Positions 1 through 64,000 of a DNA stretch of 64,000 nt are shown here, one piece after another. Position 1 is the stretch's first letter, and every line of letters starts with the position of its first letter. A program made the translations under genes and the position numbers. Source of the DNA: Macrostomum lignano (taxonomy: Eukaryota); the NCBI GenBank assembly GCA_002269645.1, contig NIVC01001693.1, positions 1-64,000 of the forward strand, in the 5' to 3' direction. The notes under the pieces were generated by a model. It saw only the letters and a list, made by a program, of their open reading frames with translations, had not been told where the DNA came from and made no database searches.

Positions 1-1966
1 GACAATGGCGTGCACTTTCGATGGAACGTCCAGGACGAAAGCGGCGTGCTGATTAGGGGAGAGCGGGGAGTTCCTCAGCTCAACGAGGAGAAGGCGCCAG
101 AGCACCAGCCGTTCCATCAGTTTGAGGAAGAAGGACGTCAGACTGATAGGGCGGTAAGCTTTGGCGGAGTGATAGTCTCCCTTTCCTGGCTTGGGTATGA
201 AGACTACCGTAGCCTCTTGCCAGGCTTTTGGCACATACCGAGGGTAATGCTGGCCTTGAAGAGGTTGCAGAGGAGGCCGAGAAACCTATCATTTTTAACT
301 GCCTCATGAAGGAAGGCAGGATAAATGTTGTCAGGACCCGGGGACTTGAAAGGAGAGAAGGATTTTGCGGCGCGAGCCGTCCTCTCTCTAGTAATGATGG
401 TCGAAGCCAGGATCTGTCCGCCCGGAGAGTGGTCCGGTGGGCCTTGCTGCGGTGCGGCACGTGGGAAAGAGCTGGTGAGCATAATGTCCAGCGATTCCCC
501 AGGGTTCTCAGCGAGCCGGCCGTCCGGTCTTTTAATAACTGAGAGCTTTGACATTTTGTCGAGGGTGAGAGCCTTAACTACGCGCGAAGTAGGGCGGGTG
601 CCTTCTAACTCCGCGCAGTATTGGCGCCATTTGTCGGACTTGCCTTTCCTGGTTTCACGCTTAAAGTCGCGGATCGCTTCTTGATAGGCGGCCAGGTCAG
701 CTGGGTCCTTGCTCTTGCGAGCTTTCCGTTGGAGGCACTTTGCCTTGCGCCGGAGGGATCGAGCGCCGGGTGCCACCAGGGGGCGGATTTTTTGCCTTTG
801 TAGGCTTTAAGAGGACAGGAAGCCTCATGGGCTGTCAGGACGGTCTTGCTGAGCAAGTCTGCAAGGTCATCCACTTCCTGACAGGTGGTTGGAGCGACGG
901 TAGTCAGCTGATCTGTCTGGCATTTCAGGGTTTCCGTGAAAGCCGTCCAGTCAGTGTTCCGGACGTTCCTTTTCCACAGAATTTGAGGCTTGGGGCAAGA
1001 GGATTGCAAACGAAAACGAAAGAAGCGATGGTCAGACAGAAACTCCTCTTCGTCCCACACCTCCCAGTCCTTGACTAAAGGAGCCAAGCCATGGGAGACG
1101 AGGGTAACGTCGAGGGCCTCCGTCCATCGCCAGTTGTCAAAGTGGGGGTTCCACCAATGTTGCAAAACTCAGTGTTGGTGGTGCAGATGTAAGCAAGGAG
1201 TTCCTCGCCTCTGCTATTGGAAGAATTACTGCCCCAGTGGGTGTGGTGAGCGTTGATGTCGCCCGCCACCAGCAGCTCGAACCTACGGTTAGAGCAGTAG
1301 TCCACGAGGGAGGTGAGGTTGGGTGGAACCGCGGGCCATCGCCAGGGATATAAATCGAGGCGATTATGACCGTGCGGTTGGTGATAATGTGGATGGACTG
1401 AATGACACAGAGATCTCTGTCAGAGAGGTCCGGTCTGTGCCAAGCTTTGAGATGGCTAGACACGAACATGGCTGCTCTGGGGTTTTGAGGGTCCTGAAAA
1501 CAGTCAAAACCAGCAGGAATATTCGGAATCTTACCTTTCTTTGTCCAGGGCTCCTGGAGTAGGATGATGCCCGGTTTCGCAAAGTTTGCCACCCGCATCA
1601 GGTTGGTCGAGGCCGCGATGCAGTGGTGCAGGTTTAGCTGCAGGATGTCCACTCCGGGGATTCCACGAGTGGTCCGCGCAGCTTCCTGCCGGCTCAAGGC
1701 GAGTTGTGCAGGAGAGCTGCCTCTTCTGCCTCGCCGATAGCTCCAGGTTCCAGCTCCATGGGCTCCTCCCGGATGGATTCCATGGTCGAGGGCGATGTCG
1801 CTACCTGGGCGGCATTCTCGCTCTCGGCCCGGTTTTCCGGGGGGGGGGCGCAGTGGTGACACTGGGCTGGGGGTGGCTGCGGTTGGGGGCCGCTGCTCGC
1901 CCAGTACCTCCGGGATACGCCGGTGAGGAGGACTGCGCTGCAGGCGAGACCGACGGGTCCCCCTGA
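1..1966 (-). mobile_element. Non-LTR retrotransposon ORF2 (AP endonuclease + N-terminal RT), LOA/Lian- or R1-like; frameshifted, runs off the left edge
   Basis: Minus-strand pieces in different frames: APE motifs DILQLNLHHC, IILLQEPW, IASIYIP, LVAGDINAHH..WGS, FLSDHRF; linker APWW, WRQYC; pre-RT KSPGPDNI; and a manual translation of 1-235, YVPKAWQEATVVFIPKPGKGDYHSAKAYRPISLTSFFLKLMERLV (RT domain 1). Several frameshifts. Confidence 0.92.
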
Positions 1967-1999
1967 GTGAGTATTGAGTATTGAGTACATGAGTATTGG

Positions 2000-2110
2000 C
2001 ATCTCAGCAATCCCCCCGTAAGACCTAACATCTCAGCAATCCCCCCGTAAGACCTAACATCTCAGCAATCCCCCCGTAAGACTTAACATCTCAGCAATTC
2101 CTCCCCCCCA
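2000..2110. repeat. ~29-bp minisatellite (catctcagcaatccccccgtaagacctaa) x3-4, degenerating to ~2380
   Basis: Direct tandem copies visible; decayed units continue downstream. Confidence 0.85.
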
Positions 2111-2490
2111 CAGCTGGCAGAACTTCGGTAATTTCTCCATAAGCCTTGTCGTCTCAGCAGCCACAGGATTTAAATAATTCCCACATGATCCTTGACATCT
2201 CAGCGATTCTCGCCAAGAGTCATAGAATTATAGCAATTCCCCCAAGCCTAAACATCTCAGAAAATTTTCCATGGGTCTTGACATCAAAGCAATTTTCAAT
2301 ATAAGCCTTAGCATCTTAGCAATTCCCCCATTAATCTAGTAATCTTAACATCTTACCAATTTCTCAAAGAACCTTTTATGTTCGATATGGTGCTTCTTTC
2401 ATAGTCTAACCCAAGCCCTAGCCCAAACCGTGTGAAAGTCACAACATATCAGCGATTCCAGAATCCTCATACATGTTAGTCTTGGCAGTT

Positions 2491-3058
2491 CCCCGTGAGC
2501 CACAGATTTTCAGATACTCCCCCTACAAGCCCTGAAAACTCAGCAGTTCTTCCCAAATGAGCTTTTGACATCCCATGGCAATACCCCGTGAGCCACAGAT
2601 TTTCAGATACTCCCCCTACAAGGCCTGAAAACTCAGCAGTTCACCCCAAATGAGCCTTTGACATCCCATGGCAATACCCCGTGAGCCACAGATTTTCAGA
2701 TACTCCCCCTACAAGCCCTGAAAACTCAGCAGTTCTTCCCAAATGAGCCTTTGACATCCCATGGCAATACCCCGTGAGCCACAGATTTTCAGATACTCCC
2801 CCTACAAGGCCTGAAAACTCAGCAGTTCACCCCAAATGAGCCTTTGACATCCCATGGCAATACCCCGTGAGCCACAGATTTTCAGATACTCCCCCCTACA
2901 AGCCCTGAAAACTCAGCAGTTCTTCCCAAATGAGCCTTTGACATCCCATGGCAATACCCCGTGAGCCACAGATTTTCAGATACTCCCCCTACAAGCCCTG
3001 AAAACTCAGCAGTTCTTCCCAAATGAGCCTTTGACATCCCATGGCAATACCCCGTGAG
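2491..3058. repeat. ~93-bp tandem repeat x6 (higher-order repeat of ~31-bp subunits)
   Basis: ccccgtgagccacagattttcagatac recurs at 2491, 2584, 2677 and onward. Confidence 0.95.
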
Positions 3059-5217
3059 TCGATCTTTTATGTTCGACATGATAAAACTTTCAAGTTTGAC
3101 ATAAACGCTTCTTTTATGCTTAAAATGATGTTTATTTTAAACTTTTGTTCTTTTGTTGAGTTTAAACTTCTTCAATTTAAAAAAGCATTATTATTTTTAA
3201 AGTTAACAATGTGGTTACGCAATCTAAATCAAGTCTAATTTGCAATGCAGTCTTGTGCTATGCTTTCACATTGTGTTTTTCACACTGTGACGCAATTCGA
3301 GACGAAGTCACAATTGAGCCAGTAAAGACTTTCAGAATTCAGTCAGTATTTTTCCTCTACACTTCTTACAATGCATTGAGAGTAGAAAATTCTTCTTGGC
3401 CTTTGCAAAATGCATGTTATTCAAATATTGCTCTTGGAGAAGCCGAAAGATGCAAAGAAATAGAATAGCGTGGTTAAAAATGAAGCAAAAAACGGACGGG
3501 AAACCTGATTTCTTGGATAATTTTAGGAGACAGGTTTTTTCAAAAAATTACAGTACGGAGACAGGAACTTTTCATTTTATCAGCACAAAAATTGTTATTG
3601 TTTGCAAAGTAGATCCAATGTTCATCGTTTAATATGTTTTGCCTTTCTTATTGCTCTTTGATATTCATAAAGCTTTTCGTTCAGAAAATTAGGCTTCTAT
3701 GTTAATTTTTTTCTACGTACATTACCTGTACTTAAAAATCATAAAAATGCATGCAAAACAGCTCATTGGTTTTGTGAATAGTGCAAGACGAAAACAGAAC
3801 TGATGCTAAACGTGAATTTTTGGAATTCAAGGAGAGAAGTTCCTCTTTTGGTCGTGCAAGTAAACTGCTCATGCAAAAGTGTACTTTTCAATTCGCGTAG
3901 TCACAAGCACGAAGTTCCCCTTCTTGACGGAAAAGAAGATGTACAGCAGCATTTATTCACATTCAGTGTAGAACTCAAAAAGAACCTATGGTCTCTTCCC
4001 CAGCTACAAATCTGAAAAATCAGTGTCCTGGCACACTTTTTTATTTGCGAGGATTCTATAATCCCTCTACATGTGGAATAGAGATCATTAAATCACTTTT
4101 AACAGCAGAAGCACAGAAGTCTTTTAGTCTTCCATTAATTTCTCATTGAGAGGGCTAAGTTGGAAAGAATTACTACTGCATTTGAATATTAACTAACTAT
4201 AATGTGGTAATTTAACTAGCTACATTCGATTTTAAATCATAGAGCTGTGATTCAAATGTACAATAGTAAAAATAGTGCGTTCGTACGTACTGAGAGAGAC
4301 GAGATTCTGATGCTGGTAGAAAGGGAACATTAGCGATATTAATTATTAATGCCTCTCACAAACAGGGTTATTTCGTTTCTATATTCTTGTTGGGCTTATA
4401 AGCCCGTAAATAGTAGTAGGTTATAGCTTATGTGCATTGAAATGCAGCTCATCTTAGCTAAAGTGAGAGAATTCTTTCAAACACTGCTTCCGAGTCTTTG
4501 CATTCCTTTTCCTCGTTAGCAGAACTCTGATAAAAAATAACTGACAAAAAATGGATGGCAGTTTGGTAAAATCGATTGCAGAAAGGTACAAGCGTATATT
4601 AGTATATAACTATCACTATTACATTTCGTCTAAAACTACAGAAATGTACTTCGACGTGAAGACACAATTTTGGAATCAAACGATTGAAACAATAATTCAC
4701 AAGATACATTTTCGCCTTTCGACTTTGGTATAACATGATTCTTTCTGACATACTGTACAGGAAAATTATTGCAGAAAGATTACCGTAATATTAATTGCGT
4801 TAAAAAAAGATGAAAAAAATTGCATAGATAAATAAAGTTTTTAAATTATAATACATGTAAATGACAGTTTTTGAAGAATACGGGCTAATCAGCTACAAGT
4901 GAATCGAAGCATTACGACTCCGTTTGAGAAGGCTTACATTAAAGACCTGCAACACATATGCTCGTACTTTAACGTATCTAGCTACTGTAAGAGAAACTTA
5001 AAAATAAAAACAGTAATAGGATATAGCCTAATAGTCGGCTAGTTAGCTAAGATGGAGCCAGTTTAACTAAGGCCTCAAAAAGTTTATAGGAGTGAGTACT
5101 GTTAATTATAAACTGCAAGCCAGTGCTGTAACTGTAAAGCCAGAATTAAAGTCTTAACTTTAAAAAAAACCGCATCACAAGTGTCAGTTAATTGTACCTA
5201 TGAGTCTTGCTTGCTCC

Positions 5218-6288
5218 TCACATGTTGCGGCAAGCCTTGCTTTTTTTCTTATTTTTTTCGATTTCCAGCTTCTTGAGCCGCTCTTCCAATTCTTCATTTC
5301 TCTGTCTCATGCTTTCTTGTTGTTGCTTCATCTCATCATTTTCTTGCTTCCTTCTTTCCGCCTCCTGCTTTAGAGTTTCCTGTTCCTCCTTCATTTTTTC
5401 GTTTTCCAGAGCCATCTTCTCATTCTTGATTCGATTGTCCTCGTTCTCTTGCTTCAGGCGTTCCTGCTCCTTGAAGATCCTCAGGGCAATCTCCATGTTC
5501 TCGGCCATTTTCTCGGTGACGGTAAACAGACCAGTGATGGAATCTCCCAAGCTGTTCAGATCCCGCAGAGCATCATCAAGCTTTCCTCTTTGGTCGTCAA
5601 ACTCACCAGCCAGTTTTTCCAGTTTTTTCGCCTTATCGTAGGTGTAGGCTCCCGCGCCAGCCGCGGCTGCACCCATTGCAGCAGCTCCAACCGCAGCGAC
5701 GCCTCCTGTAGCAAAGGTGAGAAAGCCAAGAGCGGCAGCGCCTAGAACTCCTGCAGCGCCATATCCGCGAGCCTTCGTGGTCGAGGCTTTGGACCTGCTT
5801 TCCGCGGCTGCGACTCTGCACCGCTCTGCGAGGCGAGACCCTACGTCAACAGCACGATTCAGTTTCTCTCTGAACTCTTTGTAGCACTTGCCACAGTTGC
5901 CGGCACTCTCCAGCATTAACTGCAGCAGCTGAATGCAATTTTGAACTTCAGCGCGACTAATTTCCTTTCGTTCAAAGGTCTCGTAAATGTAATTTTCAAA
6001 GGACTGCCACTTTTCCCTCAGCTCAAGACATCTTGACCTCAGATCTTCTCCAGAAGCATTTGTGTCTCGCATTGCGTCTCGAAAATCACTGACCTCGGCT
6101 TGGGCGATGCTGGCGGCTTCCTTGGTCAATTCCGTCAGAATATCGTGCGATTGTTGTGTGACAGCTGATACAGTATCATAGATGCTACTTGCAGTGCTTG
6201 CTATTTTGCTAGCAGCTTCAGTCGCTGTCGTTAGGTTGCTCATCATGTTCATAACGTTCGTGGCTGCGCCTGTCTTTTTTTGCGACAT
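5218..6288 (-). CDS. Cluster protein P1: 356-aa helical protein with Gly/Ala hydrophobic hairpin, coiled-coil tail and polybasic+CaaX end (ApoL/ClyA-HBL-like architecture)
   Basis: Intronless ORF. First ATG at 6288 in AAAACAATG context (the track's TTG at 6321 is less likely). Hairpin GYGAAGVLGAAALGFLTFATGGVAAVGAAAMGAAAAGAGAY; E/K/Q heptad tail; C-terminus KKKSKACRNM. Clear paralogy to 19234-20286. Confidence 0.88.
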   Translation of the reverse strand: MSQKKTGAATNVMNMMSNLTTATEAASKIASTASSIYDTVSAVTQQSHDILTELTKEAASIAQAEVSDFRDAMRDTNASGEDLRSRCLELREKWQSFENYIYETFERKEISRAEVQNCIQLLQLMLESAGNCGKCYKEFREKLNRAVDVGSRLAERCRVAAAESRSKASTTKARGYGAAGVLGAAALGFLTFATGGVAAVGAAAMGAAAAGAGAYTYDKAKKLEKLAGEFDDQRGKLDDALRDLNSLGDSITGLFTVTEKMAENMEIALRIFKEQERLKQENEDNRIKNEKMALENEKMKEEQETLKQEAERRKQENDEMKQQQESMRQRNEELEERLKKLEIEKNKKKSKACRNM

Positions 6289-6395
6289 TGTTTTGATCCT
6301 GTTTGTTATTCTTTGTCTCAAAAAATACTACAAGTCTGCTTTTAGCGTAGGATCTCGAGCTAATTTTGATCGTATGTAGAACTCCCGTTCTTTAT

Positions 6396-6403
6396 TATTT
6401 ATA
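6396..6403 (-). promoter_or_regulatory. Candidate TATA box of P1
   Basis: TATAAATA on the minus strand ~110 bp upstream of the ATG at 6288. Confidence 0.45.
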
Positions 6404-7744
6404 GTGTTAAAGGTACGTACACTCATGTGACATTGTGTGCGCGCCGTTTACATGTATTTACTATTTTACATGAAGTTCTTGTCCAATGAGAGTGCAGCAC
6501 TTGTTCTTAGAAATTTTCGTCCGAAATTTACTTACTCATAGCTTCTCATAGCTCATATCATAAAACTCATAGTTTTTTCTCCACCTCAACGAGGATGTGG
6601 ATATTTGTTATGTTTTTATTTTCCTATGGAATTATCCAAGACGGCATTGGAGACAGGGTGCGCTGTGCGCTGATGCCCATTTTTCCAGAAAGGTTTGGCT
6701 TGAAGCAGAAATAATAGAATTGGCTAGCGCATAGCCCTCAAAATTTAGAGCAAATTTTGGTGCTAAGCCGACTTACAGGAGATTTTTATGTTGTAAATGA
6801 GTAGTGGATGTACATTGATCTATAATGGTGCGTTATGGAGAACGATTTCACTGATGCGTCAATGGGCTATGGCCGGTGGCACAATATTTAACAATGTCTT
6901 CCTTAAAATTAAAAATAGGAAGGTAAAAATCTGGGAAAAATACTTCAATAATGGAAGCGTCAGTTTGTCAGCTCAGTCCTTAATAATTAACCATCTCCTT
7001 GTAGCTCTTTTTGCCGTCCTTCGGCTGCCATTGGCTGTCTTTTGAGCTGCTCTGACGTCTAGGGCAGTCGCTTGGCGTCTGGTGCCGTCCCCGATGCATG
7101 ACCAGCGAGTCCCCATGCACTTCGGACGTGCTCCCCACCCCTAATATGGTCTACGGAGCCGACTCTTCAAATGCGTCGGTCTTTCATGGTGATTGTGGTG
7201 ATTGCTGTCAGAATGACGTGGTCTGTCCGTCTCAATATGTCGTTTAGCTCGTAAATCCTCTCAGACTGGCGATCCTGTTTGCTGATGGCGGGGTCGCGAG
7301 TGCTGAAGGCTCAGAACAGTGATATTGATTTGCGACCAAACAGCAGACTGCCCGATGCGACACCCGTACTTAGCGGCAACATGAACTGAGTGAATCGCCT
7401 GGTTGAGTCCCTGGTTGCATCATTATGGCATTGACACTGTTGGCCCGGGATAGAATGACGCGAGCCATTGCACACTTTCTCTCCAGTGTTTTGCAAACTT
7501 TACTAGCTAACTTTCTTCGATGATATTATGAGTGGAAACTGTAGACATCAAAGCTTGTAGCGGCAGAAAAAAATTAAGAATTTGTACCATTTTAAGCTGC
7601 AGTTTATGGACTACAATTAATTTTTAATCTATAAATTACCAATAAACCGGCATACCAGCTATGAACAAAAGTTTACATCGATATTGTGCTGCATTGTACC
7701 AAAGATATTTGTTTTAAGCTACACTTTAAGAGTGAGGGACGGGG

Positions 7745-7913
7745 CAAGGAGTTCTATAATTAGCAACCTGGAGTGAAAACGAGTTTTTCAGTTTTACCTC
7801 ATGAGGCCAGACTAGCATAGACATTCAGTGCTGGCTCCTTATCTCTACAATTGGCGTGGCCTCATGAGGTAAAACTCGCTTCCACTCCAGATTGCCAATT
7901 ATAGAACTCCTTG
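7745..7913. mobile_element. Fold-back inverted repeat / MITE-like element
   Basis: Arm 7745-7808 (caaggagttctataattagcaacctggagtg...ttttacctcatgaggcc) is the near reverse complement of 7858-7913 (ggcctcatgaggtaaaactcgcttccactccagattgccaattatagaactccttg), ~50-bp spacer. Confidence 0.75.
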
Positions 7914-8335
7914 GACGGGGGTTTGGTGGCAAAGCCCCACCCACCACCGTAGACTATTTTACATGTAATATAGAGTTTTGGCCACAGATAAATCGTTGTA
8001 CAATGGTAACTTCTAGTATAGGGGTCCATGTTTTCGTGCTTTCTCTAGTGCTCAATTTTCAAGCGTTAATGTGTCAATGGGTATTAACAAGCATAGAAAC
8101 TGGCCCGCCAGGCCAAAATTTCAATTTTTTGCGCGTGCTTCTTACCTAAAGCAATCCGAGTACAGAAAAGGGGGTTCATCTAGCTACCTGTACTGGATGT
8201 ACACTTACTATGTTCACTGACTCAGTCATGGAGAGAATTTTCTTACTTAAGCTGAGAGCGGCTGCATTTGATTGCATTTGATGATATTTGAGTTCTTGAA
8301 TTCAGTGTACTCGTTGCTCCTAATGCAAATTTGGA

Positions 8336-11300
8336 CTGCGCACAGTTAAAGGGAACTTCATGTGGTAGAGATATTTTGCGAGCTTCTATACCTGCGTTTC
8401 ACGCGTAACCTCATCCAATAAAGTAAAGCCATTGTACAGCGGCTGGGTTCTCTCAACCACTGCTGCAGATTGCCACCTTTAGCTTAGCTACGCATTCTTC
8501 GAAGGCTTAACGGATTGAGAAAAGATAGAGCCGAGATGCACAGATGAGCCCCGTACAACATTAGAGCTCATTCCTTGGTATTCTGTACAGCAAGTCGAAT
8601 TTGAAGTTCCCTTTTGTCTCCTCCAATGTACGATTTTGAGTAAACAGATTACTCTAGCCACCTCACACCAGAGAACAGTACAGAGCTTCTGCAGTTTAGG
8701 AGTTTCGCAGAAATACGAGTATACACTTCAATTTTAATGCATATCTTTAAGTTTCTTCTCCTAAATTTATCCAGTAAGGTATACTCAGCAACAGTCAAAA
8801 TTTCCACCCCACTAAGCGAGATGATTTTTCACTTATTGCAAGTGACGCAACCTACGGCACGCGCAAAGCTTTTTGCCGCTTGGGGTGGCTTGGGTCTGCT
8901 TAATGGTCCAGGCCTGGACATTAAGTAGACCCAAGCCCAGGAACAACGCCCCGCCACATCAAGCCGATGCTGTTAGTCAACCGAAAGAACAGCTACAGCT
9001 GCCCACTCTGCGCTGTCCTTCCCGGTCCCCAGACATGAATCCCATCGAGCATGCCTGGGACTTCCTAAAACGCAACATTCGAAAATAGAATCCACCATGA
9101 ATTTTGCGGAGAGCTCTGCGTTATGCCATTGAAAACGCTTCGGAGCAGCTTCCCCAAGACTTTCTGCGCCGCCTCATCCTTGGGATGCCCCGCAGAGTCG
9201 TCGCACTTCTGCGTGCGAGGGGATACCACACGCATCGCGATTCTAACTGAATATCGCATAAAAAAATTATGATTTTGTGCGACTGACGTTTACTACGAGT
9301 ATTGATATTCAATCAACTTTCCCTTCCTCGCGGCGGCTTTGTAGTTGCGTAACTTGAGGGTTGAATTGTGAGTGTAAAGTTTTCGCAATTTGGAGGGTGG
9401 AACTTTTGACTGTTGCTGAGTATATACGTTGAAATACGCTGTATTCAATGTCTGCAGGTTGTCAACTCGAAAGTTTCGATTCTTCGAAGACCGCGCGAGA
9501 TAGAGAAAAATGCCAAGATATACAGAGACAACCGAGAGACACAACAGCACAGCAAAGCCATCAGTAATGCCAAGTTAGCTGGGAGAAGATAAAAATGCAC
9601 CAAGGGTGTTTTGGGCTCAGAGAGTGTAAATGACTGACAATTAGAAAGTGTGTGAGCGTGCGTATGAGTGCTGTGCCTGCGTACAGTATTGGCGCGCCTG
9701 TATGTGCTCAGGAGTCAGCTGAATGGGCAGAATTGCCTGGTTGTTGGTTGTGGAATGATGTCGTGGAAGGCGTTGCACCTTCTGCAAATATTAAACTCTT
9801 CTCGACTTCCACGAGAGACGAAATTCAAGCATGAGCAACAGTCTGTAAAAATGTACAGCAATGAGCGAAAATGGCTCTAGATATTAATTTACGACAGTTA
9901 TATAGAATGTCATTATATATTATCTAATTCAATATTGTTGCCACAATAGCAAGATATTAGGGATATTTTATGATAGACTGCATAAACAATCATAAATAAA
10001 CTGTACAAAAATAAACGGAACTTCGTCCAATGTACGCGCATAATTTAACTGGATGTACAGCGACAATAAGTTTATCAACGCTCTACCCCAGCGAGTTTTA
10101 AGAGCTGAATCCTACGAAGTCTTTATTGTCTGTCTCACCTGTCTCGAGTGTCTTTCGCCAATGCTCATAGCAGTAGTTAGATAGATGGGCATTTGCATGT
10201 ACGTATAGGTTACGTACAGTGCATAGCTCGTAATGGCCAGGACAACGAAAACACTACGTATGAGGCAGAGTGTTTTTTCAAATTTTTTGCCTTCTTTTTG
10301 TATTTGCAGCCTGTCTCAAGCGGTACACAGCGTACTAAACGGTTTGGGTGTGAAATTCAGTAATGGTACCAAAATGGTTGCAGGTTTTTTTCCCATATTG
10401 AGTAGCAATTGGGATATTAAGCGTCTGAGTACCCAATCATAAAGAATTTTCAACTCATGAACCAAGGACTTCTCTTGAACCAGCATCAATCTGCCTCAGA
10501 GAGAACCCCGGCTTACACGCGTTATTTATATTTCCAAGTGACAAGTTTGAGCATTGAGTATATAATTCGTCTTAGATAATGAGTACTAGTAGACAACGAT
10601 CAGTGAAGACTAGGTTTTACTACGCTCGTACTGATAGCTTGGATCATATATACGAGCTGCAAAATCCTGTCTTTTCCGTGTAGCTAATCATTGATTGGGT
10701 ACTGCTTATTGCTAATCTATTCTCATCCTCAAAGAGAATGAGAAAACTCACCACCTGTAGAAAAAATTGTTTTGAAATTCGGCCTTCACTGTTTTTGACA
10801 CTATACGTAAACTGCAGTACTAGTTTGTTTAATATTTCTGTGCATTTTACCACATCGTAGCTCGTACACCGCATATGTACGAAAAAGAGAACTTCATCTA
10901 TCTAACGTACAAACTTTTTTATCATTCGTCCCTTGTTTTAATAGCATCTTTACAGTAAACAACTAACCAAGCACTCAGACTGTAGAATTAATACTGTATT
11001 TAGTATTGTATTGTAAAGTGATGTTCGCTGATTTTTTCTAACCAGGAGACTAAAGCCGAGTTAGAAAGAAGAGGTTTGTAAAAAACGGTCATGAATCTAC
11101 GCGCAAGGCAGAAAGCATGACGATCAAGTTCAAAATACCCCAGGAATACGAAACTTTTTTACCTGTTAGGGCCTTTAGCTTAGGTAATGAAATCATAAAC
11201 CCGCTGTCAGGCTGTCTCACAATGCCGTACGCGTACAGCCATAGGCCACTTCGGTTTACTATAATCTTGTTTCTCGCTCATACTTCGAGAAGCCTCATTG

Positions 11301-11555
11301 CGGGAATTACAAATTAAAATGTACGCCCAAGTCTGTACATACGAAAGGGAACTTTGGCAAGAAATCTAGTAGTGCATGAGCAGTCCTTCGTAGCAAAACT
11401 GTTATAGAACCAAAGCAAACTGTCATTTTTGCATTTAAATAAAAATTCTCGCTCTAAAAATGACCAAACCACGCAAGAAAAAGCATCGAAAAAACCTAAA
11501 TGTAAAAAAATAAGTTTAAGAATAAAGTTTTCGCATCTCTTAAAAGGTAAAGCTA
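8336..11555 (+). repeat. Segmental duplication copy 1 (blocks ~8336-8750, 9440-9620, 10770-11555), homologous to 17108-18760
   Basis: Shared anchors such as ctgcgc..cagttaaa(a)gggaacttcatg, cgaaagtttcgattcttcgaa, caagcactcagactgta and aaagcatcgaaaaaacct in the same order in both copies. Confidence 0.9.
8870..9240 (+). mobile_element. Tc1/mariner transposase remnant (C-terminal half, stops and deletions)
   Basis: Translates to AWGG..., NNAPPH, PSRSPDMNPIEHAWDFLKR and LILGMPRRVVALLRARGYHTR, matching the Tc1 WPxxSPDLNPIEHxW and SMPRRxxAVIxAKGGHTKY motifs. Confidence 0.9.
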
Positions 11556-11738
11556 TTCTTTGTATGCTTCTTAAATCACAGAAGTTGAAAAAATCCAGAA
11601 ATTATGGCACTCGGGTGCTAAAATTAAGGTCGTACATGATCGGTTTTTAACTAGCAAAGAGCTTCTTAAAAGCTAGTAATTTACCTAGTTTCAAACTTAA
11701 ACTTAACAAAAAAATGAATGCATGTCCATTTCAGAACA

Positions 11739-12755
11739 ATGGCCATACCTCATGCGTCCGATCTGATTCATGATGCTCAAGCGTTCAAACTGAACAATGA
11801 AATTATTAGTATCAACAGAACGTTTTGGTTGGTATTGAAACCCTACGATCAGTTACTAAAAAGGCTGACGAAATTGATGTCGGAAGCGTAGAGTTGCTGG
11901 AAGATTTTCGGCACAGTTTGCTTTCTTTGGGTACACAATTTGATGCCACTAAAGATGCTGCTTCAAATCTCGAAAATAGTGGACAAATCATGAATAAAAC
12001 TCTACGGGAAATTGTGGCGACCCATGAAAAGACATAAAAAAGTTAAGGACTGTCTTGACAAGCTGCATGAAGTGCTGGATTCAGCAAACGAATATAAAAA
12101 GGAACACAAAAGTTTTGGCACCTGTCTTGAAGAAGTCATCCAGAACGCTGAAAATTTGCGAAATAACCTGGAAGATGAACACAAGAAATCCCAATTAGAG
12201 GTTTCCAGCCGAAAAACTAAAGGATATGGCGCAACGGACGGATTGGCAATCGCTGCCAGTGTGTCCGTGAATCTTGGAATCGCTGGATTTTTCACTTTGA
12301 GTGCTACATGGGCTCCTGCAGCTGCCTTGGCTTCTGGAGTAGCAGCTGGCACAGGACTTGGAATCGGATCTGTTACCAAGGGGATCAAAACTACCCTCGA
12401 CGTTCAGGAGTTGGACAGGAAGGCCGACGGACTGCTTAAAATCATCGATAGTTTGTCGGCTAACCTGCGTCAGCTCGATAGGGTATATGAGTCATCAACG
12501 GAGAAAATCCAGTTTTCCGACGACATGATTAACGCCATTTCTGATATGATAGACATGTACCAGGAACGGCACCGGGTTCTGGAGAAGGAGGAAAGATTAG
12601 AAGCTCAATACCAAGCTTTCAAGGTTCAGTCGTCAAACATGCGCAACCTAGAGGAAAAGTTCCGAGAATCAGAAGCTCGTCAGAATGAACTGCTCCGAAG
12701 CCATCAAGAGCTCCAAGCTCAGCTGTCGGCCAGGTGGAGATGTATCGTAATGTAA
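11739..12755 (+). pseudogene. Cluster protein P2 (~338 aa if repaired), two frameshifts; ends in canonical CaaX CIVM
   Basis: ATG at 11739 after tttcag acceptor (MAIPHASDL...). Frame changes at ~11823-11826 (TTTT) and ~12027-12041 (A runs). The joined N-terminus NNEIISINRTFLVGIETLRSVTKKADEI aligns with P3 RKRILDLNKNICKNIETVRNVAAQAKKI. Hydrophobic hairpin, coiled-coil tail, ...ARWRCIVM. Could be an intact gene with sequencing indels. Confidence 0.75.
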
Positions 12756-13509
12756 TGGTGATGGATCCTCATGCAACGATAATTAGCGTTGTTTAACAGT
12801 CAAGAATCAATGACTGACAAGTTTATGACTGCTATGGAAATATTGTGCTTGTGTAGTGTAGAGATTCAAAAACTTCTTTAGCTACAGCTGATTCGTCAAT
12901 ATCCTTTTTTATGCTTCTATGTATTATTTCCTTTCATGTAGCTTAAGTCCCACAGCTGGCTTTTATAAATGTTTATCAAGTGTTGAACGCTAAGGTGAAG
13001 GTTTGTTTATTTTTCCGCGTCTCATAAACAAAGGTTCACCCATTTTTACTCGTACAATGTAGATGTGCGCGATGTGCATAAAAAAGGACTTGTTGTGAAT
13101 TTCTCAGAGTTTTCAACTCAAAAGGATGCACTTTTCTCTCAAATTAATTACTGCTTTCAGTTTTTCTGCTGCAAATCGACTTTATCTGATGTACAAAAGA
13201 TCAGTTTATTGTTACAATATTGGTAAAATAATTTGTTAGAATGCGCTTACTCCTAGATTCTACTCGTATAATACTTAATGCTCTTTTTTACTTTTTTATC
13301 TGTTTATATAGTTTTATAGTTTATATATAATTTCTCAAAAAATTCTCACTAGTTTACCAAAACGCATTGCATATTGCTCATCTGCTCATCTTTAAATTGA
13401 GATTTTCATTAAAGTTTTCTTCTAATTAAGATTGCTGATTTTATCGATTGGTTCGTCATGCCATCGCACTGATACTGCATTCCACCCTCCCCATTTGGCT
13501 CTTGAGGAG

Positions 13510-13780
13510 CAGGAGAATCAAGAGAATGGCCTTGGAAAAAGCAAAGATAAATATTCAAGGAATTTGAGGTAAATGCAGTCAAATCAATTCTAAAATTCTC
13601 ATTCGACAGCTACGAGAGATGCTCGAAAAAGCAGTGAAAATATATGAGGAATACAAAAGATTAAGCACAGATCTTAGCGATTCAGAGTAGCGATAGAGGA
13701 AGCGAGTTTGAGTGCTAGAAATGCTCGAGCTCTCGGCTAAACTATAACAGGACTCTTAGGAGCTGCGGGCTTGGGTCTTG
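13510..13780 (+). pseudogene. Internally deleted pseudogene fragment of P4
   Basis: cagtcaaatcaat...cattcgacagctac.agagatgct.gaaaaagcag and gagtgctagaaatgctcgagct.tcggcta...acaggactcttag match 19533-19750; 13516-13555 matches 18770-18810. Stops and deletions present. Confidence 0.9.
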
Positions 13781-14739
13781 GGATATGATGCAAAGTAATG
13801 AGCAAACGATTATGTATAGTGAGTGGTGCAGGAATGGCACGAGAATCATACGGAAATATATGTTGCAGTTGCAGGAAGAGGCGAGAATGGTGTGAGATGA
13901 TGTACGAATGATACGGAAATAAGTGGTAATACAGAAACTCACAATGGTGATTAGCTTGTACCTTAAAATAATTATCCTTTCCATAAGTACAGAGTAAGGC
14001 AAGACATAGTGAATACACATCAGTTTATGCAGCTAATTTCCCATGTTTGTTTCCTTTTTTGACATTTCCGCACAGATTAGACACAATGCCTGCGAGAAAT
14101 ATTATTTGTTGTCAGTGTTCCCTTTTGGTTGCACTTTTCTACTCTCTAGGACCAATTAAACGGCTCTTAGATTCGAGACAGTTCGAGCGCGCAGGTACGG
14201 ACCGTACGCCTATTCTCCATCCCCTTTGTGCTCAAGTTCTAGTCAGTGAAACTTCCACCTACGAGTACATAAGCTAATGCACATTTTTCTGCGCACAGTT
14301 TACACGCACATTTTGGCAGCGTTTTTGGGAGTACAAGCTAGTACTTAAATAGCTTGTTTTTCGAAGTTCCAGTATATTTTTCAAATTGCAATGAGTAAAT
14401 TAATCAATTTTTCAATTACGAACTAGAAGTTTGTGTAAAAACTGATCTGCCACTGACCAAACCACATTACTAAGGTAGGTTCCAAAAGTGCATTTGACTG
14501 ATTTTTACTTCAGAAATACTGAAGTAATCTATATATAAGACGCAACACTCGTATTTTATGGAATAATTTTTAAGGCGGACTTTTCCATATTCGACACGCA
14601 TGCTTTTTACCCATATGTTGATCACAACTGCCACTTTTTAGCTTGTTTCTTTTAGCTTGCTAGTGATGGGCGCTTGGTCTGTTTACATGGATGTAATTAG
14701 AATAATATGTAATAATTATAATTGATGATTACACCTGCC

Positions 14740-14978
14740 AATTGGGCCAGATGTTGCGCGGCGCATCTGAAGGTTCAGTCCATGGACTGGGGGGTCGCCA
14801 CACACCCTCAATTACCCCAGCTAATGCTGGCATCCATTTTACAGCTGGCCGAACTGAAGAAATGCAGAGTTAAGCGTTTTGGTCAGTGAGGGACACAAAT
14901 TGTTCCAGTGGGATAGGGAATTGAGCCTCCGACCTTCTAGTCGTTAGTCCGACGCTCTAACCACTAGGCTACAACCCC
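14740..14978 (-). mobile_element. tRNA-derived SINE
   Basis: Minus strand begins ggttgtagcctagtggttagagcgtcggact (A box) ...ggctcaattcc (B box), then ggaacaatttgtgtccct...cttaactctgca core shared with the copy at 20688-20760. Confidence 0.8.
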
Positions 14979-15238
14979 TGTTGGCTAAAGCCCCTGTTGT
15001 AGCTTACAAATAAAACTACATGTAGCTTAAAGTTTGTAGCTTATAAAGCTTACAAATCTACGAGATCGTAGATCGCGAGTGTCGCGTCCTTCAACTTAAT
15101 TAGTCCTTGCTTTTCTCTGTCTCTTTAGCTCGTAGTAATGCACCGAAAAATAGCTGCTCTCTTTTTTTCAAGCTCACACAAATATGAACGTTTCTTTTTA
15201 GCTCTCGGGACCAACTCACTTCTAAATCTAAGAAAGCA

Positions 15239-16297
15239 ATGGCAACAGCCAGTGCTCCGGATGCAGTCGCCGATGTGATTAAGTGGACGAAAAGTTTGGA
15301 GGCCAGAAAAAGGATACTGGACCTAAATAAAAACATTTGCAAGAATATTGAAACTGTGCGGAATGTGGCTGCACAAGCTAAGAAAATCAAACCGGATAGA
15401 GAATCGGTGAAGACGTATCAAAAGGATATGGAATCGCTTGTTCAAGCCTGTGACGATGTCCTCTCAATTGGGAAAGCGCTTTCTGTGTTAGAGAAAGATA
15501 TGAATCAAAAACTTCAGACACTAAAGGAATTGCGAACCACGGAAGAAAATGCTATCGAAGACTTTGTTCATAAACTTGAAATTTTACTTAATTTGGCTAC
15601 AGAGTACTCTGTGAAATTAAGTAACTACGAGAAAACCTTTTCGAAAGTGGCAAAAGCCAGTAGCGAATTGTTTGCTGAGTTTAATGGAGAACATGAGTGT
15701 GCGAAGAAGGATACTGATGCTAAGTTATTTAAAGGAGCTGCCACAACTGGAACTGTAGCGACAACCCTTGGAATTGTTGGATTCTTTATGGGTGGACCAT
15801 TAGGTGCTGCGGCTGCAGCTGTTATGACTTCGTGTGTCGGAATTGGGGCTACAGCTATCTGGACTGATGAAATGCGTAAAAATGTAAAAGAATTTCGGCT
15901 TGCAACAGCTTTACTGCAAGCAAGCACTAATGAACTCGAATCAATCTCAGGCGAACTGACAAATACTAGAGAGGCCTCAGAAAGCCTCACCGAATCCGTA
16001 GCATTGGTCATCAAATTCCACAGAAGCCGTGCCGAGAGGCAGAAAATGGTGCAAGAAATTCAGGACCTGAAGATCCGCGATGAGGAACGAGAAACTGAAC
16101 TGCGTCGGTCGAAAGAAGAAAATCTTAGACTCAGTGAGCAGAATAAGACAATGCGGGCGTTTGTAAGCGGAGATGCTGCCACAACCGCGAAGTCGCTGGA
16201 GGACAAGGAGAAGAAGATTAAAGAGCTGGAGCGACAGCTTCTGATGGAGAAGGAGAAAGGAAAGAAGATTGCACGTCAGCTTCTGGGCACAGAGTGA
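15239..16297 (+). CDS. Cluster protein P3: 352-aa helical protein with Gly/Ala hydrophobic hairpin and coiled-coil tail
   Basis: Intronless ORF, AAAGCAATG start. Hairpin KGAATTGTVATTLGIVGFFMGGPLGAAAAAVMTSCVGIGATAIW; charged heptad tail; paralog of P2. No CaaX (ends KKIARQLLGTE). Confidence 0.88.
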   Translation: MATASAPDAVADVIKWTKSLEARKRILDLNKNICKNIETVRNVAAQAKKIKPDRESVKTYQKDMESLVQACDDVLSIGKALSVLEKDMNQKLQTLKELRTTEENAIEDFVHKLEILLNLATEYSVKLSNYEKTFSKVAKASSELFAEFNGEHECAKKDTDAKLFKGAATTGTVATTLGIVGFFMGGPLGAAAAAVMTSCVGIGATAIWTDEMRKNVKEFRLATALLQASTNELESISGELTNTREASESLTESVALVIKFHRSRAERQKMVQEIQDLKIRDEERETELRRSKEENLRLSEQNKTMRAFVSGDAATTAKSLEDKEKKIKELERQLLMEKEKGKKIARQLLGTE

Positions 16298-17107
16298 GCT
16301 GATTATTATTTGTACTATCAATATAAAGGTATAAAAAGTGACAATTGATAAGTTTATAAAAAAACATTGTACCTTACCGAGAGTGTTATTTTTTGTTATA
16401 ACTATAAGAATAGCTGTTTAAATTTGAACTTCATTCAGCCTTTGTAGCGCAGTTGTTTTGTCGCTGTTATCAATAAACACCACTATATTTTGTTATTATC
16501 CCGTTATCATGTTATTTCAACACTGTATGTAAGCACGGTCACAAAACTGATGCAGTAGCTATAGAAATCATTAAGAAAAGGACTTACAATTTTTTAATAT
16601 TTTTGGGCTTTGCTTTCCAGATAATCGTGGTAAATCGTAGTGCAACTCTAATTTCTTTTTGCATCCTTTCTTCAATTTTTATGTGGAACCTTTATTATAG
16701 AATTACATAATTACAGTATTAAAAGCAGACTCTCGAAAAATCATGAAAAGTTTTTTATATTCTTGAAAATAAAATTTCATTTTATTTTATCCAGTTTCTT
16801 TTGTCTTAAATACATACAGAAATTCGGTCCTATATAATTTTAAACTTTTTCGTATTTTCTTATCGGAAATGTACAAAAAGTAAGGTACTCAGAAGCCGTG
16901 CGTTATCTATCCATTCTTGCACGCTCTCTATGTGTTTAAGCAGTGGAGTTTTGGCCATAGACGATTTGATATTACAATCTTGAAATTCATTTCTGGCAGT
17001 AAGTTTTCTTAATGACATGATATTGATGATACAAGATAAGATGACTGAACCTAAAATTCCCTTTTAATTTCAAACGCACCGTATCAGCGTACAATTGCTC
17101 CTTATGC

Positions 17108-18810
17108 ACTGCGCGCAGTTAAAAGGGAACTTCATGAGGCAGAGGTAATTTGCAAGTCTCTACCTACATTTCAACTTCAACCAGTAAAGTAGAGCAATCG
17201 TACAGCGGTCTGGCTTTCTCGGCCATTGCTGTAGGTTTCCTCTTTAGCATAGCTACCCATTGTTCCAAGGAGTTGAGGGTTGCGAAAAGATTGAACCGAG
17301 ATGCACAAATAAGCCCCGTTCAACATTAGAGCTCATTCCTCGGTATTTTGTACAGCAATTCGAATTTGAAGTTCCCTTTTGTCTCCGATGTACAAACTTT
17401 GAGTGAGCAGATTGCTCTAGCCACCTTATGCCAGAAAATAGGGGACCTTATGAATAGAGCTTCTGCATAGTTTTTGGAATTTCGCAGAAAGGTACACTTA
17501 ATTTCGCTGCTCGGGGCGATCTCCAAGTTTCATTGCTTAATTTCAGCCAAAGGGGACCGCCATTGTTTAGCTGCCTCGCTGTATTCAATGGTTGTCAACC
17601 CGAAAGTTTCGATTCTTCGAAAACTGCGCGAGCGAGAGAAAAAATGCCAAGATGCGTAGTGACAACCCAGAGACACAACAGCTCCGCAAGCCAGGGGTGT
17701 CGCCAACGGGGGGCGGACAAAAAGATCTCGGGGGGACATGCCAATGCTTTGTCCTCTCTACTCCACAATGTGACCCGTTATGGAAATCAATAATTTTGCT
17801 GCAGGGCGACAAAACATATAGCGCCTTTGGAGCTAAAATGAATGCTGACAACACCGATTCTGAAAATAACCTACATGTAGGAATTTAGTCATGTACATGT
17901 ACATGTAGAATATTTGGCTTTGTCCCCCTACCATAAAATCCATGGCAACGCCCCTGTGCAAAGCCATCAGTAATGCCAAATCAGCTAGGAGAAGATAAAA
18001 GTGCACTTGGGGTGTTTTGGCTCTTCCCAAATTCCCAAAAATCGCGAATTCGGCCTTCCCTAGTTTTTGACACAACGTAAACTGCAGCAGTAGTTCGAAT
18101 AATATTTCAGTGCATAGTTGTGCCCCACTGTACACCGCATATATACGAAAAAAAGAGAACTTCATCTATCAAAATTTTTTATTATTCGTCCCTTGTTTTA
18201 ATGGCCATCTTTAAGGTAAACAACTAATCAAGCACTCAGACTGTACAAATTAATATTTTATTTCGTACTGTATCGTAGAGCGATGTTCGCTTATTTCTTT
18301 TCTATCCAAGACACTAAAGCCGAGTGAGTAAGAAGAGGTTTGTAAGAAACCGACACGAATATACACGCGCGTCAGAAAGCTAACCTGAGCTAAGGAAATA
18401 AAATCTTAAACCCACTATCAGTCTGGTCTCACAATACCGTACAGCCATATGCACTTCGGTTTATTATTATTTTGTTTCTCGCTTATATTTCGAGAAGCCT
18501 CTACGGAGATACAAATTCAATTGTACGTCCAATTCTGTAAATACGAAAGGGAACTTCGCCAAGAATTCTATAAGCGCTGCAGTCCTTCGTAGCAAAACTG
18601 CTGGAAACTCAAAGCGAACTGTTACGAGCGTATTGTTTGAATAAAAGTTATCGCTCTAAAAAGGACCAAACCATGCTTGCAAAGCAAAGCATCGAAAAAA
18701 CCTCCGTGTAAAATAAGTTAAGATAAAGCTGCCGAGGGTCTTAAAGGGTAGAACCTCAGGAAATCAAGAAAATAGCCTTGGAAAAATAAAAGATAAAGGA
18801 TTAAGTAAAA
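17108..18810 (+). repeat. Segmental duplication copy 2 (upstream region of P4)
   Basis: Collinear with 8336-8750, 9440-9620, 10770-11555 and 13516-13555. Confidence 0.9.
17692..17956. mobile_element. 265-bp hAT-like MITE
   Basis: 14-bp imperfect TIR CAGGGGTGTCGCCA / TGGCAACGCCCCTG. Degenerate ~8-bp TSD (cGCAAGC / tGCAAAGC). The paralogous copy at 9551-9558 (aGCAAAGC) is the empty site. Confidence 0.85.
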
Positions 18811-19102
18811 TTTCTGCAGCTATGGAATGAACGTACTAAAGGCTTTCTACTTATACAGTAGTACGGATGGATGGTTTCAAATTCAGATTAAGTAATCAGC
18901 AGGTAAGTACGCACCAGCCATTCTGTACAGTATATAAGGTAATGAGCTAAATTTTAAGTACATCAAATTGGTCTAAATGTTTTACAAAAAGGGAAATTTT
19001 GAAGCTGCTTAGGTATACTGTAGACTAGTTACAGAGAGAAAACTAATGTTTCCTTCTAAATTTAGCGATTACGCTGAGTTTACGAAGATTTGATGCACTA
19101 CA

Positions 19103-19109
19103 TATAAAA
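19103..19109 (+). promoter_or_regulatory. Candidate TATA box of P4
   Basis: TATAAAA ~125 bp upstream of the ATG at 19234. Confidence 0.4.
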
Positions 19110-19233
19110 GCTGATGCTTGACGACCAAGACGATGAAACTATAAAAGAAAATATTTTCAAAACTGAGCGGAGCAATTTTATCGGATTCGGAAACGTTTGA
19201 AATAAAAATATTACCGCTTACCACATCATCAAT

Positions 19234-20286
19234 ATGGAGAAATTTGGCAAAAACCTCGTCACATCTGCTGGAATAGCCGGAAAGATGGTCGAAGCAGCCA
19301 ATTTACTGGTTAATACAGTTGTAGAGGTGACTAGCAGGGCACAAGAAGTGCTGATGAAGCTTAGCAAAGAGGCCGCAAGTATCGAAAGTGCACTAGCAGC
19401 CGAATATGAAGACGTTCTAAAAACGACAAAATCATCTGCCAACAAATTCCAGCGACTTTGCAACGAACTTCAGAGCAAGTGGAACCGGTTCGAGTTCAAC
19501 AGGGATAGGAACCCTATTGTGGCGAGGCAAGTACAGTCAAATCAATACGAAGAGATCATTCGACAGCTACAAGAGATGCTAGAAAAAGCAGCGGAAATTT
19601 ACGAGGAATACAACTTTTTTAAGGAGCACATGAAAGAAGCGGTGAGACTAAACACAGATCTTAGCGAGCGATCCAGAGTAGCGGCGGAGGAAGCGAGTTC
19701 GAGTGCTAGAAATGCTCGAGCTGTCGGCTACACGGCAACAGGACTCTTAGTAGTGGCCGGCTTGATTTTAACTGTCGCCACTGGAGGAGTCCTGGGCGGT
19801 GTGGGAGCGGCGGCACTGGGTACCGCAGCCGCTGGTACAGGCGCCTACACGAGCAGCCATGCAGGCAGTCTGGACAAGCTGGCCAATGAGTTTGCAGACC
19901 TACAGAACGACTTGAAGACCTCTTTGCGAGACCTCGACGGTCTAGGAGACCAGATCGAAAAAGTGATGGAAGCTACTGAAGCTGTAGCAAGAAAAACTGA
20001 AGAGGAAAAAGATTCTGTTGAGCAGCATCGACAAAATTTTCAAAACAATCCTCAAGTTGTCTTGCACCAACCGAATTCTTTCGAAGAACAATTGTGGCGA
20101 AGAGAAGATTTCGAACAACGCAACAACCCACCTGATATTAGGCAAATGCGGCACAATGCTGACCTAAGAGTTAAGGAAGCGGAATTAGCTCTTGAAAGAC
20201 ATCGTCGGGAACATGCGGAAATGCGTAATAGAGAGCTCGAATCGGGGCGCTGTTGCTTCTTCTGCTGTCCTTCCAGACGCTCTTAA
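19234..20286 (+). CDS. Cluster protein P4: 350-aa helical protein with Gly/Ala hydrophobic hairpin, coiled-coil tail and terminal Cys cluster
   Basis: Intronless ORF. KLSKEAASI and LCNELQSKWNRF align with P1 ELTKEAASI and RCLELREKWQSF. Hairpin VGYTATGLLVVAGLILTVATGGVLGGVGAAALGTAAAGTGAY; ends SGRCCFFCCPSRRS. Confidence 0.88.
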   Translation: MEKFGKNLVTSAGIAGKMVEAANLLVNTVVEVTSRAQEVLMKLSKEAASIESALAAEYEDVLKTTKSSANKFQRLCNELQSKWNRFEFNRDRNPIVARQVQSNQYEEIIRQLQEMLEKAAEIYEEYNFFKEHMKEAVRLNTDLSERSRVAAEEASSSARNARAVGYTATGLLVVAGLILTVATGGVLGGVGAAALGTAAAGTGAYTSSHAGSLDKLANEFADLQNDLKTSLRDLDGLGDQIEKVMEATEAVARKTEEEKDSVEQHRQNFQNNPQVVLHQPNSFEEQLWRREDFEQRNNPPDIRQMRHNADLRVKEAELALERHRREHAEMRNRELESGRCCFFCCPSRRS

Positions 20287-20687
20287 TTATTCCAATCGTG
20301 ACGGGATTTTGACACCGATTAAACTTACTGATGATTTTCTTAATGCGTTAATGCGAACTGTTCTTCGCAATCGTAAGTTGTATCAATTGTATTGGATTAT
20401 TGAAAGTTTTGTGCAGTCGTTTAGCATTTTTTGTCTATAAGGCTCGTATTTCAACTATTTTACCGCACGCTTCAACACAATTCGATTATGTTCAAGCTGA
20501 GATTCGAACTGTCTATCTAGTGTGTGCAGCCTTTTTACAAACACAATGCGTTTGTACCTCAGTATTTATGAGCTTAAGAGATTTCCTCCATATCCATATC
20601 TTGCTACTTGTTAGTAAGCGACATCGTATCTACTTTATTATGCTTATTGTACTTTTTTCATTATCAATAGCTAATACGAGTATAAAT

Positions 20688-21255
20688 TGCAGAGTTAAGT
20701 GTCTTGCTCAAGGGCACAAATTGTTCCAAGTGGGTCGAGAATCGAACCCCCGACCTTTTAGCAAGGACAACTAAAGCAACGTATATATATATAGGATGCG
20801 ACACTCACGTTTCATGGGAAAAAGTTTTGAAGGCCACTTTAGCTGGGTTCTACCGCTTTGCAATTAACACTAATTTATATTGTTTGCAGATTCTACATGG
20901 CCAATCGAATCTTTCGAAGAGTTAGAAATGGAGTTTAAGGCACGTAACTAATTTTAAATAGTAAGGTATACCTTGTTGAAAAAATGGGTTGCTTTTATAA
21001 AATCGAAATAAAAAAAATTGTTAAGCCAAAGCCGCGTATGCTATTTTATCTTAAAGAGAAATAAAATTCGAAGGTTCCAGCGAAAAATAGACATTTCCGC
21101 GTGAATCCATTTAAAAGTGACATTGTTTGGAAAAAGTGGTCTTCTAAACATTTTCCATAGATTTCGAGTCTACCTTCTATTCAAATTTAGTAGTCCTTGC
21201 CTATCAGTCGTGAGACCGACGCTCTAACCAAACTAGTATTATAGCTAGGCTAAAA
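20688..21255 (-). mobile_element. Second tRNA-SINE copy, split by a ~440-bp insertion
   Basis: 20688-20760 minus reads ggtcgggggttcgattctcgacccacttggaacaatttgtgcccttgagcaagacacttaactctgca (B box + core). The matching 5' part (ggttagagcgtcggtctcacgactg) lies at 21205-21255. Confidence 0.7.
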
Positions 21256-21955
21256 CCTCGCACATCGAATACAATATGGAAGAGATGCACGGACTCATTA
21301 AAATGGCCATATTACTGAGATTAAACGTGACCTTGATAATAAAAAGAACGTTAATTTGTTGAATTCAAGCCAGCCAATGGTCAAAGTCTGAGCTGATCGC
21401 GGAGATCGTCTTATAAAAATCAAATAACAGTTCAATATAAATGAAACTCGCTGCTGATCGTTAAAAATATATATTAAAATACTTATGGTTACGCTGAATC
21501 AAAGCTTAATATGTAGTTTATAAAATTGTGATGCAAATTGTTGCGATTGACTCGCAAGGTCATCATCGCCATTATGATGACACAGAATCAACTCGAAATC
21601 AAAATTCCGAAGCTACTGAACTTTGTTGCAGAAGTGACAAGAAGTATAAATGGCCCCTGTTTTGTGTACAGTGTGATCAGATGTTACATACAATCAGTTC
21701 ATACTACTGAGTCGGTAAAATCAGTAGCATCGGGGAAGAAATATGCATGTTTATATTTTTTATGAGGACGCACTTTTTTCCAAATTTCACGCTTGCACAT
21801 GGGTTCCAAACTTGCTAGCCTACTAACAGCAGTTACAGTGTTTCAGTTTCTTGTTTTCTTGTTTCAGTTACAAGAAACAAATTTTAGAGTCAATTAAAGA
21901 GCACCCAAAACCATCCATCAAAATTACTCGTAAGTGTCCACTTCTATCGATTGGC

Positions 21956-22669
21956 TCAATTGATCGACAGCTCATCAATCGAGTCCAGGAGTTGCATCAG
22001 CCGTACAGTCAACTCACCGAGTCTGTACGATGAAGCTGACCGGTCGGAAGCCTGCAGCTGCACTTTCAGCACGAGGCAACCGCCAGTGAATGCGACAAAC
22101 AGGCAGCCTGCTTTCAGCAGAGTTTTCAGCCAAAGAATTTCGAGTCCATTGATGATGTGGCGATCAAAACCGATGCAACCCCCAACTAAAAGTGCAACGC
22201 CACCGATAGTTCGGTAAACGTCACGCGGGTTTTGCGAGAGCAGCAGCCTACCGTTATCCAGACACCTTAGAAATGCCTCTTTAGCGCTAATCAGCTCCCG
22301 GTGATCGTTTAGAAAAGCTTGCGCTTTCTCTCGGCACTGTTTCTGCAACAGAAAGTTCCTATCAAAATACTCTCCGTCGCTCACATCGGCCGCCAGTGGC
22401 GTTGCGAAATCTTCCGCCAAGTTGAAGCACGCTCTGGAGGAGCTGCTCAAACTATTCGAAGCCGTGAGCAAACTTCGAACCAAATTTAATTGCTCCGTGC
22501 TCAGCTGAGCTCTGTGGGACTCAGTCTCTTGCAAAATGATCAGCAGATCCTTTGTCTGCTTGTTCGCGTCTCGAGCTGCCTTAGACACGATTTGGTAGCG
22601 ATGCTGAGCGCTCTGCCAGGCGTCATCGCGTCGTCTGGCCTGCTGCTCCTCTCTCGTGATTGCCGACAT
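21956..22669 (-). CDS. P5: 237-aa helical protein with two hydrophobic segments near the C-terminus; unknown function
   Basis: Intronless ORF with ordinary composition; acceptor-like caacag 8 nt before ATG; hydrophobic stretches IGGVALLVGGCIGF and LLKAGCLFVAFTGGCLVL. Confidence 0.7.
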   Translation of the reverse strand: MSAITREEQQARRRDDAWQSAQHRYQIVSKAARDANKQTKDLLIILQETESHRAQLSTEQLNLVRSLLTASNSLSSSSRACFNLAEDFATPLAADVSDGEYFDRNFLLQKQCREKAQAFLNDHRELISAKEAFLRCLDNGRLLLSQNPRDVYRTIGGVALLVGGCIGFDRHIINGLEILWLKTLLKAGCLFVAFTGGCLVLKVQLQASDRSASSYRLGELTVRLMQLLDSIDELSIN

Positions 22670-23644
22670 GAGTTCAACTGTTGGGCACTACATGTAGGAC
22701 TGGGCAACAGGCGCTGCAGTGAATAGCAACGGGCCTGCGAATTTAAGCACATGGAACGAAAAGATAGAAGGGGAGCAGAGCGAAGGGCCAGAAAAGTACT
22801 GCGCTCACAGGAAGGTTAACACCCAACCCGTGCATGAAAGTAAGCAAGCAGACATAAAGAAACACGAGGACAACTAAATGTGTCAAATCTTGCGATAGAT
22901 TTTTGTTCGAGGCCAATCAAAGACTTTTATTCCGATGTGAGGTGCAAGGACCACTAGCACGATATCAGGACGCTATACTCAAAGATCGTGTAATTTTTTT
23001 TGGAGGCCGATTTCCGTCAAAGAATACATTACGGAGATAGTGAAAAATCTTCACATTCATCACAAAATTAGCAATATTCGTCAAATCAAACCACCCCAAT
23101 TAAAATTTTGCTCCTTCAGAAACAAAAAGAATCCCACCCACCCACGGCCTAGCAGACAGGTGCGTCCTTGAATGGTTATTACGCTCGTAATAGCACTTTT
23201 AGGCGCCCCTTGGTTCTGGCGTGGCTATGGACCTGGGTGAATCAGTTCGGCCATTTATAATTTAATTTTAGACATTACGGGCTTCGGCATATAACAGCTT
23301 GCGTGTGGCGGTATATGAACGTACACAGGCTACAGAAAGTGTAAACTGTAAACTGTCTGTGCATGCCGATTGCAATCTTATCGAGAGAGTTTAGAGCAGG
23401 ATGCGTGCATTCAAAACTTGAAGAGTAAACTTATTAGTCATTCTATTTACGCACCTAAATGCAATATTATAAACTTGCAAATAAATGTACTAAAAGAAGA
23501 CTGCTTCATATTACTCGTACTTAGTAGTCATGATAGATTCATTAGTTTGAGAAATATTTTAATACGATTATGAACAATAATAAAAAATAGACTTTGACGT
23601 ATAATGACGTATAATTATAGGTTCAGGGGTTGTCGATTATGAAT

Positions 23645-23995
23645 GATTGACTTGGTTGGTCATAAAGATTGACTTGGTTGGTCATAAAGATTGACTTGGT
23701 TGGTCATAAAGATTGACTTGGTTGGTCATAAAGATTGACTTGGTTGGTCATAAAGATTGACTTGGTTGGTCATAAAGATTGACTTGGTTGGTCATAAAGA
23801 TTGACTTGGTTGGTCATAAAGATTGACTTGGTTGGTCATAAAGATTGACTTGGTTGGTCATAAAGATTGACTTGGTTGGTCATAAAGATTGACTTGGTTG
23901 GTCATAAAGATTGACTTGGTTGGTCATAAAGATTGACTTGATTGGTCATAATGATTGACTTGGTTGGTCATAATGATTGAGTTTTCGGTCATAAA
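23645..23995. repeat. 22-bp minisatellite gattgacttggttggtcataaa x~15
   Basis: Near-identical tandem copies. Confidence 0.97.
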
Positions 23996-24606
23996 GACGC
24001 AAACCTGATTGTAATTAAAAAACAATGAACTCAAAAGTACTTTAGCAATTGCTCACTTATTATTCTGACAGATGCACCGGAAATGCAACAGGAAGTGTTA
24101 ATTGATTAAAATTTCGCTGTGCTTTTTGCGCTCCAAATATTCTAATTTAATATTCGAGACGAAATCATCGCGGGATCGAACCAGAGCAGCAGGTCTATGT
24201 ACAAATCAGATAGCTTAAGTTTTGAGTACAGTTTAGCCAGTTGCAATCAATGTACAATGGGAAACGCGAAAAGAGTCACCATACGAGGAGCTCCCGTATT
24301 TACAATTTTCTAACCTATATAATAGAATTCATAAATCATAAATGAACAAACTAAAGTTTACGAACCGATTATAAGATTAAAACAATAATAATATACGACA
24401 GGGGGGGGGGGGGAAGGCACCCGGCAGCAGTTGAGAGGCCGGCCACTATGAAAAGAATCAATGAAATGAAAAAATAGAGTGTAATAAAAATAAATTCAGT
24501 AATAAATTTCTTATCTAATAATATGTATGATGACAGGCTAAGCGTTAATAAATTTGGCTGCTAATAAAACACTGCCAGCGGGTTATTTAAAAGTACATCG
24601 GGTAAT

Positions 24607-26295
24607 TCAGGCCAGGGGGGACTGCAGCACTCGTAGCGGAGTTGTCTGGATGCTGTGCACCGCCCTCAGAGGGCCGCTAGATGCCGAGCAATGAGTTGAA
24701 CTGTCCGCTGAGGCTGCCCGATGCAGATGATGCTGGTGATGATGCTGCAGCAGCTGGGGTGTCCGCAGGGCGCTGGCTGATGGCAGGGTGCTCAGCGGAG
24801 GCAGCGGCGGCGGCGGAGGAGGCAGCTGCGGTTGCTTCCTCGGCGGCGCCAGCGGCGGCAAGCGATCGACAGCCGGGGCGACGGCGCTGCCTCCGCGTCG
24901 GACAGCCGTCGGGCCGGAGGAAGCCGCGGAGGAGCCGCCGGCGCTCAGGCGGTGCAGCAGACGTCGGACGGCCGGCGGGCTGGGCGACGCTCGCGGAGGT
25001 CGCTGCGGTGTCGGCGGCTGCGGGTGCAGCTGGCGGCTCCGACCGGGACTGCGGCTGCGCGACCGGCTGGCCAGCCGACTGACCGCCCGGCCGACGGCTT
25101 TCAAAGCGCCACCGAGGGCGCCGCTGCTTCGTCGACGACGCCGACGATTCTCTTCCTGTTGAATGCTGTCGCTGGAATCTTCTCCGTTGTCGAGCTGGTG
25201 GTGCTGGCGGGAGATGTGGCGCGCCTGCTGCTGCAGCTGCAGGAGGTGCTGGTGCTGGTGCAGGCCCAGCTCGCTGGGGAACTCCACCAGCAGGGCGACT
25301 CCGCTGTTCAGGCGGGCCATCTCGCGCGGACAGACTGCGGCTGATGGGGCCCGGGCGAGGAGGAGGCTGGGCCCTAGGGATGTGGCCAAATTTGAGGCGT
25401 CCATGCGGTTTCGCTGGCTATTGCGGCTCACCTGAATTTTATAGAAAAAAATGGACTTTTTAAATCAGAATTCTAGTGTAATTTGCGGATGATACTACTG
25501 AACAGGCGACTTAGTAGAATGATGAGTCAATAAAACTAAACAGACAATTTCTTGTTTAATAAAAAACTCGAAAAAGAGCCTCACCTCGCCAAGAAAGCAG
25601 CAGAGGAACTGCAGGGCGGTCAGCTGGTCAGCTGGCAGCAGCAGGCCGCACAGTCGCAGGATTCGAACCCGGCGCTCCGGGGACGCCTGAGTGGCAGCTT
25701 CGGCCAAGGCGTGGGCCATCCTGGCCGGCACCAGCGGCTCCGGCAGCTCGCGCAGCCAGGCCTTCAAAGTTGAGCAGACATCCTGCGGCGGCGTGCCGTC
25801 TCGGATACCGCAGCCGTGTTCCAGACGCTGTCGAAGGTCGCGCAGCCGCAGTCGGGAGCCTTCAACGCGGAACAGGCCCTCGGTGTCCAGAAGGCCGCCA
25901 CAGCGCAGGTAGGCGCAGCAGTCGGCCAGCAGGGCGGGCACCCGGCCGAAGCCGGGCACCTCGCGGCTTGGCTGGTCCGCCAACGCCCGGCCAAAACAGG
26001 CCGTGGTCGTCGGCGCTGCTGCAGTTGGCGTCGAAGTCAGCAACGAACTCGCCGCTGAAGCGGACAACGCGGCAGCAGCTGGAGGAGGCCTCTGCTGATG
26101 AAGCGATGGCTGATTTGGCAGCCGGATGCCAAGCAGCCGGAGCTCCTGCTCGGCCAGAGCGGCCGCCACCGCCGACACCGGAGGCTGCTGCAGACGGCAG
26201 GTGCACTCTGCCGAACTTTGGCTTCGCTTCTTGTCGCAGGGCGAGCGGCTGTTGACGCTGTAGGTCTTCGCTGAGCACAGAATCGCTGCAGACAT
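24607..26295 (-). CDS. RhoGAP-domain protein (ARHGAP11-like), 2 exons 26295-25585 and 25431-24607, 511 aa
   Basis: FGRAL...VPALLADCCAYL...EGLFRVEGS (arginine finger)...DVCSTLKAWLRELPEPLVP...FLGE|VSRNSQRNRMDASNLATSLGPSLL. Phase-0 GT-AG intron 25584-25432. Low-complexity tail. Confidence 0.93.
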
Positions 26296-27208
26296 GATCG
26301 TACTTGCGGTGGCCGCCGCTGCAGCTGGTCAAGTGCTCAAAAAACTGAGTTATCTGTCGATCCAATCAGTCTGTCTGTCTTCTTATGACTGGAGCTCTGT
26401 GTGTGTTTAAAACGCTTGTCTATCAATCTGAAGGTATACCGATGCCGGCAGTAAAATATAGATAGATGGGCTTCAGGCAGACACCTGGGTGGGGGGTTTT
26501 ACCAAATAGGCCTGCGTTGGATGGGGTGTTGGGGCCCGTGCCGGTGTGCCGGCCCAGCCAATCAGAAGGCTCGGAGAGTGTGACAAATATTTTTAGACAG
26601 GCCGGGGGTTCAGTGGAGGGACCAGGAGAGAGGGGGCCGCGCAACCCCTCCCCCCTACAGCAAGGTCCTCGCTTGCTCACCGCCCCGGCTCAATGCAGCT
26701 TGGGATATTTTTTCGCGAAATGGGCTCCCTATTTTTCCAACAACCGCTGGAGTTCCGATTCCCCTTTCCCACCACCCCCACCCCCCCCCGGGTGGCGCAT
26801 GCCTTGAGTAAACAGTGCAGACATGAACCCCAGGCCAGTTCGTTTCCAAGATATAGCTTTAGCAATATAGGCCTCTACTGGAGTTCGGTAAATACGATTT
26901 ATTATGAAGTGCCTTATTGCCGGCCTATCATTGAGCTCGTTTGCAATTGAGCCTGTCTACTCTATTTGATATATGCGAACTAAATTTGAGTTTTATGACC
27001 CAGCTCTGCCCGCGTGCGGAACCAAAGACTGAATGAACTGTGAGCAGATCGTTCAGTTTACATTAGACACAACAGATGCGCTGTGCTGTCTATTACGAAA
27101 ATATATCGGGAACTTTGGTTGGTGGATGTGATTAATTTTTTTAGTAAACTTGGTTTCATTTTAAAGATGAATAATTTCTCGGTAGTTTAGTTGAAACTTC
27201 AAAACCCC

Positions 27209-27378
27209 ATGAGCCTTGACATCTCAGCAATTCCCCCTATGAGCCTTGACATCTCAGCAATTCCCCCTATGAGCCTTGACATCTCAGCAATTCCCCCTAT
27301 GAGCCTTGATATCTCAGCAATTCCCCCTATGAGCCTTGACATCTCAGCAATTCCCCTATGAGCCTTGACATCTCAGCA
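27209..27378. repeat. 30-bp minisatellite gagccttgacatctcagcaattccccctat x~6
   Basis: Tandem copies; same family as the repeats at 2000-3058. Confidence 0.95.
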
Positions 27379-28029
27379 CTTCGAACCAGCTGTCAGCGAC
27401 AAGTCAAACTAGTCATCTTTCAAGGTTCAATCAAACTTCAAAAATTCGAACTTGTACTGAGCCACGTATGATTATGAGAAAAAAGAAAAGTGTAACTTGA
27501 TGCTTCTAAATTAAGACAGCCGCAGCCGCCATATGCCCAATAATGGTGTTTGAAATAATCATTAAAAATACAATCTGTTGCAATATTGCATAGGATTTGT
27601 AGCCTTGGTACATCTAGGTGTTGATTACTGCATCACATTCGTTTCCCCTTTTGTCACCTTGGCAATAAACTGTTCAGATGAAGATATCGCGATTCTGACA
27701 ATGGTTGATGAAGCGAAAGACAATCCATCGCAGAGTCTTCAAGTCAACTCAGTCGCCAGATCGATCAATATCGATTGAGGTGACAACGGAGCACCTCAGT
27801 TGCTATCTGTTGAGACTCAGCCCGATTTGCGATTCAAAACATTTTGGAAAGAGCAGATTTTAGAGAAGATTAATGACTGTTTTCTCCTTCTCACCATCGC
27901 AACAGAGAATCTCAGATGAAAGGATTAATCTCTTTTTTTTAGCTTTGCAGTGTCTTCCCTACGAACTTTTTTCCACAGTCGTATTCTAGGTCAGAGAAAC
28001 CGATCCTCAAGAGACTGAGCAACTCTACC

Positions 28030-28680
28030 TACATGAGAATCTCTCCCTGAGAATCTCTCTTTCTAAGAATCACTCTCTTAGAATCTCTCTAAGAATCTCC
28101 ATGATAATCTTCTCTTTTTAAGTATCTCTCCCTAAGAATCTCTCCCTGAGAATCTCTCTTTCTAAGAATCTCTCCCTGAGAATCCCTCCCCGAGAATCCC
28201 TTCCTGAGATTCTCTCCTTCTAAGTATTTCTCCGTGAGAATCTCTCTTTCTAAGAATCTCGCAAAGATTATCTCCCTGAGAATCTCTCCCTGAGAATCCC
28301 TGCATGAGAATCCCTATCTCTATCTCTAAGAGTCTCTATCTCTAAGAATCTCTCCCTGAGAATCTCTCTTTCTAAAAATCTGTTACTGAGAATCTCTCTT
28401 TCTAAGAATCTCTCCTGAAAGTCTCTCTTACTAAGAATATCGCCCTGAGAGTCTCTCTCTCTCTAAGAATAATTCCCTAAGAATATCTCTTTCCAAGAAT
28501 CTCTCCCTGAGAATCTCTCCCCTAGAATATCTCCCTGAGAACCTCTCTTTCTAAGAATCTCTCCCCGAGAGTCTCTCATTCTAAGAATCTCGCAAAGAAT
28601 CTCTCCCTGAGAATCTCTCTTTCTAAGAATCTCTAATGAGAATATCTCTTTCTAAGAATCTCTCCCTAAGAATTTCTTCA
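28030..28680. repeat. Degenerate 14-16-bp minisatellite (agaatctctccctg / agaatctctctttcta)
   Basis: Interleaved variant units; about nine TTC(T/C)AAGAA. Confidence 0.9.
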
Positions 28681-29424
28681 CTTTCGAGATGAGTAATCAG
28701 ACTCACACATACACTTCCCATAGAAAAATATCCGCCGCACATTTTATTTGTGTTCAGTCAGCAAATGGACAAACAAAGCATTCACTTTGAGTAAGAATTG
28801 GGGTACTGCATGAGGCACAAAAGAAAATCTGGTTGTTGATGCTTTTTTCCTCCCACCTCTCTAGCCAGGGGCACAAAGTCTTGCCTATTGTATTGGGATT
28901 AACATTCGCACATTTCTTCTGTGTGTTTGTGTATTTTGTTTAGCCTCAAAACTGACTGACTGCTCAAATCACATTTGAAAATTGTCAACTCGAACTCCTT
29001 CAGAAAACTGTTATTAGCGGGTTTGTTTAACACACGCGCGCCAATTCTTTGCAACTGGCCCGCAGGCTGCAAGATGGAAATGTTAGCTGGGCAAGCCTTC
29101 AATCAATGCTTTAGCTGTGTATGTGTACGCTGGTATAACGTTGAGGAAAACCTCGTATTTAAAGAGTTGCCCTAATAAAAGGCTTCTACTTGAGGAGTAC
29201 ATGGGCCGGAATCTAAGATTGTAGTTGGCTGATCCTTTGTCCCTTTTGTTTCTGCGGTATCTGATGATGTTTTTTTTGTTGATTTTATGCTGATGCTGTG
29301 GTTGTTTCTGTTGATTGACTTCGTTGGTCCTGTGGAGGACGTCGAAGCAGTGCAGAAGATGACATTGGTTTGGGAGCCACAGAGCCTACAGACACGTCGT
29401 AATACATTTACGGTTTCGATAGTA

Positions 29425-29601
29425 GCTTGTTGTTGTTGTTGTTTCTGTTGTTGCTGTTGTTGTTGTTGTTGTTGTTGTTGTCATTGTTGTTGTTGTTGAT
29501 GCTGATGCTGTTGTTGTTGTTTCTGTTGTTGCTGTTGTTGTCGTTGTTGTTGTTGTTGTCATTGTTGTTGTTGTTGATGCTGATGCTGTTGCTGTTGAGA
29601 C

Positions 29602-29638
<37 letters not shown>

Positions 29639-29800
29639 GAGGCTGTTGTTGTTTTTGTTGTTGTTTTTTGTTGTTGTTGCTGTTGTTGTTGTTGTTGATA
29701 ACGATGCGGCTGTTGTTGTTGTTGCTGTTATTGTTGATAATGAGGCTGTTATTGTTGTTGCTGTTGATGATGATGAGGTTGTTATTGTTGTGGTTGATTT
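29425..29800. repeat. (GTT)n trinucleotide microsatellite
   Basis: Long imperfect TGT/GTT run; explains the poly-L, poly-C and poly-Q/N ORFs. Confidence 0.95.
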
Positions 29801-31659
29801 TTTGTGGATGATTTTGTCGCTGTTTTGGCTGATCTTTTATGTCACACATTGATAATTTCTTTTATTCTGCGTTCCCTTCACAAAAATGTCCAAACTGCAG
29901 TGAAAATAATGCGTTTCCGGTACACGCAGGGCATCTGACAGCTGTCAAGCACAGTTGCAAATCAGAGCAGTGTGTCCCACTGCAATTGAATAACCGGAAG
30001 CTTCCGCGCAGCGGCCACGCGTTCTTCGAAAAAAACACTCCATCAACAATTTTAAAAGATTCTGCAATGTATGTAAAACGCTACATCAAAAATAATAACG
30101 TACATTGCATACACAGCAAAAAATATAAGCATAACTTATTAGCTCCAAATTGGTCGCGTGTCGCCTTTGGATCGGAAGCTGGATTCTATAAATATCTCTT
30201 GGGAAAATTATCCCACCCGCAGAGGCAGGTGTGAGCCTCCGTTCCCCACATCCCCCACACACGCCGTTGGCCCCGAGCCTAGCAACTAAAACTAGAAAAT
30301 AACTATTATAACTAGCCACGCTACCATCGAAGAATAATTGAAATGCTTTTCTAAATTCCTTTCTCAATCGGGGTTAGCCAGAGCCACTTTGATTATTGGT
30401 CATCTTTCAATTAGTTGCACCAGCCCAAGACCGTTGAAACACGAAACTGTTTAGGTTTGCCAGCTGGGTGAGTTAAACTTTATGCAATAATGCCAAGGAC
30501 TCCAAGCATTCCCAGCATCGCATGACTGCGCACTGAAGATGGGGACTCGGAGGTCTCAAGCGTCGAGCACACGCAGCCACCGGGTGTCGCGCTCCCAGAC
30601 CTCCCCCCCCCCGAGAGGCAAACTGGAGAGCTCCTCTCCCGGTTACAATCCGATGACAATTTTTTGCAATATGTCGAATCTCCCCTACATGTATCTCCCC
30701 TTGGATATGCTGAACCAAGGAGTTTTACAGCTAGAATCTGGAGTTGAAAAGCTCTGACTGTAGGTCACAAGAGATTAGGAGCTCAGGAGCCAGTCGAATG
30801 GGCAGAATTGCTTTGACAATGATTGTGGGACCACGTCGGGAGACTTGACATTCGATAGAACTGACTGTTTAGCACAAAGTGAAACAAATACTATGTTGAT
30901 TAAATCGGTCAAGGTCATTGTGGTATCTATTTTACCAATCCGAGTTTTGGCTCTGGGAGTCCTTGGCTCAACTCCAAGGGAAGCTCAAAAAGTCCCAATC
31001 TTTTGAGCCAGCCAGCTCTTATCCTCGGCTCTGGGAGACCATCTCCACCAATGTGCCACCCGCTGAGATTGCGAACCTCCCTCCCTCCCTCCCTCATTCC
31101 CTATTAATACCGCTTCCGGGAGCTTCAATCCCTGCACGTGGTGGCTCGGGAAAAATATGGCACGGAATAAACACTACGAATAATTCCACTTCAAAGCCCC
31201 TTTTGTTGAGAAAAAATTCAGAACTATAGCTCTCGTATATAGATAGCCATCATTGCAATCTGCCATCCCCCTCTCCCCCCACGAGCTCGAATATTCCTTT
31301 GATATCGTGGAGGTGGCAGAGGCGCTCGCACGTGGGGAATATAGTTAGGGGATATTAATACCGGTATAGTGGTGGTATTTACTAATAATATATACCTTTA
31401 TGTCTAGGCGGCAGCCTATATTGTCGGCTTCTTATCTGCAAGCGCGGACCAAATTAAATAAAGCGGTAGATAAATAATAGACAGGCTGCAAAATTCGGTT
31501 AAATTTAGTAATGTTAACTTTAAATAGTGGACTGAAGCAGGCAGTAAGCTCAACTTTTGGTGAACACTCTCCATCTCTCAAGTCCATGGGCATTAAAACC
31601 CTATAATGTTTTATAAAAGCTTTGCCTTGACATAATGCACATGCGCTACCATTGGCGCC

Positions 31660-32300
31660 ACAAAAAGACTCAGGATCGGCGCCACAAATAGCCTCAGAAT
31701 TGGCGCCACAAATAGCCTCAATATTGGCGCCACAAATAGCCTCAAGATTGGCACCACAAATAGCCTCAGGATCGGCGCCATAAATAGCCTCAGGATCGGC
31801 GCCACAAATAGCCTCAGGATCGGCGCCACAAATAGCCTCAGGATCGGCGCCACAAATAGCCTCAATATTGGCGCCACAAATAGCCTCAAGATTGGCGCCA
31901 CAAATAGCCTCAGGATCGGCGCCACAAATAGCCTCAGGATCGGCGCCACAAATAGCCTCAGGATCGGCGCCACAAATAGCCTCAAGATTGGTGCCACAAA
32001 CAGCCTCAGGATCGGCGCCACAAATAGCCTCAAGATTGGCGCCACAGATAGCCTTAGAATTAGTGCCACAAATAGACTCAGGATTGGCGCGACAAAAAGA
32101 CTCAGGATTGGCGCCATAACCATAAATAGACTCAGGATTGGCGCGACAAAAAAACTCAGGATCGGCGCCACAAATAGCCTCAGAATTGGCGCCACAAATA
32201 GCCTCAAGATTGGCGCCACAAATAGCCTCAAGATTGGCGCTGCAACCTCAAATAGCCTCAGAACTGGCGCTACGACCACAAAAAGCCTCAGGATTGGCGG
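31660..32300. repeat. 24-bp minisatellite ggcgccacaaatagcctcaggatc x~26
   Basis: Tandem copies; gives the spurious (VAPILRLF)n ORF. Confidence 0.97.
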
Positions 32301-32789
32301 CATAAATAGCGCCGCAAAAACGCCAGAAAATAGCAAAGGATTAAATAGATTGAAGTATCCCAACAGAAAACTGAGCAGCAGATATATTAGCTACTGATAT
32401 AAATCTGAAAATTGTTGCAGAGGCTTGCAATGCAGAGTGAAAGAATTAAGAAACACAGCCACGTCTCTCACCCCAACCCCAATGCGCTAACACGATTGCA
32501 TGAAAAAATAAGGAAAGATCATAATTATCAGGGAAATTCTTCTATCCTGCACAGTCCACCTCATTTTTCGCACCTTTTTTATCTTTTCAGCTCTTGAGCC
32601 CTCTTGACATTTTCTTATTGAAAAATATGTAAAGCTTTCTATAGTAAATTTGACTGAAGTTTATATATGCGAAGCTTATGTTTCTAAATTCTATGTATAC
32701 GAATTTGATTATTTTTTTCTGAGGCAATACATGTATTACCCTTTGAACTATAAAAAAAGGCGTCAACTTGAAGAACCATCTTGAAATGG

Positions 32790-33570
32790 AAATCTCACCT
32801 GAGATAAACATATTGAATAGAAATCTCACCTGAGATAAACATATTGAATAGAAATCTCACCTGAGATAAACATATTGAATAGAAATCTCACCTGAGATAA
32901 ACATATTGAATAGAAATCTCACCTGAGATAAACATATTGAATAGAAATCTCACATGAGATAATCATCTTGAATAGGAATCTCACCTGAGATAAACATATT
33001 GAATAGAAATCTCACCTGAGATAAACATATTGAATAGAAATCTCACCTGAGATAAACATATTGAATAGAAATCTCACCTGAGATAAACATATTGAATAGA
33101 AATCTCACATGAGATAATCATCTTGAATAGGAATCTCACCTGAGATAAACATATTGAATAGAAATCTCACATGAGATAATCATCTTGAATAGGAATCTCA
33201 CCTGAGATAAACATCTTGAATAGGAATCTTACCTGAGAGAATCATCATGAATAGGAATCTCACCTGAGAGAATCATCTTGAATAGGAATCTTACCTGAGA
33301 TAAACATCATGAATAGGAATCTCACCTGAGAGAATCATCTTGAATAGGAATCTTACCTGAGATAATCATCTTGAATAGGAATCTTACCTGAGATAAACAT
33401 CATGAATAGGAATCTCACCTGAGAGAATCATCTTGAATAGGAATCTTACCTGAGATAATCATCTTGAATAGGAATCTTACCTGAGATAAACATCATGAAT
33501 AGGAATCTCACCTGAGAGAATCATCTTGAATAGGAATCTCACCTCTCACCTGAGAGAATCGTCTTGAATA
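32790..33570. repeat. 31-bp minisatellite gaaatctcacctgagataaacatattgaata x~25, with a variant gradient
   Basis: Tandem copies; the unit shifts to ggaatctcacctgagagaatcatcttgaata towards the right. Confidence 0.97.
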
Positions 33571-34229
33571 GAAATCTCCTTGAGACTTCTAAGCAAAGTC
33601 ACCCATATATTCAATAAATATTCTCCATAATAGAAAATCACTCAGAGTAAAACTTCCGGACACTTAAAACCATAACGAACTCGACTTACACTGCGCCTAG
33701 CAACTATTTGATGTCGCTGCTTGACTTCCTGCATCGAATCTGGTGGCCCCCTTAATGACGCAATCCGCTCTTATGATCACTTTGACTCTGACTTCTTCAC
33801 TTTAACTGTTAACCTCCCCCCAATACACTTCTCTAAGTTGACAGTAGGGCCTAATTACACCCCTATCTACACACCTTGACAACACCAGTTTCACACTGCT
33901 TGGTTTCTGTTCTGAGTATACAGAGGCAAAGCCGTGTAAGTGAGAACATGTGTGCGTGTTCTTCGCACCTGAATGGGGGAGCATGACTACCACCATGGCA
34001 ACTGCACCACTATCGCAGAAGATTATAATTCTCATCTTGCAGTTGGGATTGTTTATTTATTAGCCATCTTGAAGGTGACGGTCCATCGGTTGGGTGTTAG
34101 ATTTATTCACTGTGTGTTGCGCAACTTCTTAAACCCGATAAATTCTATTGGGGAATTTCGAAATACAACTTGCACAGTTTTATATGGTTTCATTCAGGCT
34201 CAAAATTCAATTCAATTGATTCACTCACT

Positions 34230-34860
34230 CTCACATCTCTCTACCTCTCTTTCACATCTCTCTCTCTCTCACATCTCTCTCCCTCTCTTTCACATCTCTC
34301 TCCCTCTCTTTCACATCTCTCTCCCTCTCTTTCACAGCTCTCTACCTCTCTTTCACATCTCTCTACCTCTCTTTCACATCTCTCTACCTCTCTTTCACAT
34401 CTCTCTACCTCTCTTTCACATCTCTCTCACTCTCTTTCACATCTCTCTATCTCTCTTTCACATCTCTCTACCTCTCTTTCACATCTCTCTCTCACATCTC
34501 CCTCCCTCTCTTTCACATCTCTCTTCCTCTCTTTCACATCTCTCTACCCCTCTCTTTCACATCTCTCTACCTCTCTTTCACATCTCTCTCACTCTCTTTC
34601 ACATCTCTCTATCTCTCTTTCACATCTCTCTACCTCTCTTTCACATCTCTCTCTCACATCTCCCTCCCTCTCTTTCACATCTCTCTTCCTCTCTTTCACA
34701 CGTCTCTACCCCTCTTTCACATGTCACTCAATCTCTATTTCACATCTTTCTCACTCTCGTCTCTCTTACTCTTTCACGTCTCTCTACCTCTCTTTCACAT
34801 CTCTTACTCTCTTTCGCATTTCTAGCTCTCTTTCTCATCTCTCTTTCTCTATCTTTCACA
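34230..34860. repeat. CT-rich 21-bp minisatellite ctctctttcacatctctctac
   Basis: Tandem copies; explains (LPLFHIS)n and (SLSHLST)n ORFs. Confidence 0.95.
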
Positions 34861-35599
34861 GCTCATTATAGAAAATTCAGTACGACTAATTTAAAGGCAT
34901 TGCCAACCTGCTCCTCAAACTGATGAAGTCAAAGTCAGACTCAAAGCTTCATAATAGTAGGTTAAAAGCAATAGTCACAGCTGCAACTGACAGGCAGTGC
35001 TGTGGTGGATGAAGAGCCCTCATTGGGAGAAATACAATGACATTTCTGATGAGGCATTGCATAAATAGATGATGCCGTCTTGATAAGGCGGACAATTTTG
35101 AGCACAGTCAGAGCCCGTGTGACAGACAGGAGGTCCCTCCTCCGCAGGCTCGTGGCATTTTTCGTCTCGCTTCCCCCATTTATAATAATAATAATAACTA
35201 TATCTGTAACCCCTGCCCCACCAACCCATCCCACCGAATTCCGATAGTCGAAATTCCCTCTCACAGAGAGGCTGACCACTTCAACTGTTCATTCCGACGC
35301 CGCGGCGGGGCTGCTCAATGGCGCCTCAGGGGGTTGGGGTCCCAACTGAGCACTGCTGGATGAGGCAGATGGCTTCAAAATCGTTTCAATCCTCATTTTT
35401 CAAGAGGGTAGGTGTCCCCCCTCGCGTCTGTCTATCTAAAATCTATTCCCAATGGCCCAATTTTCCACGAAATGAGCCCTCAATGAGGGAATTCTTTCTG
35501 GGCCACGCGCTTGTCTATATTAGAAGATATTGATTGCGTCACAGTCTGCGAATTTTAGCAGAGCGCGGGCAGGCTAGGGGCTTAGGCTTCTAAATTTCC

Positions 35600-35965
35600 A
35601 TGGTCAGGTCTTCAGCATACATTAGGCAGTTGCCCTTTCCAGACACTTCTAGCACTAGCAGAGCTCCATGGTCAGGTCTTCAGCATAGACAGTTTCCTGT
35701 CCAGACACTTCTAGCACAGAACTCCATGGTCAGGTCTTCAGCATAGACAGTTTCCTTTCCAGACACTTCTAGCACTAGCAGAGCTCCATGGTCAGGTCTT
35801 CAGCATAGGCAGTTTCCTGTCCAGACACTTCTAGCACAGAACTCCATGGTCAGGTCTTCAGCACAGGCAGTTTCCTGTCCAGACAGTTCTAACACAGAAC
35901 TCCATGGTCAGGTCTTCAGCACAGGCAGTTTCCTGTCCAGACAGTTCTAACACAGAACTCCATGA
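35600..35965. repeat. ~58-62-bp tandem repeat x6
   Basis: ctccatggtcaggtcttcagca..agtttcctgtccagaca recurs. Confidence 0.93.
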
Positions 35966-36614
35966 TCGAACTCAAGCAGATTTAGGAGGATATCAATTTT
36001 CAAAGAAATCCCCTATTATGGGGGCACTGGGATTCATCCCAACAACAATAGGTATCGGGTATGCATGAGAACTAAACCTTTGGTCACGTGTCTGTGAACC
36101 GGCTCAATTATTTTTGCTTGACTAAGCCAAACTAAACTGACTCTGAAAAAGGGGGAAATTCGTGACTAAAAAGATTTTTCCCATCGCAAAGAGAAGCTTC
36201 CTCTCTGCCTTTGGTTTCGTGCGCGAGCTTGAATGGAGTGGCTCGATTTTATCAATGTGGGGGATTTATCGTAATTATACCAGGTGGGATCGCCTGGTTG
36301 CATTTCTAGGAATTAATTACACGTAGGTGCAGCCTTGCGTGGGGGTTAAACAGCTGAATGCCCTGCCTTTGACTGGGATTTAGTCAGTCAGTACTCTATA
36401 TAAACAGATATACCAGACTGCGTATTGATAATTAATATGCAGAGGAGAACGGCAGGTGACCTCTGCCATTCTGCCCTAGGCAGGCAGTAATAAAATAAAT
36501 AATTCTGTAGTGCAATGACAGCTCGAAAAATTTTATCAACAAATTTGGTAGCATAAACAATTTTTAGCTATTTTGGAAGCTATAACTATTTTTGTACTTT
36601 GGATAGAGCAGGCT

Positions 36615-37040
36615 ACTTGGAAGCTATACTTGGAAGCTATACTTGGAAGCTATACTTGGAAGCTATACTTGGAAGCTATACTTGGAAGCTATGCTTGGAA
36701 GCTATGCTTGGAAGCTATACTTGGAAGCTATACTTGGAAGCTATGCTTGGAAGCTATGCTTGGAAGCTATACTTGGAAGCTATACTTGGAAGCTATGCTT
36801 GGAAGCTATACTTGGAAGCTATACTTGGAAGCTATACTTGGAAGCTATACTTGGAAGCTATGCTTGGAAGCTATACTTGGAAGCTATACTTGGAAGCTAT
36901 ACTTGGAAGCTATGCTTGGAAGCTATACTTGGAAGCTATACTTGGAAGCTATACTTGGAAGCTATACTTGGAAGCTAATTGGAAGCTATACTTGGAAGCT
37001 ATGCTTGGAAGCTATACTTGGAAGCTATACTTGGAAGCTC
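36615..37040. repeat. 13-bp minisatellite ggaagctat(a/g)ctt x~32
   Basis: Tandem copies. Confidence 0.97.
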
Positions 37041-37979
37041 ATCTTTTCTCATCTCTCCCCTCTCGAGAGGAGAGGGCTTCTTTCCTTCCACATTCCTTTT
37101 TGGGCTTTAGGAAAGCAACTTGCGAGTGTACTATAGAAAGGGTAAAAAATCTATCATACTCGTAAACCCCATTGTTCATCTGGAACAACAATCATGAACT
37201 ACAAAAGCAACAACAACAACAACATCCAGATATCAAAATTAAGCGCCTTATTCAAATCAAATTTCAAAGAAACTGCATGCAGACTCCTTCCTCCCCTACT
37301 CCAGACACTTCCTCTATAGAGCTTCGCCCACAAACCGAACGCATGCGGGCGGCAAAGGCGTATAATAAGGAAGTATTATAACAGGGGATTCTTCCCACAC
37401 TCTTCGCCCCCAAAGACCAGTTATTGTAGGTCTCATTGGCACACGTGACCACCTCTTTTGTTCCATTATTATTGCAATGACGAGGCAGAGTGCCACGGGT
37501 CAGAGGGCCTGCGTGCTCCCCAGCCTGGGGGCAGCAGATCCTGGAATTGCAACAGTGATGACGAAACGAAATGAGTCTGAGGTCTGAGGGTCCAACGGTC
37601 CATCATTACTGAGCTTCCTTGTTCCGTCTGAAGAAGCTTCTACCGGTGTTGGAAGATGTGGAGCATGGAACGGCGATGGAGACTCTTGTCCCTTTGTTGT
37701 TAAACGAGTGGTCTTAATGTATTAGATTCCAATCATCCTTATGATTATCAAAAGGAAAATAAACAGTCATAAAATTGCATTTTGAATGTTAAAAATTAAT
37801 CTAATTTTATGCATCATTGATTTGCTACTACTAGTAGTAGCAGAAAAAGCATTGTAAGTGAAATTTTAGAAAATCAAGCAGCAGAAAAATGTGTTTGAAG
37901 TCTACAAAAATCTCCTTGACGACTCTATTGAGTCTCATCTGAGCTGAATATATCGAAACTTCCAACCTCAGTCTACCAC

Positions 37980-38940
37980 AATCTCCTCACTAAAACTACC
38001 CCAATCTCCCCACTGAATCTACCCCAATCACCCCACTGAATCTACCCCAATCTGTAACTACTGAATCTACCCCAATCTGTAACCACTGAATCTACCCCAA
38101 TCACCCCACTGAATCTACCCCAATCTGTAACCACTGAATCTACCCCAATCACCCCACTGAATCTACCCCAATCTGTAACCACTGAATCTACCCCAATCTC
38201 CCCACTGAATCTACCCCAATCACCCCACTGAATCTACCCCAATCTGTAACCACTGAATCTACCCCAATCACCCCACTGAATCTACCCCAATCTGTAACCA
38301 CTGAATCTACCCCAATCTCCCCACTTAATCTACCCCAATCACCCCAATGAATCTACCCCAATCTGTAACCACTGAATCTACCCCAATCATACCACTGAAT
38401 CTACCCCAATCACCCCACTGAATCTACCCCAATCTGTAACTACTGAATCTACCCCAATCACCCCACTGAATCTACCCCAATCTGTAACCACTGAATCTAT
38501 CCCAATCTGTAACCGCTGAATCTACCCCAATCACGCCACTAAATCTACCCCAATCATACCACTGAATCTACCCCAATCTGTAACCACTGAATCTATCCCA
38601 ATCTGTAACCACTGAATCTACCCTAATCACCCCACTGAATCTATCCCAATCTGTAACCACTGAATCTACCCTAATCACCCCACTGAATCTACCCCAATCT
38701 GTAACTACTGAATCTACTCCAATCACGCCACTAAATCTACCCCAATCATACCACTGAATCTACCCCAATCATACCACTGAATCTACCCCAATCATACCAC
38801 TGAATCTACCCCAATCATACCACTAAATCTACCCCAATCATACCACTAAATCTACACCAATCACGCCACTAAATCTACCCTAATCATACCACTGAATCTA
38901 CCCCAATCAACCCACTGAATCTACCCAAATCGCCCCACCT
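37980..38940. repeat. 22-24-bp minisatellite ccactgaatctaccccaatc(acc/tgtaa)
   Basis: Alternating variant units. Confidence 0.96.
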
Positions 38941-41084
38941 AATCTAAATCTAAGTCAGCTTTTGTAATTCAACTCGGATGACATTCAGTAAAACAAAGCA
39001 GTAAAAAAACCATTTTCAGGCAGTTTAAAAGTACAAGCAGATCGCACATCAGCTGATTGCTCTCAGCTGTTACCCGATGGCAATAATTTGAGTGCAGCCA
39101 ATTCGGCCCCTAAAAACTGGAAGGTCAGTGCCGAGTGGACCCTGACACCGGACCCTTTTACCTGCCTTTGAAGCCGGTGCAGCCTGTTGGCTTCTTGATT
39201 GCCAAGCAAAACTTCACTCGCCTCTCTCAGCTGATAAGCCAGCCTATTGGAAAGGCTGGTGCAGAAGCAGAAGACTCTCCTATGGAAACCGGTTCGAACT
39301 TGGAGCTGGCCCCGATTGCACCTGATAATCACCCCCCCCGCCCACCGCTTGTGTCACCCCTCTGCGGGGGTTTGAAGGCAACTCAGGCTGCCACTGCAGG
39401 GCCTGACAGTGCCTGACACATGAGAGGCAGGCGAGTTATCGCTGGCGGGTCGCCCCCTGCCTTATCGGCAACCCGCTGCGGCGCTGTGCCCCCCCGCCTC
39501 ACCCTACCCAGCTGATAGCGCCGACAGCATTTAAACAGCCGCCGTTGGGAGCCCCCCGACAGCCGCTGCACTCTCCGTTTGTAATCTGCTGAAATTGAAT
39601 TCTGAATCTGAATCGGCTGTCGAGTTCGCGGACTGCAGAGAGGTCGGCCAAATCTGCAGCGTGTCGAATACCGAACCCTCTAGCTCCCAGCTGGTGTACT
39701 CTTGGCGGTTCGGCATCAGCTGTACAGGATGCGTTTTCTCTCGCCAAATATGAGGCTGAAATATTCTGTCTCAGAGGCCATTTCGGAGCTGTCATAGAGA
39801 GAGAAAGCCATTCTGGCAGCTGGTGTTGAGTCGCTTTGTTCGGCAAGAAGGTTTCAAATCCAAGTTTAACACAATCTTAAGCTTCTGTTTGTCAGCTGTG
39901 TACATTTCTTCCATCGCTATTAAGACACTGAGAGAATGGCTTTATTAAATGATTTGGTCATTAACTCAGCAATGTGATTGGAAGCAGTCTGCGCAGCTGT
40001 CACTCGCTGAGCTTTAAGCATCGTTGCCCATTTTTTTACATTTTTGATATTTTCTCATCTCATTTATTGATTGTATTTTCTTTTAAATTCAAATTCGCGC
40101 CAACAAAGACGCAAGTTTTAAATAAAATTATTTAAATTTTATTTGCTTGTATTGAATTTTTTTAAACAATAAAATAAACGACAGAATGATCGCTATTTTT
40201 TCTAAGAAAGCATTTCAATTTTTTAAACTTATTTTTCTCGCACTGTCTTTCAATTAAAGTTGAAGTCGATAATGAAGAATTCGGCCTTAGAGAACCCACA
40301 CTCTGGCCATAGACTGCAGAAAGCACAAGGATACGAAAGTACTCTAAAGAGTTGGCTGTGTTGAACGTCTGAGACTAATAAATTTATTTACTAGTGAGCT
40401 ACATGTACATTGAAACGAGGACTTAACGAATTCCAGTGCAATTAGCGTTCAAAGATTAAAAGTTCGGAAGCTTCGAGCCATCAAATTAATCCTTGAGGCT
40501 AAACTCCAGAAATGGCTAAAACGAGGTGATTTTTTGTTTATTAACTTTTTACATTTTCCCTTCCAACTTCAGACTTGCGATTGAATTGCATAGCTCAGTT
40601 ACTGCGAGTCTGTCGGTGGAGTTGAGATAAGAAAAAATTAGTTTAGAACAGAGCAAGTCCCCTACTTACTTGATCTCCACCTGCTGAGCGCCAATTATGA
40701 AAGCAACTTGCAAATTTTAGTTGGACCTGAGCGCCACTGATAGCGGGCAGCTCAAGCATTTGGAGTTCGAGCGAGCGAATGCCAACCTTCTTGCTACTTT
40801 TCGCGTCCAGATTAGGGGAAAAATTTTCCAACAAACGAATTGCTTGTTCTGCCGCTGCGTTTGCAAATTGTTTTGATAAGAAATTCCACTCAACTTATAC
40901 TAGTTGAAATAATGCAAAGCTTTCAAAATTTCCTGAACTGCTGCCTCGGCTACGGGTGAAGGTGAATGCGTTGCACAGATAGAAGTCATGCAGTCACGTG
41001 ACATTACAGTGTATATGCATTAACCGTTACTAATCCTTAATTAATCAATTCTAGTGGCACTCCCGGCATCATATCTGATCCTTC

Positions 41085-41880
41085 ATAGATTCTGCTGACG
41101 CTTTCTCGCTCCGTCACCAATCCTTCATAGATTCTACTGACGCTTTCTCGCTCCGTCACCGATCCTTCATAGATTCTACTGACGCTTTCTCGCTCCGTCA
41201 CCGATCCTTCATAGATTCTACTGACGCTTTCTCGCTCCGTCACCAATCCTTCATAGATTCTAGTGACGCTTTCTCGCTCCGTCACCAATCCTTCATAGAT
41301 TCTAGTGACGCTTTCTCGCTCCGTCACCAATCCTTCATAGATTCTGCTGACGCTTTCTCGCTCCGTCACCAATCCTTCATAGATTCTAGTGACGCTTTCT
41401 CGCTCCGTCACCAACCCTTCATAGATTCTACTGACGCTTTCTCGCTCCGTCACCAACCCTTCATAGATTCTACTGACGCTTTCTCGCTCCGTCACCAATC
41501 CTTCATAGATTCTAGTGACGCTTTCTCGCTCCGTCACCAACCCTTCATAGATTCTACTGACGCTTTCTCGCTCCGTCACCAATCCTTCATAGATTCTACT
41601 GACGCTTTCTCGCTCCGTCACCAATCCTTCATAGATTCTACTGACGCTTTCTCGCTCCGTCACCAACCCTTCATAGATTCTACTGACGCTTTCTCGCTCC
41701 GTCACCAACCCTTCATAGATTCTAGTGACGCTTTCTCACTCCGTCACCAATCCTTCATAGATTCTAGTGACGCTTTCTGGCTCCGTCACCAATCCTTCAT
41801 AGATTCTACTGACGCTTTTTCGCTCCTTCACCAATCCTTCATAGATTCTACTGACGCTTTCTCGCTCTGTCACCAATCCT
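41085..41880. repeat. 42-bp minisatellite x~19
   Basis: ctgacgctttctcgctccgtcaccaatccttcatagattcta; explains the (VTERESVSRIYEGL)n ORF. Confidence 0.97.
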
Positions 41881-42130
41881 CTGTCAGTCAGTTCTGTGAC
41901 ACTGTAGCTCCGTCATCAATCACCTGTCAGTCAGTTCTGTGACACTGTGTAGCTCCGTCATCAATCACCTGTCAGTCAGTTCTGTGACACTGTGTAGCTC
42001 CGTCAGCAATACCTGTCAGTCAGTTCTGTGACACTGTGTAGCTCCGTAATCAATCACCTGTCAGTCAGTTCTGTGACACTGTGTAGCTCCGTCATCAATC
42101 ACCTGTCAGTCAGTTCTGTGACACTGTGTA
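41880..42130. repeat. 45-bp minisatellite x~5
   Basis: ctgtcagtcagttctgtgacactgtgtagctccgtcatcaatcac. Confidence 0.95.
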
Positions 42131-42179
42131 GCGGAGTGTCGGCAACCAGTCTGCACCCAAATCGACGCTGTAATTTCAG

Positions 42180-42447
42180 CTCCAACCAGCCAACCCAGCT
42201 GCCAGTCGCCCTGGTCTCCCTGACTATGTTGCTGTTCATCATCAACGCCGGCGCAGCAGACGCCGCCGTTAACGAGTCGTCCCAGCAGCTGAAAACATCG
42301 TGGCCATTCTGCGAAGACCAATGCACCGAGGCCAGGCAGCCCTGCGGCATGTTCCGCTGCGCCTGCTGCCCGGGCACCGAGTGCCGCTACGCCGGCAACC
42401 GGCCAGTCTGCCGGCTACCGGTTCGGCCGAATCCGATTCGCTGGTGA
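42180..42447 (+). CDS. Secreted cystine-knot (ICK/knottin-like) peptide precursor, main exon; first exon not identified
   Basis: Acceptor taatttcag at 42171-42179; GC-rich exon encoding hydrophobic LPVALVSLTMLLFIINAGAADA, then FCEDQCTEARQPCGMFRCACCPGTECRYAGNRPVCRLPVRPNPIRW*. Core C-X6-C-X6-CC-X4-C-X8-C plus two extra Cys. Confidence 0.8.
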
Positions 42448-42699
42448 CCTGGCTGGGTTGGACCGAGTTTTGGAATCTGTATGAATATGAGTAGTCACGG
42501 ATGTATCCCCAATATACAGAAGAAATATATGACCGCGGATAACTTCAATATCCAACTAATGATGTTTCATTCGGGCCATCTTGGCGAGGCTTGGGGATGA
42601 GAAATGAAAATAGGGGGAAGATGCAGATGGGAGATGGAAGAGGTAGAGGATAGATACGAAGGATATAGGGGACGGATAAAGACGGGCGATTGATTGAAG

Positions 42700-42970
42700 A
42701 AAAGAGGCTATAGGGAGATAAAAGAGGAGAGAGGAGCGGAAGAAGAGAGGAGAGGGAGAGGAGAGAGGGAGAAGGAGAGAGGGAGAGGGAGAGGAAGAAG
42801 AGAGGAGAGAGAGAGGAGAGGGAGAGTGGGAGAGGAGGGAGGGAAAGGAGAGTCAGAGGAGAGAGGGAGAGGGAAAGGGAGAGGAGAAGCAGAGGAGAGA
42901 GGGAGAGGGAGAGGAGAAGCAGAGGAGAGAGGCAGAGGAGAGAGGGAGAGGGAGAGGAGAGGGAGAGGAG
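42700..42970. repeat. GA-rich purine tract
   Basis: gagagg/gggaga low complexity. Confidence 0.9.
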
Positions 42971-43384
42971 ACGATCTGGGAGGCAGTGCCCAGACCTCCA
43001 GCCCATACATGCACCTGAGTACAAGACAGAAAGAGGCACTGCAGTAAGTCAGTCAGGAAAGTTTTAGTTGAGAATTTGGCAATCGTCCATAACTAAAGCG
43101 GATGAGATTAGTAACAACAATACATTTTATTGATCAATGGAAAATGATAACTAGAATAGCGTTGTGCATGATAGACATAAAACAAAAACACAAGGTAACA
43201 CGAGTTGTCAAGTGGCTGCTTTGGTGTCGCTACAGATTATGAAATTTAAAATTCCCGCCCAAATAAACTTGATTTGGCCAGCAAAAGCTGGGTGCGGACT
43301 ACTTATAGTAATTAGATGACAATTTTGAACTGACACTGACTGACTACCCTGACACTTGACCTACTCCCCTGCCGCCTCACTTGT

Positions 43385-43640
43385 ACCTATGACACCCCAC
43401 CTGCCCCATCTGATACCCCAACTGCCTCATCTGACACCCCACCTGCCCCATCTGATACCCCACCTGCCCCATCTGACACCCCACCTGCCCCATCTGACAC
43501 CCCACCTGCCCCATCTGATACCCCACCTGTCCCATCTGATACCCCACCTGCCCCATCTGATACCCCACCTGCCCTCATCTGACACTCGCCATCTGACACT
43601 TCACCAGTTCCCCCGGACACCTCACCTGTCCCTGACATCA
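43385..43640. repeat. 21-bp minisatellite ccccacctgccccatctga(t/c)a
   Basis: Tandem copies just 3' of the STAT stop codon. Confidence 0.93.
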
Positions 43641-43776
43641 TATCTTATTCTTTTGCCCATCCGACAAGCCCTGTACTTCTGGCACTCCTGACACCCAATG
43701 GTTTCACCTGACATCAAATTGGTTCTTAATTTCCCACAGCCCGTCAATTCCACCCGACACCCAGCCAACCCCGCTG

Positions 43777-48770
<4,994 letters not shown>

Positions 48771-49149
48771 TTGGACGCTTTCACTAAGCAGAGTTAGGAA
48801 ATTAAGGCTTATCCTGAACCATTTTACTTATAGGAGCTACTATGTAAATAGAAATTACAGGTTATATTAGAAATAAAAGTTGAAAAACCGGAAGTAGAAC
48901 TGCATCTACATGGCGCAATATAGACACAACCGGAAGTGGAACTGAACCTACATAACGCAATATAGACACAACCGGAAGTAGAACGGAACCTACATAACGA
49001 AATATACTCGTAGACACATGACTCTTGGCAATTGCGATGACTTCCACCATGGAATGCCCATCCTTTATGAATCGTCACTTTATGAATTAGAATCGCATTT
49101 CTCATTTTTAACAACTCTATTTAGACTACTTGAATCAGTAGAAAGTTAG

Positions 49150-49270
49150 GCGCAAACCCAACGACTCTTGGATAACTCTTTTACGACTCTTAGTCACAAG
49201 ATTCACACCAGAGTCACTAGTAAGCTGTTTGCAATGACTCTTTAGCGATTCTTGTCACGGTAACGTCTAT
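49150..49270 (+). repeat. Dispersed repeat, second copy at ~62680-62880
   Basis: Shared gactct...gcgattcttgtcacggtaacgt. Confidence 0.65.
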
Positions 49271-50269
49271 AAAATGTCTATAATAGTAGTAGATTCATCT
49301 GGATCCTCACTTCTAGAATATTGCGGTCATGCTCGCACAGCTGCAGCACTTGACTCAATCGATTCTCCGCAGACATTGCGCATTGCCGCGACACCGCTCC
49401 CAATGTCTAGCGATGCCGGATACGCTGAAATTGCAACGGATATAGGCTGCATAGTCTTTAAAGACCTGGCTCGTTTCTAAAACTAGCATCATACTACTTA
49501 TACACATAACAAATAAGTAGTGCCTTTTCTTTAAAAATAAAAAATGCAGGAAAAATTTTCGTTTTCAACTTAAAAGTACATTGGATGGATGGCAATTGAA
49601 GTTGCGGTATCGGAGTAGCCAACCAATTGTGTATTTATGCAAACAGATCAGATGGTTTTATTGGATCAGAACAACACAGGCTGGACACAGTTGTGCAGCA
49701 GATATTTAATATTATAGTAGTTAACAATAGTAATAGTAAGAAAAAGGAAAGTAAGATATAATTGCACATGGACACACAAGCTTAATATAATTATACAGAT
49801 AATTATCAATATTAATATTAATAAGCATTATAACAGTGAACGCAGCTGACAAAAAAGATGAATAGCAAGCAAATATATAAATATGATAGATGCACACAGG
49901 CTGTACAACGTCCAGACGGGATTAAAAATATGAACGGGAATTAGTAGCTGCTACTAGTAAGTGTCTGTATTGAGTAGTATATGTAGAGCGTGTGCGCGCG
50001 ATGTTTGGCACCGGATCGCACATGCATGAATTAAAACATATCGACTCAACCTAAACAGTAGTTAATAATGAACATGAAATTTTTACTAAAGCATAGCGAA
50101 AAATTATAAAAAGAAAAAAAAGAACAATGAACTGCAGAAACACCTGCCGGACTGAATTTAAAAAAGCTAACTGATGATGACATGAAATTTGATGCAGAAT
50201 AAGAAAAATACAAAGAGAATATTGGTTTCAAATAGATGACTTTTACTTACTTTTTAATACTTACTTAAT

Positions 50270-50430
50270 ACCTGTGTGTTATTATGATGGCTGGGGGACA
50301 CCTGTGTGTTTATTATGATGGCTGGGGGACACCTGTGTGTTTATTATGATGGCTGGGGGACACCTGTGTGTTTATTATGATGGCTGGGGGACACCTGTGT
50401 GTTTATTATGATGGCTGGGGGACACATGTG
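50270..50430. repeat. 31-bp minisatellite x5
   Basis: cacctgtgtgtttattatgatggctggggga. Confidence 0.93.
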
Positions 50431-50456
50431 ACATGACACCAGAGTTTATTTTTGCT

Positions 50457-51278
50457 TTAACGACGCGCTCCCGATGCCGAGGCGCCAGTTGGCGAGGACG
50501 GCGCGGGTTTCAACGCCCAGTCTGGCGCGCCCTCAGGCGGCGGGCGCTGCGACCTGGCCCGCATCGGGTCTCTGATACTCTTGGCCAGCTGCTGGCGCTG
50601 CTTGGTAGTGGCGCAGTTGTCGGCGTACACCTGGTCCAGCTGGCGCTTCAGCCGCTTTACCTGCCGGGATTAGGATGATGATTAGGATGTGGTCAGACAA
50701 AATATGGACATGTAAATATCAATAGAAAAACACTGACTAACATTCAGATACTGACGAGCGGAGGGAAAAGCTAGAGAGTAGACCAACAGACAGGGACCTA
50801 CAGAGCAGACGCACAAAGACCTACAGAGTAGACACAGACAAAGACCTAAAATAGCAGACACAGAGAAGGACCTACATAGCAGACAAAAAGACCTACATAG
50901 CAGACAAAAAGACCTACAGAGCAGGCACAAAGACCTATAGAGCAGGCACAAAGACCCTATAGAGCAGGCACAAAGACCTATAGAGCAGGCACAAAGACCC
51001 TATAGAGCAGGCACAAAGACCTATAGAGCAGGCACAAAGACCCTACAGAGCAGGCACAAAGACCTATAGAGCAGGCACAAAGACCTAAATAGCGCATAGT
51101 TTACCTCGTCAGACTCCCAAGGCAGCTCGCGCACCCGCAGCTGGTCGGAGCCGCCGGAGCCGCACTCCTCATCCGAGCTGGTGTAGTCTCGGGTGAGAAT
51201 AACCCGGAATTTCTCCAATTCGTCAGTGCTGAGGCTAGTGGCAACCAGTTCGAAGCTGCGCTGGCGACGGCTGAGCTT
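50457..51278 (-). CDS. Gene A, last two exons (51278-51105, 50660-50457): C14orf93-like C-terminal module
   Basis: KLSRRQRSFELVATSLSTDELEKFRVILTRDYTSSDEE...LRVRELPWESDE|VKRLKRQLDQVYADNCATTKQ...RPPPEGAPDWAL; strongly similar to the 61142-60747 exon. GT-AG phase-0 intron. Confidence 0.85.
50780..51090. repeat. 21-22-bp intronic minisatellite agacctatagagcaggcacaa
   Basis: Tandem copies inside the last intron of gene A. Confidence 0.92.
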
Positions 51279-51529
51279 CTGTGGCAGTTGTAAGGAAGCG
51301 AATAGCGATTCTTCGGTTAGGTTAGCAATGCGCAGGTTGGGACCACCATCAGCTTGGATAAGACTGTACGGCCGCTTCTGACCGACTCAACGGTTTGTCT
51401 TGTGGGACTCTTTATTAATAAAACCCATTTCACTTACCATCTCTCCTCATTTCTCTGTCTTCCTCTTAACTATTATTATCCTCACCTTTAATATGCATTT
51501 CAATACCCCTCTTCCTTTCGTCCTCAATC

Positions 51530-51975
51530 TCTCTCTCGCCCTCAGTCTCCCTCTCACCCCAGTCTCCCTCACACCCTCAGTCTCTCTCTCGCCCTCAAGT
51601 CTCCCTCTCGCCCTCAGTTTCCCTCTCGCCCTCAGTTTCCCTCCCGCTCACACTCAGTCTCCCCCCCCCGCTCACACTCAGTCTCCCTCCCGCTCACACT
51701 CAGTCTCCCTCCCGCTCACACTCAGTCTCCCTCCCGCTCACACTCAGTCTCCCTCCCGCTCACACTCAGTCTCCCTCCCGCTCACACTCAGTCTCCCTCC
51801 CGCTCACACTCAGTCTCCCTCCCGCTCACACTCAGTCTCCCTCCCGCTCACACTCAGTCTCCCTCCCGCTCACACTCAGTCTCCCTCCCGCTCACACTCA
51901 GTCTCCCTCCCGCTCACACTCAGTCTCCCTCCCGCTCACACTCAGTCTCCCTCCCGCTCACACTCAGTCTCCCTC
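51530..51975. repeat. 22-bp minisatellite cagtctccctcccgctcacact x~19
   Basis: Tandem copies. Confidence 0.96.
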
Positions 51976-52519
51976 GGACCATTGAACTCTCCATATCGCT
52001 CTAATAAGTATACTTACTTTCTGCTTGTGTCTAGCGCGAATTTTCACGCCAAAATTTGCGTGCAAATATTTTATCCGACTGTCGCAAGGAAGTCCTACGA
52101 GATTTTGTATTAAATTGATTGCAAAGCAACAGTACATATATTACTATTAATTACATAATAGTACATATTTCACTGTCTCAAAAAACGAGCGCGAGTTCTC
52201 CGTGTCTTTATGACTCTACTGTCAGTAGGAGATTGGAGATTTTTCTAGAAATAAAAAAACAACTTGCATGACATCATTAGCTTACAGAGCTCCTCAGTTT
52301 GATGCGCATTTTAGCGCGAAAATTTGAAAATAAGTAAACTATTTTTGATGTGTAGGGCATCTCTAAAAATACGTTGAATAGGAGATTAATTAGGGAATTC
52401 TTGGATTTCGGACTGGCTCTTGAAAACGTCGCAAATTGCAGTTGGATCTGCCAGCCAGCTCGTCCAGCAATCCCACCTTCACGGTCGGAGACTTTTCAGA
52501 AAAAAAATAAATAATAAAG

Positions 52520-53770
52520 CTTAATCTCATCCCAATTATTCAAGCATGGCTTAATCTCACTCTATTTGGGCACAGCTTAATCTAACCCTAAGGATTAAGA
52601 CAAGGCCTGATCCTATCCGTGTGATTGAACAAAGCTTAATCTCACCCTATGATTTTAAACATGGCTTAATCTCACCCCTATGATTTCAAATATGGCTTAA
52701 TCACATCCCAATACTTGGTCACAGCTTAATCTCACCCCTATGATTTCAAATATGGCTTAATCACGTCCCAATACTTGGTCACAGCTTAATCTCACCCTAT
52801 GATTTCAAATATGGCTTAATCACATCCCAATACTTGGTCACAGCTTAATCTCACCCCTATGATTTCAAATATGGCTTAATCTCATCCCAATACTTGGCCA
52901 CAGCTTAATCTCACCTCTATGATTTCAAATATGGCTTAATCTCACCGTTATGATTTTAAACATGCCTTAATCTCACCCTATGATTTTAAACATGGCTTAA
53001 TCTCATCCCAATACTTGGCCACAGCTTAATCTCACCCTATGATTTCAAACATGGCTTAATCTCACCCCTTATGATTTTAAACATGCCTTAATCTCACCCT
53101 ATGATTTCAAACATGGCTTAATCTCATCCCAATACTTGGCCACAGCTTAATATCAACCCTATGATTTCAAATATGGCTTAATCACATCCCAATACTTGGT
53201 CACAGCTTAATCTCACCCCTATGATTTCAAATATGGCTTAATCTCATCCCAATACTTGGCCACAGCTTAATCTCACCTCTATGATTTCAAATATGGCTTA
53301 ATCTCACCGTTATGATTTTAAACATGCCTTAATCTCACCCTATGATTTTAAACATGGCTTAATCTCATCCCAATACTTGGCCACAGCTTAATCTCACCCT
53401 ATGATTTCAAATATGGCTTAATCTCACCCCTTATGATTTTAAACATGCCTTAATCTCACCCTATGATTTCAAACATGGCTTAATCTCATCCCAATACTTG
53501 GCCACAGCTTAATATCAACCGTATGATTTCAAATATGGCTTAATCACATCCCAATACTTGGTCACAGCTTAATCTCACCCCTATGATTTCAAATATGGCT
53601 TAATCTCATCCCAATACTTGGCCACAGCTTAATCTCACCTCTATGATTTCAAACATGGCTTAATCTCACCCCTTATGATTTTAAACATGCCTTAATCTCA
53701 CCCTATGATATCAAACATGGCTTAATCTCATCCCAATACTTGGCCACAGCTTAATATCAACCCTATGATT
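52520..53770. repeat. ~30-bp minisatellite with higher-order structure (gcttaatctcaccctatgatttcaaatatg / gcttaatctcatcccaatacttggccaca)
   Basis: Two subunit types in repeating order. Confidence 0.96.
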
Positions 53771-54394
53771 TAGACACGGCGAGCATCAAATAAACGCCGT
53801 TTACAATGTAACACAAAAGTACACGCAACACACAGTACATATCGTAGTTGTGAGTAGTAGCAGAGGCGCATTATTTTGGCTTACGATTTCCCGATATTTA
53901 GACTTGGCCTTGGTCCGAAAATGACTAAAAATGCCATCTATACGATATTTGTAGGCAATTCCTAGAAAAAACATTGCATAGAAAAAATTATTGTTAATCA
54001 TTTTAAAATGCAGAACTTTTTCGACAGGAACTGATTTGAAACGTCACAAGTTGTAAGCAATTAATGCTTGGAGAAACAATTAAAATATAAAATAATAAAG
54101 AATTAAAAAAATGTTTATTCAAGACTGGAAATTACGAAAATCTTCTCTGCTTTGAATCCTAATTAATCTTACGTTAAATTTATAATTCCGTCGAATATCG
54201 AATCGCAATTTAGAGAATACAGTCGACAAACGGCACACAGGCGGTAGGCCTGCAAGTTTAACGGCGAGTTTACCTTCCGTTTTGCCTTATTGGTCTTACT
54301 AACTATCTAATTAATTATTAATTAATTAAAGAAACGTCACAAGCTTCTATAGATAAGTAACTAACTTAGACTCGAATTAAAACAAGGGCAATAA

Positions 54395-55270
54395 AACTAC
54401 CTGAGCAATTATCTACCAGTACCAATTAAAACTACCTGAGCAATTATCTACCAAATAAAACTACCTGAGCAATTAGCTACCAATTAAAACTACTGGAGCA
54501 ATTATCTACCAAATAAAACTACCTGAGCAATTAGCTACCAAATAAAACTACCTGAGCAATTAGCTACCAATTAAAACTACTGGAGCAATTATCTACCAAA
54601 TAAAACTACCTGAGCAATTAGCTACCAAATAAAACTACCTGAGCAATTAGCTACCAATTAAAACTACTGGAGCAATTATCTACCAAATAAAACTACCTGA
54701 GCAATTAGCTACCAAATAAAACTACCTGAGCAATTAGCTACCAATTAAAACTACTGGAGCAATTATCTACCAATTAAAACTACTGGAGCAATTATCTACC
54801 AAATAAAACTACTGGAGCAATTAGCTACCAAATAAAACTACCTGAGCAATTAGCTACCAATTAAAACTACTGGAGCAATTAGCTACCAATTAAAACTACT
54901 GGAGCAATTATCTACCAATTAAAACTACTGGAGCAATTAGCTACCAATTAAAACTACTGGAGCAATTATCTACCAAATAAAACTACCTGAGCATTTAGCT
55001 ACCAATTAAAACTACTGGAGCAATTATCTACCAAATAAAACTACCTGAGCATTTAGCTACCAATTAAAACTACTGGAGCAATTAGCTACCAATTAAAACT
55101 ACCTGAGCAATTATCTACCAAATAAAACTACTGGAGCAATTATCTACCAAATAAAACTACTGGAGCAATTATCTACCAATTAAAACTACTGGAGCAATTA
55201 TCTACCAAATAAAACTACCTGAGCAATTAGCTACCAATTAAAACTACCTGAGCAATTAGCTACCAATTAA
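54395..55270. repeat. 29-bp minisatellite aa(a/t)taaaactac(c/tg)gagcaatta(g/t)ctacc x~30
   Basis: Tandem copies. Confidence 0.96.
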
Positions 55271-55699
55271 AAACTTACATCGTCGCCCCACGAGGCCGAC
55301 AAGAAAACAAGATCAAAACCAAAATTGCCTATTGCAAATCAAGATTCTGGAGCAAAAAATTGTTGCTGGTCAAAAAAGCAGTTTTACCCGCGCAACAGAC
55401 AAAAGCAGATCGAGCGGACTTACGAACAATTTACTTCGCTGCTTATTATTGTGCTTAAAGGTGAGGAAGATCATGTCTAGTCTGCTCCTCTTTGGCAAGC
55501 CTGTTTTAACAGTTGGAGATAGCAAAGAGAAAGGGACAATTGCAAGGGCAGTTGGAAGAGGCCGGCATTTAACTTTTAAAGCATTTGCACTGGGCCAGCT
55601 AAGTACACTGGATTCGCTCGTGGCTCGCTCTGGTGTGCGACGTTGAGTTTACTGCATTTATACGGCAATTATCTGTGACAATACCATGACCATGCATCT

Positions 55700-55757
55700 G
55701 TCTGTCTGTCTATCTAGCTTTCTATGAATCTATCTATCTATTCTATCTATCTATCTG

Positions 55758-55801
<44 letters not shown>

Positions 55802-55827
55802 ACTATCTATCTATCTAACTATCTATA

Positions 55828-55892
<65 letters not shown>
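55700..55892. repeat. (TCTA)n microsatellite
   Basis: Tetranucleotide run. Confidence 0.97.
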
Positions 55893-55893
<1 letters not shown>

Positions 55894-56298
55894 CACCCAT
55901 GTTGAAGGTCTAATAAAAACGGGCTTATCAATTCAAATTTATATGAAAGTTAGCCATAGCAGAGATTCCTATAGTTATCAGTTAATTAGATAATTAATGA
56001 TCATACAAGTCAATGCCACTGTAAATGACAAATGCGCTGCAAAATTGACAGCATATCGCGTTGTTTTGAGAGAACGAATAATTTGAAAACCTTTTAACGA
56101 ACAACAACGCACAAGAGCGTTACAGGTAGGCATGAAAAGTGCAGATATGACCAAGTGGGACAATTGGTGAAAGAATGAGACACAAGTGACTATAAAAAGG
56201 TGAGAACTTGCGACGTTTCCAGGACAATTGTTAAAACACAATGGATATGCTACTAATAGTAGTAAGCAAATTGAATAACAAATATTAGCGACACTCAC

Positions 56299-58500
56299 TT
56301 TGCCAGATGTCATCTGGCCAGCCCTTGCCTATGGCCAACTCCTTGGCTTTGGTCATCACCTGGGCGGCAACTCGCTGATTGACATCGGCTCCGAAACTGC
56401 GGCGGCAAGGGTTCGATAATGAGCATGAATATATTAATTAAGGAGTATACACGGGACTTTCTACATTTTTAATGGTTCATTGAAGAATTTTAAACTTATA
56501 GAGATTTTCAAAATATATGAAACTGGAAAACGCACGAGACTACTGGTTTCCAGGAAACACATGACTAGCGGTTTCCAGGAAACAAACGAGCCAGTTCCAA
56601 TAAACATGAGACAGTTCCAATAAACATGAGACAGTTCCAATAAACATGAGACAGTTCCAATAAACATGAGACAAGCCGTTTCTGAGAAACATGACACCAG
56701 GGGTTTCCAAGAACCACATGAGACTAAAGGTTTCCAAGAAAATATGAGACTGAGAAAAACACGAGACTAGCGGTTTCCAGGAAACCCAGGAGGCTAGCGG
56801 TTTCCAGGAAACCCAGGAGGCTAGCGGTTTCCAGGAAACAGGAGACTAGCGGTTTCCAGGAAACAGGAGACTAGCGGTTTCCAGGAAACAGGAGGCTAGC
56901 GGTTTCCAGGAAACAGGAGACTAGCGGTTTCCAGGAAACAGGAGGCTAGCGGTTTCCAGGAAACAGGAGACTAGCGGTTTCCAGGAAACAGGGGACTAGC
57001 GGTTTCCAGGAAACACACGAGACTTGCGGTTTTCAGGAAACACACGAGACTTGCGGTTTCGAAGAAATACAAAAACCCTGAAGACAGTTGGGTATTATGG
57101 CATTAAATTTCAAACCGGACGGACACTCACGGCTGACTAAAATCGAACAGATGCGGCCCGGCGCCTTTCAAAGCTTTGTAGGCCCGGCGCATCACAGTTT
57201 TACACTCGGCTGGCACGTCGCCACCAATGGCGGCTAGGGAGGAGGCCGACGAGGAGGCGCCTAATGAGAAATCGTAGCGGGCAATCTTGGGAACGGGCTG
57301 CTGCTGCTGCGGATGATGAAGCTGGGGATGCTGGGAATGATGATAGCCGCCGTAGGCAGTCGACGCTGCAAACTCGGCCTCCTCGGCAGCTGTGGCAGCC
57401 ATGATGACGCACTCTTCGTCTTCCTCTTCGAGTTCTTCTTCTAATTCCTCTTCATCGTCGGCGTCCTCGGGGGTGGCGCCAGCGGCGACTGCGGCGGTGG
57501 AGTCGGCCAGGGGGCGCAGGGATCGGCGGGTTGAATCATCCGGGTCCGCCTGGAAAGGGGGAGATTTTTCATACAGCCGCCTAATGGCTTTAAAGCATGA
57601 CTGAGTGCGCAGTTTCTAATGTACGCCTAATGGCTCTAAAGCATGACTGAGTGTGCAGTTTCTAATGTCCGCCTAATGGCTCTAAAGCATGACTGAGTGT
57701 GCAGTTTCTAATGTCCGCCTAATGGCTCTAAAGCATGACTGAGTGTGCAGTTTCTAATATCTGCCTAATGGCTTTAAAGCATGACTGAGTGTGCAGTTTC
57801 TAATATCTGCCTAATGGCTCTAAAGCATGACTGAGTGTGCAGTTTCTAATGTCCGCCTAATGGCTCTAAAGCATGACTGAGTGTGCAGTTTCTAATGTCC
57901 GCCTAATGGCTCTAAAGCATGACTGAGTGTGCAGTTTCTAATGTCCGCCTAATGGCTCTAAAGCATGACTGAGTGTGCAGTTTCTAATGTCCGCCTAATG
58001 GCTTTAAAGCATGACTGAGTGTGCAGTTTCTAATGTCTGCCTAGTCGCGATAAAAAGCTTCAGTTTTTTATTTCATTTCCCGTGGTAATTCTACTGATTA
58101 ATCAAGTTACCTTGATGGCGCACAGGGCAGCGCCAAGAACTCCGTCGCCGGCATCTGGATCAGCCTTGGTTCGATGCTGCTGACTGCCCTGCAGCTGCTG
58201 TTGCTGCTGATTAGAGGTCTGACCCGGTTGCTGCTGTTGCTGCTGCTGCCCAGAGCTCCGGCCAGCAGCGGATGGGTCAGAGTCAATCAGCAGGCCCAGC
58301 TGATCGCTTCGATCGCACAGTCGGCCAAACCGTGGCTCCATCACTTGCAGCATCTGGGAATGCAGACAGGCGACAATGCGCATAGCGGTGAACAGTTCTC
58401 GTTCGGCCATGGACTCCAGTAGCATCTGGGCGTTGGTAATTGTCGACTCGAATAGAGTCAGAGGCGAGAATGGCGGCGCAGCCGACTCGCAGGCTGCCAT
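56299..58500 (-). CDS. Gene A, upstream exons 58500-58111, 57549-57131, 56396-56299 (Q-rich and acidic N-terminal region plus a helical domain); link to 51278 not resolved
   Basis: GC-rich exons with GT-AG boundaries and compatible phases (0,2): MAACESAAPP...ALCAIK|ADPDDST...EEELEEE...AECKTVMRRAYKALKGAGPHLFDFSQP|FGADVNQRVAAQVMTKAKELAIGKGWPDDIWQ. The 98-nt exon matches the 98-nt exon 63506-63409 of gene B in length, phase and sequence. Confidence 0.78.
56545..57060. repeat. ~25-bp intronic minisatellite ctagcggtttccaggaaacaggaga carrying TTCCAGGAA
   Basis: About a dozen gtTTCCAGGAAac palindromes plus TTCCAAGAA and TTCTGAGAA variants. Confidence 0.93.
57578..58045. repeat. 46-bp intronic minisatellite x~10
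   Basis: ccgcctaatggctctaaagcatgactgagtgtgcagtttctaatgt. Confidence 0.96.
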
Positions 58501-59519
58501 CTGTGGCATGAAATGATAAATCAGACATTATTGCAATATAAATAATACAAGACTGACCCCATTACTCTACTGACAGTAGGCAACGCTTAAATCTTGCTGT
58601 ATAAATTTAATCCGATTTCTGAATTAAACACGAATTCTTGAGGTAAGAAGTTTAATGTACCTAGCTAATTATCCTCTGTAATCCCTATATTTTTATTTCG
58701 CCTTCAAGAATCACTCCTAGTCCCCCTAAGAATCACTCCTGACCCTCCTAAGTATCACTCCTAACCCCTAAGAATCACTCCTGATCCCCTCTGAGAATCA
58801 CTCCTGATCCCCGTAGGAATAAATCCTAATCTCTTCTGAGAATCACTCCTAATCCCTATGTGAATCTCAACTGATCTCCCCGAGAGTGACTAATGATCGT
58901 AAAAAAACTTGATTTAAAAGAGTTGCTAAGCAAAAGAAAGAATAAATACAAAAAAGCATTGGCCTATCATAGTATCTACTATTTAGTAGTGTTTACAGTA
59001 GTAAAATATAAAGATTTTGCTATCGGACGAAATAAAGAAAATGAGGAACGACATTACATAAGTGAAATCCACATAACGGAAACCAATTTATTTTATATTT
59101 TTTGTCGATAATTCAAAAGCAAACGCAACAGCAGGCCAATAGTAGTACTGAGTGCAAATACTGCAGGCAAAGCTAGACGCGATGTAAAACGCAGTATATT
59201 GCACAGAGATAAAAAACACAATACTTTAAAAAAATGGAAAGCGATACGGTAAGGTCATATGAGTTTTCAATAACTGCTAGCTGCCTGCACAACTAACAGT
59301 TAATAACAGGAGTACTATGGGTACTTTATTATTAATAAAGTACATTATTATACAGGGGTCAACAGGGTACGATTTGAACAGATGTGACACCAAAATAAAT
59401 GCGGGCTCCGTATCGGATGCTGTAATTAAAATAATTCTATTAAACAGAATTGCAGTTACTTAAATATCATTCCCCTTGTAAATTAATGTCACTCCATACT
59501 CAATCTGAATTTTTACTCT

Positions 59520-59900
59520 GGAGACTGTCACTCCGACATCTCGCTCCAGAGAGACTGTTACTCCGACATCTCGCTCCAGAGAGACTGTCACTCCGACATC
59601 TCACTCCAGAGAGACTGTCACTCCGACATCTCACTCCAGAGAGACTGTCACTCCGACATCTCACTCCAGAGAGACTGTCACTCCGACATCTAACTCCTGA
59701 GAGACTGTCACTCCGACATCTCACTCCAGAGAGACTGTCACTCCGACATCTCGCTCCAGAGAGACTGTTACTCGGACATCTCGCTCCAGAGAGACTGTCA
59801 CTCCGACATCTCGCTCCAGAGAGACTGTCACTCCGACATCTCACTCAAGAGAGACTGTAACTCCGAAATCTCACTCCAGAGAGACTGTCACTCCGAAATC
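59520..59900. repeat. 30-bp minisatellite gagactgtcactccgacatctcactccaga x~13
   Basis: Tandem copies. Confidence 0.96.
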
Positions 59901-60302
59901 CCTATCTCCGAAATCACTGGAGATTCACAATGGAACGAAAAAATACAAAGAAACACAATGCAATTAGCATAACAAAAATAATAAAAAAACATTTTGAACA
60001 AGCTAGCAGGCAAAGTAAAAAGCATGCACTCGCGACTTGCAAACAACAATAAACTAATGTTATAAAACGATTATAACACTTACAAAAAAGCACACGAAAG
60101 TTAATAGGCTCCCCAAAGAAATCGTTGAATAACAGTCAGAGAATACTTAAAACATCTAATAAATATCAAGATTGAAAATTGCGGCAAAACTTTAGAACCC
60201 AAATCCAGTGCGTGTGCATAGCGAGCAAGAGAGAAAAGGGGTGGCGACCCAGGCCCCTAGCCAGGCCGATAAACAAGTTAGGCTTCACTCTTCATAGCTT
60301 GT

Positions 60303-60670
60303 GTCTGACTTTGTCCTCTCTCCTTACTGCTCTCTCATTGGCTGAGCTAGATTGGGCCTGCCCCTAGGCTGAGTTTCGTTAGTCTGACTTTGACCTCTCT
60401 CCTTACTGCTCTCTCATTGGCTGAGCTAGATTGGGCCTGCCCCTAGGCTGAGTTTCGTTCGTCTGACTTTGACCTCTCTCCTTACTGCTCTCTCATTGGC
60501 TGAGCTAGATTGGGCCTGCCCCTAGGCTGAGTTTCGTTCGTCTGACTTTGTCCTCTCTCCTTACTGCTCTCTCATTGGCTGAGCTAGATTGAGCCTGCCC
60601 CTAGGCTGAGTTTCGTTCGTCTGACTTTGTCCTCTCTCCTTACTGCTCTCTCATTGGCTGAGCTAGATTG
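60303..60670. repeat. 79-bp tandem repeat x~4.6
   Basis: gtctgacttt... at 60303, 60382 and onward. Confidence 0.95.
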
Positions 60671-60746
60671 GGCGAGAGCAACTATGAATGTACGAGTATT
60701 TCAAAGATCAGTAAAAAGCCTCATCATCTAATTAGCACACAACAAA

Positions 60747-63506
60747 TTAACAATCGGCGTTGCCTAAGTCGCCCGGATCAGCGGTTTCGCGTCGAATCGC
60801 CCAATCTGGACAGTCGGCTGGCGGCGGCCGGACGCTCAGGCAGCCGGTGCCGCGGGCAACCCGGCGCAACTGTTCGGACTGTTTAGCTGTGGCGCAGCTA
60901 TCCAGGTAAGCCGTGTCCAGCTGCCGCTTCATCTCCGCCATCTCTGCCGACTCCCAGGGCAACTCGCGGACGCGAAGCGGCGCCCCAGCCGATGCAGTGG
61001 CAGCTGCCGATGCGGAACAATCTTCAAATTCCTCATCTGACGATGTGTAATCCCGGGATAAAATGACGCGGAATTTGTCGAAATCTTCGGTGCTCAGACG
61101 GCCGGCGATGAGTTCGAAGCTTTTCTGCCTGCGGGTCAGCTTCTGCGAGGGTTGGGTGGGTAGGAGTTGGCTGCAGACCTGGGCATGCGAGATACAGGTA
61201 GGGTCAGCAATGAGGAACAATTGACAGTCGGTAGCCAGGTCGCCAGGCATCCTGTATCATTGGAGCTTCAGGACTGTCGGGCACCCTGTCATTGGAGCTT
61301 CAGGACTGTTAGGTACCCTGTCATTAGAGCTTCAGGACTGTTAGGTACCCTGTCATTGATGCTTCAGGACTGTTAGGTACCCTGTCAATAGAGCTTCAGG
61401 ACTATCGGGTACCCTGTCATTAGAGCTTCAGGACTGTCGGGTACCCTGTCATTAGAGCTTCAGGACTGTTAGGTACCCTGTCATTGGAGCTTCAGGACTG
61501 TTAGGTACCCTGTCATTAGAGCTTCAGGACTGTTAGGTACCCTGTCATTGGAGCTTCAGGACTGTTAGGTACCCTGTCATTGGAGCTTCAGGACTGTTAG
61601 GTACCCTGTCATTAGAGCTTCAGGACTGTTAGGTACCCTGTCATTGGAGCTTCAGGACTGTTAGGTACCCTGTCATTGGAGCTTCAGGACTGTTAGGTAC
61701 CCTGTCATTAGAGCTTCAGGACTGTTAGGTACCCTGTCATTGGAGCTTCAGGACTGTTAGGTACCCTGTCATTGGAGCTTCAGGACTGTTAGGTACCCTG
61801 TCATTGGAGCTTCAGGACTGTTAGGTACCCTGTCATTGGAGCTTCAGGACTGTTAGGTACCCTGTCATTGGAGCTTCAGGACTGTTAGGTACCCTGTCAT
61901 TAGAGCTTTAGGACTGTTAGGTACCCTGTCATTGGAGCTTCAGGACTGTTAGGTACCCTGTCATTGGAGCTTCAGGACTGTTAGGTACCGTCATTGGAGC
62001 TTCAGAAGTGCTTGACTTGCAAGACACCCAATCATCGCATCTATAAACCATGGAGACATCCCATCAACTTTCCCTCTACTCAAATTCCCCCCGTACCCTG
62101 CACATGTATCTGTGCCTGCGCATCCGAAATTTTGCGGTACTGTTATACTTGTCCATAGAATACTGCCGACCAAGCCATTCTGTAACAAGTAACATAAAAA
62201 AATAAGAAGTATCGAGCACTGATAATAAAATAACTATAGAAATCCCTGTTTCTCTCTCCTTGCTGAGACTTGAAAAAAGGGCAACCTACGCTATCCTTGG
62301 ACCGCAATCGGCGCATTAGGAGTCGCTGACGCCAGAGCTTCTCTGATCGGGCTAACCGGTTGAGTTCAACTGGGCACAGTTGGCCTGCGAAAAAATTGCA
62401 ATTTAACGCGTTGAAAAAGTACACTTCTGTACACTAATTTGAGCTCTAATCAATTTTAATAACTTAATTAACGATGAGACTAGGGTTGGAGTCCCCAGTA
62501 AACTTTCATTGCAAGGCTAGTACTACACCCCTTACACTAAAATCCTATTCCTTTGTTGATTTATCAATCGGGTCTGACTATTAATTTAACCCTAAAATCC
62601 TAAATTAAACCTTAGAAGCGTCCCAGAGTTAATTGCATTGCCCCAGAGTCGTTGCAGGTAGCATACAATTAAACGCTAAATCGACTCTCGGACGACTCTT
62701 TTTTATCGACTCTAGTCTTTTATGATTCTGCAAGTCAAGTGATGCGCTCGTGACCCAGAGTCGCCTTACCGCCGCATCACAGTTGTTTGCGTCGTTAAAA
62801 AATCACAAGAGCCGCGCCAAAGTCACCAGTGACTTGTTTGCAGTGACTCGTAGCGATTCTTGTCACGGTAACGTTTTTCAACGGGTTTAACCGACTCAGC
62901 TGATTGGTTGATCCCTCTGTAGTTACATAACCGAACTCGTACCGATCCCCATCTAGTTGGGTTTCTAGTGTCAGAGCATGTCACACAAGCACTTGACCAA
63001 CCAGCTCATATATGAATTCCCAGTGAGCACTTGACATTTCTAACTAGCAATTACCAACGCACAAGTTATACCCCAACGTGGAGCTAATTGACAACTTAAT
63101 AATTTAATTTTCGATTAATTTTGTACTCTCTCCATCTCTCATACTGCAGCGGAGCTGAAAACTTTTCCTATAAAATGCCAAGTTAGTAATAAGGAATAGA
63201 CAGTATTATTTACGTCTAGCCGTTAATTAGATAATTAAATATCATAATTAGCCAATTGATTTTATCAACCAATCATATAAGTTGACAAACATGGCAGAAA
63301 ATAAATTATTTAAAAACCACAAGGAGAGAGACAGAGAGACTAGCAGCTAAATATACAGAAAATACACAATTAATAAAGCAATAAAAACAGTTAGATGCGC
63401 ATTCTCACTCCACCAGAAGTCTGTAGACACTTCCAAACCCGGCTGCAGTTGCATAGCCCTGGCGATCACCTGTTCAGCCGTTGCAAAATTCACCGGGTCG
63501 CTGAAT
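60747..63506 (-). CDS. Gene B (paralog of gene A), exons 63506-63409, 62384-62290, 61142-60747; 5' exons lie beyond the window or were not found
   Basis: FSDPVNFATAEQVIARAMQLQPGLEVSTDFWW|SQL...EKLWRQRLLMRRLRSKDS|KLTRRQKSFELIAGRLSTEDFDKFRVILSRDYTSSDEE...LRVRELPWESAEMAEMKRQLDTAYLDSCATAKQ...RPPPADCPDWAI. GT-AG boundaries with compatible phases (1,0). The middle exon is the least certain. Confidence 0.8.
61255..62000. repeat. 32-bp intronic minisatellite gtcattggagcttcaggactgttaggtaccct x~23
   Basis: Tandem copies. Confidence 0.97.
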
Positions 63507-63819
63507 CTGCAATTTTTTGAAAAAGTCCAAAGAATCAGTTTGTTATTTTCTGTTATAGACAGGGGCTGTGTGCACCCTGGCCTGAACTTATCGTTAGACA
63601 TGCAAACTTCACTGCTCCTTGGGGCTGGACCCACAAGCAGAGCAGACCCAAACCAAGACTCCAATTTAGCCCCAGCACTTGGAATCGAGCCTGGGCCTCT
63701 AGTAGCATCAAATAAAAATTGCTTGTTGCAATAAAACAATGTAGCTAATACGTATTAGTGATATTGGGAAGTATATTTTTACACAAATGATCATTATACT
63801 TTCGCGGCGTCTTGAATAG

Positions 63820-64000
63820 GCGCCGATTCCTAGGGTCGCTGTCTAAGGGGGGGGGAGGCGGCGCCGATTCCTAGGGGCGTTCTATTTGGAGGAGGGAGGG
63901 GCGGCGCCGATTCCTAGGGGCGCTGGGTTTGGAGGAGGGAGGGGCGGCGCCGATTCCCAGGGGCGCTGGGTTTGGAGGAGAGAGGGGCAGCGCCAATTCC
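63820..64000. repeat. ~41-bp GC-rich tandem repeat running off the right edge
   Basis: ggcgccgattcctaggggcgctgggtttggaggagggagggg. Confidence 0.9.

Follow-up and report, generated by a model that had tools for sequence, protein, structure and literature searches.

The window, by which we mean the whole 64,000-nt stretch of DNA analysed here, carries one of the three homeologous copies of a tandem gene cluster present in the genome of Macrostomum lignano (Mlig_3_7). Within this cluster (Table 1), P1, P3 and P4 are intact ATG-to-stop ORFs of 356, 352 and 350 aa, and their matches to the family HMM, which was made from 38 homologues, span essentially the whole profile, indicating that they are single-exon coding sequences. 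Paralogy is far above chance, with E = 1e-44 for P1 versus P4. The first-pass annotation had proposed an array of four paralogous genes of ~340-355 aa; the paralogy and the integrity of P1, P3 and P4 were confirmed, but the frame of P2 holds two stop codons as assembled. The maximum-likelihood tree reproduced the two subfamilies recognised at that stage, grouping P1 with P4 and P2 with P3 in two separate major clades, and both of these deep subfamilies are adjacent in all three copies of the cluster.

Table 1. Position of genes and associated features of the cluster in the window.
Feature	Position	Strand	Description and evidence
P1	5218..6288	-	Intact single-exon gene, 356 aa, group A; family HMM E 1.9e-90
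P1 C-terminal CRNM	5221..5232	-	CaaX-like box after K-rich stretch; sequence, kept in the C521 and C2257 copies
P1 hydrophobic hairpin, residues 175-217	5638..5766	-	GYGAAGVLGAAALGFLTFATGGVAAVGAAAMGAAAAGAGAYTY; uncharged 43-residue stretch, G+A 65%, positive flanks
Upstream block of P2	10776..11549	+	Self-BLAST: paralogous to 18047-18750, 74% identity
P2	11739..12755	+	Group B, frameshifted as assembled; two in-frame stops, HMM matches in two frames
Degenerate P4-like pseudogene fragment	~13566..13785	+	End of helix 3 to hairpin arm 1; tblastn-type match with stops, HMM match
P3	15239..16297	+	Intact single-exon gene, 352 aa, group B; HMM E 1.5e-59
P3 hydrophobic hairpin, residues 166-209	15734..15865	+	Uncharged stretch in sequence
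Upstream block of P4	18047..18750	+	Self-BLAST: paralogous to 10776-11549
P4	19234..20286	+	Intact single-exon gene, 350 aa, group A; HMM E 5e-81
P4 hydrophobic hairpin, residues 163-208	19720..19857	+	Sequence and AlphaFold model

Relative to its intact counterpart on contig C2257 (343 aa), P2 shows deletions of 12 bp before position 11777, 1 bp before 11825 and 2 bp before 12036, and its terminal frame is open only over 12024-12755 (243 aa). The two frameshifts compensate each other and the 211 nt between them are open in the shifted frame, indicating either a very recent pseudogene or indel errors in the assembly. The window copy of P2 also contains Asp and Asn substitutions within hairpin arm 1. 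The single pseudogene reported earlier was recovered as a P4-like fragment with stops and a frameshift, showing 73% identity to P4 19524-19764. Conversely, the possible distant fifth member (21956-22669, minus strand) falls outside the family, with a family HMM E value of 1.5 and an hhalign probability of 0.7%.

The family is undescribed, as had been anticipated, lineage-restricted and fast-evolving. No Pfam family corresponds to it, only 19 family matches were found in 1.84 billion representative proteins, and the named relatives are all "hypothetical protein". P1-P4 and their homeologues have no protein record among ~15 billion sequences, nor any representative at 50% identity or above; other family members do exist as annotated proteins, and contig C486 of the M. 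lignano genome holds a locus 100% identical to PAA82236.1. Genome-wide, we found at least 46 family ORFs, which, together with the fragment, the frameshifted P2, a P1 copy on C2257 interrupted by a 3.3-kb insertion and a truncated P4 copy on C521, bear out the suggestion of birth-and-death evolution. P1 and P4 are under purifying selection (dN/dS of 0.25 for P1 versus its C521 copy, and of 0.29 for P4 versus its C2257 copy) and each is intact in at least two copies, and several pairs reach 0.5-1.0. In P3, sliding identity to the C2257 copy is 77-89% in the centre of the gene (15458-16057) and ~100% in the flanks; in codons 151-210, which comprise the hairpin region, dN (0.37) exceeds dS (0.12; Fisher p=0.016).

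P1, P3 and P4 are helical proteins with an uncharged, Gly/Ala-rich hairpin of 43-52 residues at approximately residues 165-215. Its G+A content is 43-65%, with a TGG, MGG or TLG turn midway and net-positive flanks, and it consists of two arms of 17-20 residues each, with aromatic residues at its borders (GY...AYT/AWT). Hydrophobicity of the arms is marginal: their summed Hessa-type medians are +1.1 and +3.0 kcal/mol, and arm 2 is mostly Ala/Gly. The MSA-based AlphaFold model of P4 (pLDDT 80.4, pTM 0.65) places the hairpin, itself predicted with low confidence (pLDDT 36-43), between the two longest helices (102-171 and 198-271), with long helices on either side and a charged helix at the C-terminal end. 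The arrangement described in the first-pass annotation, of helices, a hydrophobic Gly/Ala hairpin with a GG-type turn and a charged C-terminal part, was confirmed.

A signal peptide or N-terminal hydrophobic segment was absent from all 32 members checked, and transcript-length homologues of other samples share their initial Met. At the opposite end, three of the four window genes (P1, P2 and P4) finish in a putative lipid-anchor signal, either a CaaX box or a Cys cluster; no lipidation motif occurs at the C-terminus of P3. P1 contains a polybasic stretch followed by the CaaX-like box (KNKKKSKACRNM), P2 ends in the canonical box CIVM (12741-12752), and P4 carries the Cys cluster CCFFCC (20251-20268). 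The CRNM of P1 is a non-canonical CaaX box. Elsewhere in the family, L007 and L008, from a sister subfamily, terminate in the dual-Cys motif CVCAIL, with CAIL as the box, and a homologue from another sample with 51% identity has retained CSVL along with the full-length architecture. C-terminal lipidation motifs occur in only 4 of ~12 Macrostomum subfamilies, and a Cys would fall at position -4 in three or more of ~12 subfamilies with a chance of ~1e-3. A distant homologue has the myristoyl/palmitoyl-type N-terminus MGNCICCGCG. CaaX boxes require cytosolic prenyltransferases, and mark cytosolic proteins facing the membrane. Therefore, the absence of signal peptides, together with the CaaX and Cys-cluster motifs, argues on sequence grounds for cytosolic, probably lipid-anchored proteins over secreted toxins, disfavouring the original proposal of a secreted membrane-attack effector.

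Ranking of PDB folds with the P4 model (Foldseek) placed ClyA, AhlB, AhlC and MakA on top, with TM scores of 0.45 (query-normalised) and 0.54 (target-normalised) at E ~0.03; nothing appeared at E<1e-3, and designed helical bundles scored almost equal to ClyA. The hhalign comparison of the family with ClyA was collinear on helix C, scoring 29-32 versus 19-20 for reversed controls, at a marginal probability of 16-29%. The hhalign probability for Hbl L1 (91.9%) was discarded, because the reversed alignment yielded 91.1%. The Pfam HBL model matched the family only at noise level, the HlyE model did not match it, and the ApoL model recognised other loci of the same genome and no member of the family. 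From the ApoL/ClyA-HBL architecture initially put forward, the likeness to ClyA-type folds was retained, but the ApoL, HBL and HlyE models remained unmatched. The modelled architecture is therefore most similar, among solved structures, to that of ClyA-family alpha-pore-formers, and pore formation by the cluster proteins is inferred by analogy. The hydrophobic hairpin is of one kind throughout P1-P4, and a component whose head is not hydrophobic is missing; hence the cluster shows no A/B division of labour, and the two-component system proposed previously is not supported.

Proteins of the ClyA/HlyE family (ClyA, NheA-C, Hbl B/L1/L2, AhlABC, MakABE and XaxAB/YaxAB) share with the cluster proteins an elongated bundle of long helices, tipped at one end by a hydrophobic Gly/Ala-rich element that separates the third long helix from the fourth (residues 163-208 in P4, ~177-203 in ClyA). 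Nevertheless, the cluster proteins are eukaryotic, probably cytosolic, and have an additional charged helical stalk of 80 residues with a CaaX or Cys end; the beta-tongue of ClyA packs on the bundle, whereas the P4 hairpin is predicted, with low confidence, to be unpacked, and the window cluster lacks a partner with a non-hydrophobic head. Likewise, ApoL proteins (PF05461) are animal helical proteins without an enzymatic domain, with a Gly/Ala-rich hairpin, a GG-containing turn and helices thereafter, and the majority of their paralogues are fast-evolving intracellular proteins related to immunity. However, the ApoL HMM retrieves bona fide ApoL-like genes on C662, C1472, C1296 and C1981, to which the family HMM gives at most 7 bits. 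Besides, the hairpin of the M. lignano ApoL-like L045 lies near the N-terminus (~50-100), and that of the cluster proteins after three long helices.

Our preferred explanation, to which we assign a probability of roughly 45%, is that these genes represent a rapidly evolving, lineage-restricted family of cytosolic proteins that bind to or insert into membranes, acting from inside the cell in the manner of ClyA-, colicin- and ApoL-type helical pore-formers. The protein would consist of four long helices in an elongated bundle, with the Gly/Ala hairpin connecting the two longest at one tip and the charged helical stalk coming after. Most likely, it would be synthesised in the cytosol without a signal peptide and tethered to the cytosolic face of a membrane by its C-terminal lipid; the hairpin would enter the same or an apposed membrane, both its ends remaining cytosolic, and the long helices would self-associate, so that the bilayer would be perturbed or permeabilised. 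Expansion, pseudogenes and the local non-synonymous excess are more in keeping with an effector of defence or cell death than with a housekeeping role. The recent genome duplication of M. lignano would likewise be expected to raise dN/dS and leave pseudogenes.

A permanent anchor with a scaffolding role would explain the same anatomy without lysis. The proteins could be constitutive, non-lytic membrane scaffolds or tethers. The hairpin would then hold them in the membrane in monotopic or two-pass fashion, the lipid would be an additional anchor, like that of caveolin, flotillin and stomatin, and the long helices and stalk would oligomerise or tether, like the HR1-TM-TM-HR2 part of mitofusin; both parallels are purely analogical. 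Lipid anchor, hairpin and coiled coil are a known scaffold design, the arms are long enough to span a bilayer, their positive, aromatic-bordered flanks are as at true membrane interfaces, and syntaxin Habc and other helical-bundle trafficking domains gave weak profile matches, at the level of the reversed-sequence null. We consider this possible but doubtful, because arm 2 (~+3 kcal/mol) is poor for autonomous insertion, pore-formers and not scaffolds lead the fold ranking, and housekeeping scaffolds are seldom as lineage-restricted, expanded, pseudogene-rich and fast-evolving (dN/dS up to 1.0) as this family.

It seems unlikely that these ORFs are silent or decaying, drifting since polyploidisation and currently functionless. 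The missing protein records could mean silence, and the damaged copies of P1, P2 and P4 and the high dN/dS of several pairs fit such a decay, but P1 and P4 are intact and constrained, architecture and CaaX box are kept down to 51% identity, and other members are annotated proteins. Even less probable is a secreted or released, multi-component ClyA/HBL-like cytolysin array against microbes or prey, leaving the cell by non-classical export or holocrine gland release: its CaaX boxes, its uniform hydrophobic heads and the lack of signal peptides and of valid HBL, HlyE or Hbl L1 matches outweigh the leading position of ClyA-family folds, the fact that ClyA also lacks a signal peptide, and the adjacency of the subfamilies in tandem, as in HBL/NHE operons.

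In its targeting signals alone, the preferred cytosolic effector would resemble, by analogy only, lipid-anchored effectors and scaffolds such as K-Ras4B (polybasic CaaX), farnesylated GBPs, Ykt6, palmitoylated SNAP-25 and flotillins, to which the polybasic run and CRNM of P1, the CVCAIL of L007/L008, the CCFFCC of P4 and the charged helical stalk before the anchor are comparable; the cluster proteins differ in lacking a GTPase, SNARE or SPFH domain.

P4 104-257 also matches positions 1-148 of the 162 of the type III minor translocon model (PF05802 SctB2, SseD/EspB type) at 29-32 bits (cut-off 26.5), and across the 764 Mb of the genome P4 and its twin are the only matches above cut-off. Like P4, the translocon proteins are helical, with an Ala/Gly-rich membrane segment in the middle. 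Nonetheless, only 1 of 38 family members matches, EspB and EspD reach a probability below 5% against the family profile, and the cluster has no secretion-system context, indicating that the match is most likely compositional or convergent. Finally, a genome search located the upstream block of P2 exclusively in the three copies of the cluster.

Since the average M. lignano gene has approximately 4.9 introns (PMC5730564), the single-exon genes of the cluster stand out. An ORF check confirmed that P1, P3 and P4 are intact, as the first-pass annotation had proposed; P2 had been listed beside them as a gene, but its frame contains two stop codons. Compared by alignment with the intact 343-aa copy on C2257, one of the two contigs that carry homeologous copies of the cluster, the P2 copy of the window lacks 12 bp before 11777, 1 bp before 11825 and 2 bp before 12036. 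The 211 nt separating both frameshifts are still open in the shifted frame, indicating that P2 is either a very young pseudogene or contains homopolymer indel errors of the assembly. Arm 1 of its hairpin, the uncharged Gly/Ala-rich stretch of these proteins, carries Asp and Asn substitutions with respect to the intact copy. TATAAA-type boxes are found around 100-135 bp upstream of the ATGs of P1 and P4 (~6390 on the minus strand and ~19100-19140 on the plus strand, respectively), and a TTTCAG acceptor-like site lies 4 nt upstream of the P2 ATG.

Features of the cluster and of its surroundings in the window
Feature	Position	Strand	Description
P1	5218-6288	-	intact single-exon ORF, 356 aa
P2	11739-12755	+	frameshifted
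P4-like degenerate fragment	~13566-13785	+	HMM match, stops and frameshift, 73% identical to 19524-19764, within P4
P3	15239-16297	+	intact single-exon ORF, 352 aa
P4	19234-20286	+	intact single-exon ORF, 350 aa
ORF5	21956-22669	-	237 aa, annotated as hypothetical protein
Block pair upstream of P2 / P4	10776-11549 / 18047-18750		collinear, 74-78% identical
Second such block pair	8332-8713 / 17105-17490		collinear, 74-78% identical
RhoGAP-domain gene (E=1e-21)	24607-26295	-	GC-rich exons
SH2-domain fragment	43777-44331	-	
Translated repeats (examples)	33973-34923, 46814-47815		long 'ORFs'

An alignment of 38 homologues (A2) served to build an HMM of the family, which we ran on all six frames of the window. 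It recovered P1, P3, P4, the two frames of P2 and, at ~13568-13785, a fragment, with no further match. The fragment bears out the previous report of a pseudogene within the cluster. Conversely, ORF5 was rejected as the suggested fifth member, showing no detectable similarity to the family (HMM E=1.5; hhalign probability 0.7%). ORF5 is present as one copy per homeologue, with none on C521, the other contig with a homeologous cluster; it is helical and includes a hydrophobic stretch with an FTGG motif, and its C-terminal part and that of its C2257 twin (PAA59496.1) are set apart by a 15-aa deletion, beyond which the two copies diverge.

Six-frame searches of the genome (764,410,778 bp in 5,269 contigs, with the window on C1693; for Mlig_3_7, the published figures are 764.4 Mb and 5,270 scaffolds, PMC5730564) matched at least 45 places with P4 and at least 22 with P3, and retrieval yielded at least 46 distinct family ORFs. 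The maximum-likelihood tree supported the two subfamilies recognized previously, placing P1 and P4 in one major clade, together with the L007/8 and L011-15 groups of loci, and P2 and P3 in a second clade, beside a 16-member clade. Homologues from other eukaryotes, also single-exon and sometimes in tandem, formed a clade of their own. Distant single-exon homologues L044, L074 and L078 come from ENA metagenome-type assemblies, on long contigs (28 kb to 1.5 Mb) of eukaryote-like character with uninformative neighbouring genes, and some stand as tandem pairs. In one subfamily of M. lignano (C859/C2998, loci L017/L018; C620:490557-491450, locus L067) the ORFs, of 208 aa, end directly after the hairpin. 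In L067, the homologous C-terminal part restarts around 190 nt downstream in the same frame, so that this subfamily, unlike the window genes, may contain a short intron or insertion.

The exact sequences of P1, P3 and P4 were absent from a collection of 15 billion proteins, as were those of the terminal 243-aa ORF of P2 in the window (12024-12752) and of its intact 343-aa copy on C2257, and an exhaustive search with P4 against 50%-identity representatives found nothing above 34% identity. Therefore, unlike other members of the family, P1-P4 and their homeologues are without a protein record, which may reflect low expression under laboratory conditions. A distant member, PAA82236.1 (hypothetical protein BOX15_Mlig022356g1, Macrostomum lignano), is encoded on contig C486 with 100% identity. 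The public gene model P0002 (1171 aa) joins a 5-aminolevulinate-synthase-like N-terminus, the family member of locus L008 (99.7% identity) and a low-complexity tail, and this fusion is probably an annotation artefact. No Pfam family is common to all members. The gene family is real; it is undescribed, in part unannotated, and of interest for both its architecture and its pattern of evolution. Regardless of any lytic activity, a model flatworm thereby gains four protein-coding genes that had no annotation, and a family that numbers at least 46 ORFs.

All 32 members first collected share a single uncharged segment, 37-53 residues long and located around residues 165-215, and none of the 32 has an N-terminal hydrophobic segment (maximum 15-residue Kyte-Doolittle mean ≤1.43 in the first 45 residues); transcript-length homologues begin at the same Met. 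In P1-P4 this hairpin spans 43-52 residues, with 43-65% Gly+Ala, and a TGG, MGG or TLG turn separates two arms, each 17-20 residues long. GY and (A/I)(Y/W)T border the hairpin, whose flanks are net-positive (mean +1.5 and +1.1). Summed over each arm, an approximate Hessa-type insertion scale gave medians of approximately +1.1 and +3.0 kcal/mol. The arms are thus predicted to be only marginally hydrophobic, like buried hairpins in proteins that alternate between a soluble and a membrane-bound state.

AlphaFold2 modelling of P4 with a 38-sequence alignment (pLDDT 80.4, pTM 0.65) produced helices at residues 2-46, 52-92, 102-171, 198-271, 283-297 and 302-338, with the hairpin (170-198) modelled at low confidence between the two longest helices. 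A single-sequence AlphaFold model (pLDDT 66) was left out of the fold comparison. Alpha-pore-forming toxins of the ClyA/HlyE type have an elongated tail, formed by a bundle of helices, and a hydrophobic head inserted between long helices C and F. In Foldseek searches of the PDB with the P4 model, ClyA monomers ranked top (TM 0.45 for the query and 0.52-0.54 for the target, probability 1.00, E 0.03), followed by AhlB, AhlC and MakA; there were no PDB matches at E<1e-3, and designed bundles score similarly. The P4 model and ClyA share the order of their elements: two shorter helices come first, then the hydrophobic tip with one long helix before it and another after it, and last a helix at the C-terminus. 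Comparison with ClyA by hhalign was weak (probability 16-29%, score 29-32) and collinear on helix C, although clearly higher than for reversed controls (score 19-20, probability ~1%). P1-P4 did not match the Pfam HlyE family (PF06109) at E≤1 in hmmscan, and a six-frame genome search with the HlyE model found nothing at the family loci. The ClyA likeness claimed for the cluster stands as an analogy of predicted folds and goes no further; membership in the HlyE sequence family was not established. A sequence search with P4 against the PDB returned no match, and word-indexed homology searches with P1 and the family alignment gave nothing useful. Profile matches in the PDB were mostly coiled-coil or designed-protein noise, and those to influenza HA2 and syntaxin were judged compositional and discarded.

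The relationships to HBL and ApoL proteins that had also been put forward did not withstand comparison. P1-P4 matched neither PF05791 (HBL) nor PF05461 (ApoL) at E≤1. The genome search with PF05791 found noise alone, with none of it at the family loci. The family profile did match Hbl L1 (7nmq) at E=2e-5, in a strongly composition-biased hit surrounded by coiled-coil noise, but the reversed alignment scored as well as the forward one in hhalign (91.1% and 91.9%, respectively), indicating that this match is not evidence of homology. In HBL, NHE, Ahl and Xax systems, neighbouring genes encode components of different function: the head of one is hydrophobic, that of another amphipathic or soluble. 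Unlike these, P1-P4 share one head type, the uncharged hairpin, and their subfamilies differ in sequence only; nothing therefore supports the two-component system envisaged in the first-pass annotation. The ApoL model matched 16 places elsewhere in the genome in a six-frame search, and none in the hairpin family; the family HMM, in turn, does not score the ApoL-like ORFs of M. lignano. The distant homologue P0008 reached 17.2 bits against ApoL, below the cut-off of 25.9 and inside the null range of reversed sequences. Genuine ApoL-domain genes of M. lignano (C662:75651-77328, C1472, C1296 and C1981:200914-201882) are unrelated in sequence to the hairpin family; some are multi-exon and one is a single 371-aa ORF. 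P4 also matched the SctB2 type III secretion (T3SS) translocon family (PF05802) with 29.3-31.8 bits (cut-off 26.5) over model positions 1-148 of 162. Only one of the 38 members matches, and genome-wide the SctB2 matches are P4 and its twin; reversed P1, P3 and P4 reached at best E=4e-4 against Pfam, and the family profile gave probabilities below 5% against EspB/EspD. T3SS translocon genes reside in a bacterial locus with a chaperone and partner translocators, whereas the context of P4 is eukaryotic, with a RhoGAP gene and minisatellites. As we read these comparisons, the predicted fold is like that of ClyA-type pore-formers, with sequence membership in any known family not established. Neither ApoL nor HBL should be kept as a label.

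Lipidation signals had been missed in the first-pass annotation. P2 ends in CIVM in both its window and C2257 copies, the L007/L008 subfamily in SCVCAIL (CaaX motif CAIL), and P0001, a 51%-identical homologue of the latter from another sample, in SCVCSVL (CaaX motif CSVL). The C-terminus of P1, KNKKKSKACRNM in three copies, contains the polybasic run KNKKKSK and a CaaX-like CRNM, with Asn at a2 making it non-canonical, whereas P4 ends in RCCFFCCPSRRS. Given a Cys frequency of 1.7%, the binomial p that three or more of around 12 subfamilies have Cys at position -4 is ~1e-3. This Cys and the following aaX are kept among orthologues, as in CaaX-prenylated proteins, prenylation itself being predicted from sequence. 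The distant homologue P0015 starts with MGNCICCGCG, an N-terminus typical of myristoylation/palmitoylation. Prenylation and S-acylation act on cytosolic proteins, and CaaX motifs imply processing in the cytosol. Together with the absence of signal peptides, these motifs argue against a secreted form of the membrane-attack effector proposed earlier and would place the family at the cytosolic face of membranes, so that the site of action would likely shift from the outside of the cell to this face.

M. lignano is a free-living flatworm and a recent polyploid. Window positions 4.5-29 kb are collinear with C2257, in inverted orientation and with 95-100% identity, and C521 contains a third, more diverged copy of the cluster. 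Decay is reciprocal: P2 is frameshifted in the window, the C2257 copy of P1 is interrupted by a 3.3-kb insertion and P4 is truncated on C521, providing a concrete example of homeologue-specific decay after recent polyploidy. The insertion in P1 (C2257:131276-134557; loci L009 and L019) contains two ORFs rich in Cys, 323 and 252 aa long, without a Pfam match, and is probably an unclassified mobile element. Pairwise dN/dS was 0.25-0.29 for P1 and P4, indicating that both are under purifying selection, and 0.5-1.0 for other pairs; between copies, dN of the neighbouring RhoGAP exons was only 0.003-0.008.

Identity to C2257 is a mosaic. Window positions 12308-15457 (~3.1 kb, including intergenic DNA) are ~100% identical, whereas the coding segments flanking this block, the P3 centre and the 5' half of P2 (11723-12307), are 77-93% identical, with only 77-89% in the P3 centre (15458-16057), and neighbouring genes are 95-99% identical. 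The hairpin codons of P3 showed a dN of 0.37 and a dS of 0.12 (Fisher p=0.016). This mosaic suggests recent homogenisation together with retained or accelerated divergence across the hairpin region. Since the genome contains no other copy of the divergent P3 centre that could serve as donor, gene conversion from another assembled paralogue cannot explain its divergence. Whether or not these proteins are lytic, divergence is concentrated in a narrow hotspot over the predicted membrane-insertion hairpin, where diversifying or balancing selection can be tested. The blocks upstream of P2 and P4 occur genome-wide only in the three copies of the cluster, which discards a genome-wide repeat or transposon; they suggest a segmental duplication that was local and is old, and perhaps regulatory DNA in common.

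A mechanism has to accommodate a helical bundle with a hairpin at its tip, a charged stalk, lipid-anchor signals, no signal peptide, family expansion and localised fast evolution. We propose, by analogy and with a probability of about 0.45, that a lipid would tether the protein to the cytosolic leaflet, that the hairpin would insert with both ends staying cytosolic, and that oligomerisation would then disturb or open the bilayer; such an intracellular mode of action, akin to those of ClyA, colicin or ApoL, would plausibly serve defence or cell death. A constitutive hairpin-anchored scaffold or tether is a rival that we consider possible but rather doubtful. That the ORFs are silent and decaying, to be set beside both the reciprocal lesions and the purifying selection on P1 and P4, appears decidedly unlikely, and the secreted multi-component cytolysin of the first-pass annotation, for which all four heads are alike and an export signal is lacking, is the most improbable.

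If permeabilisation by the tethered, inserting hairpin proved true, the family would be a clear animal counterpart of ClyA-type helical pore-formers, showing that lipid-anchored proteins can use this design from the cytosolic side, and would bear on cell death and on the killing of intracellular microbes in animals outside the well-studied phyla. The broader proposition, unlikely at present, is that these are metazoan ClyA-fold, cytosolic, lipid-anchored permeabilisers acting from inside, a new class of cell-autonomous executioners or antimicrobial effectors encoded in a diversifying tandem array; they would then be functional parallels of MLKL, gasdermins, APOL3 and GBPs, and structural kin of bacterial alpha-pore-forming toxins.

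The RhoGAP-domain gene adjoining the cluster and the SH2-domain fragment farther along the window belong to ordinary multi-exon genes. Minisatellites are extreme in the window (72 TRF rows, periods of 13-93 bp), the M. lignano genome being likewise rich in them, and several long 'ORFs' of the window are merely translated repeats.

Follow-up and report, generated by a model that had tools for sequence, protein, structure and literature searches.

What is the purpose, if any, of cysteines placed at the very end of a protein built like a pore-forming toxin? The question is raised by P1 to P4, a tandem family of single-exon open reading frames (ORFs) on contig NIVC01001693.1 of the Macrostomum lignano assembly GCA_002269645.1. 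The DNA analysed here, referred to as the window, is a stretch of 64,000 nucleotides whose coordinates equal those of the contig. A preliminary description had read four different C-termini from these ORFs, namely a polybasic run leading into CRNM in P1, CIVM in P2, CCFFCC in P4, and an end devoid of cysteine in P3. Translation bears out all four, and the coordinates are exact (5218-5260 for the P1 tail and 12741-12752 for CIVM). From these ends it had drawn a picture of cytosolic proteins held by a lipid at the end of a long stalk.

The explanation that we favour, with a confidence a little better than even, is that P1, P3 and P4, together with a damaged P2, are cytosolic paralogs of a ClyA/Hbl/ApoL-like type, and that in one clade of the family a lipidation signal built on cysteine lies at the end of the C-terminal helix.

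The locus and the state of its genes

P1 occupies positions 5218-6288 of the minus strand as a single exon encoding 356 aa from the first ATG, and has a paralog in P4. The ORF as called mechanically begins upstream of this ATG, at a TTG at 6321. P2, P3 and P4 lie on the plus strand, with P3 at 15239-16297 (352 aa) and P4 at 19234-20286 (350 aa), while the main ORF of P2, which contains the hairpin and the coiled coil, spans 12012-12755. The four are paralogous by BLAST, with E values of 1e-39 for P1 and P4, 2e-6 for P1 and P2, and 2e-5 for P3 and P2. All annotated M. lignano relatives are likewise single-exon and of similar length. The neighbourhood includes a RhoGAP gene, an SH2-domain ORF and many tandem repeats, and has the appearance of an ordinary flatworm genome. 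An annotated hypothetical protein on the minus strand, P5 (21956-22669), was considered as a fifth paralog and rejected, as it scores only about 3 bits against the family HMM and its BLAST matches are not significant.

One way of accounting for the terminal cysteines is that they are incidental. The ORFs would then be duplicates that are in decay or not expressed, in a genome that is neopolyploid and rich in repeats, and their ends would be without function. Several features of the locus are in keeping with this. P2 to P4 have no annotation among the GenBank gene calls for the stretch 11956-32669, P2 is frameshifted, and a short, decayed P4-like member of the family lies between P2 and P3 (13598-13749, plus strand), where tblastn matches aa 108-169 at 55-75% identity. 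In an exact-sequence look-up, P1 to P4 were also absent from protein collections, as was their relative P0004. However, the GenBank annotation of M. lignano discarded transcripts that overlap repeats (PMC5730564), and because of this the missing gene calls are weak evidence. At least four genes of the family have been missed by these calls, P2 to P4 being joined by ORFs at two other loci (L005:3697-4674 and L007:4988-5878).

A second genomic copy of the locus, on NIVC01002257.1, carries counterparts of P4 and P3, termed P4' and P3'. Between P3 and P3' there are 108 differences in 813 nt and one in-frame codon indel, with no stop codon, and the chance that random substitution would leave this ORF open is 0.8%. 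Their dN/dS of 0.91 can be cited in favour of decay; because the ORF has been kept open against that chance, it instead suggests fast protein evolution, although relaxed constraint may give the same ratio of about 0.9. P4 and P4' are 98.9% identical in DNA, with 12 nt differences and a dN/dS of 0.29, which also argues against decay. In addition, a TATAAA sequence is found 94-197 nt upstream of each of P1, P3 and P4 (115 nt upstream of the ATG in the case of P1), against a background of 0.45 per kb. Paralogy, the second copy, the conserved ORFs and the TATAAA sequences together favour P1, P3 and P4 as real genes, the ORFs being those read from genomic DNA. That the cysteines are incidental is, overall, unlikely.

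P2 is a different matter. As assembled, it contains at least one frameshift and is not intact. A remnant of its N-terminal domain, in a frame that differs from that of the main ORF, is found at 11825-12037 on the plus strand, and with it included the family HMM aligns co-linearly and scores 83.1 bits, against 77.4 for the main ORF. An intron joining the two frames was considered and is ruled out, because they overlap by 26 nt only. A TATA box was looked for upstream of P2 and none was found. Since the assembly had already been polished by Pilon with Illumina reads (PMC5730564), the frameshift and the lack of a TATA box indicate that P2 has probably become a pseudogene or been truncated.

Fold and relatives

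P1 to P4 share an architecture in which a hydrophobic hairpin of 40-45 residues, rich in Gly and Ala, separates an N-terminal helical bundle from a coiled-coil tail. The hydropathy scan agrees with the earlier statement that none of the four has an N-terminal signal peptide, since no signal-peptide-like hydrophobic N-terminus was seen; the only strongly uncharged stretch in each is the central hairpin, of 35-46 residues. In P1 the hairpin comprises aa 175-217, GYGAAGVLGAAALGFLTFATGGVAAVGAAAMGAAAAGAGAYTY (5638-5766, minus strand), the longest stretch without charged or amide residues, in which the KD19 value reaches 1.75. This segment aligns to the head hairpin of Hbl-L1.

AF2 models have pLDDT values of 82.8 for P1 and, from a 71-sequence alignment, 80.7 for P4. 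Both consist of four very long helices, with the Gly/Ala hairpin, modelled at low confidence, between helices 3 and 4. The C-terminal helix of P1 (212-366) adds some 80 coiled-coil residues beyond the core that is conserved in the family. When the two models were used in Foldseek searches, ClyA-family toxins dominated the top of the results and ClyA itself ranked first for both; P4 aligned to the ClyA monomer with TM scores of 0.50/0.60 and a probability of 1.0, but with E values of 0.016-0.08, and no match had an E value below 0.01. With a profile of 13 family members, Hbl-L1 (7nmq) is matched at E 9e-8; the match covers the hairpin, which is compositionally biased, and the helices that flank it. 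P4 also passes the Pfam model for SctB2, the SseD-type translocon (PF05802), with 29.3 bits against a cut-off of 26.5.

A profile of P1 to P4, searched against a library of 1.8 billion proteins, retrieves 71 relatives, some of them hypothetical proteins annotated in M. lignano. It also reaches P0043 at a whole-library E of 3.3e-5, and P0043 is a bona fide ApoL that itself matches the Pfam ApoL model at E 1.3e-98. Direct membership of P1 to P4 in the ApoL family was considered and rejected: they have no match to Pfam ApoL (PF05461) even at E <= 1, and hhalign against one ApoL sequence aligns 42 columns at a probability of 56%, a weak result. In one distant relative there is a fusion to an AIG1/GIMAP GTPase. 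Judged by their sequences and models, P1 to P4 are ClyA/Hbl/ApoL-like and members of none of these families. The models, the Foldseek results and the profile matches are thus in agreement with the preliminary description, which had placed a long stalk at the C-terminus of helical proteins likened to ClyA and ApoL.

As the nearest matches in structure and sequence are secreted alpha-pore-forming toxins (ClyA, Hbl-L1, MakA, AhlB and SmhB), it might be supposed that P1 to P4 are themselves released, as toxins or products of secretory glands, by an unconventional export such as that of bacterial ClyA. They would then act on foreign membranes, and their tails would be irrelevant to targeting. The fast evolution seen between P3 and P3' would suit such a role. 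Nevertheless, hydropathy shows no signal-peptide-like N-terminus in the proteins, and a CaaX box would in any case undergo its modification in the cytosol. ApoLs are for the most part intracellular proteins that have no signal peptide, and these relatives, along with the AIG1/GIMAP fusion in the wider family, point to intracellular roles. Release is, on balance, improbable. The favoured explanation, of cytosolic proteins with a lipidation signal in one clade, depends instead on the tails.

The C-terminal tails

The C-terminus of P1 reads KNKKKSKACRNM, followed by the stop codon. Translation resolves this tail, EKNKKKSKACRNM with its TGA stop (5218-5260, minus strand), into a polybasic run and the CXXX box CRNM, and the tail aligns end to end with those of the relatives P0003 and P0004. 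The polybasic part, LKKLEIEKNKKKSKA, contains 7 K and the box adds an R, giving a net charge of about +6; the 7 Lys and 1 Arg fall within the last 19 residues and fit a polybasic second signal. The box itself is non-canonical, with R at a1, N at a2 and M at X. P1 has five cysteines besides the one in the box, and in the AF2 model the tail is helical to the final residue. The DNA that encodes the tail includes two A7 runs. An artefactual reading frame caused by these runs was considered and is unlikely, given that the tail aligns with those of P0003, P0004 and P4 and that the assembly was polished with Illumina reads.

In P2, the main ORF ends in ARWRCIVM. The CaaX box CIVM, with X = M, is encoded by TGT ATC GTA ATG at 12741-12752 on the plus strand and is followed by a TAA stop at 12753-12755; P2 has two further cysteines. 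A Cys at position -4 with the stop directly after it is therefore found in P1 and P2, and not in P3 or P4. P3 ends in KKIARQLLGTE and P3' in RLLGTD, and the ending RQLLGTE is common to the clade to which P3 belongs, with the terminal motif R-x-L-(L)-G-[TH]-[EDV]. The CIVM of P2 aligns at the position of the LGTE of P3, and looks like a gain separate from the tails of the P1 clade. It is also the sole canonical farnesyltransferase (FTase) box among P1 to P4, and it sits on the damaged member.

The relatives are informative with respect to P1. P0003 is encoded on a contig of 1.4 kb from run SRR28338164; its tail, KNQRQSCVCSVL, ends in CVCSVL, and the stop is seen on the contig. P0004 is part of a fused gene model of 1171 aa, in which the corresponding tail, FKRKQSCVCAIL (CVCAIL), is internal and coincides with the end of the family domain. 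P1 and P4 form one clade with P0003 and P0004 in a neighbour-joining tree, and all four carry a terminal motif with Cys. QSCVC[SA][VI]L is kept in both P0003 and P0004, although their overall identity is only 52.5%. P1, P0003 and P0004 align in register over their last 12 residues, which places the Cys at an equivalent position in each.

P4, whose C-terminus is GRCCFFCCPSRRS followed by the stop, reads HAEMRNR at this position, so that Met replaces Cys, and continues for 17 residues into CCFFCC. This cluster (20251-20268, plus strand), a candidate S-palmitoylation site, lies in a non-helical tail modelled with a pLDDT of about 51. S-palmitoylated C-terminal Cys clusters consist of several Cys within a short hydrophobic or basic juxta-membrane stretch of a cytosolic protein, and have no strict consensus. 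In P4, RCCFFCCPSRRS gathers four of the five Cys of the protein within 6 residues, a fit to this loose description that amounts to weak evidence. CCFFCC is unchanged in P4'; its retention says little, because P4 and P4' differ at 12 nt only. The simplest reading of what is a short alignment is that an ancestral CaaX tail was present in the clade of P1, P4, P0003 and P0004, and that P4 may have swapped the prenyl site for a palmitoylation-type cluster. Such a swap, if it occurred, would be an argument that selection acts on the possession of an anchor.

Beyond this clade the motif is scarce. Conservation of the Cys at -4, which the preliminary description had put forward as a check, is seen between P0003 and P0004, in register with P1, and among the 71 wider relatives such a Cys is found only once. 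It is absent from three further Macrostomum paralogs in flanking DNA and from all annotated members, and a metagenome scan with the CaaX-clade alignment returned no relatives. P1, P2 and P4 contain few cysteines outside their C-terminal motifs. Cys makes up 1.9% of residues in the 71 relatives, and at a background of about 2% the occurrence of Cys at -4 in two of four paralogs has a P of about 0.002.

These comparisons bear again on the idea that the cysteines are incidental. The codons of CCFFCC (TGT TGC TTC TTC TGC TGT) form low-complexity DNA in which slippage is possible, and this could have generated the cluster by chance. Against this stand the rarity of Cys at -4 in the wider family and the persistence of the CaaX tail between P0003 and P0004, at 52% identity and in register with P1. 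The C-terminal Cys motifs appear to recur non-randomly as a conserved feature of one clade, shaped like prenylation and palmitoylation signals, a view that the comparisons support in part.

It might also be proposed that the cysteines are functional without being lipidated, serving as disulfide or metal links between coiled-coil stalks, or as redox switches. Coiled-coil tails would bring the terminal Cys together, the CCxxCC of P4 resembles metal-binding and disulfide clusters, and two relatives, P0014 and P0022, have a single Cys at -5 and -7, respectively, in a CVP context and with no CaaX box. By hydropathy P1 to P4 have no signal-peptide-like N-terminus, however, and they would therefore be in the cytosol, a reducing compartment in which disulfides are uncommon. 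Furthermore, the -4 spacing recurs four times, and three of the four boxes (CSVL, CAIL and CIVM) have aliphatic residues at a1/a2 and L or M at X, a pattern that is the signature of prenyltransferases and is unneeded for disulfides. We give this proposal very little credence, and return to lipidation as the favoured role of the tails.

Candidate anchors and known systems

CIVM is a canonical box for FTase. The canonical rule asks for a hydrophobic or aliphatic residue at a2. P2 and P0003 have Val there and P0004 has Ile, whereas P1 has Asn, a residue that is poor by classical FTase rules. A screen of CXXX sequences with yeast FTase gives a more permissive picture, in which the main restrictions are D/E/K/R at a2 and K/P/R at X, and in which boxes of the CKQQ/CKQS type are farnesylated (PMC10320760). 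None of CRNM, CIVM, CSVL and CAIL holds a residue that restricts the yeast enzyme. CRNM is still a candidate FTase box, because it has none of D/E/K/R at a2 and none of K/P/R at X; by the yeast rules its farnesylation would be permitted, and it may perhaps be of the kind that is farnesylated but not cleaved. CSVL and CAIL, with X = Leu, are predicted to be of the geranylgeranyltransferase-I type, and the second Cys two residues upstream of each is a likely palmitoylation site.

Some of the earlier claims are altered by these considerations. A farnesyl signal of the KRAS4B type had been suggested for P1; the polybasic run and X = M agree with it, whereas the boxes of its relatives P0003 and P0004 end in Leu, for which geranylgeranylation is predicted. 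The P2 box had been considered surer than that of P1, and as a motif it is, CIVM being canonical and CRNM not, but it belongs to a frameshifted ORF without a TATA box that may be a pseudogene. The lipid-anchored stalk itself gains from the recurrence of the Cys motif in the P1/P4 clade and the presence of CCFFCC in P4', and loses CIVM as an example on an intact protein.

A mechanism can be outlined for the favoured explanation. A protein of the P1 clade would be made in the cytosol, and its C-terminus would then be prenylated, palmitoylated or both. In P0003 and P0004 the signal would be a CaaX box with X = Leu and an adjacent palmitoylatable Cys (CVC[SA][VI]L), in P1 a polybasic run with CXXM, and in P4 an extension with the palmitoylation-type CCFFCC. 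The anchor and the second signal would together keep the protein at one particular membrane, on its cytosolic face, where the hairpin, if it can insert into a bilayer, would engage that membrane. It had been conjectured previously that each paralog is sent to a different membrane. A broader version of this can be offered tentatively, as a possibility that we consider rather less than even: the Macrostomum clade may consist of cytosolic effectors of pore-forming type, placed in advance on different membranes by interchangeable lipid anchors, with the type of anchor swapped and not lost. The anchor types in this broader version would be geranylgeranyl with palmitoyl, polybasic with farnesyl, and a palmitoyl cluster.

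What would be new here, and is supported in part by the sequences, is the presence of known lipidation-type signals on an uncharacterised ClyA/ApoL-like family of flatworms. We know of no prenylated ApoL, and a literature search found no report of a prenylated ApoL, of a flatworm ApoL or of a link between ApoL and ClyA. If the tails are lipidated, the family would show how a potential pore-former can be tethered by its distal end to a membrane of the animal cell's choosing, and its recent paralogs would serve as a small natural experiment on the switching of anchors. M. lignano itself can be made transgenic.

The bacterial toxins of the ClyA superfamily (ClyA/HlyE, Hbl-L1, NheB, MakA and AhlB/SmhB), as well as SseD/SctB, resemble P1 to P4 in being elongated bundles of long helices with a Gly/Ala hairpin in mid-chain. 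Unlike the toxins, P1 to P4 are eukaryotic, single-exon and of a cytosolic type, and any pore activity is putative. They also have an extra coiled-coil extension of 80-130 residues, and a clade with lipidation-type Cys ends, whereas the bacterial toxins have no such tail. In ApoL (PF05461), as in P1 to P4, helical domains flank a hydrophobic hairpin, although the link in sequence is remote.

Familiar bearers of prenyl and palmitoyl anchors include GTPases, lamins, SNAREs and guanylate-binding proteins (GBPs), while no report was found of such anchors on a membrane-inserting protein of ApoL-like or ClyA-like type. K-Ras4B combines a polybasic run with a CaaX box; P1 likewise has a polybasic run, then CXXM, but with R and N where aliphatic residues are expected, while P2 has C-I-V-M. 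H/N-Ras and RhoB have a palmitoylated Cys upstream of the CaaX box, and P0003 and P0004 similarly have a Cys two residues upstream of C-aliphatic-aliphatic-Leu. In the Ras and Rho proteins the cargo of these signals is a GTPase, whereas in the P1 family it would be a putative membrane-inserting helical protein. Among SNARE-type proteins, Ykt6 (CCAIM), and SNAP-25 and syntaxin-11/19 with their Cys clusters, are coiled coils that have no transmembrane anchor and are held by prenyl and/or palmitoyl Cys at or near the C-terminus. The combination of a coiled coil and a candidate C-terminal lipid Cys is shared with P1 to P4, but the hairpin is no feature of SNAREs, and a SNARE motif was not detected in P1 to P4, for which Pfam syntaxin and V-SNARE matches were far below threshold.

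A helpful analogy of function may be drawn with GBP1, GBP2 and GBP5, which are cytosolic proteins of an immune type with a long helical stalk and a CaaX box at its tip (PMC2998424). The stalk and the CaaX box are alike in the P1 family, which has no GTPase domain and no kinship with the GBPs in sequence or fold, so that the likeness is one of analogy only. If effectors of pore-forming type are indeed pre-placed by such anchors in Macrostomum, they would constitute a cell-autonomous system for membrane attack or remodelling, in which one polypeptide unites what mammals divide between prenylated GBPs and ApoL3.

Neighbouring sequence in the window

An open reading frame (ORF) on the reverse strand (P5, 21956-22669), annotated as a hypothetical protein and earlier considered as a fifth paralogue, encodes helical and hydrophobic segments; it has no detectable relationship to the ClyA/ApoL-like family formed by P1-P4. 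Its second genomic copy (L002:10001-10579) is shortened to 192 amino acids. Ordinary host genes are represented on the same strand by an annotated RhoGAP-domain gene of 511 amino acids (24600-26400) and an SH2-domain ORF (43777-44331). Three overlapping reverse-strand ORFs in a GC-rich stretch (57% GC; 204-1862) read like a decayed retroelement, and none of the three has a Pfam match. The interval 31600-52100 is rich in long tandem and simple repeats, which give rise to spurious repetitive ORFs, for example at 31611-32363, 33973-34923, 36573-37165, 41037-41708, 46814-47815 and 51400-52113.

P2 and additional family members

The N-terminal domain of P2 (11825-12037) and its main ORF (12012-12755), both on the forward strand, lie in different reading frames. 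A candidate start methionine (MAIPH...) is found at 11739, back in the frame of the main ORF. The region 11700-12040 thus contains at least one frameshift, adjoining homopolymer runs, so that P2 is either a pseudogene or affected by a residual assembly error.

A short forward-strand fragment between P2 and P3 (13598-13749), with 55-75% identity to amino acids 108-169 of P4, is what remains of a further family member. In other parts of the M. lignano genome, two more intact family ORFs (L005:3697-4674 and L007:4988-5878) adjoin annotated members and are absent from the called genes. The family appears to be systematically under-annotated in this species.

P3, its second copy and distant relatives

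P3 was entered as having no lipidation signal in the preliminary description. The Cys-less clade, comprising P3, its second copy P3' and the relatives P0007, P0009 and P0010, nevertheless keeps a C-terminal motif of its own (RQLLGTE, RLLGTD, RRQGLH, RRLGHD and KLLGHV, respectively), and P3 may therefore carry a different conserved C-terminal signal.

The proteins of P3 (15239-16297) and P3' (L002:19764-20579) differ by 23%. Their dN/dS is 0.69 in the coiled-coil tail and about 0.9-1.0 over the bundle and hairpin, but each copy retains an open ORF. Such divergence with open ORFs points to fast evolution, like that of immune or reproductive genes. P0044, a distant relative of 389 amino acids, combines the family's hairpin domain with an AIG1/GIMAP-type GTPase domain (Pfam E 1e-35), a fusion hinting at an immune context.
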